NCBI GenBank assembly: GCA_910575505.1
Contig: CAJTFK010000014.1
Coordinates: 79,540-103,539, forward strand
Length of the DNA stretch: 24,000 nucleotides
Source: Oscillospiraceae bacterium
GTDB lineage: Bacteria; Bacillota; Clostridia; Oscillospirales; Oscillospiraceae
Direction of reading: 5' to 3'
Shown: piece after piece, positions 1 through 24,000 of the stretch
How the letters are laid out: each line of letters begins with the position of its first letter
Numbering within the stretch: position 1 is the stretch's first letter
Translations under genes and position numbers: made by a program
The notes under the pieces: generated by a model
The model's database searches: none
Told to the model about the DNA's origin: nothing
Seen by the model: the letters and a program-made list of their open reading frames with translations, nothing else

Positions 1-2
1 GC

Positions 3-560
3 AAACCGGAGACCCGTAGCGGAAACTATCACACAACCTTGGCCCCTTACGGGATCTTCAATGGCAGCCATGGGGATTCCATCATCATTGGGGCTTTGAA
101 TCAGAACCTGTGGACCAAGCTCTGCGGCGTTATGGGTTGTCCTGAGTTTGCGGAAGACCCGCGCTACAACACGAACGCCAAGCGCTGCGACAATCTGAAA
201 GACGTTATCCAGATCATAGAGGGATGGCTGAAGCGCCTGGATGACATCGGCGAGGCGGAGCGACGTCTTATGGAGGCGGGTGTACCCTGCGCCAAGGTCT
301 ACTCCCCGGAAGACGCTTTTCAAGACCCCCACTTCAACACCTGCGGCTGGATTACTAAAATCCCCGCACCTGCTGGGGTTACAAGCATTGACGGACGCTT
401 TTTCCCCTCCAACCCGTTTACATTCTCCGCCGTCGCTCCGCAGTACCGGCCTGCGCCTACCCTGGGCCAGGACAACCATTCTATTCTCGAACGCCTGGGG
501 TATTCCTTTGAGGAAGTGGAGAATATGCAGAAGGAATGGAGCGAAAAGGCAAAGAAGTAA
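3..560 (+). CDS. Family III CoA-transferase (CaiB/BaiF/Frc-like), C-terminal part; the 5' end lies left of the window
   Basis: The frame is open from the window edge, so the ORF-track Met at 39 is an internal TTG (Leu). The translation ...SGNYHTTLAPYGIF...IIIGALNQNLWTKLCGVMGCPEFAEDPRYNTNAKRCDN... resembles the conserved core of family III CoA-transferases. Stop TAA at 558-560. Confidence 0.75.
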   Translation, partial: KPETRSGNYHTTLAPYGIFNGSHGDSIIIGALNQNLWTKLCGVMGCPEFAEDPRYNTNAKRCDNLKDVIQIIEGWLKRLDDIGEAERRLMEAGVPCAKVYSPEDAFQDPHFNTCGWITKIPAPAGVTSIDGRFFPSNPFTFSAVAPQYRPAPTLGQDNHSILERLGYSFEEVENMQKEWSEKAKK

Positions 561-610
561 CTTTGCACAATCGCAAATCCTATTTTGTATCCATATGAGG
601 TAAATTGTAG

Positions 611-1783
611 ATGAAATCAAACTTCTTTTTTATGCCTATCCCTCAATATTTTGGGGCTGGCATTTCCATGGAAATCGGAGCACAGCTGGCACAGCTACAC
701 AGCAAGAAGGCTCTGGTTATGTATGACAAGGGTGTGGAGGCCGCCGGGATTCCGTCAAAAATTGTCCAATGTATCCAGGCAGAGGGAATCCTGGTGGTTC
801 AAAATGGCGATGTGGAATCCGATCCGAGCGACATCACCGTGAAGCGGATTGCGGAGATCGCGCGGCAGGAACAGGTGGATGCTGTGGTTGCTATTGGAGG
901 CGGAAGCAGCATTGACGCGGCGAAGTGCGTGAAGCTGCTGCTGAACAATTCCGGAGTCTTGGAGGACTTTTACGACCTTACCCGTCCCCAGAAGCCCTCC
1001 GGCATTCCGATGATCGCCATCCCCACCACTTCCGGCACGGGAAGCGAGGCGTCCAAGGGCGGCGTTATTACGGACACCAGTAAAGGTCAAAAACGCACGA
1101 TTATCGGGCCTGGAACGATGCCGGACATGGCGCTGGTGGACCCGGAGCTGACGCTAAGCGTCCCCCCGAAAGTCACGGCGGCGTGTGCATTTGATGTCCT
1201 GGCTCACGCAATTGACGCCATTACATCCAACATGACAAATCCCATTACCCAGGCTATTTCCTATGAGGCCATCCGGCTGATGAAGGGGAGCTACCGGCAG
1301 GCCGTGGAGGACGGGGCCAGCCTCCAGGCCCGGTCCGATATGCACTTGGCGTCCAACCTGGGCGGTATTGTGCTCTCAAACGCAAAGTGCTCCGTCAGCC
1401 ACGCCTTTGCCCACGCCATGGGTGCGCTCTACCATGTGCCCCACGGCGTATGCTGCGCAATATTTACCCCGGCGTGTCTGGAGTATGTAGCGGATCAGAG
1501 GCCGGAGGAAATCCGTAAAATCGCGAAACTGTTGGACACGCCCTTCCGGGAGGATGAATCCACGGCGTCTATCGCGTGGCGAACCGGAGAGACGATTCAC
1601 AAGATGTATCGAAGCGTCGGGGTGCCCGACATTATCGAGTATATCCCAGATGCGGCGGAGGCGAAGCGGGCCCTGATTCCCGTGGCGAAGCAGGACATTA
1701 TGGCTACATTCAGCCCTCGGGCGTTGGACGACGCCGGGGGATGCTGGATTATTGACAGAACCTTTGAGCTTGCGAGGCAATAA
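611..1783 (+). CDS. Iron-containing (group III) alcohol dehydrogenase family protein
   Basis: 390-aa ORF with a GAGGT RBS-like element upstream. It has the Fe-ADH hallmarks GGGSSIDAAK, the His-rich metal-site segments FDVLAHAIDA and HAFAHAMGALYHVPHG, and the typical ~390-aa length. Confidence 0.85.
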   Translation: MKSNFFFMPIPQYFGAGISMEIGAQLAQLHSKKALVMYDKGVEAAGIPSKIVQCIQAEGILVVQNGDVESDPSDITVKRIAEIARQEQVDAVVAIGGGSSIDAAKCVKLLLNNSGVLEDFYDLTRPQKPSGIPMIAIPTTSGTGSEASKGGVITDTSKGQKRTIIGPGTMPDMALVDPELTLSVPPKVTAACAFDVLAHAIDAITSNMTNPITQAISYEAIRLMKGSYRQAVEDGASLQARSDMHLASNLGGIVLSNAKCSVSHAFAHAMGALYHVPHGVCCAIFTPACLEYVADQRPEEIRKIAKLLDTPFREDESTASIAWRTGETIHKMYRSVGVPDIIEYIPDAAEAKRALIPVAKQDIMATFSPRALDDAGGCWIIDRTFELARQ

Positions 1784-1800
1784 CCCGTACTCTTAGGAAA

Positions 1801-1840
1801 AAGATAGCCTCACGCCAGCGGCGTGGGGCTATCTTCTCTT
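1801..1840. terminator. Hairpin between convergent genes (adh on +, XRE gene on -); probable bidirectional terminator
   Basis: The arm aagatagcctcacgc(c) at 1801-1816 pairs with gcgtggggctatctt at 1821-1835 (15 bp including one G-U), with a 4-nt loop. The flanking T/A runs are weak on both sides. Confidence 0.5.
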
Positions 1841-2168
1841 AGCGAGTACATTCAATCGCTTCATCTATGATTTTTAGAATATGCGGCATTTTTTCAGCCG
1901 GAACAGCTTTCAATTTCTGTATGACATATTCAAAGCTGTCTGGAGTCCTCCCAAACAATAAGGTGTCTGCGGAAAGATTGAGGGCCACGGCAAACGCCCG
2001 GATAGACTCAGAGGACAGGCCGGAACGGCCACGTTCCACTTCCTGAATAAAGTTAGCACTATAACCAGACAATTTCGCCAAGTCCTCACGAGTCATTTTC
2101 TGGGCTGTCCGTTCGTTTTTGATTCTGGCTCCGATTTCTATATTGACGTCTTTCAATTTCCTAGCCAT
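1839..2168 (-). CDS. XRE-family helix-turn-helix transcriptional regulator
   Basis: 109 aa. IGARIKNERTAQKMTREDLAKLSGYSANFIQEVERGRSGLSSESIRAFAVALNLSADTLLFG is a canonical HTH_3/Cro-C1 pattern. RBS AAGGTGG lies upstream on the minus strand. Confidence 0.8.
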   Translation of the reverse strand: MARKLKDVNIEIGARIKNERTAQKMTREDLAKLSGYSANFIQEVERGRSGLSSESIRAFAVALNLSADTLLFGRTPDSFEYVIQKLKAVPAEKMPHILKIIDEAIECTR

Positions 2169-2172
2169 AGCA

Positions 2173-2237
2173 TTACACCACCTTTACAAGTAGTGTAACC
2201 CCGAATAGGCAAAAGGAAAATTCTTACAAGTTTGTAA
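2173..2237. promoter_or_regulatory. Operator-like palindromes sharing the half-site TTACA/TGTAA, upstream of the 1839-2168 XRE gene
   Basis: TTACAagtagTGTAA at 2184-2198 (5-5-5 inverted repeat). TTACAAgtTTGTAA at 2224-2237 (perfect 6-2-6 inverted repeat). An extra TTACA half-site sits at 2173-2177. Confidence 0.45.
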
Positions 2238-2324
2238 TTTCGTCTATAGCAATACACCGAATTATATGATATACTGCCAGTAGTGACCCGTATGGGACGG
2301 TGACAGCACAAAGACAACAGCGGC

Positions 2325-2360
2325 AAAAAGAAGGGGCGAGATGACCGCTCGTGCGGTCAT
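2325..2360 (-). terminator. Possible terminator of the RHH gene
   Basis: ATGACCGC-tcgt-GCGGTCAT forms an 8-bp stem (2341-2360) overlapping the stop codon. On the minus strand it is followed by ctcgccccTTCTTTTTG. The T-run is offset by ~8 nt, so this is only moderate. Confidence 0.4.
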
Positions 2361-2557
2361 TCCTCACCCTCAATCTTAACAATATCTACCGCTGATTCAA
2401 GAAGTAAATTGATGATCTCGTTGCGGGAACGATTTGCGGTTTCTGCTAGGGCGTCCAACCGTTCAATCAATTCATCTCTCATACGGACAGACACGACCTT
2501 GTGTCCATCATCTCCCCTGCGGACAGATTTTTTCTTAATTTTGATCTCCTCTGCCAT
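2357..2557 (-). CDS. Ribbon-helix-helix (CopG/Arc/MetJ-like) DNA-binding protein
   Basis: 66 aa. KVVSVRMRDELIERLDALAETANRSRNEIINLLLESAV fits the beta-strand/helix/helix RHH pattern. RBS GAGAGGTGG lies upstream on the minus strand. Confidence 0.7.
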   Translation of the reverse strand: MAEEIKIKKKSVRRGDDGHKVVSVRMRDELIERLDALAETANRSRNEIINLLLESAVDIVKIEGEE

Positions 2558-2588
2558 GCTGCCACCTCTCTTGTAGTTGTAGTTTAGC

Positions 2589-2638
2589 TTGACAGAGATA
2601 ATTTTAATATATTATAATTATATAGTCTCAATAGACTA
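2589..2638 (+). promoter_or_regulatory. Near-consensus sigma-70-type promoter on the + strand plus an adjacent small palindrome, in the RHH upstream region
   Basis: TTGACA (2589-2594), 18-nt spacer, TATAAT (2613-2618). It is followed by TAGTCT-caat-AGACTA (2623-2638), and the tandem GTAGTTGTAGTT lies just upstream at ~2573-2584. No >=60-aa + strand ORF lies downstream, so the transcript would run antisense to 2856-3173. Confidence 0.4.
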
Positions 2639-2855
2639 CTATTTTATAGTTTAAAAAGTTTCACCTGATTTCCGGCTGCTTAATGGTGATCTGTGCATGG
2701 CCCCGGCTGGGACCGCTTCACCCGTTCCAATAAGCTGTAAGTGTACAAAAGGAGTTTGATCGTGACAATGCCTGGATTGCGGCTGTTGCAATAAATAATA
2801 ATTTTTATAGTGGTAGGGGGCACACCAGCTTTTGCGTATCCATCTGCGCTCTTTC

Positions 2856-3173
2856 CTACTCTTGAAGCGGCTTTATCCGCTCCATTACACCGATAATTGC
2901 TTGCAGATCAGCTTCGTCCATAGTTTTTGCCCTTTTTAATAATTCCTGGATCAAGATAGGAGCTGTTTCCGTATCGTCAAAAAAGCCACGTACAGATACG
3001 CCTAAGTATTCACAAATGTACGGAAGCTCACTTAAAGATGGGAGTGTACGCCCAGAGGTAATAGAGTGAATGTAATTTTTCCCGTGCCCTAAATCCAGGC
3101 TCATCTGATACTCCGAAACATCTTTTTGCATACGAAGCTCTGTAATCCTGCTTCTTACAAACGCCTCAAACAC
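2856..3173 (-). CDS. XRE-family HTH protein
   Basis: 105 aa. ITELRMQKDVSEYQMSLDLGHGKNYIHSITSGRTLPSLSELPYICEYLGVSVRGFF is an HTH_3-like pattern. Confidence 0.7.
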   Translation of the reverse strand: MFEAFVRSRITELRMQKDVSEYQMSLDLGHGKNYIHSITSGRTLPSLSELPYICEYLGVSVRGFFDDTETAPILIQELLKRAKTMDEADLQAIIGVMERIKPLQE

Positions 3174-3284
3174 TTGCTCACCCCTCTTCTAAAAACAAGT
3201 GTACATTGTTCGCAGTAGCCATAGTAACTCTGAAAAGAGGAATAACTTGTTGCAAATTCCGCTTTGTTGCGTTACAATGTTTTT

Positions 3285-3318
3285 GCAAAATAAAAAGAGC
3301 CGACAATATTGTGTCGGC
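3285..3318 (-). terminator. Rho-independent terminator of the 3321-3668 gene
   Basis: GCCGACA (3299-3305) pairs with TGTCGGC (3312-3318) around a 6-nt loop. On the minus strand it is followed immediately by TCTTTTTATTTTG. Confidence 0.7.
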
Positions 3319-3320
3319 CC

Positions 3321-3668
3321 TTATAGATCCTCTTCAATACCGCCAAATTTCAGTATCCCTCGAATCAAGTCCTCTATTTCAATGAACTGCTGATCAGATA
3401 AAGGCTTCAATAAAGAAGAAATATGAAGGCAGTCAATATCAGATACTTGTCCAGTTAATAAGAAATCTGTACTGATACATAATGCTTTTGATACTTTAAC
3501 TATACTTTCCGCCCGAATATTTTTTCTTCCAGTTTCAACACTTGCAAAAAACTGTTGAGTTAGTCCCGCTTTTTCGGCAGCCTGCTCTTGTGTCAAGCCA
3601 AGCTGATTTCTCCGACTAGCGATACGCCGTCCTATTTCGATTGCAAGTGGACTTTTATTTTCTGCCAT
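3321..3668 (-). CDS. XRE-family HTH transcriptional regulator
   Basis: 115 aa. IGRRIASRRNQLGLTQEQAAEKAGLTQQFFASVETGRKNIRAESIVKVSKALCISTDFLLTG is a canonical HTH_3 pattern. It is divergent from the 3780 operon. The inverted repeat CCTCTAT...ATAGAGG (3674-3701) overlaps its RBS region. Confidence 0.8.
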   Translation of the reverse strand: MAENKSPLAIEIGRRIASRRNQLGLTQEQAAEKAGLTQQFFASVETGRKNIRAESIVKVSKALCISTDFLLTGQVSDIDCLHISSLLKPLSDQQFIEIEDLIRGILKFGGIEEDL

Positions 3669-3779
3669 ACAGACACCTCTATCTATTTTTTAATAATAGA
3701 GGTTTTTTCATTCATCGTAAATTGCCGTTTGTTGTATTTTAACAACCAAAAAGCGTATCAGGAGGAATAGGGAGAGAAT

Positions 3780-4424
3780 ATGGAAAACACTTTTTTGACA
3801 CGGAAGGCAAACGGCGAAAAGATTTTTATCTCTGGACTTCTGGAGGCTCCACCCTCCAACGAGGTTTTGAAGGAGCTTTTCCCATACAGCAGGAACAGCG
3901 CACCGTACATAACTCAGCTCGGCCTAAAGATTTTAAAGCTGCGCCTGGATGGGAAGGACAATGATGAAGCCGGAAAAGAGCTGAACCTCACACGGAATCA
4001 GGTGGAAGGCCGGTTCCAGAATATCAAAACTAAATTTGAGCGGGGTCCCATCCCGGATTATATCGAGTTGGACCACCCGGCGCTGCGGCGCCTTCGCGGC
4101 CTGGAGGTAACGTTCACGGATGGATACATGAAGCTGTCGGAGCTGCTGCGGGCTATGCCCTCCGATCAAGAACTAAAAGAGTTTGCCATTCTGCGTGGGA
4201 ACGTCTCCGGTTTCGGAACCCAGCGAATGTTGAACCATGAGGACCTGATTTTGCTCCAGAAAAAACAGGCGGGGATGCGGAACGCGGGTATTGCCAGGGA
4301 GCTTGGCGTCCGGCCAGAATCTATTCGCAGCCGTTTAATGTGGATTCGAAATGTGCTAAAGCGGATGGGTGTTCAAATTGATCTGCCCGATCTATTTCCG
4401 TTTGAGGTGGGCGAAAATGCGTGA
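3780..4424 (+). CDS. Hypothetical protein with two sigma-70 region-4/LuxR-like HTH segments
   Basis: 214 aa with RBS AGGAGGAA upstream. The two HTH-like segments are LRLDGKDNDEAGKELNLTRNQVEGRFQNIKTKF and KKQAGMRNAGIARELGVRPESIRSRLMWIRNVLKRM. Confidence 0.5.
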   Translation: MENTFLTRKANGEKIFISGLLEAPPSNEVLKELFPYSRNSAPYITQLGLKILKLRLDGKDNDEAGKELNLTRNQVEGRFQNIKTKFERGPIPDYIELDHPALRRLRGLEVTFTDGYMKLSELLRAMPSDQELKEFAILRGNVSGFGTQRMLNHEDLILLQKKQAGMRNAGIARELGVRPESIRSRLMWIRNVLKRMGVQIDLPDLFPFEVGENA

Positions 4425-4446
4425 TCGCCGAACAGAAGGGGCTCTT

Positions 4447-4842
4447 ATGGTTGAAGAACGAGTCCTGCAAATCTTGACTGAACAGCAGCGTGAGGTATAT
4501 CTGCTTCGCTAGGATGGCATGACCTGTAAGGAAATTGCCGAAAAAATAAATGCTCCGGCAAGCAGAGTCACCTCTTGCCTCAAACACGCAAAACGCAAGA
4601 TAGCCGAATATGAAAGCTATCATGCTCCCGGCGCAAACAACGACGCCCCCTTGGACTTTCCCATGACGGCTGGCGAATTGCGGCTCGTGCTGGAGGGGCT
4701 GGATATTCTCAAACGGGACATGGAGAGTGACGTCCACAGGAGGCTCGGAACCGACTGGCAGGGATGCCTTCCCTATTCCTATCAAATCGCGGATGATTTG
4801 ACGATTCGCCTGTTGGACGCTCTACAAAAAAATGAAACGTAA
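4447..4842 (+). pseudogene. Sigma-70 region-4-like HTH gene interrupted by an in-frame TAG (4510-4512); the downstream part 4519-4842 may still be expressed
   Basis: ATG 4447 and ATG 4519 are in the same frame. The joined translation MVEERVLQILTEQQREVYLLR*DGMTCKEIAEKINAPASRVTSCLKHAKRKI reads as one continuous r4-type HTH, with the stop at a normally sense position. Confidence 0.5.
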
Positions 4843-4852
4843 GGAGCCCCTT

Positions 4853-5872
4853 ATGCAAAATCAGCAGAAGCCGGTAATTGGTCACTACGCCTTTCTTTAC
4901 GCCTGCCAGTTTGGCCCATTCCGCTCCAAAGGAGCCAAGTACATCGCACAGATTCTGCGGCGGTATGCTGATAACAATTTTTCCGCAGGTGCTTCGGAAT
5001 ATAAGCGGTTTATTGAGGATTCTGCGGCGGAAAAGGGCCTCCGGCCAACCAGTTTTAGGCGGACCATTCAGCGGTATATAGAAAAGGGCTGGAGTCTGGA
5101 TTATGCCAAGAGCTGGGAGACCTATACCGGCTGGAAACAGAATTTCCCACCTAAAACGAATACCGCAATCAGGCTCATCTGCGAGTCCTTCACAGCCTTT
5201 ATGAAAAGCTGGGTTTTTACTGAGGGAAAGCAACGCTTCTATGTTCAGACGTCCATTGAAGAAGATCAGGAGGGGGAAAGCACGCCCTCATTGGAGCACG
5301 AATTTTTCTTAGACGAAATATCCTCGCATACCCACTATGCCACCTTCGACGATCCAGAGGAGCTTCGCACTTACGTGTGGTATCTCACATATCGGGTTCA
5401 AAAGGATTTTTACAACCTTTGTATAGAGAGCAAGGCTCTGGTGGATTGTCCATGGCAGGATTTTGTCCTTGGAATGCGCGGAAGCAAAGAGACTCGGGAC
5501 TCCGCCGCATTTGTTTTGCGCAAAACCATAGAGGAATTTCTAAGTCACGCCTATTTTAACTTTGACAAAAAGGAGCCAGAACTGCTTGACGACAGTGATG
5601 ACCCGTTCGCAGGAACAGATACTATGAACTGTGCAAAGCTGATTTCTTACGATGAAGGCTGTGGCCTGATAGATGCGATCCTTTTGCAGGCAGAGTTTGT
5701 CCAGTACCGACGCCAGCTGAACCAGGGCAAGGACTACTCCTGGGAACAATACATTGAAGAACTATTGCAGGACAAACAAATGTGGCGCGAGATAAAGTTG
5801 GCCTTTCTCGACGCCCTGGACCGACTGGATTTCAGGGCAGTGTGGGAGTCAGAGGAATTACAGGGAGGATGA
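4853..5872 (+). CDS. Hypothetical protein
   Basis: The long ORF is listed from 4832, but AAGGAG at 4841-4846 followed by ATG 4853 is the better start. No recognisable motif. Confidence 0.5.
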   Translation: MQNQQKPVIGHYAFLYACQFGPFRSKGAKYIAQILRRYADNNFSAGASEYKRFIEDSAAEKGLRPTSFRRTIQRYIEKGWSLDYAKSWETYTGWKQNFPPKTNTAIRLICESFTAFMKSWVFTEGKQRFYVQTSIEEDQEGESTPSLEHEFFLDEISSHTHYATFDDPEELRTYVWYLTYRVQKDFYNLCIESKALVDCPWQDFVLGMRGSKETRDSAAFVLRKTIEEFLSHAYFNFDKKEPELLDDSDDPFAGTDTMNCAKLISYDEGCGLIDAILLQAEFVQYRRQLNQGKDYSWEQYIEELLQDKQMWREIKLAFLDALDRLDFRAVWESEELQGG

Positions 5873-5926
5873 GAGCGTTCCGCTAAAACGCAGTACCTCC
5901 GTGCGGGGTAGAAAGGAAACGGTAAG

Positions 5927-7126
5927 ATGGCAGTATGTTCATTTGCAGGACACAAAGAAGTGTATGACGCTGATATGGCTTCCAAAATGCAGACGGAGGT
6001 TGACCGCCTTGTAAAAGAAAACGATGCCGTTGAGTTTTTGGTCTACCCAGTCTACCCGTCCGGAATGCTCTCCTATTTTTTTCTGTTGGCGGCGCTCAAG
6101 GCCAGAACCCAATATCCGCAAAAGGTTACAATTACCTGTGTAATATACCATGGCCCGGAGGCGGAAATGTCTGGTGAAGATCTGACGTATTCTTACATGA
6201 GCGATAAAGTCATTACAATTGATCTGGAAAACACGAAAAAACGTGACCCCACCATAGGATACAAGCGGATGCTGAAATGGATTTCTCAAAACTCTACGCA
6301 CCTTATCACATATTTCTACGATACAATATACGACCCAGGAAATCATCTGGGAAAAATCCCGGAAACACTGGAGATTATCAGTCTAACGACACATGAAACA
6401 GAGACGGCCATCCTGGAGGCGGCGCAGCGTATGACAGAAAAAGAGCAGACTGCTTTTTTTAAACTGCACGAGGGCCGTACTATGAGCGCGGTCGGAGAAG
6501 CAACCGGCGTAGGAAGGGAACGTGTACGGCAGCTCCTGAGCCATGGAAGCAGGGCAATCCACTTAGAACTGACCCGCAGGTATAATCGGGCGCTGGCTGC
6601 CAAGCGGACAGGCCCCCGCACTTGCGGCATTTTTGCCCTTGGGGAAGCCACCCGCGAATCGCTAACCCGCTTCAAGCACATCATGGAGTGTCTGGCATCC
6701 GCTTATATCGCCACGGATATTTTTATTGAACAGTCCTACGTTTCCTCCGGCTTCTTATTTGTGCTGGAAAATTTACATATATCGTTAATGCTCTGCCAAT
6801 GGAGCAATACAGCGATACACATTACTGTGCTTATGGACAACGACTCTTTATCAGGGGATTGTGATGATATGGCCGTTATGGAAGCGGCCCTATGCCCACC
6901 CTGCCACGCCGTTGGATATGTAAACCGTGTAGATAGCAGGGATGACTTCAACGTGATCGCCGATATGATTGAAAGAATGGACTTCTGCGTCTGTAATTTG
7001 TCCGCCACGCCTTATGGGGAAAAGATAAAGCAATACGCAGCCCAAACAGGGCGGACGGTTCTGCTGGATATAAATACAATGGGGAACTCGACTGCTGGCA
7101 AACGTAAAAAGCCGCTTCTTTCTTGA
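5927..7126 (+). CDS. Hypothetical protein with a possible SLOG/DUF1273-like N-terminus and a central sigma-r4-like HTH
   Basis: 399 aa. The N-terminus reads CSFAGHKEVYD.... The central HTH-like segment is MTEKEQTAFFKLHEGRTMSAVGEATGVGRERVRQLLSHGSRAI. Confidence 0.5.
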   Translation: MAVCSFAGHKEVYDADMASKMQTEVDRLVKENDAVEFLVYPVYPSGMLSYFFLLAALKARTQYPQKVTITCVIYHGPEAEMSGEDLTYSYMSDKVITIDLENTKKRDPTIGYKRMLKWISQNSTHLITYFYDTIYDPGNHLGKIPETLEIISLTTHETETAILEAAQRMTEKEQTAFFKLHEGRTMSAVGEATGVGRERVRQLLSHGSRAIHLELTRRYNRALAAKRTGPRTCGIFALGEATRESLTRFKHIMECLASAYIATDIFIEQSYVSSGFLFVLENLHISLMLCQWSNTAIHITVLMDNDSLSGDCDDMAVMEAALCPPCHAVGYVNRVDSRDDFNVIADMIERMDFCVCNLSATPYGEKIKQYAAQTGRTVLLDINTMGNSTAGKRKKPLLS

Positions 7127-7172
7127 AATAAGACGAAAAGCGGCAACTATATATGAAAGTGAGGAAACACGC

Positions 7173-8060
7173 ATGATAAGAAACCTGCTAGGGAGAAGGA
7201 GCCTAAGTGAAGAAGAGGTGGCCGAATTAAAGGCAGCGCAAAAATACTCCCCGAAAAACGTTTCCCCTAACGATTTGCCCTTCGACCTCGTGGCGGAGCT
7301 TGGATCGGTCCAGCATGCGGAAATCATAAGCCCTGGCGTCTATTTTCTGATCGTTGAGAAGGACTCGGAGCGGACAGAGGTATATGTGGTAACGGAGGAT
7401 GCACCGGCCATTTCTGAAGAAGCCCGAAATTACGGACAGGATATCTCCGATTGTCCTGGCTTGCGGGTTTACCCACTCCACGAGAAAGGCAGTGGAAAGC
7501 ACATCATAGATTTCGAGGTGTGCCGGTATCAGGTGAAATGCCATCTGCCTGTAGAGGGAATCACGGACTCTTTGCTTTCCCGCGCTCTTTATGGCATGGA
7601 AGAATACCCGGATTACTTCGGGACTTTTCCGGTTCCGTTCCATACTCCGAGAGGCAGTACGGTCCGTCATAAGGCGCTGTCGAACGGTGTGTACTGGCTG
7701 GAGACAGACCGCTGTGAGGAGATGCTGGCTGTTTGCTACCCAATTTGGGAAGCGGACATTTCAATCCCTGAACAGGAATTGGCGGAGCAGCTGGCATATG
7801 ATAGGATGCAGGGCATTAACAATACCCTCGGCTACCTTTTCTTTCCCAGGCAAAGCAGCTGCATTCCCCTGTATGAACTGTGCAGGCTTCATCCACAGAT
7901 AGAAGAAAGTGGGCTGGTTGATATGAAAGCACTTATGAACGCAATACTGCGGTTTTACCCCGAATACGCCGCCGCCCACAATGCGGAGGAAGCAAAGTAC
8001 GAGCGCGGCAGCCTCATACATGAAACACCGGAGGCTGGTATAGAATTTTTCACGTTCTGA
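7173..8060 (+). CDS. Hypothetical protein
   Basis: 295-aa ORF with RBS GAGGAAA upstream and ordinary protein-like composition. No motif recognised. Confidence 0.5.
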   Translation: MIRNLLGRRSLSEEEVAELKAAQKYSPKNVSPNDLPFDLVAELGSVQHAEIISPGVYFLIVEKDSERTEVYVVTEDAPAISEEARNYGQDISDCPGLRVYPLHEKGSGKHIIDFEVCRYQVKCHLPVEGITDSLLSRALYGMEEYPDYFGTFPVPFHTPRGSTVRHKALSNGVYWLETDRCEEMLAVCYPIWEADISIPEQELAEQLAYDRMQGINNTLGYLFFPRQSSCIPLYELCRLHPQIEESGLVDMKALMNAILRFYPEYAAAHNAEEAKYERGSLIHETPEAGIEFFTF

Positions 8061-8124
8061 CGGGGCTCTGCGGTTGTCTTTACTGTTGGGTCTCATTTCC
8101 GATACAGGCCAGAGGAGAAAATAT

Positions 8125-8529
8125 ATGTGCGATAAAATACAGGAAATCGAAACATTGTTGTCCTTGTTCCAACCGTATATGGAGAAAGAGGCCCAGCCTT
8201 ATTATGACGTAGTACACTCAAAAAAATTTGGCTACCTGTTTATCCAATACTTCCCTGAAGGAGATGGGGATAACTTCATGACGCCTCTGGAGGACTCCCA
8301 TGATCTGCTGTTTAAGCTGTTCTCGTGGATTACGCTGGATGTGCTTGCACTGGACCTTGCAGGAGAGCGCATGACAACAGAGATATTTCCAGTAGAGGCG
8401 GAAGAAATCCAAAACCGCATTTACCCGATATTAGAAAAGTGTGGGGAACGGTGCGCGGAGTTTAAGGAGCTGCTGGACAGATTTCTCGAAAATTACCCGG
8501 ATATTTTTTTATACGACGAACCCTTTTAG
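8125..8529 (+). CDS. Hypothetical protein
   Basis: The ORF is open from 8074, but GAGGAG at 8113-8118 followed by ATG 8125 is the likely start (134 aa). Confidence 0.45.
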   Translation: MCDKIQEIETLLSLFQPYMEKEAQPYYDVVHSKKFGYLFIQYFPEGDGDNFMTPLEDSHDLLFKLFSWITLDVLALDLAGERMTTEIFPVEAEEIQNRIYPILEKCGERCAEFKELLDRFLENYPDIFLYDEPF

Positions 8530-8585
8530 CGGTCTGGTACTTAACACATGAGCACGCAACCACGAATAAGAAGCTGTGATGGAGG

Positions 8586-9242
8586 ATGGATGTGAAACGA
8601 TGGACGCTTGCCCTGATGGTAATTCTGCTGTTTATCCTGACCGGATGCGAAGCAAAACCAAGCACCGCCCCGGACGTTGATGTCAGGTATTCCTCCGCCA
8701 CATCAACAGAGGATTGTTATTTGTGTGGTGGTGGCATTGAAAACCTGGTTCCGTCGTATTGGGGACAGAACAATATTGCGCTCATCAGCCTAAATACTTT
8801 TGAAATAATACCTCTTGAAATTAACCGCTATGATAGGCTGGATGGACGGCTGATTGAGGAATATGCCGGTACGGTATCTTTCGGGGGCGGCGGCAGCGTT
8901 GACAATGGATTTTCCGCCAGATTATTGTTAGACTATGATAGAGGTTACGCCATGGGTTCTCTGTATTTTTATGATGACAGGAAGTTGGATACAGCCCGGG
9001 TCTCGTCTTTCCTATGTGAGAAGTGTCTGAATGAGATATTACCACAGAATATTGAAACATGCTTTGGCGTTGGAGCTGTTAATCTTGCCACGAGAAAAAT
9101 TCAGATATTTGAGGAAAATATTAGTGGATTTTCCCTTGATGACTTTTTTGTTGGCTGCAATTTAAAAGAAGCGGACAGAGATTCGTGCTGGATGGATCTT
9201 CTAATCTTCTTCTGCCCGGTGCGATATGAAAAAGAACCTTAA
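8586..9242 (+). CDS. Putative lipoprotein
   Basis: The N-terminus (MD)VKRWTLALMVILLFILTGCEAKPS has a signal peptide with the lipobox LTGC. The GTG at 8592, 6 nt after GGAGG (8581-8585), is a plausible alternative start. Confidence 0.65.
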   Translation: MDVKRWTLALMVILLFILTGCEAKPSTAPDVDVRYSSATSTEDCYLCGGGIENLVPSYWGQNNIALISLNTFEIIPLEINRYDRLDGRLIEEYAGTVSFGGGGSVDNGFSARLLLDYDRGYAMGSLYFYDDRKLDTARVSSFLCEKCLNEILPQNIETCFGVGAVNLATRKIQIFEENISGFSLDDFFVGCNLKEADRDSCWMDLLIFFCPVRYEKEP

Positions 9243-9294
9243 TAAGGATTCTTTTTCATGGATTTTGAGGAACACAAGCAATGGAGGATGACTT

Positions 9295-9552
9295 ATGATA
9301 TCGGAAGAAAGGCTGAAGGAGGCGGCAAGGAGGTGTGAGGAGCACATGCTGAACTGTTTGCCTGATCCAAGCGAGTGCAAGGCTACATTTTCCCCCCGAT
9401 TTGAGCAGAAGATGAAAAGGCTCTTTTTCAAAATAAACCAGCCCTTGCTTTTTTGGATATCGGGAATTATTGCGTCCCGCTTCCTGTTACTTTTACTTGC
9501 TGTTTGCGGTGTGCTTGTTTTCAATGCAACTGTACGTGCGTCAGTTTTCTGA
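9295..9552 (+). CDS. Small membrane-anchored protein (cytoplasmic N-terminus, single C-terminal TM)
   Basis: 85 aa with GGAGGA upstream. LLFWISGIIASRFLLLLLAVCGVLVF is a TM segment. The N-terminal ...FSPRFEQKMKRLF resembles N-termini of Clostridial anti-sigma-like proteins (weak). Confidence 0.5.
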   Translation: MISEERLKEAARRCEEHMLNCLPDPSECKATFSPRFEQKMKRLFFKINQPLLFWISGIIASRFLLLLLAVCGVLVFNATVRASVF

Positions 9553-9581
9553 TAGATACGAAAACCCATACCTCGAAAGAT

Positions 9582-9625
9582 AAAGAGACGGCTTTGTGTA
9601 TGAGCAAGGCCGTCTCTTTGAATTA
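9582..9625 (+). terminator. Hairpin terminator after 9295-9552
   Basis: AAAGAGACGGC (9582-9592) pairs with GCCGTCTCTTT (9609-9619). It is followed by a T-poor tail (gaatt). Confidence 0.5.
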
Positions 9626-9706
9626 AAATAATGTGCCAGCTCAAATGTAAAACGCATGGTTGTGGCGGGGATAGAAAGTCCACGTTTTGAGATGAGTAGC
9701 CAGTGT

Positions 9707-9735
9707 CTGCGCAAGTCACGAGACTATGATAAAAT
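9707..9735 (+). promoter_or_regulatory. Candidate extended -10 promoter for the nuclease-RT operon
   Basis: TGaTAAAAT at 9727-9735 fits TGnTAnAAT. The -35 region is poor, so this call is speculative. Confidence 0.25.
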
Positions 9736-9853
9736 AGAAACACTTAGAGACAAGGTCGGAGAAAGAAATATCTTTACAGGCTCCATCATCCGGCAGAAAA
9801 CAGAGCCATCATCCTGAAACGATGGAGAGGCTTGACTAGAGGAGGTCTGTTCA

Positions 9854-12700
9854 ATGAAGATCATAAGCTGGAACGTAAATGGAATTATAGCCTGCCGTAG
9901 GAAAGGTTTTTTACGTTTTTTGGCAGATACAAAACCGGATGTTATGTGCTGCCAGGAAGTCAAGACCAAGTGCGCTCTGAACACTCCCGGATATCAGCAG
10001 TTTTGGAATCCCGCCCTGCGGTCAGGGTATTCCGGCACATTGATTCTGGCAAAGCAGGAACCGTTATCGTGGTCCACGGGATTTGGAAACAGCAAATTTG
10101 ATGAGGAGGGCCGCCTGATTACGCTGGAATATGCGGATTACTATATTATCAACGTATACGTTCCCAGCGTTCACCCCCACAACTCCCCAGACAGGCCGGA
10201 TTTTCGCCTGGAGTGGGACGAGGCCCTGCGGGAATATATCGCCAATCTGCCGAAACCCGTTGTTTTGTGCGGCGATTTTAACGTAACCCACGCTTACATT
10301 GACAGCTATCCCGAGAACGGAAAAAATGAGCCGGACAACCCGCTTTTCCGCTCAGAGGTACGGGATGGGTTTGACAAACTTCTCGCTGCTGGAGTCGTTG
10401 ACGCCTTTCGGGTATTGAATCCGAACAAAGAAGGAGCCTATACATGGTGGGGACCGAAAAATAAGAACCGCGCCGAAAATCGCGGTTCGCGGCTGGACTA
10501 TTTTCTCGTTTCCGGGGAGTTGTTGTCTTTCGTGCAAAGTATCCGATTTCACAAGGACATCCTCGCCTCCGACCACTGTCCCATTTCCATGCTTTTTTAT
10601 CCGATAAGGCCAAAGCGGGAACTAGACGACGAGGATATGACCGCTATTTGGAGCTCCATTGATTGGGACCGCCTGACGGGCATTCTATTGCTGCTGCAGC
10701 AGGATCTGGCTTACGCCGCCTATAACCGGGAGTGGGACAAGGTAGACCTGCTGCAACGCCAACTGGTAGGCTCCTGGGCGGCGCGTGCACTGGCCGTGAG
10801 AGAGGTTCTGAATGGCAGCGGTTCGCCGGGAGTGGATGGCGTTCGCTGGACTACTGACGCTCAGAAAGCGAAAGCCGCACAGTCTTTGACCGCAAGGGGC
10901 TACCGGCCCCTTCCATACCTTTACAGGGAGCTGGAGGAGCGCGGGAAAGTGCGGATCAACCTGATTCCAACCATGAAGGACCGGGCCATGCAAATCTTAT
11001 ACTCCTTCGCGCTGGACCCCGTTGCGGAATCAACAGCGGACAAGAAATCTTTTTTTGCCCGAAAAGGGCGTTCTCCCCTCGATCCCAATGCCCATCTGCT
11101 CCATGATCTTACTATGGAAAACGCGCCGACCTGGGTAGTCATCGCTGATGTGCAGACATTTTACGCTACCGTGGCGCATGACTGGCTCATTGAAAATATC
11201 CCGATGGATAAAACTGTGCTGCGGAAGTTTCTAAAGGCGGGGATGGTAAGGAACGGAGAGCTGTTTCCAACAGATAAGGGGATGTCCATGGCCTCCGCCT
11301 TGTCTCCTAAATTAGGGAACATGATGCTGGATGGACTGCAATCCTACATTTATGACCGACTCTATCCCTCTGGCGGCGTGGACTACCCAAACGGGAATTT
11401 AAACCGGCTTTTGGACGATATGGTGATAACTGCTCGGGACCGCACACAGGCCGAGCTGATCATGCAGATCGTAGAAGAATTTCTTGCTTGCCGAGGACTG
11501 CGGCTTCATCCTGAAAAGTCTTATATCACCAACGTTTATGAGGGTTTCGATTACATTGGCAGACACTATCAGTTTAAATACGGGCGTCTTTCCGTAAAGC
11601 CCGCTGAAAGTTCCATCATACAGTTTGAAGCAGAGCTGAAAAACCTTATCATGAACTTTTCAGGGACGCAGAGGGATTTGATTAAGGAAGTTAACTGGAA
11701 ACTGGCCGGGTGGGGACATTACCACCGTACAGAGGACGCTTATATGGATTTCAGGCATATTGATTCGATTGTTGAAGGGTTATTGGTCAAAAAGATGTGC
11801 ATGAAGTATCCGCGCTGGCACCGGAAAACCGTGTTAAATAAATTTTGGGTGAGAGACGGCTGGAATTATGTTTTTGTTTTACCAGCAGATCACTCGGTCA
11901 GAGTAAACCGTCTGGCTCCTCTGCCAATTATGCAGCACAAACCATGCCGGTTAAATTTTAATCCATATCTGGATCAGGATTACCAAATCTACCTTCAGCA
12001 TCGTCGGAACATTCAGAAAAGCAACGGAAAATACCGGGGAGTATGGACCCGGCAAAGCGGGCGCTGCGCGTACTGTGGAGCGAGGATGCTGGCCGATCAG
12101 GAGGTTGAGCTGGTTGAAAAGAATTTAGGGCAGGGCTGGAGCGCGAGAAATCTTCAATATGTACACCGGCAGTGCGGATATCAGGTGCAGTTCGGCGGCA
12201 ACGAAGTGAACGGGGAACATATTGACCTCTTCTCAATTCTGGAAGGGTTTGAAAATCATACTCCGGATGATGACTCTCCGTACATAGAATTGACCGAGTA
12301 TTTTCGTAAACACAAGCAGCCGGTCATTTGCCTGAAGTTCCAGGAGATCGAACGCATTTTGGGAGAGCACCTGCCCTGGGAGGCGTACTGTTTTGAGGCG
12401 TTCTGGTATGACGACACACAGGAGCTGAACTCTCCCATGTGGCGGTCTGAGGGGTTTCCATTTCATAAGTTCCTGTTTTCAGAGCAGAGCTTTAATATCA
12501 CTCATTCCTGGTTAAGCCAAGGCTACAAAATAAAAGCCCTGCATCTGGAAACAAGCCAAGTCACGTTCCGCAGGGAGGATAAAAACGCTTCCGGGGTGGT
12601 ATTGCCCAAAGCGTTGACCAATCAGCGTCTACCGGAGGAAGTAGTATATAAATTCAACAAAATGGTGCAGCAGTTTGCAAAAGACTATGGGCTGATATAG
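9854..12700 (+). CDS. Fusion protein: N-terminal ExoIII/APE-type (EEP) nuclease + group-II-intron-like reverse transcriptase (RT0-RT7 + thumb/X) + degenerate Cys/HNH remnant + uncharacterised C-terminal domain
   Basis: Uninterrupted 948-aa ORF with GGAGG at 9841-9845, 8 nt before the ATG.
EEP motifs: SWNVNG, CCQEVK (E35), GDFNV (D141/N143), RLDYF, ASDHCP (D240/H241).
RT motifs in order: SPGVDGV, YRPLPY...INLIPTMKDRAMQ, VVIADVQTFYATVAHDWL (D432), GMSMASALSPKLGNMMLD, LLDDMVI (D521/D522), LRLHPEKSYI...GFDYIGRHY.
Thumb-like: WKLAGWGHYH.
Cys motif: CAYC...HRQC (aa 738-774). Confidence 0.85.
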   Translation: MKIISWNVNGIIACRRKGFLRFLADTKPDVMCCQEVKTKCALNTPGYQQFWNPALRSGYSGTLILAKQEPLSWSTGFGNSKFDEEGRLITLEYADYYIINVYVPSVHPHNSPDRPDFRLEWDEALREYIANLPKPVVLCGDFNVTHAYIDSYPENGKNEPDNPLFRSEVRDGFDKLLAAGVVDAFRVLNPNKEGAYTWWGPKNKNRAENRGSRLDYFLVSGELLSFVQSIRFHKDILASDHCPISMLFYPIRPKRELDDEDMTAIWSSIDWDRLTGILLLLQQDLAYAAYNREWDKVDLLQRQLVGSWAARALAVREVLNGSGSPGVDGVRWTTDAQKAKAAQSLTARGYRPLPYLYRELEERGKVRINLIPTMKDRAMQILYSFALDPVAESTADKKSFFARKGRSPLDPNAHLLHDLTMENAPTWVVIADVQTFYATVAHDWLIENIPMDKTVLRKFLKAGMVRNGELFPTDKGMSMASALSPKLGNMMLDGLQSYIYDRLYPSGGVDYPNGNLNRLLDDMVITARDRTQAELIMQIVEEFLACRGLRLHPEKSYITNVYEGFDYIGRHYQFKYGRLSVKPAESSIIQFEAELKNLIMNFSGTQRDLIKEVNWKLAGWGHYHRTEDAYMDFRHIDSIVEGLLVKKMCMKYPRWHRKTVLNKFWVRDGWNYVFVLPADHSVRVNRLAPLPIMQHKPCRLNFNPYLDQDYQIYLQHRRNIQKSNGKYRGVWTRQSGRCAYCGARMLADQEVELVEKNLGQGWSARNLQYVHRQCGYQVQFGGNEVNGEHIDLFSILEGFENHTPDDDSPYIELTEYFRKHKQPVICLKFQEIERILGEHLPWEAYCFEAFWYDDTQELNSPMWRSEGFPFHKFLFSEQSFNITHSWLSQGYKIKALHLETSQVTFRREDKNASGVVLPKALTNQRLPEEVVYKFNKMVQQFAKDYGLI

Positions 12701-12703
12701 GAG

Positions 12704-13408
12704 GTGTTTCCTTTGCGGAAAAAGTTGCTGGTGATTGAGGATAATAAGCGAGTCCTTGAAATTCTGGCTTTCGCATTAGGCCGAGAGGGATATCAAATCA
12801 TCCGGGCTGACAGTGGGTCATATGGACTGCATCTGGCAAAAGAATATTTGCCAGATTTAATCATCATAGATTTAGAACGAAAAGAGCCAGGTAATTTTGA
12901 AATTTGCCGGGAATTGCGTGAGGCCGGAATCCACAAACCGATTTTGCTGTTTCTTTCCTCCGAAAAAGAAGCGGACATGCTGTCCGCGTTGGATTTGAAC
13001 ATTGGGTATATTCAAACGCCCTTTCACATGAAGGAGCTATTGATGCTGATTAACGTCAATATTTGGGACGTGAGTAGTGAAATGAACAGCGGAAATCCGG
13101 CACAATTCCTGGCCTTTGGGAGGATTGAGGTTGATACTGAACAGGTATTGGTTTTAAAGGACGGGCTGCCGATTGAGCTGACGCAAAGGGAATACGATTT
13201 GCTTTGCCGCTTGGCAAGCGAGCCAGGCAAAGTGTTCTCACGGGAGGAACTGCTTGAACTGGTATGGGGCTACACTTACATGGGTGATTCAAGGCCCGTA
13301 GATACAACGATCAGCCGTTTGCGGGAGAAAATCGAAGATGTCCCATCCCGGCCCAAAATCATTGTTGCCCGGCGGGGACGGGGATATGTATTTACGGGGA
13401 AAACTTAA
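12704..13408 (+). CDS. OmpR/PhoB-type response-regulator-like protein (atypical receiver + winged HTH); orphan, with no kinase in the window
   Basis: The receiver has LLVIEDN and DLIIIDL (Asp present), but the usual K-P-F reads T-P-F (YIQTPF). The C-terminal wHTH reads LTQREYDLLCRLASEPGKVFSREELLELVWG...VDTTISRLREKI...RGRGYVF. The AGGAGG at 12699-12704 overlaps the RT stop (TAG 12698-12700). The in-frame TTG at 12713, 8 nt after it, is a more likely start than GTG 12704. Confidence 0.8.
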   Translation: MFPLRKKLLVIEDNKRVLEILAFALGREGYQIIRADSGSYGLHLAKEYLPDLIIIDLERKEPGNFEICRELREAGIHKPILLFLSSEKEADMLSALDLNIGYIQTPFHMKELLMLINVNIWDVSSEMNSGNPAQFLAFGRIEVDTEQVLVLKDGLPIELTQREYDLLCRLASEPGKVFSREELLELVWGYTYMGDSRPVDTTISRLREKIEDVPSRPKIIVARRGRGYVFTGKT

Positions 13409-13652
13409 AAGTGCTCTTGTCCATTTCGCCAGTATTTTGATACGCTTATATGGACAGGTCCTGAAAGAGCAGGATCTACGGCCCTCTGAAAGGTAATAGG
13501 GAATCGTTAATTAAAAAAGCGACTTCTCAAAAAGTTTTACAGAATAGATGTTATTCTAAAAATCCGTTATCATTTTGATGCCAAATTCTGCAACATTTTA
13601 CAAAACGGGACTTTGGCAACAGTTCGATATTGCTGTCCCTCATATTTGTCTC

Positions 13653-13681
13653 TTGAAACTAGAACGTTTGTTTGGTATAAT
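13653..13681 (+). promoter_or_regulatory. Consensus sigma-70 promoter with extended -10
   Basis: TTGAAA (13653-13658), 17-nt spacer, TATAAT (13676-13681), preceded by TGg (13673-13675). Confidence 0.6.
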
Positions 13682-13833
13682 ATGGATATGAATTCTTCAG
13701 AGAAGGCATTCTCAGGGCCGTGCGGAAAGACGTGTGTTTTGCTGAGGACTCCAGGAATCAGTCTATGAACAGACCGTTCAAGGTGCTCGGTCCTGCCGTT
13801 GATTTGTTCAATTTTATGGAGGAGGCGAACGAT

Positions 13834-14142
13834 ATGATCCGAGATGATTACCACCGACATCCGCTGGTCTTTGCGCATGGTGTTCTGGGATTCGAGGGAT
13901 ATCCACAAGAAGGACTGTTCGCCGTTCCCGCAAATGGAGACAACAATTTCCTCCTTTATGGTATTGTTGAGCACTCTCTGCTGATCGTGGATCAAAAGCA
14001 GCCATTTGAGATGGAAAAGCTGAATATGTTCCAAACAGACACCATCATTCAAGGCAAAAAGCAGTTAAAGTTATCACTGACCCGCCTTAAAGGATTTCCG
14101 TACGTTGGACGGGTTATCATGGCAATCAGCAGATACGATTGA
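13834..14142 (+). CDS. Small hypothetical protein (102 aa) upstream of the ImmA-like gene
   Basis: GGAGGAGG (13818-13825) lies 8 nt before ATG 13834. It is co-directional with and abuts the ImmA-like gene, downstream of the consensus promoter. This is preferred over the overlapping minus-strand ORF 13570-14052. Confidence 0.45.
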   Translation: MIRDDYHRHPLVFAHGVLGFEGYPQEGLFAVPANGDNNFLLYGIVEHSLLIVDQKQPFEMEKLNMFQTDTIIQGKKQLKLSLTRLKGFPYVGRVIMAISRYD

Positions 14143-14156
14143 GGAGGGGGAGCAAG

Positions 14157-14909
14157 GTGCCATACCTAACCGTACAAGAAATAGAAGCCATCGCCCGGAG
14201 GGTTGTGACTGCATACAAGAAGCTGCCCTCTCTTTGTGGACAGCACGCGAATATCATTCAGCCGGATCTTTTGGTATGCGGGCTGCTTCGGCTGTCTGTT
14301 GAATACCATACACTCTCGATCAGTGGAACAATCCTTGGCCTCACAGCTTGCGGTGAAGTCGGCGTTCCCATTTACGACAGCCCCAATAAGCCTGAGTATT
14401 ATTTTTTGGACGGGAACACGGTCCTGATTGAAAAGAGCTTAACGGAGGAGACCGCCAATGTAGGTCGCCGTCATTTTACATTAATCCATGAGGCATGCCA
14501 CCAAATTTTCAGGATGCTGTTCCCTAAAGAATACATGGGCGCCATCGCACGGCGGCAGATCCATTATTGCCGCGAAACAAATTCCTCAAGAGTCGGGGAT
14601 TGGGAAGAATGGCGAACCAATAGACTGGCCTCAGCGGTATTGATGCCGGAAGATATGGTTCGGGAGAATATGGATGCTTTTGGGCTTGACGTACCGATGC
14701 GGATGGTGAACAGGGTGTTCGCCAGTATAGACTATACCCGCTTTTCGGACATGGCCGCTTATATGGGAGTTTCAAAGAAAGCCCTTTCCATACGGATGAA
14801 GCAGCTTGGGCTTCTGAAAGCCGATTATTTAGATGATCCATACGCTTTGGTTAATATCTATCCCCAGGAAGACGAGGTATACGAGGAGGACTGGTATGGC
14901 AAAGATTAA
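14157..14909 (+). CDS. ImmA/IrrE-family (M78-like) zinc metallopeptidase
   Basis: HEACH (HExxH) sits in the context RRHFTLIHEACHQIF, with a downstream ...ASAVLMPEDMV typical of ImmA/IrrE. The ORF is listed from TTG 14139, but GGAGG (14143-14147) followed by GTG 14157 is the better start. Confidence 0.75.
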   Translation: MPYLTVQEIEAIARRVVTAYKKLPSLCGQHANIIQPDLLVCGLLRLSVEYHTLSISGTILGLTACGEVGVPIYDSPNKPEYYFLDGNTVLIEKSLTEETANVGRRHFTLIHEACHQIFRMLFPKEYMGAIARRQIHYCRETNSSRVGDWEEWRTNRLASAVLMPEDMVRENMDAFGLDVPMRMVNRVFASIDYTRFSDMAAYMGVSKKALSIRMKQLGLLKADYLDDPYALVNIYPQEDEVYEEDWYGKD

Positions 14910-15129
14910 TGTGAAAGAAAGCAATCCCGAGCGCTATGCGCGGGCAACGGCGGAACAGGAGGCGTTGAAAAAGGCTTATTCCAGCACAATAAAGCTGGCC
15001 CGGATATGCCCATTCTGCGATCATAGGATTGAGAATCTATGCCGCGGAACACATGGTGGGAGCTATACAAAATGCTCCAATTGCGGGGAATCCGTCTTTT
15101 TCCCGCCGGTCTCATTCCGCAGGGCGTAG
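14896..15129 (+). CDS. Small zinc-ribbon protein (77 aa)
   Basis: CPFC...(20 aa)...CSNC is a four-Cys ribbon. GAGGAGGA precedes ATG 14896. It overlaps the 3' end of the ImmA-like gene, suggesting coupling. Confidence 0.55.
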   Translation: MAKINVKESNPERYARATAEQEALKKAYSSTIKLARICPFCDHRIENLCRGTHGGSYTKCSNCGESVFFPPVSFRRA

Positions 15130-15183
15130 CAAATCGTGCCGCCGGACAACTACATAAAGAACAAACAAGGTTTGTGCCCCGGA

Positions 15184-15289
15184 GCCGCTTGACGCGTTGA
15201 CTTCCCATGTGCCGCTTGGTAATTGACCCCTGTCCCGTATAGGACAGGGTAATACCAGCATGGCATAGCGTGGTCAATGAATCAAGCGG
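15184..15289. repeat. Three copies (two direct, one inverted) of a CCGCTTG-N(4-5)-TTGAC-like motif flanking a short hairpin
   Basis: The copies are gccgcttgacgcgttgac (15184-15201), gccgcttggtaattgac (15211-15227) and the inverted gtcaatgaatcaagcgg (15273-15289). The hairpin CCTGTCC-cgtata-GGACAGG (~15229-15248) lies between copies 2 and 3. Confidence 0.5.
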
Positions 15290-15295
15290 ATTTTT

Positions 15296-15336
15296 TGCGC
15301 ATTTGACTCCAGAAAGGAGTCAAATGCGCATTTTTC
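15296..15336 (+). terminator. Strong rho-independent terminator (A-run upstream, so possibly bidirectional)
   Basis: TGCGCATTTGACTCC (15296-15310) pairs with GGAGTCAAATGCGCA (15316-15330) in a perfect 15-bp stem with loop AGAAA. It is followed by TTTTT and preceded by TTTTT(T). Confidence 0.8.
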
Positions 15337-15414
15337 ATTGGCAGCCCTACATAGCGAAATACCCGTAATCCGCAATCTCAGCCCCCCAAATTCTGAGATT
15401 GGAGATTACAACAA

Positions 15415-15900
15415 ATGAAAAACTGGAAGGAAAATCGAAATTACAGGCGGATCAAAGACGAGAGCGGCGCTGTAATCGCAAATATTATCACCGTCGACGG
15501 CATTGATGTTGAAGTTACCAGCGAGGTATTTCTGGCTTACTCTCAATCGGATCGCCGGGAGCGCTACATAGCGGAGGAGCTGGAACCCGGCAAGCTTTTG
15601 TCATTGGACAAGCTGCGGGAGGACGAAGTTCCTCTGGGTGAGTTAGGCGTCGAGCAGGAGCCGAGCGCGGAAAGCGTTCTGCTGCTTTGGGCAGACAATC
15701 AGGAAAAGGCTGTGCAGAAAGCGCGTCTTACCGCCATGCTCTCAGAGCTGAATGAAGAAGAAAAGGGCCTTATTCAAGCACTATTTTTTGAAGGCGTCTC
15801 CGCTCGGGAATACGCCAGGCGGCTCGGCGTATACCATAGGACCGTCATTTATCGGAGAGATAAATTGCTGGAAAAACTTCGCCGGAAAATTTTTTCATAA
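15415..15900 (+). CDS. Sigma-70 region-4-like HTH protein of the type common in Firmicutes conjugative/integrative elements
   Basis: 161 aa. The C-terminal LSELNEEEKGLIQALFFEGVSAREYARRLGVYHRTVIYRRDKLLEKLRRKI is an r4-type HTH. Confidence 0.65.
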   Translation: MKNWKENRNYRRIKDESGAVIANIITVDGIDVEVTSEVFLAYSQSDRRERYIAEELEPGKLLSLDKLREDEVPLGELGVEQEPSAESVLLLWADNQEKAVQKARLTAMLSELNEEEKGLIQALFFEGVSAREYARRLGVYHRTVIYRRDKLLEKLRRKIFS

Positions 15901-15988
15901 ATCTTTTATCCACCCCTTGATTATTCGGGAGGGGGAGTGAGGGGAACTGGAATGCCTCTCGCTGCTCCTTGAAAATCAAATATCAGCA

Positions 15989-16327
15989 GTACGGGAAACC
16001 GCCCGGACAGACGAGCGTCCAGTAGCGCACGCCATGACACCGGAGGAATGTAAGCATCCAATTCCTGCACGGCTCCGGGTGGAGCCGTGCAGGGCCCCTC
16101 CGACGAGCGAGAATGCCACCCGCTGGGACGGCCTTTGGCAGGGCCGCCAGCGTTGACCCTGTCCGGGTACACAATGAGACACCTCTGCGCGGCCTGAGAT
16201 CCAGGTTGCGGGGCTGCCTTGGGGTTGAAAGCAGTAGAGACCCCTGGTATATGCCCGTGCGGGTTTAGCCGAACCCGTCCCGTACTGTTCCCGATCCACC
16301 GGGGCGCGAGCTGCGAATACGGTGGAT
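15989..16327 (+). ncRNA. Candidate structured RNA (unknown class) in the GC-rich leader of the helicase gene
   Basis: A consistent nested helix set was found by hand.
- Long-range helices: 15989-15996/16278-16285 (8 bp), 16002-16010/16159-16167 (9 bp), 16041-16046/16097-16102 (6 bp).
- Hairpins: 16065-16092 (perfect 12 bp, loop GGGT), 16121-16152 (6+5 bp with a bulge), 16188-16210 (9 bp including two G-U), 16260-16277 (6 bp plus a G-U).
- 3' hairpin: 16294-16327 (8 bp).
The G-U pairs only work on the + strand. The overlapping minus-strand ORFs look like non-coding GC-rich sequence. Confidence 0.35.
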
Positions 16328-16367
16328 TTGACTGAAGAAAACGAACGAATTTAGGGGAACTTTAAGG

Positions 16368-18284
16368 ATGAATGATTATAACAGGCAAAACTCCCATAAC
16401 AAGATTGACCATATTTTCAAGGATCTACTTCCGGCTCAGGGAATGCCGGAGCGCCCGGAGCAGATCGCCCTGAGCCATCGGATGCTGGAGGCCATGCAGG
16501 ACGGCGGCATCGCCCTCTGCGACGCCGGGACTGGCATTGGAAAGACCTACGCTTATCTCGTTGCCGCAACGGTTTTCCATAGCCTGCACCTCGCCCAGCC
16601 TATCCTCATTTCCACCTCCAGCATCGCCTTGCAGAAGGCCGTGCGGGACGAGTACCTGCCTCTTCTCTCCACTGTTTTGACAGAGGATGGAATGATCACA
16701 GAGCCCCTCCAAGCGGTAATCCGCAAGGGCAAATCCCACTACGTCTGCGACCAGCGGCTGGAACGGCGGCTGGGGCAGTTGGACCTCCGAAAGAAAAACT
16801 GGAGAGCCGGAAACGCCCTGCTTTCCCTGCGGGAGAGGCTGGACCTGGACGAAGCGCCCCGCCTCAGTGGTTATGACCGAGAGCGGGTGTGCGTCCCCAA
16901 TGTCTGCGACTGCCAGCGGGAAAACTGCCGGTACCGCGCCTTCCTGGACAGCTGCGACAGCGGTCAATTTCCCTTCCAAATTTGCAATCACAACCTTTTG
17001 CTGGCGGACGCCATCCACCGGGGAACAGGCCGTCAGCCCATCCTGCCGGACAGCCTCGCCGTCATCATCGACGAGGCCCACAAGCTGCCGGAAACAGCCC
17101 GGCAGATGTTCGGCGTTACCCTTCGGGCCGAGGACATCCAGGGCCTCATCCAGGACCTGCGGCGGGAAAAATATCTGCTGGCGGCAGACGCTCTGGCGGA
17201 CACCTCCCGTCTCTTCCTTCGGAAACTGGAGCGGCCCCACAACCCGGACCGGCGATTTTCCGAATACGCCCGTCTGCTGGTGGCCCCGAACCGGGCTCTG
17301 ACCGTGGTCCGAAAGCAGGTCAATCCCCTGCTCTCCGCCTCTACGCGCCGGCGCCTAGACAAGCTGGCCACCACTGTGGCCCTGTTCAGCGAGGGCCGCC
17401 CAGATATGGTCTTCTACCTGGCGGAGGACTCCCGTGACACCGTTATGCTCTGCGCCACGGTAGCAGACCTGACCGCACAACTCCAGAGCACCCTCTGGAA
17501 CCAGCCCAGGCCCATCATCCTCACCTCTGGCACTCTCGCCGTTGGCAGCGACTTTCACCGCTTCCGGGAGGAAGCGGGCCTGCTGGCGGACAGCCGGGTG
17601 ATGGAGTCTGTTTCGCTTTCCCCGTTTGACTATCGTGAAAACTGTCTGCTGTATGTCCCGCAGTTTCCGCCCGGTCAGAGAAACGAAGCGTATTACGACA
17701 GGCTTACCGACGAGATCGCCTTACTGCTGAACGCGGCCCGCGGCCATGCCCTAGTGCTTTTCACCTCCTACGCCGCCATGTCCGCCGTGAAGGAACGCCT
17801 GACGGCAAAGGAGCTTCTCTGGCCCATGTTCACCCTGGGCCGGAACGCAGTCCACACCACAGAGCAGTTCAAGGCCAGTCCTGGAAGCGTCCTGCTGGCC
17901 ACCGGGGCCGCCTGGGAGGGCTTCGATTTCCCCGGCGACTGCGTGTCCCTGCTGGTAATCCCCCGCCTGCCCTTCGCCCGCCCGGACGCTCTGAAAGAGA
18001 AGGAGCGGGAAGCCTTTCCGAACCTGCATTCTTTTATCCAGGCCATCGTCGTGCCGGAGATGCAGATCAAGCTGAAGCAGGGCTTCGGCAGGGCCATCCG
18101 TACCGAAACGGACACCTGCGTCGTCGCCATCCTGGACGAGAGGTCTGTCCCTGGGCAGCGTTACTTCGAGGATGTGAAAACCGCCCTGCCGGATATGCGG
18201 ATCACCGACAGCCTCCAGGATGTGGAGGCGTTCATCCGCAGCGTCAAGGGGCCGGATTACTTCCGGGAGGGCGGCGAATGGTGA
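16368..18284 (+). CDS. DinG/XPD(Rad3)-family ATP-dependent DNA helicase with an Fe-S cluster domain
   Basis: 638 aa. Walker A CDAGTGIGKTYAY, the DEAH box VIIDEAHKL, the Cys cluster ...YVCDQR...CVPNVCDCQRENCRYRAFLDSC..., and a C-terminal helicase region ...TSGTL...GAAWEGFDFPG.... Confidence 0.85.
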   Translation: MNDYNRQNSHNKIDHIFKDLLPAQGMPERPEQIALSHRMLEAMQDGGIALCDAGTGIGKTYAYLVAATVFHSLHLAQPILISTSSIALQKAVRDEYLPLLSTVLTEDGMITEPLQAVIRKGKSHYVCDQRLERRLGQLDLRKKNWRAGNALLSLRERLDLDEAPRLSGYDRERVCVPNVCDCQRENCRYRAFLDSCDSGQFPFQICNHNLLLADAIHRGTGRQPILPDSLAVIIDEAHKLPETARQMFGVTLRAEDIQGLIQDLRREKYLLAADALADTSRLFLRKLERPHNPDRRFSEYARLLVAPNRALTVVRKQVNPLLSASTRRRLDKLATTVALFSEGRPDMVFYLAEDSRDTVMLCATVADLTAQLQSTLWNQPRPIILTSGTLAVGSDFHRFREEAGLLADSRVMESVSLSPFDYRENCLLYVPQFPPGQRNEAYYDRLTDEIALLLNAARGHALVLFTSYAAMSAVKERLTAKELLWPMFTLGRNAVHTTEQFKASPGSVLLATGAAWEGFDFPGDCVSLLVIPRLPFARPDALKEKEREAFPNLHSFIQAIVVPEMQIKLKQGFGRAIRTETDTCVVAILDERSVPGQRYFEDVKTALPDMRITDSLQDVEAFIRSVKGPDYFREGGEW

Positions 18285-18427
18285 ACGTCAAGAGCGAAAT
18301 CCAGTACATACTGGTCACCCGCACCCTGGAGGATATGGCCCAGGCGGGCTTCCTGACGGCGGAGGAATTGAACGCCGCCAAGCGCCTCGCCATGGAGAAA
18401 TACCGCCCCTCAGCTGTATGGGAATAG
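18278..18427 (+). CDS. Small ORF (49 aa) overlapping the helicase stop (ATGGTGA)
   Basis: MVNVKSEIQYILVTRTLEDMAQAGFLTAEELNAAKRLAMEKYRPSAVWE. The ATG at 18278 overlaps the helicase TGA (18282-18284). It is too short for the ORF track. Its last ~16 nt are duplicated at 18848-18863. Confidence 0.4.
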   Translation: MVNVKSEIQYILVTRTLEDMAQAGFLTAEELNAAKRLAMEKYRPSAVWE

Positions 18428-18497
18428 TTCTGGATATTCCCCAAAGGGTGTGGTAGTGTCTGCATTACCAAACAGGAAAGAAGGATTTGACATGGCA
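18412..18497 (+). repeat. Direct repeat copy A (3' tail of the small ORF + leader + start codon of a recombinase gene)
   Basis: An ungapped hand alignment with 18848-18933 gives 62 of 86 identical positions, including an identical 20-mer gggaatagttctggatat... Confidence 0.6.
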
Positions 18498-18863
18498 AAT
18501 GCAGTAAGAACAGTTTCTCGCACCGCTATATACTGCCGGGGCGGCAGCCACAAAGCGCAGGGCAGACTCTGCAAGGAAGAAATCCTTGCTCATGAGAACT
18601 GGACATTGGCGGACACATATGCGGATGTAGAAATTCCTGACAGCCAGATGCGGGGCTCTCGGACCGCTTTCAACCGAATGCTGGAGGACTGCCGGAAGGG
18701 AAAGCTCGACAAGATCGTAACCATGTCCGTCTCCCGGTTTGCCCGGAACCTCTCCGACGGCCTGACGATTCTGCGGGAACTGAGCGCCATGGGCGTGACC
18801 GTCCACTTCGTCATGGAGAGCATTGACACGGAATCCTTTCTGGCACAAGCTGTTCGGGAATAG
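18492..18863 (+). pseudogene. Truncated, degenerate serine-recombinase (resolvase) catalytic-domain fragment
   Basis: 123 aa. It aligns with the N-terminus of the next gene (YADV../YADE.., FNRMLEDCRKGKLDKIV/FNRMLSDCRKGRIDKVL, SRFARN/SRFSRN, GVTVHF/GVTVQF, IDTE). The nucleophile context YCRVST is replaced by YCRGGS plus an ~8-aa deletion. The ORF stops right after the catalytic domain. Confidence 0.6.
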
Positions 18864-18933
18864 TTCTGGATATCTCCGCCGGGGTATGGTACTGTTGGCG
18901 TTGCCAAAATGGAAGGGAGGCAAAAGCATGGCA
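18848..18933 (+). repeat. Direct repeat copy B (leader of the first full-length serine recombinase)
   Basis: See copy A. Both copies end in catggca (Met-Ala) and both contain ..agctgtNNgggaaTAG with a stop codon at the same position. Confidence 0.6.
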
Positions 18934-20484
18934 GCGAATGTGAAAATTATCCCGCCCAGAGAGAAGGAAGTCTCTGTTCTGCGGGTCGCCGCTTATTGCC
19001 GGGTCAGCACGGACCACGCTGAGCAGGCGCTCTCTTACGCCTCCCAAATCCGCAATTACACCGACCTCATCAATGGCCACGAGGGCTGGGAGCTTGTAGA
19101 CGTCTACGCTGACGAGGCGGTTAGCGGCACGAAAACAGACAAGCGGGAGGACTTCAACCGGATGCTTTCCGACTGCCGGAAGGGCAGGATCGACAAAGTC
19201 CTGGTGAAGTCCCTTTCCCGCTTCTCCCGGAACACGAAGGACTGCCTCGCCTCCCTGCGGGAGCTGATGTCCCTCGGCGTTACCGTCCAATTTGAAAAAG
19301 AGAATATCGACACGGAAACGCTCACCACGGAATTCCTGGTGAGCGTTTTCGGCGCTCTGGCCCAGCAGGAGTCCGTGTCCATCTCCGAAAACGGACGCCA
19401 GGGCTTCCGGCGAAGAATGGAGCTGGGCCAGTTCATCACCACCAAGCCGCCTTACGGTTACCGCCTCAAAGGCAGCGGGTGCCTGGAGATTATCCCGGAG
19501 GAGGCGGAGCTGGTGCGGTGGGTGTTCGACGCCTACCTCAGCGGCCACAGTGTTGGCTGGATCGTCAACGATCTCATCAGCCGGGGTGTCCTGGACCGCA
19601 AGGGCAATGTTCACTGGACCACCCGCCAGATTTACTACTGGCTGTCAAACGAAAAGTACATTGGCGATACCCTCTGCCAGAAAACCTATAAAACCGGATT
19701 TCCTTTCACGCAGAAGATCAACCACGGCGAGGTGGACCAAATCTACGTCGAGAGCTCCCATCCCGCCATCATCAGCCGGGAGACGTTTGAGAAGGCCCAG
19801 GCCCTCCGGCAGAGAAAAAAGCATCGCCGGGACCGCCCCGACGGCGTCTACCCGCTGTCCCGAAAAATGTACTGCGAGGCTTGCGGGGAGGCCCTCTACC
19901 GGAGATCTACCCGGAAGGGAACTGCCGCCTGGAGCTGCCGGAATCACCTGAGAAACGCCTCCTCCTGCTCCGTGGGGCCCATCCCGGAGGAAGCAATCCA
20001 CGCCGCCTTCGCGCGGATGTACAACAAGCTCCGGCTCCACGACGGCGTCATTCTCAAGCCCGCCCTGGGCCAGCTGGACGCTCTGAACGAGGCCCGCCAG
20101 CGGAACAATCCCGCCATGCTGGCAGTGAACAGGGCCATCGCCGAGGCGTCCGACCAAAGCTATAAGGTCAGCGCCCTCCAGAGCAAGGGCGTTCTGGACG
20201 CCTCCGCCGGGGCCGCCAAGCTGCGGGAACTCGATGGCCGTCTGGCGGAGCTTCGGAAGGAGCGCCGCCGTCTGCTTAAGGAGGATGACCTGGAGGAAGC
20301 GCTGGACTCCTTTCGCCAGACAGTCAGTAAGATTCACAGCGGGCCGGACCACCTGGAGGACTTCGATGAAACCCTGTTTTCCGATCTGGTGGAGAAGGTC
20401 ACGGCGGAGTCTCGCTCCCGTATCCGCTTCCACCTCCGGGGCGGCATCGAACTGGCGGAGCGGGTTCAGGAGGATAAAGCATGA
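18928..20484 (+). CDS. Large serine recombinase (first of triplet)
   Basis: The start at ATG 18928 follows GGAAGGGAGG (the ORF track extends upstream to 18823). Motifs: VAAYCRVSTD, YADEAVSGT, SLSRFSRNTKD, a recombinase domain ...PPYGYRL..., a zinc ribbon CEACGEALYRR...WSCRNH...C and a C-terminal coiled coil. Confidence 0.9.
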   Translation: MAANVKIIPPREKEVSVLRVAAYCRVSTDHAEQALSYASQIRNYTDLINGHEGWELVDVYADEAVSGTKTDKREDFNRMLSDCRKGRIDKVLVKSLSRFSRNTKDCLASLRELMSLGVTVQFEKENIDTETLTTEFLVSVFGALAQQESVSISENGRQGFRRRMELGQFITTKPPYGYRLKGSGCLEIIPEEAELVRWVFDAYLSGHSVGWIVNDLISRGVLDRKGNVHWTTRQIYYWLSNEKYIGDTLCQKTYKTGFPFTQKINHGEVDQIYVESSHPAIISRETFEKAQALRQRKKHRRDRPDGVYPLSRKMYCEACGEALYRRSTRKGTAAWSCRNHLRNASSCSVGPIPEEAIHAAFARMYNKLRLHDGVILKPALGQLDALNEARQRNNPAMLAVNRAIAEASDQSYKVSALQSKGVLDASAGAAKLRELDGRLAELRKERRRLLKEDDLEEALDSFRQTVSKIHSGPDHLEDFDETLFSDLVEKVTAESRSRIRFHLRGGIELAERVQEDKA

Positions 20485-21236
20485 ATCGAAAAATTTTGTA
20501 CGGCTACCAGATTCAGGACGGAAAACTGGTCCTTCAGCCCCAAGAGGCCGAGGTAGTGAAACGGATATTCTCCATCTACCTGGAGGGGACCTATCAGTGG
20601 AAAATTGCGGACATTCTGAACGACGACGGCGTCCTGTACAGCCAGGAACGCCCTCAGTGGACCATGCACCGGGTGGGCTACATTCTGAAAAATCCCCGCT
20701 ACATGGGTGCCGACGGCTACCCCGCCATCATTGATGTCATGACCTTCCAAACGGCACAGGAAATCATTCAAAAACGGAAAAAGACCGTTCGCAGATCGGA
20801 CCGCCCAGCCCTTCGATACCGGGAAAAGCTGCGCTGCGGCAAATGCGGTGGCCCCCTAAAGCGGCGGTTCAGCGGACGGAAGCGAAAGGATACGCTGTAC
20901 CTTCAATGCGAGGGCTGCGGAGTCAGGACGGAAATCAAAGATGCCGATTTCCTGGCGGAAGTGGAGCGGCAGACGGCGGCGCATACGCCCTCGGAACAGC
21001 CCTCCACAGCCTATGAGCCGTCCGCCGATGCGGTCCGCCTGACCAACGCCATCAACCGGGGGCTGGAGCGACCAGACCAGCCGGAAGAAATCGTGAAATT
21101 GATTCTCCAAGGCGTTTCCGCCCGGTACGACTGCTTCTCACAGGAGGCCAATCCAATCGATATCCATGGCGAAAGAGCCATTCAATATATCACCGTCTCT
21201 GCGGACAACGCGGTGACGGTGACCTTCAAAGGATAG
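20481..21236 (+). CDS. Recombinase-domain + zinc-ribbon protein lacking the resolvase catalytic domain (second of triplet)
   Basis: 251 aa, starting directly at the recombinase-domain motif ILYGYQI. It contains CGKCGGPL...LQCEGCG. Its ATG overlaps the upstream stop (ATGA, 20481-20484). Confidence 0.75.
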   Translation: MNRKILYGYQIQDGKLVLQPQEAEVVKRIFSIYLEGTYQWKIADILNDDGVLYSQERPQWTMHRVGYILKNPRYMGADGYPAIIDVMTFQTAQEIIQKRKKTVRRSDRPALRYREKLRCGKCGGPLKRRFSGRKRKDTLYLQCEGCGVRTEIKDADFLAEVERQTAAHTPSEQPSTAYEPSADAVRLTNAINRGLERPDQPEEIVKLILQGVSARYDCFSQEANPIDIHGERAIQYITVSADNAVTVTFKG

Positions 21237-21263
21237 CGTAAGCCTACCGGGAAAGGACAGATT

Positions 21264-22901
21264 ATGGAACAGACTGTACGAGAAAAGCGAATACGGATCA
21301 TTCCCGCCACCAAGGAAAAAACGCCCGTCGGAGGCCCCTCTGGAAGGAAGCTGCGGGTGGCCGCTTACTGCCGGGTCTCCACCGACAGCGAGGAACAGCT
21401 CACCAGCTACACCTCTCAGAAGGAGTATTATACGCAGAAGATCGGAGAGAACCCTGATTGGGAATTTGCCGGAATTTTTGCCGACAGGGGCATTACAGGC
21501 ACCAGCATGAAAAAGCGGGCGGAATTCAACCGCATGATTGCCGCCTGCAAGCGAGGCCGCATTGACCTGATCCTCACCAAGTCTCTCTCCCGCTTCGCTC
21601 GGAATACGGTGGACTGTCTAGCCACCGTCCGTATGCTGAGAGGCCGGGGCATCGGGGTCCACTTCGAAAAGGAAAACATTAATACGCTCACGGAGGCCGG
21701 CGAGTTTATGATCACGCTGTTCAGCGGCTTCGCCCAGGCGGAAAGCGAGTCCATCCGGGGCAGTGTGATCTGGGGCATTCTGAAAAGCCGGGAGGCGGGG
21801 AACGTGCCCTTCCAATATACACGGCTGCTGGGCTACCGCCGGGGAGCGGACGGTGAGCCCGAGATCGACCCGGAGGAAGCGGAGGTGGTGCGGCGCATTT
21901 ATCGCCGGTACCTGGACGGGGCCAGCATCTTTGGGATTCAAAGAGAACTGGAACAGGAGCATGTCCCAACCGCCACCGGAGTGAAGCAGTGGTCCTGGCA
22001 GACCATCCACAATATTCTCACTAATGAGCGTTATATAGGTGATGCCCTGCTGCAAAAGACCTATACCACCGACTGCATCAGCAAAAAAATAGTGAAGAAC
22101 ACCGGCGAATTTCCGATGGTTTATGTGGAGAACAACCATCCGGCGATTATCTCCAGGGATATGTTCTATCAGGCGAAGGCGGAGATGGCCCGCCGTGCCA
22201 GTAAACGGAAGGTCATGCAGAAGACCGGCAAAACGGAGCAGGGGAAGTATTCCTCCAAGTACGCCCTCAGTGAACTGCTGATCTGCGGGGAATGTGGGAC
22301 GCCCTATAAGCGCTGCACCTGGGCCAGAAACGGCAAAAAGCGTATCGTTTGGCGGTGTGTTTCCCGCTTGGAATTCGGGAGAAAATACTGCCATGACTCG
22401 CCCTCGCTGGACGAGGAAAAGCTCCACAGGGCCATCGTTGCCGCCCTGAACGAGTACGGCGCCATCCGGGCTGAGGTGAAGGCCGGGGTCCTGGAGCTGG
22501 CGGGGCTGGCGCAGAGCCACGACGAAGGCGGCGGTGCAAGCCTCCTGGAGTTGAAGCAGAAGCTGGACGCCCTGACGGTAGAGCAGGCCGTACTGCTGGA
22601 CAAGGTGCTGGAGGATATGGACAGCCTGGAGCTGAACGCCCAGCTCGAGGCGGTGACGGCGGAGAAACAGGATATTCTGGATCAGATGCAGGCTCTTGAA
22701 GAAGATAAAAGCCGGCGGAGTCTGCGGGCCTCCAGGCAGCGGGAGATGGAGGCGTGGCTGGAGCAGCAACCGTTGTGCTTTACGGAATATGATGATACGA
22801 TTACCCACAAGTTTATAGAACGGATCACGGTGGTGGACGCCGCTACCATTCGGATCAAAATGAAAGATATTGATGTGGTGATCAGCGAAGGGCTGTGCTA
22901 A
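21264..22901 (+). CDS. Large serine recombinase (third of triplet)
   Basis: 545 aa. Motifs: VAAYCRVSTDSEEQ, FADRGITGTS, SLSRFARNTVD, GIGVHFEKENINT, LLGYRR, CGECGTPYKR...WRCVSR...C and a coiled-coil tail. Confidence 0.9.
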   Translation: MEQTVREKRIRIIPATKEKTPVGGPSGRKLRVAAYCRVSTDSEEQLTSYTSQKEYYTQKIGENPDWEFAGIFADRGITGTSMKKRAEFNRMIAACKRGRIDLILTKSLSRFARNTVDCLATVRMLRGRGIGVHFEKENINTLTEAGEFMITLFSGFAQAESESIRGSVIWGILKSREAGNVPFQYTRLLGYRRGADGEPEIDPEEAEVVRRIYRRYLDGASIFGIQRELEQEHVPTATGVKQWSWQTIHNILTNERYIGDALLQKTYTTDCISKKIVKNTGEFPMVYVENNHPAIISRDMFYQAKAEMARRASKRKVMQKTGKTEQGKYSSKYALSELLICGECGTPYKRCTWARNGKKRIVWRCVSRLEFGRKYCHDSPSLDEEKLHRAIVAALNEYGAIRAEVKAGVLELAGLAQSHDEGGGASLLELKQKLDALTVEQAVLLDKVLEDMDSLELNAQLEAVTAEKQDILDQMQALEEDKSRRSLRASRQREMEAWLEQQPLCFTEYDDTITHKFIERITVVDAATIRIKMKDIDVVISEGLC

Positions 22902-22914
22902 GCGAAGCATGAGG

Positions 22915-22970
22915 AAAGAGCGCAGGACCGGAGAGGCAAACGCCGACTCCGATCCTGCGCTCTTTGCTTA
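22915..22970 (+). terminator. Long hairpin after the recombinase triplet
   Basis: AAAGAGCGCAGGA (22915-22927) pairs with TCCTGCGCTCTTT (22953-22965) in a perfect 13 bp stem. An inner CGGAG/CTCCG pairing is present. The tail is TTTGCTT. Confidence 0.6.
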
Positions 22971-23021
22971 TGCCCCAAAACGCCCGAAGCCATTGTGCTG
23001 CAACGGTTTTTGGTCTGCATC

Positions 23022-24000
23022 TTTTTCCCCCACACAAGGAACATTTTTAACGAATGGCTGGTGAGGGATACGAGCAAGAAAATCCGGGCGGTAAAACGCT
23101 CAAAAGGCATGAGTGGGAAGCCTGTCACAAGCAAGCCCGTGTACGGCTACCTCATGGACGAGGACGAAAATTTCATCATTGACGGGGAAGCCGCCCCCGT
23201 GGTGAAGCAGATATACAGCCTTTGCCTTGCCGGGAACGGACCGACCAAGATAGCCCGTATGCTCACGGAGCAGCAGACACCCACGCCGGGAACGCTGGAA
23301 TACCGCCGGACGGGAAGCACACGCCGCTACCACCCCGGCTATGAGTGCAAGTGGGCGACTAACACCGTGGCGCATATCCTTGAAAACCGGGAGTACACGG
23401 GCTGCCTTGTGAACTTCAAGACCGAGAAAGTGTCCTACAAGGTAAAGCACAGTGTAGAAAATCCCGTGGAGAAACAGGCGGTATTTGAGAACCACCACGA
23501 ACCAATCATAGACCGTGACACATGGGAACGTGTGCAGGAGCTACGCAAGCAGCGCAAACGCCCGAACCGCTATGATGAAGTGGGCTTGTTCTCCGGCATA
23601 CTGTTTTGTGCGGATTGCGGCAGCGTCATGTACCAGCAGAGGTATCAGACGGACAAGCGGCGGCAGGACTGCTACATATGCGGCAGCTACAAGAAGCGCA
23701 CCCGTGACTGTACGGCGCACTTTATCCGCACCGACCTGTTGACCGAGGGAGTGACCGAGAACCTACGGAAAGTCACCAGCTACGCCGCAAAGCACGAAGC
23801 CCGGTTTATGAAGCTGTTGACCGAGCAGACCGAGGACGGGAGCAAACGCCGGAACGCCGCAAGGAAGAAAGAACTGGAAGCGGCAGAAAAGCGGATTGCG
23901 GAACTCTCCGCTATCTTCAAGCGGCTGTATGAGGACAGCGTGACCGGGCGCATATCGGACGAGCGTTTCACGGAGCTTTCGGCAGACTATGAAGCCGAGC
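23022..24000 (+). pseudogene. 5'-truncated TnpX-like large serine recombinase (recombinase domain, zinc ribbon, coiled coil); continues beyond the right edge
   Basis: This frame is absent from the ORF track because it runs off the window. Recognisable similarity starts at ..FFPHTRNIFNEWLVRDTSKKIRAVKRSKGMSGKPVTSKPVYGY. It continues through ILENREYTG, CADCGSVMYQQ...CYICGSYKK...C and ...IAELSAIFKRLYEDSVTGRISDERF. No resolvase catalytic domain lies upstream; the same frame back to the TAA at 22899 translates to non-homologous sequence. Confidence 0.7.

Follow-up and report, generated by a model that had tools for sequence, protein, structure and literature searches.

The window analysed here, a stretch of 24,000 nucleotides, carries a complete ExoIII-RT fusion gene at 9854..12700 on the + strand. 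As had been described in an earlier note made from the letters of the DNA alone, the gene is one ORF without interruption and has a ribosome-binding site. The ORF is intact and comprises 948 aa plus stop, and the ribosome-binding site, GGAGG, is at 9841..9845 (+), 8 nt 5' of the ATG. DNA homology to two related loci (L001 and L002) starts at about 9836, near this ribosome-binding site. From the N- to the C-terminus, the protein consists of an Xth/ExoA-type nuclease, a group II intron RT (RT0-7, X/thumb and D), an En-like zinc knuckle and a C-terminal region bearing DUF7662. Pfam analysis revealed matches to Exo_endo_phos at aa 4-241 (2e-27), RVT_N at aa 266-345, RVT_1 at aa 363-569 (1.5e-20) and GIIM at aa 591-665. 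Pfam as well as NCBIfam profiles thereby confirmed, for both halves, the earlier claim of a nuclease and an RT fused in a single ORF. Every residue named in the note was found at the position given there, and N7, N9, E35, D141, N143, D215/Y216, D240, H241, D432, D521 and D522 are invariant in 108 full-length homologs. The same protein, identical over all 948 aa, has been recorded on 58 contigs of several sources, which excludes the ORF being an assembly artefact.

Domains of the fusion protein

The nuclease domain, aa 1-246 (9854..10591, +), is of the Xth/ExoA-type AP endonuclease/3'-5' exonuclease kind, with its catalytic residues (N7, N9, E35, D141, N143, D215, D240 and H241) invariant in the family. 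The fusion protein scored 219.7 bits against the NCBIfam xth equivalog TIGR00633 (cutoff 99) and 210 bits against TIGR00195 (cutoff 182.6), and with this equivalog score and the full catalytic set it classes as an exodeoxyribonuclease III (Xth/ExoA). The domain aligns end to end with ExoA/APE1 structures and, over its full length and with all catalytic residues, with the housekeeping ExoIII/ExoA enzymes (B. subtilis ExoA 5CFE; 8IGI), at about 45% identity to solved ExoA-type enzymes and 220 bits against one of these. Profile searches thus identified the N-terminus as EEP with aligned catalytic residues, and the suggestion of the note that the nuclease looks catalytically intact agrees with the presence and invariance of all the residues it named. 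The AP-site pocket and the DNA-binding residues are mostly ExoA-like, 82 of the 109 family members have Ser at the position of APE1 W280, and the loop following the YVP motif is 2 residues longer than in ExoA-type enzymes. Unlike housekeeping ExoA, the nuclease is linked to an RT, either covalently or by translational coupling, and resides on mobile elements. Exo_endo_phos_2 gave 24.8 against a threshold of 27.4, and no match to L1-EN was obtained. By its sequence, the nuclease is classed as cellular Xth/ExoA type and not as LINE type. A short linker, aa 247-265 (10592..10648, +), joins it to the N-terminus of the intron-type RT, and one truncated copy of the family (L006) ends exactly at this linker.

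The RVT_N and RT fingers/palm region (RT0-RT7) spans aa 266-575 (10649..11578, +), with D432 and D521/D522 invariant and a dN/dS of 0.043. It is followed by an X/thumb (maturase, GIIM) domain at aa 576-680 (11579..11893, +) containing WKLAGWGHYH, as determined from Pfam and from alignment with TeI4h, and by a region at aa 681-730 (11894..12043, +) which in alignment is colinear with the DNA-binding (D) domain of the TeI4h intron protein. The whole of aa 264-780 is colinear with TeI4h, a group IIB intron protein (PDB 6ME0), at 290 bits and E=3e-85, where SPGVDGV (RT0) and WKLAGWGHYH (X/thumb) align with the equivalent TeI4h motifs. The fusion RT therefore carries the RT0-7 and X/maturase homology of a group II IEP, and its score of 201.8 bits against group_II_RT_mat (TIGR04416) lies below the curated cutoff of 300. 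Thus, the note was correct on RT0 to RT7, X/thumb, D432 and D521/D522, but the LLDD it reported is peculiar to a small subclade to which the present protein belongs. Among 109 sequences, motif C is FADD in 79, YADD in 18, WADD in 6 and LLDD in 4-6. From the profile scores, the alignments, the invariant catalytic residues and the dN/dS values, the RT as well as the nuclease looks active.

An En-like zinc knuckle derived from HNH lies at aa 731-777 (12044..12184, +), where W731, C738, C741, D748, E755, G759, G761, N766, Y769, H771 and C774 are invariant. All 109/109 fused sequences, and the sampled split forms described below, retain the CxxC...N...HxxC of the HNH remnant, and none of them has the HNH catalytic His-His (EIHHILP). 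Hence, an HNH catalytic centre cannot be recognised in the lineage itself, and the C-terminal Cys motif is, judged by its alignment, a remnant of the intron En (HNH) domain. The last ~150 aa form an additional region, beyond the domains named in the note, for which no fold could be assigned. Module A of this region, DUF7662 at approximately aa 805-878 (Pfam match aa 810-870; 12266..12487, +), is found elsewhere alone and also as 8-12 tandem repeats in other proteins. Module B, approximately aa 879-948 (12488..12697, +), comprises two strands and a long terminal helix, is found separately in other proteins and gave no significant structural match.

Family, split relatives and genomic context

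Since the note had proposed a search for the same fusion in other genomes, it is pertinent that the fusion belongs to a large conserved family in gut Clostridia, with >100 full-length clusters at 44-95% identity. Database labels of its members are only "exodeoxyribonuclease III" or "RNA-directed DNA polymerase". The dN/dS of about 0.07 for the family (0.04-0.2 across domains) indicates purifying selection. Damaged copies also occur: 5'-truncated (L007, L024 and L025), 3'-truncated (L006), internally deleted (L026) and nonsense (L001) copies were found, and a 759-aa nonsense allele is present on 53 contigs. The 5'-truncated copies retain the downstream response regulator in place and also carry frameshifts, and L007 is explicable by deletion in an arrangement of SLH gene and RT such as L009 shows. 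This mixture of lesions, together with the retained response regulator and the frameshifts, signifies ordinary decay and not 5'-biased retrocopying. There is one RT gene per element, and one isolate genome has two copies (L001 and L006).

Splitting of the ORF into separate nuclease and RT genes had been given in the note as a test of the fusion, and natural split versions do exist, in which the partnership is retained. All four nuclease-less RT-DUF7662 relatives examined have an Exo_endo_phos gene (245-256 aa) directly upstream, which overlaps the RT gene by 4-8 nt in three of them and is separated from it by 2 nt in the fourth. Among representatives at 50% identity, the split form is about as frequent as the fused one. 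Because the split relatives encode ExoIII in a gene of its own that overlaps the RT gene or lies next to it, the nuclease-RT partnership is older than the fusion and is not confined to it. The xth and RT gene arrangement in these split operons indicates that the two proteins would act together.

Immediately downstream of the fusion gene, an orphan OmpR-family response regulator is encoded at 12713..13408 (+) and is translationally coupled to the RT gene. Its GAGG lies at 12701-12704 and its likely start is the TTG at 12713, with an alternative GTG at 12704, so that the gene begins 4-13 nt after the RT stop codon. The conserved receiver Lys is replaced by Thr in this protein. The response regulator is a conserved partner only in the subclade of the present gene (L001, L002, L007, L008, L024 and L025), and the cassette of RT and response regulator shows sharp homology boundaries as compared to L002. 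As to the conservation of neighbours raised in the note, it therefore holds for the response regulator within this subclade, whereas neighbours in the wider family are variable. Integrative/conjugative elements of gut Clostridia carry the family genes as cargo, with a patchy distribution and alongside element genes for relaxase, coupling protein, Toprim primase, ParB, orf7/orf8-like regulators and terminal serine recombinases, and the usual site of the fusion gene is an operon divergent from the Xre-type repressors of the element. Neighbours at some loci include a methyltransferase with a helicase or JAB/E1/E2 genes, one locus has an AcrVA2-like gene immediately 3' of the family gene, and at L011 an upstream ORF overlaps the start of the RT gene. 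DNA-repair genes were not consistent neighbours in the family loci examined, and no defence system was matched among the neighbours in the 24,000-nt window.

No Rfam match to group II intron RNA was obtained in the window at E<=1, or in 7 other family loci, in agreement with the absence of a surrounding intron presumed in the note. The ORF is not enclosed by a group II ribozyme, which would place it in domain IV between upstream DI-DIII and downstream DV-DVI; the flanks of the fusion gene are taken up by coupled genes, and at some loci terminators directly follow the RT stop codon. Inspection of flanks, as the note had advised, revealed no target-site duplications and no dispersed multicopy insertions with a common 3' end in the loci examined, a set without complete genomes, and no 5' or 3' non-coding sequence or flanking RNA common to diverse loci. 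As neither intron RNA nor conserved flanks nor retrocopy signatures were found, the evidence speaks against self-mobility, and self-copying by the fusion gene is unlikely.

Comparison with known reverse transcriptases

The closest likeness is to RT/maturases of group IIB (chloroplast-like lineage) introns such as TeI4h of Thermosynechococcus, with which RVT_N/RT0, RT1-7, X/thumb, D and the En region are colinear; plasmid-borne ltrA proteins share ~35% identity with the fusion RT. In contrast to TeI4h-type IEPs, the fusion is devoid of the ribozyme and of the HNH His-His, and hence of the catalytically competent HNH En domain of En+ introns, and adds an N-terminal ExoIII and a C-terminal DUF7662 region. 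With an RT of group II affinity, no intron RNA and a retained X domain, the fusion belongs to G2L RTs in the broad sense. G2L4 of Pseudomonas aeruginosa, a free-standing group II-like RT, functions in DSB repair/MMEJ and in translesion synthesis, and G2L4 as well as an intron RT bypass AP sites and repair breaks; G2L4 is thus a precedent that RTs of group II ancestry can serve as DNA-repair polymerases. Judged by motif, the fusion family with its FADD/YADD (LLDD in the present protein) differs from G2L4, which has YIDD at the active site, and likewise by motif its invariant D521/D522 set it apart from G2L5, where the active-site DD has become DN. Nor does the fusion family show the change at the alanine position by which G2L RTs such as G2L4 are typically marked. 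Among the PDB matches of the fusion RT there was no structure of G2L4. No nuclease partner of G2L4 is recorded in the G2L4 paper or the surveys searched, whereas the fusion family has an obligatory ExoIII partner, D/En remnants and a DUF7662 CTD.

PPRT of E. coli (PrimPol-RT-CTD), in which exonuclease activity is linked to RT synthesis, is involved in the oxidative DNA damage response and in phage defence. It resembles the fusion in having an N-terminal DNA-enzyme domain, a group II-like RT and a long CTD, but its N-terminus is PrimPol, which the fusion lacks, and not EEP, its CTD is a different one and its hosts are Proteobacteria. The two proteins are analogous, and their fused parts are not homologous. 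The layout like that of L1 ORF2p, which the note had pointed out, was confirmed: as in human LINE-1 ORF2p, an EEP/APE nuclease is followed by an RT with RT0-like features and a C-terminal Cys/His knuckle. Motif C of LINE-1 is also FADD, the consensus of the fusion family. As compared to ORF2p of APE-type non-LTR elements, however, the fusion has an Xth/ExoA nuclease, an RT of group II lineage (best matches to group II models) and a bacterial host, and multicopy dispersal, target-site duplication or a 3' UTR signature were not seen in the family. The LINE-1-like layout is best read as convergent.

Among defence RTs, PADLOC gave a generic RT model at 86 bits and partial matches to UG4 (64 bits) and UG17 (50 bits) for the fusion, and the Drt3a model gave 22 vs 200. 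No specific match to a defence RT (DRT/UG, Abi, retron or CRISPR-RT) with its partner genes or ncRNA was obtained, and an EEP partner is not mentioned in the UG/Abi and retron surveys searched. Placement of the fusion outside the characterised bacterial RT systems, as claimed in the note, is consistent with the lack of a match among those testable by profiles, PADLOC and literature. No description of a conserved ExoIII-RT pairing was found in the literature searched. The family thus constitutes a sizeable, apparently undescribed bacterial RT class whose defining trait is an obligatory AP endonuclease/3'-exonuclease partner, either fused or encoded by an adjacent gene.

Possible role of the nuclease-RT pair

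We tentatively favour the explanation that an RT of intron origin has been domesticated and extends a 3'-OH which its partner nuclease produces or cleans, to the benefit of the DNA of the element. As part of this reading, the RT may be an intron-less descendant of a group IIB-type intron-encoded RT. The pairing probably marks a new class of bacterial enzymes which generate a 3' end in DNA and go on to extend it. An ancestral IEP would have lost HNH catalysis, with a cellular-type Xth/ExoA nuclease working in its stead, fused to the RT N-terminus in the present family and supplied by a separate overlapping or abutting gene in sister lineages. On duplex DNA, the nuclease would cut at an abasic site or nick, or would trim or clean a 3' end that is blocked or recessed. 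The RT would extend the resulting 3'-OH by synthesis that displaces the strand ahead or tolerates lesions, with either DNA or RNA as template; the zinc knuckle, and likewise the C-terminal region with DUF7662, would probably hold nucleic acid or a partner. The transfer of the 3' end between the two enzymes, the kind of template and the biological role are inferred; the role would be processing and repair, or gap-filling, of element or host DNA upon induction or new transfer of the element. Since the gene is accessory ICE cargo, usually divergent from Xre-type repressors, DNA processing/repair or gap-filling is its most likely role. Such a role would extend the theme of G2L4 and PPRT, domesticated intron RTs acting on DNA damage, to conjugative elements of abundant gut Clostridia. 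The proposed activity, in which one compact polypeptide makes a 3'-OH in duplex DNA and extends it by RT, is of interest for genome-writing tools. ExoIII-type 3'-5' resection, however, leaves 5' overhangs, the wrong polarity for MMEJ of the G2L4 kind, which speaks against the favoured reading. Split operons, missing retro-signatures and ICE cargo narrow the choice between retroelement, defence and repair with which the note had ended, although they do not settle a single function. Also against the repair reading, FADD/YADD and the conserved maturase X domain resemble those of mobile intron proteins, DNA-repair genes are not consistent neighbours, and the C-terminal ~150 aa could not be assigned a fold. 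Moreover, genes for defence or anti-defence are just as often patchy mobile cargo that is frequently inactivated, and an AcrVA2-like gene adjoins the family gene at one locus.

Anti-phage or anti-plasmid defence, or counter-defence, is a less probable role, in which the RT would sense or respond to an invader, for example by making cDNA, and the ExoIII effector would degrade nicked or damaged DNA of invader or host, as an Abi/DRT-like single-protein system of ICEs. The accessory cargo with variable neighbours and patchy distribution, the frequent inactivated alleles, and neighbours including methyltransferase and helicase, JAB/E1/E2 and AcrVA2-like genes are consistent with this role, as are the literature on DRT and retron systems, in which RT-effector fusions are the rule, and the previously described phage-defence function of PPRT, itself a group II-like RT fusion. 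However, the RT is of intron type (FADD with X, D and En remnants) and not of UG/Abi type, the near-housekeeping ExoA nuclease (220 bits) is no obviously toxic effector, and conserved ncRNA or flanks were not seen; the generic PADLOC matches, the lack of a recognised defence system among the window neighbours and the silence of the surveys on EEP partners also argue against it.

A LINE-like, nuclease-primed reverse transcription, in which ExoIII would nick or open DNA at lesions or nicks and the RT would copy RNA sequence into the DNA of the chromosome or mobile element, either as repair on an RNA template or as mobilisation of RNAs in trans, is unlikely. If true, the family would represent, in living prokaryotes, an analogue or a relative of the step by which group II introns are postulated to have given rise to APE-type non-LTR elements, and a natural nick-and-reverse-transcribe editor. 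In any case, a group II intron protein lineage without HNH catalysis and with an N-terminal APE-type nuclease displays a change proposed in non-LTR history, which can now be studied in bacteria. Making a 3'-OH and extending it is also the chemistry of a target-primed retroelement, so that anatomy alone cannot separate repair from retro-insertion. Still less probable is such a retroelement proper, with ExoIII replacing the HNH activity and nicking the target, and the RT copying an RNA into the nick, whether its own mRNA, another message transcribed with it, or RNAs in trans such as introns without an ORF. The APE-RT-Cys knuckle order of L1 ORF2p, the gain of an APE-type nuclease with loss of the HNH catalytic histidines, and the conservation of RT0, X/maturase, D and FADD/YADD as in mobile intron proteins point towards it, as do the two copies in one isolate genome, the several 5'-truncated copies and the sharp boundaries of the cassette of RT and response regulator. 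Against these stand the absence of group II RNA in 8 loci, of non-coding sequence common to diverse members and of visible target-site duplications or multicopy dispersal, damage of every kind in the original context, the origin of L007 by deletion, and a nuclease closer to damage-specific ExoA than to the L1 endonuclease.

It is highly unlikely that ExoIII acts as an RNase H-like or second-strand helper of an RT making free cDNA/dsDNA from element RNA, stripping RNA from RNA/DNA hybrids and not acting on chromosomal lesions. E. coli exonuclease III does have RNase H activity, retroviral and other RTs pair with RNase H, and the present nuclease and RT are obligately linked, but no template RNA candidate or conserved non-coding element was found near the gene, the AP-site pocket and DNA-binding residues are mostly ExoA-like, and nothing suggests a use for such cDNA. 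Finally, an artefact or decaying pseudogene, whether a chimeric assembly or a dead intron ORF joined to xth by accident, was ruled out despite the damage in some copies, by the identical protein on 58 contigs, the >100 full-length clusters down to 44% identity, the dN/dS of ~0.07 and the invariant catalytic residues.

Domain composition and ancestry of the fusion protein

The 948-aa ORF (9854..12700, plus strand) was found to be intact and is preceded by GGAGG 8 nt 5' of its ATG, thereby bearing out the uninterrupted frame and good ribosome-binding site described in the earlier note. Exo_endo_phos (aa 4-241, 2e-27), RVT_1 (aa 363-569, 1.5e-20) and GIIM (aa 591-665), the Pfam models which that note had suggested searching, all matched the query, as did RVT_N (aa 266-345) and DUF7662 (aa 810-870). 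The LINE-type model Exo_endo_phos_2 stayed under its Pfam threshold. Among NCBIfam models, the N-terminus scored far over the exodeoxyribonuclease III equivalog cutoffs (TIGR00633, 219.7 vs 99), and the group II intron RT/maturase model gave the middle part 201.8 bits, below its cutoff of 300.

The nuclease could be aligned end to end with ExoA-type structures (8IGI, 220 bits; B. subtilis ExoA 5CFE, 211 bits) and scored about 170 bits each against APE1 and Mth212. The position of W280 of APE1 is occupied by Ser in 82 of 109 family members. The domain belongs to the cellular type of AP endonuclease/3'-exonuclease and not to the L1 type of endonuclease. The closest match of the RT was the TeI4h protein, a Thermosynechococcus group IIB intron-encoded RT (6ME0, 290 bits, E=3e-85), colinear with query residues 264-780, which span RT0-7, X, D and En. 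Weaker matches came from other group II RTs (60-72 bits), retron-type RTs (55), LtrA (22) and Cas6-RT-Cas1 (20). The En region reads CPVCG...EIHHILP...NLVLIHANCH in TeI4h, whereas the query has CAYCG...VE---LVE...NLQYVHRQCG. Residues W731, C738, C741, D748, E755, G759, G761, N766, Y769, H771 and C774 are invariant in the family, and the catalytic histidine is absent family-wide, as it is in the wider clade. The so-called C-terminal Cys motif is thus an HNH-derived zinc knuckle in which the catalytic histidines are missing.

The family fits the broad G2L concept of intron-less group II-like RTs, but carries neither the YIDD that defines G2L4 nor the DN that defines G2L5, and has in addition a nuclease partner that is obligatory and a C-terminal region that is new. 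Neither an ExoIII/EEP-RT fusion nor DUF7662 was mentioned in the literature searched, which included the main RT surveys and the PPRT preprint (Simon & Zimmerly 2008; Toro & Nisa-Martinez 2014; myRT 2021; Gonzalez-Delgado 2021; UG/Abi 2022; retrons 2020; PPRT preprint).

Conservation of the nuclease-RT partnership

Among 5.8 billion proteins searched, more than 100 full-length cluster representatives (about 945-960 aa) shared the architecture of the query, at identities down to 44%. Named matches came from Oscillospiraceae, Oscillibacter, Dysosmobacter, Lachnospiraceae/Hungatella and Peptostreptococcaceae of mouse and human gut, filed as "exodeoxyribonuclease III" or "RNA-directed DNA polymerase"; a protein identical to the query was recorded on 58 contigs. 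Alignment of 108 full-length members revealed invariant N7, N9, E35, D141, N143, D215, Y216, D240 and H241 in the nuclease and D432, D521 and D522 in the RT, and every motif position assigned in the earlier note proved correct. Motif C was FADD in 79 members, YADD in 18 and WADD in 6. The LLDD noticed earlier is present in the query but is restricted to its immediate relatives and is not the family motif. Since the family consensus is FADD/YADD, the idea that LLDD is a counterpart of the YIDD adaptation of G2L4 was dropped. Against the 88% identical copy at L002 (L001-L030 designate other contig loci, most of which carry whole, split or damaged relatives), dN/dS was 0.07 overall, with 0.043 for the RT palm, 0.071 for the nuclease and 0.070 for the C-terminal domain (CTD, the last ~150 aa). 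Purifying selection therefore acts on every part of the protein, the RT of the LLDD subclade included.

An exhaustive HMMER search of 1.84 billion representatives with a CTD profile gave 590 matches, among which were RT-X-En-like-DUF7662 proteins of 666-740 aa without a nuclease. When these nuclease-less relatives could be placed on contigs (four of four), a gene for a 245-256 aa Exo_endo_phos protein was present directly 5' of the RT gene, with an ATGA-type overlap of 4-8 nt at three split loci (L018, L019, L028/L029) and a 2-nt gap at the fourth (L027). The split-form RTs showed 33-37% identity with query aa 254-947 and their nucleases 39-43% with its N-terminus; these RTs carry FADD and share the histidine-less knuckle of the fused family. 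Full-length forms among 50%-identity representatives numbered about 12 fused and 11 split. By the Rosetta-stone argument, the existence of both fused and adjoining split forms is evidence that the nuclease works together with the RT. There is firm support for the reading that an intron-derived RT lineage lacking the catalytic HNH histidines depends on an ExoA-type nuclease, with both activities conserved.

The CTD consists of two modules, DUF7662 and a terminal beta-hairpin/helix module, each of which is also found separately. An AlphaFold model built from 13 sequences was too poor for use (pLDDT 57), and one from 118 sequences reached pLDDT 81.5. Foldseek comparison of the CTD model with PDB and BFVD gave no match with E below 0.05; most of the weak matches were to DNA binders of the winged-helix type, no more than a hint. 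A word-index search for CTD homologs recovered family fragments only, and a Salmonella plasmid match (H1) that apparently extended into the CTD was rejected as an ordinary YADD/HNH intron protein. At L001, codon 760 (12278-12280 of that locus) is changed from CAG to TAG and the CTD is lost. The 759-aa product of this allele was recorded on 53 contigs, so the CTD-less allele is widespread and is no sequencing error. In other proteins DUF7662 occurs as 8-12 tandem repeats, making up nearly the whole of the protein records P0149 (1167 aa) and P0163 (1124 aa) and of the product of L030 8001..11504, in ordinary chromosomal context. The genomic context of a tandem-repeat protein offered no functional clue.

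Flanking sequences, damaged copies and possible role

No group II ribozyme domain was detected with Rfam in the window (E<=1) or in 7 other family loci (gathering threshold). There is also no space for an intron RNA, because the response-regulator gene starts 4-13 nt past the stop of the fusion gene. At L011 the start codon is overlapped by an upstream ORF, and at L003, L005 and L023 an intrinsic terminator directly follows the stop codon. When the 500-nt flanks of 15 loci were compared all against all by blastn, only close relatives matched each other. The diverse loci thus share no non-coding flanks, conserved 3' ends of the kind that the earlier note had proposed to look for included. A promoter/terminator scan of 9000-14200 stayed at background level, and no tRNA genes were found in the window. 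The 610-nt gap upstream of the gene (9243-9853) was rejected as a conserved RNA, being mosaic and containing a gene remnant: 9440-9835 is common to the window and L006 and absent from L001 and L002, and the ORF at 9295..9552 is a remnant similar to part of a 232-aa protein at L001 3800..4498. Two known RNAs occur 3' of the fusion gene at other loci and not in the window, namely a drum RNA at L009 (13259..13372, minus strand; 99.7 bits in Rfam), ~400 nt away and on the opposite strand to the gene, and a pemK RNA motif at L011 (8027..8107, plus strand; 73 bits).

Homology of the window with L001 and L002 begins at the ribosome-binding site (9836); with L002 it stops at the stop codon of the regulator, and with L001 it extends 8.4 kb downstream, a mosaic pattern typical of cargo shuffling. 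Over 9854-12697, dS against L001 is ~0.40 for the nuclease part and drops to ~0.08 for the 3' part, which indicates recombination between diverged copies inside the gene.

Damaged copies are common and of every kind, comprising a nonsense mutation (L001), 3' truncation (L006), a chimera (L007), 5' truncations (L024, L025) and an internal deletion (L026). L006 (491..2210), in the genome that also holds L001, is a second copy cut at aa 265 and joined to a C-terminal serine recombinase fragment. Its junction is equivalent to deleting ~10648-22128 of the window, and its 5' part is 97-98% identical to the window, nearer than L001 is. At L007 (7856..10666), an SLH/BNR surface protein continues in frame into the last 221 aa of a family protein (zinc knuckle and CTD), giving a chimeric ORF of 936 aa with the response regulator next downstream. 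This chimera probably arose by deletion within an SLH-gene/RT arrangement such as the one at L009. The 5'-truncated remnants at L024 and L025 are frameshifted with the regulator gene still attached. We rejected the reading of 5'-truncated copies as retrocopies, since these still have the regulator gene behind them and are found together with other types of decay.

In the most economical mechanism, the nuclease, by incising an AP site, enlarging a nick or removing a 3' block, would make or clean a 3'-OH, which the RT domain would then extend. The earlier note had left retroelement, defence and repair as possible functions. We tentatively favour lesion/end processing or gap filling for DNA of the element or the host, because the nuclease is damage-specific in type, neither an RNA partner nor a retrocopy signature is visible, the gene is present in operons probably induced with the element, and repair roles of group II-like RTs are documented (G2L4, an intron RT and PPRT). 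A role in defence or counter-defence is less likely, LINE-like retro-insertion primed by the nuclease is more doubtful still, and a function of the ExoIII module as an RNase-H helper is improbable. In layout the query converges on L1 ORF2p, its parts being an ExoA of cellular type and an RT of group II. No dispersed retrocopies with target-site duplications were seen among the loci examined.

Element context of the window and related loci

The metabolic genes of the chromosome (CoA-transferase, Fe-ADH) extend to about 1800, and the probable left boundary of an integrated element lies at ~1800-3700, GC falling from 0.56 to 0.40 just past the Fe-ADH gene. In the lower-GC island, the fusion gene is preceded by two Xre-type HTH genes (1839..2168 and 3321..3668, minus strand), LuxR/sigma-r4-like genes and unknown genes. 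It is followed by an orphan OmpR-type regulator, an ImmA/IrrE (CapP-like) peptidase, an HTH protein, a DinG-family helicase and three large serine recombinases in tandem (18823..24000, running off the window end; a recombinase fragment at 20481..21236). The triple recombinases followed by a metallophosphatase also occur at L011 (9269..13271) and in part at L006. An unknown 140-aa ORF overlaps the metallopeptidase gene by 4 nt (13720..14909), and the pair is reminiscent of a damage-responsive switch of the ImmR/ImmA or CapH/CapP kind. The helicase (16368..18284) scored 292 bits to the type IV CRISPR DinG model, and CRISPR-Cas genes are absent from the window.

The OmpR-family response regulator (12704/12713..13408) is translationally coupled to the RT gene, has no histidine kinase nearby and is a partner in the subclade of the query only. 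Its receiver Lys is replaced by Thr (QTPF) in the window, L001 and L002, and at L008 the phospho-acceptor Asp is replaced by Asn. The pairing is kept even beside decayed RT remnants (L007, L024, L025).

What the loci have in common is an integrative/conjugative element, with the gene often in an operon divergent from Xre-type repressors and with variable immediate neighbours. These neighbours include relaxase, NikA/MobC, Toprim primase, ParB and tyrosine integrase (L009/L010); Arc repressors and a sigma-r4 protein beside the triple recombinases (L011); T4 coupling protein, methyltransferase, DprA/YpsA-like protein and T7SS genes (L013-15); SLH surface-protein genes (L020); SSB, Fic and JAB/E1/E2 genes (L022); and RNase T, NrdD and a RecG-like helicase (L023). 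The split form at L028 is flanked by orf9-like HTH and orf7/orf8-like (Sigma70_r4 + HTH_16) genes, with a serine recombinase downstream. The full fusion was absent from PLSDB plasmids and INPHARED phages, where matches were intron RTs or stand-alone ExoIII, and IMG/VR held three partial copies and no more. At L021, an AcrVA2-like gene of an anti-CRISPR family (4746..5252) lies 37 nt past the fusion stop, followed by a LexA/CI-like repressor located at the border between element and chromosome.

What the first reader, a model, noticed from the sequence alone, without database searches (positions are those of the whole stretch)
15901..16367. GC-rich ~300-nt region with a self-consistent nested helix set: candidate large structured RNA upstream of the DinG-like helicase
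Seen:
- The interval is much more GC-rich than the flanking intergenic DNA and has no credible ORF. Three overlapping minus-strand ORFs are rich in R/G/P/A.
- Nine helices found by hand nest without conflict (coordinates are in the ncRNA feature).
- Two long-range closing helices (15989-15996/16278-16285 and 16002-16010/16159-16167) enclose a three-way junction.
- That junction contains a perfect 12-bp GGGT-loop hairpin (16065-16092).
- Three G-U pairs (16191-16207, 16192-16206, 16259-16278) would be A-C mismatches on the other strand, which argues for a + strand transcript.
- The octamer GACGAGCG is repeated at 16010-16017 and 16102-16109, flanking the junction.
I cannot match the region to any RNA family I know; it is not a T-box, and the TPP, cobalamin, RNase P and tmRNA signatures are absent.
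Inference: it could be a cis-regulatory leader of the helicase, an element-encoded ncRNA, or DNA-level structure (oriT or a recombination site).
Basis: seen in the sequence. Interest (0 to 1): 0.6.

Follow-up and report, generated by a model that had tools for sequence, protein, structure and literature searches.

The report
Divergent canT/pemK-type leader RNA
The GC-rich gap before the helicase gene encodes a real, about 400-base folded RNA that is an unrecognised relative of the Rfam "pemK" motif and of canT, the RNA that lets transcription run through stop signals in the transposon Tn916; this suggests a function for a widespread orphan RNA.

Summary
Window 15927-16327 (+) is a structured RNA. 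It folds far better than shuffles on the + strand (z -5.5; - strand -2.5), and 10 helices are supported by covariation in about 40-50 non-redundant homologues: 89-98% of cells paired against 29-53% when the partners are slid, and 0/500 shuffles reach the observed scores.

Rfam 15 gives no direct hit. However, covariance models built only from this RNA type find weaker relatives. Some of these overlap Rfam RF02913 (pemK RNA, a 61-nt motif of unknown function).

The 5'-domain model lands directly upstream of canonical pemK motifs in 19 of 30 loci. It also hits the canT region of Tn916/Tn925 (36.5 bits), where RF02913 hits as well (55 bits). The published inactivating canT(S3) mutation falls on the first three bases of the pemK consensus.

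In the window, in other copies in the same genome and in Tn916, the RNA sits in the same place: sigma-like gene, then the RNA, then the recombination genes.

Best reading: a divergent subclass of a roughly 300-400-nt canT/pemK RNA class that acts in cis as a processive antiterminator for the helicase-recombinase operon. Homology is well supported; function is inferred. I class it as a new variant of a known kind.

The parts
15927..16327 (+). Whole structured RNA (about 400 nt): 5' hairpin, 5' domain, 3' domain and 3' hairpin
   Evidence: MFE z -5.48 on the + strand. Homologues found in 55 genome loci and more than 120 metagenome loci. Covariation.
15927..15969 (+). P0, the 5' hairpin. Its sequence varies between lineages, but a hairpin is always present here.
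   Evidence: Alignments. In several lineages a sigma-70-type promoter ends just upstream of it (TAGACA-17-TACAAT and TGGACA-17-TACAAT, each 10/12 matches).
15967..15984 (+). Conserved single-stranded linker CCUUGAAAA-N5-AUAUC. It is nearly invariant, also in pemK-type RNAs and canT.
15985..16289 (+). P1, the long-range closing helix: 15985-15995 pairs with 16279-16289
   Evidence: 97.9% of cells paired on a MAFFT-only alignment, against 29-53% when slid; 7 of 11 pairs change on both sides.
16002..16167 (+). P2: 16002-16010 pairs with 16159-16167. It closes the 5' domain.
   Evidence: 93.9% paired; 8 of 9 pairs change on both sides.
16019..16126 (+). P3, a long-range helix: 16019-16025 pairs with 16120-16126. 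In this copy it contains one A-C mismatch.
   Evidence: 78.3% paired; 5 of 7 pairs change on both sides. Examples: CCAG/CUGG, CAUG/CAUG and GCGCAG/CUGCGC.
16040..16102 (+). Variable arm. The base helix 16040-16046/16096-16102 is conserved. The distal part, including the 12-bp GGGU hairpin (16065-16092), is an insertion specific to this lineage.
   Evidence: 91.9% paired; 7 of 7 pairs change on both sides. The insertion columns are empty in the other sequences.
16127..16148 (+). P4 hairpin with the conserved loop UUUGGCAG
   Evidence: 90.0% paired; 6 of 6 pairs change on both sides.
16171..16183 (+). Conserved junction ACAAUGAGACACC. It corresponds to AUAAUGAUACUUC at the start of the Rfam pemK motif. 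Its first three bases correspond to the canT(S3) site.
   Evidence: PMC11658703.
16188..16210 (+). P6 hairpin (core 16192-16196/16202-16206)
   Evidence: 89.0% paired; 4 of 5 pairs change on both sides.
16211..16256 (+). P7a (16211-16214/16253-16256) plus P7 (16218-16225/16240-16247), with the invariant loop UGAAAGCAGUAGAG. This is the hallmark of this subclass and corresponds to hairpin 3 of pemK (GGG-UGAAAUU-CCC).
   Evidence: 82.7% (P7a) and 87.8% (P7) paired; 3 of 4 and 7 of 8 pairs change on both sides. pemK consensus.
16260..16277 (+). P8 hairpin
   Evidence: 92.6% paired; 6 of 7 pairs change on both sides. It was the top covariation signal in the unbiased scan.
16290..16326 (+). Conserved UUCCC followed by the P9 hairpin (16295-16301/16320-16326), which has the conserved loop GGGGCGCGAGCUGCGAAUA
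   Evidence: 97.1% paired; 5 of 5 pairs change on both sides. The same loop motif is present in intermediate and pemK-type relatives.
15415..15900 (+). Upstream 161-aa gene for a protein resembling sigma-70 region 4 (positional counterpart of Tn916 orf7/sig7)
   Evidence: Pfam and NCBIfam matches are weak and below the curated cut-offs. BLASTP against pCF10 Orf7 gives E 0.007 over region 4. The gene lies upstream of the RNA in about half of the homologous loci.
16368..18284 (+). DinG/YoaA-like helicase, the first gene after the RNA
   Evidence: Helicase_C_2 at 6e-28; YoaA/DinG NCBIfam matches are below their cut-offs. The gene lies immediately downstream of the RNA in at least 47 of 55 genome loci.
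18823..24000 (+). Run of large serine recombinase genes (CcrB/XisF-like), co-directional with the RNA
   Evidence: The order RNA, helicase, three recombinases is the dominant arrangement.
15296..15330 (+). Strong intrinsic terminator (15-bp stem plus a T run) upstream of the sigma-like gene. It is the only strong + strand terminator in the window.

Best explanation
Window 15927-16327 encodes a roughly 400-nt multi-domain RNA, transcribed together with the downstream helicase-recombinase operon. It is a divergent subclass of one RNA class that also contains the Rfam pemK motif (RF02913, which covers only 61 nt of the RNA) and canT of Tn916.

By analogy with canT, the nascent RNA most likely stays attached to the RNA polymerase that made it and makes it resistant to terminators (cis-acting, processive antitermination). 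Transcription that starts upstream, at or before the sigma-like gene, would then run through the helicase and recombinase genes. After excision and circularisation it would continue across the joint into the rest of the element, whose genes are almost all on the same strand.

- Shown here: the RNA structure, the homology and the conserved gene order.
- Shown by others: antitermination by canT in Tn916.
- Inferred: that this subclass has the same activity.
For: **Real RNA**
- Fold z -5.48 on the + strand.
- Covariation: 90.0% of cells paired (25 of 29 pairs with changes on both sides), 89.1% (26 of 29) and 97.9% (7 of 11), against 29-53% when slid; 0/500 shuffles reach the covariation score.

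**Homology**
- R1, the 3'-domain model built only from this RNA type, finds 24-30-bit hits in other genomes and at four more places in the same genome.
- Two of the hits in other genomes overlap RF02913 matches of 73.4 and 65.6 bits.
- R2, the 5'-domain model, hits directly 5' of canonical pemK motifs, on the same strand, in 19 of 30 loci at E below 0.001.
- In the 4.26-Mb own genome R2 gives 5 hits. All abut R1 or pemK hits and there are no stray hits.
- Reading L199 and L212 shows the same helices and invariant motifs around a canonical pemK motif.

**Link to canT**
- On pCF10 (Tn925, a Tn916-type element carried on this plasmid) the orf8-xis spacer carries RF02913 (55 bits, 41822-41922) and an R2 hit (36.5 bits, E 1.9e-8, 41922-42049).
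- The inactivating canT(S3) change, ATA to TGC at nucleotide 283 after the orf8 stop, maps to 41922-41920. These are the first AUA of AUAAUGAUAC (PMC11658703).
- canT is cis-acting, orientation-specific and processive, and needs 341 nt or more.

**Same position**
- Sigma-like gene, RNA, recombination genes: in the window, in own-genome copies on C56, C7 and C11, and in Tn916.

**Not gene-specific**
- Downstream genes vary between copies. This fits a generic operon-start device.

**No visible switch**
- There is no terminator or conserved Shine-Dalgarno-sequestering helix between the RNA and the start codon. This argues against a classical riboswitch.
Against: - No antitermination assay exists for this subclass.
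- Its 3' domain has diverged. RF02913 does not match it even at E up to 10, and R1 scores only 4.7 bits on canT itself. The 3'-domain link therefore rests on intermediates.
- I found no convincing + strand intrinsic terminator downstream of the RNA in the window or in L086 that would need to be bypassed.
- The tight association with a DinG-like helicase in this subclass (at least 47 of 55 loci) is not explained by antitermination.
- Some copies stand alone, with their own promoter and an AU-rich hairpin plus a T run (L006, L014). These could also indicate a discrete, trans-acting RNA.
Confidence: 0.6

Rival explanations
1. A cis-regulatory leader of another kind: a large aptamer or protein-binding RNA that senses a ligand or an element or host protein and tunes translation or stability of the helicase-recombinase mRNA. 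This would set the excision frequency.
For: - Always co-directional with, and about 40-60 nt upstream of, the first gene of an operon.
- Many invariant unpaired nucleotides suggest a tertiary fold or binding pocket.
- Rfam lists pemK as Cis-reg.
Against: - No expression platform is visible. There is no terminator after the RNA, and no conserved pairing with the Shine-Dalgarno sequence. The GUUCCC/GGGAAC complementarity seen in this window is absent in L004, L020 and others.
- The downstream genes are unrelated in function.
- The characterised homologue canT works without other Tn916 genes and acts on heterologous terminators.
Confidence: 0.15
2. A discrete non-coding RNA that works in trans or as a partner of the DinG-like helicase, for example as an RNP, or as an R-loop-forming primer for replication of the excised circle.
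For: - The helicase is almost always next to this subclass.
- Stand-alone copies exist with their own promoter, followed by a hairpin plus a T run and no co-directional gene nearby (L006, L014, L067).
- There are several copies per genome.
Against: - Relatives lack the helicase altogether.
- In some loci the helicase is deleted and the RNA sits directly before the recombinases or other genes (L055, L109, L148, L171).
- canT does not complement in trans.
- There is no GC-skew signature of a persistent R-loop.
Confidence: 0.12
3. A DNA-level element: a single-strand origin, oriT or recombination site whose hairpins form in DNA.
For: - It lies in a mobile element close to a helicase and recombinases.
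- Single-strand origins are strand-specific and highly structured (established knowledge).
Against: - Promoters sit immediately upstream of the first hairpin in several lineages.
- Orientation and distance to the next start codon are fixed.
- There are conserved G-U pairs and a multi-junction architecture with invariant loops.
- The homologue canT is distinct from the mapped oriT916 and sso916 and acts when transcribed in a reporter.
Confidence: 0.03
4. Decayed protein-coding gene, or chance structure in GC-rich DNA.
For: Short R/G/P/A-rich minus-strand ORFs overlap it.
Against: - Indels among homologues are not multiples of three, and no start codon is conserved.
- Substitutions preserve base pairs, not codons.
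- 0 of 100 shuffles fold as well.
Confidence: 0.01

Closest known systems
canT, the conjugation-associated antiterminator RNA of Tn916 (Wirachman and Grossman 2024, PMC11658703)
   Same: - Same place and orientation: after the sigma-like gene(s) and before the recombination genes.
- Similar size: 341 nt or more are needed for canT, against about 400 nt here.
- The 5' domain is detectably homologous: R2 scores 36.5 bits, E 1.9e-8.
- Shared invariant motifs: CUUUGAAAACUGAAUA, GAGC, CGCCAUGAC, GAGCGA, the GCAG loop and AUAAUGAnAC.
- A long-range closing helix is present in both.
   Different: - The 3' domain differs. Here P7 is longer and has a UGAAAGCAGUAGAG loop, pemK hairpin 1 is missing, and a P9 hairpin is added that the Tn916 copy lacks.
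- The downstream genes are a DinG-like helicase and serine recombinases instead of xis and int.
- Activity has not been tested.
Rfam RF02913, pemK RNA motif (61 nt, type Cis-reg, function unknown)
   Same: The junction plus P6 and P7 of this RNA correspond to the pemK motif. Both start with AyAAUGAnAC, contain hairpins, end in a GGG-UGAAA...-CCC hairpin and are followed by R-U-G. Both occur in Clostridia and other Bacillota mobile elements, 5' of operon-leading genes.
   Different: - The Rfam model does not detect this RNA, nor the intermediate copies in the same genome, at E up to 10.
- The Rfam model covers only about one fifth of the RNA. The flanking 5' domain, P1, P8 and P9 are not in it.
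conAn2, the large antiterminator RNA of pLS20-type conjugative plasmids (Miguel-Arribas et al. 2021, PMC8191782)
   Same: A large (260-600 nt) cis-acting RNA that lies just after a small protein gene at the head of a long mobile-element operon and is closed by a long-range inverted repeat.
   Different: No detectable sequence or structure homology: neither R2 nor RF02913 matches the pLS20 gene 28-29 spacer. conAn2 needs the ConAn1 protein to act over long distances.
[quoted passage not shown]
   Same: Cis-acting RNAs that make RNA polymerase terminator-resistant (as described).
   Different: Both are much smaller and unrelated in sequence. EAR is in Rfam and gave no match here.

Membership tests
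Rfam RF02913 (pemK RNA) | Match to the covariance model at or above the gathering score (34.8 bits) | tested here: not met
   No RF02913 match in the window at gathering level or at E up to 10. None in 13 loci of this RNA type (and 4 intermediate loci) at E up to 10.
Rfam RF02913 (pemK RNA) | Conserved 5' single strand AUAAUGAUACUUC followed by three hairpins, the last being GGG-UGAAAUU-CCC, then AUGa | tested here: inconclusive
   The window has ACAAUGAGACACC, then two hairpins (P6 and P7; hairpin 1 is absent). The P7 loop begins UGAAA, and GUG follows. R1 aligns these parts to true pemK motifs in L199 and L201 at 24-29 bits.
Rfam RF02913 (pemK RNA) | Occurs in Bacillota mobile elements, 5' of and co-directional with a gene | tested here: met
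Large canT/pemK RNA class, as defined in this report | A 5' domain (P2-P3-variable arm-P4 with GAGC, CGCCAnGAC, GAGCGA and a GGCA loop) directly followed by the AyAAUGAnAC domain, all enclosed by long-range helix P1 and preceded by CYUUGAAAA | tested here: met
   Window. The same layout is seen in L199, L212, Tn925 and own-genome copies. R2 hits abut pemK hits in 19 of 30 loci, and all 5 own-genome R2 hits abut R1 or pemK hits.
canT antiterminator (Tn916) | Lies between the sigma-like regulator gene(s) and the excision/integration genes, in the same orientation | tested here: met
   Window. pCF10/Tn925 annotation.
canT antiterminator (Tn916) | Sequence and structure homology to the canT RNA | tested here: met
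   5' domain: R2 scores 36.5 bits, E 1.9e-8, on the canT region and is the only hit in 50 kb of pCF10. 3' domain: linked only through pemK-type intermediates; R1 scores 4.7 bits on canT.
canT antiterminator (Tn916) | Orientation-specific, cis-acting, processive read-through of intrinsic terminators | not testable with these tools
   Needs a reporter assay. Shown for Tn916 only (PMC11658703).
canT antiterminator (Tn916) | Terminators downstream, or across the circular joint, that the RNA must override | tested here: inconclusive
   No strong + strand terminator downstream in the window or in L086. The one strong terminator, at 15296-15330, would be met only after a full circuit of the excised circle. 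The element's end is not assembled.
conAn2 (pLS20 family) | Homology to the conAn2 RNA, with a ConAn1 gene upstream | tested here: not met
   No R2 or RF02913 match in the pLS20 gene 28-29 spacer. The resemblance is in layout only.

The most novel reading that the evidence does not exclude
This subclass, marked by the invariant UGAAAGCAGUAGAG loop, the P9 hairpin and the near-obligatory DinG-like helicase partner, may have acquired a role beyond antitermination. It could act as a discrete RNA that works with the helicase, for instance by loading it or forming an R-loop to start replication of the excised circle. It could also act in trans from the stand-alone copies that have their own promoter and T run.
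Probability: 0.12. Interest if true: 0.8.

Novelty: new variant of a known kind. Interest (0 to 1): 0.62.

Why it matters
Three things follow if this reading is right.

1. **A function for an orphan motif.** The pemK motif, listed in Rfam with no known function, is widespread: 34 of 151 sampled Clostridia genomes carry it, often in several copies. It would gain a testable function, processive antitermination, because canT of Tn916 carries it and the inactivating canT(S3) mutation hits its most conserved bases. I found no paper in the held library that makes this link.

2. **A structure for canT.** The authors of the canT paper state that MFE predictions did not explain their deletion data. Comparative data now give a secondary structure of 10 helices in two domains closed by a long-range helix. 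This tells experimenters which compensatory mutants to build.

3. **Incomplete coverage in Rfam.** The Rfam model covers about one fifth of the RNA and misses at least two subclasses. This genome alone has 2 copies of the window type, 4 intermediate copies and 4 canonical copies. Such RNAs are therefore under-annotated in gut Clostridia mobile elements, where they may couple excision to expression of the whole element.

Tried and rejected
- **Direct Rfam match:** none at gathering level or at E up to 10.
- **BLAST against plasmids:** no match.
- **Phage collection:** one unannotated 5-kb faecal contig, MT838666.1, with the same sigma-RNA-helicase order.
- **IMG/VR pattern scan:** no match.
- **Coding potential:** rejected. 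No start codon is conserved, indels are not in threes, and the minus-strand ORF family (cluster 3) is an artefact of GC-rich antisense sequence.
- **Riboswitch-like expression platform:** no terminator follows the RNA, and there is no conserved anti-Shine-Dalgarno pairing.
- **Pseudoknot between GCUGC (16213-16217) and the GCAGU of the P7 loop:** the one informative variant, L005, is not compensatory. Left out of the model.
- **Pairing of UUCCC with the GGGG of the P9 loop:** both are nearly invariant, and the variant L006/L014 is not complementary. Cannot be decided.
- **Outer extension of P6 and the hairpin GCG...CGC around the P3 5' strand:** not supported across sequences.
- **conAn2 homology:** none.
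- **Terminators for the RNA to override:** none convincing downstream.
- **A full-length covariance model:** not attempted, because calibration time limits models to about 165 positions. Two domain models were used instead, and P1 was tested on a sequence-only alignment.
- **Supplement of Weinberg et al. 2017:** this should describe the pemK motif, but it is not held, and the main text does not mention pemK.

Full report
**1. The observation**

Window 15901-16367 lies between a 161-aa gene resembling sigma-70 region 4 (15415-15900) and a DinG/YoaA-like helicase gene (16368-18284). GC content rises to 0.57-0.67, against about 0.48 on the 5' side.

As RNA, the + strand folds to -210.8 kcal/mol. 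Shuffles average -174.3 (z -5.48; 0 of 100 as good). The - strand gives z -2.51. No Rfam 15 family matches, either at gathering level over the whole window or at E up to 10 over 15800-16450.

**2. Homologues and context**

- The same genome has a second copy on contig 22 (85% identity), in front of a truncated helicase remnant.
- BLAST found relatives in 9 of 200 genomes of the same family.
- A motif scan found 55 loci in GTDB species genomes. Nearly all are Oscillospiraceae-type gut Clostridia: Flavonifractor, Intestinimonas, Pseudoflavonifractor, Oscillibacter, Dysosmobacter, Lawsonibacter, Agathobaculum.
- The scan of metagenome contigs found more than 120, largely human gut where the source is named, and none in IMG/VR.
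- The helicase gene starts about 140-160 nt after the core motif in at least 47 of 55 genome loci. The sigma-like gene is upstream in about half.
- The dominant order is WYL protein, ImmA-like protease, sigma-like gene, RNA, helicase, three serine recombinases, metallophosphoesterase.
- Exceptions are informative. The RNA can sit directly before the recombinases (L055). It can sit before a TetR gene and a giant ORF (L109, L148, L171). It can also stand alone (L006, L014, L067), with a 10/12 sigma-70-type promoter ending just before its first hairpin and, read from the sequence, an AU-rich hairpin plus a T run behind it.

**3. Structure**

From 133 unique sequences I kept 37 representatives below 92% identity, plus two divergent ones.

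An unbiased all-against-all column scan on a sequence-only alignment already recovered five helices. Two covariance models were then built from sequences of this RNA type only:
- R1, the 3' domain (window 16168-16330).
- R2, the 5' domain (window 15999-16170).

Results on the model-guided alignments:

| Region | Cells paired | When slid by 1-3 columns | Pairs changing on both sides | Shuffles reaching the score |
|---|---|---|---|---|
| 3' domain | 90.0% | 30-46% | 25 of 29 | 0/500 |
| 5' domain | 89.1% | 32-45% | 26 of 29 | 0/500 |
| P1 (MAFFT-only alignment) | 97.9% | 29-53% | 7 of 11 | 0/500 |

P1 includes a G-U pair kept in 35 of 39 sequences. Model-guided alignments lean towards the model's structure, but the slid controls and the sequence-only results point the same way.

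The model, in order, is:
- P0 hairpin
- CCUUGAAAA linker
- P1, which encloses a 5' domain and a 3' domain
  - 5' domain: P2 enclosing P3, a variable arm and P4
  - conserved junction ACAAUGAGACACC
  - 3' domain: P6, P7a/P7 and P8
- UUCCC
- P9
- an A-rich spacer and the helicase start codon

The 12-bp GGGU hairpin is a lineage-specific insertion. The MFE fold's pairing of 16121-16126 with 16147-16152 is replaced by the long-range helix P3.

**4. What it is related to**

Searching 150 genomes of the same order with R1 gave weak but full-length hits (24-30 bits). Four were at other places in the same genome and the rest in other genomes. These share AUAAUGAnAC, UGYUCCC and the P9 loop GGGG...GCAAAUAC.

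In the own genome these copies lie as follows:
- between a sigma-region-4-like gene and a serine recombinase (contig 56);
- between a YlxM-like HTH gene and two DUF4368 serine recombinases (contig 7);
- before a tyrosine integrase (contig 11).

A relaxed Rfam scan of these loci showed that the hits in L199 and L201 overlap RF02913, the pemK RNA (73.4 and 65.6 bits; gathering score 34.8). The four own-genome copies do not.

Reading L199 and L212 shows the entire architecture around a canonical pemK motif: P0, CCUUGAAAA, P1, P2, GAGC, CGCCACGAC, the variable arm, GAGCGAUAAA, a GGCA-loop hairpin, GCGAUGAC, then the pemK motif, P8, UUCCC and P9.

R2 hits directly 5' of the pemK motif, on the same strand, in 19 of 30 canonical pemK loci. 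In the 4.26-Mb own genome its five hits all abut an R1 or pemK hit.

The 61-nt Rfam motif is therefore the central piece of a roughly 300-400-nt RNA, and the RNA in the window is a divergent subclass of it. RF02913 occurs in 34 of 151 sampled Clostridia genomes. Downstream of canonical copies I found PemK toxins (2), ParA-type ATPases (3), Tn916-type excisionases (2), an HTH_17 protein and a sigma-region-4 protein.

**5. Function by homology**

Tn916 encodes canT between orf8 and xis. Key properties (Wirachman and Grossman 2024, PMC11658703):
- The canT region is 452 nt, and a 341-nt fragment is still active.
- It is orientation-specific, cis-acting and processive.
- It acts on heterologous terminators.
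- It is inactivated by a 162-bp deletion or by the 3-nt change S3.
- The authors state that MFE folds did not explain their data.

On pCF10, which carries Tn925 (a Tn916-type element), the orf8-xis spacer holds RF02913 at 41822-41922 (55 bits) and an R2 hit at 41922-42049 (36.5 bits, E 1.9e-8). That is the only R2 hit in 50 kb.

S3 is ATA to TGC at nucleotide 283 after the orf8 stop. This maps to 41922-41920, which reads ATA and begins AUAAUGAUAC. The deletion (nucleotides 229-390) removes P4, the junction and the pemK motif.

Neither the canT paper nor the conAn paper mentions pemK or Rfam. No paper in the held library links them.

A 2026 preprint reports that orf7 and orf8 encode a split sigma factor. 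It drives a promoter upstream of them and so produces a transcript covering sig7-8, canT, xis and int. The window's sigma-like protein resembles Orf7 only weakly (E 0.007 over region 4).

conAn2 of pLS20 has a similar layout but no detectable homology.

**6. Most likely mechanism, and what is not shown**

I infer that the window RNA is co-transcribed with the helicase-recombinase operon and makes the transcribing polymerase terminator-resistant. After excision, transcription could then continue around the circular element, whose genes from 3780 onwards are almost all on the + strand.

Shown here: structure, homology and conserved position.

Not shown:
- Activity in this subclass.
- The terminators it would override. 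None is convincing downstream. The one strong + strand terminator, at 15296-15330, lies just before the sigma-like gene.
- The element's right end, which is not assembled.

The near-obligatory helicase partner of this subclass, and the stand-alone copies, keep a trans-acting or helicase-linked role open.

**7. Verdict**

This is a real RNA. It is a new variant of a known kind (the canT/pemK class) that the current Rfam model does not detect. The wider value lies in joining an orphan Rfam motif to an experimentally defined antiterminator, and in supplying a comparative structure for it.

Noticed in passing
G000 contigs: C22:19684-20131(+), C47:18398-18535(+), C56:2026-2293(-), C11:108495-108779(-), C7:151211-151364(-), C37:8469-8566(-), C56:9923-10037(+), C16:64565-64662(+), C34:11227-11427(-): Besides the window copy, the same genome carries at least nine further RNAs of this class: one more of the window type, four intermediate copies that RF02913 does not detect, and four canonical pemK-type copies. 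Those examined sit in front of recombinase or PemK genes.
   Followed up: partly
L242 (pCF10, NC_006827) 41790-42085, minus strand: The Tn916/Tn925 canT region matches Rfam pemK (55 bits) and my 5'-domain model. The published inactivating canT(S3) mutation falls on the first three bases of the pemK consensus AUAAUGAUAC. I found no paper making this link.
   Followed up: yes
L006 1420-1790 and L014 1420-1790 (minus strand); also L049 and L067: Stand-alone copies of the RNA. Each has a 10/12 sigma-70-type promoter ending just before the first hairpin, a different P9 loop, and an AU-rich hairpin plus a T run behind it. No co-directional gene lies within about 450 nt. Two such copies and one helicase-linked copy share one contig (G038:C45).
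   Followed up: partly
L020 (MT838666.1, 'Bacteriophage sp.', human faeces) 1452-4300: A 5-kb contig deposited as a bacteriophage sequence from human faecal samples carries the same order: sigma-like gene, RNA, helicase. It may mean this element's DNA reaches phage or virus-like-particle fractions. None was found in IMG/VR with the motif scan.
   Followed up: no
window 9854-12700: A 948-aa ORF fuses an Exo_endo_phos nuclease domain to a group-II-intron-type reverse transcriptase (RVT_N, RVT_1, GIIM, DUF7662). It was already noted by an earlier report of this scan. No group II intron RNA was found in the window by Rfam.
   Followed up: no
window 15296-15330: A very strong intrinsic terminator (15-bp stem, T run) lies just upstream of the sigma-like gene. 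It is the only strong + strand terminator in 24 kb. It could insulate the sigma-RNA-recombinase unit, or end a transcript that has circled the excised element.
   Followed up: partly
L003 1900-2120 (G000:C22): In the second copy of the window type, only residues 13-54 of the helicase survive, as a 63-aa ORF. That element looks decayed, while the RNA is still 85% identical.
   Followed up: partly
L246 (pLS20, NC_015148) 3083-3465: The conAn2 antiterminator region is closed by an 18-20-nt inverted repeat, as published, but shows no homology to the canT/pemK class. There therefore seem to be at least two unrelated large antiterminator RNAs with the same layout in Gram-positive mobile elements.
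   Followed up: yes
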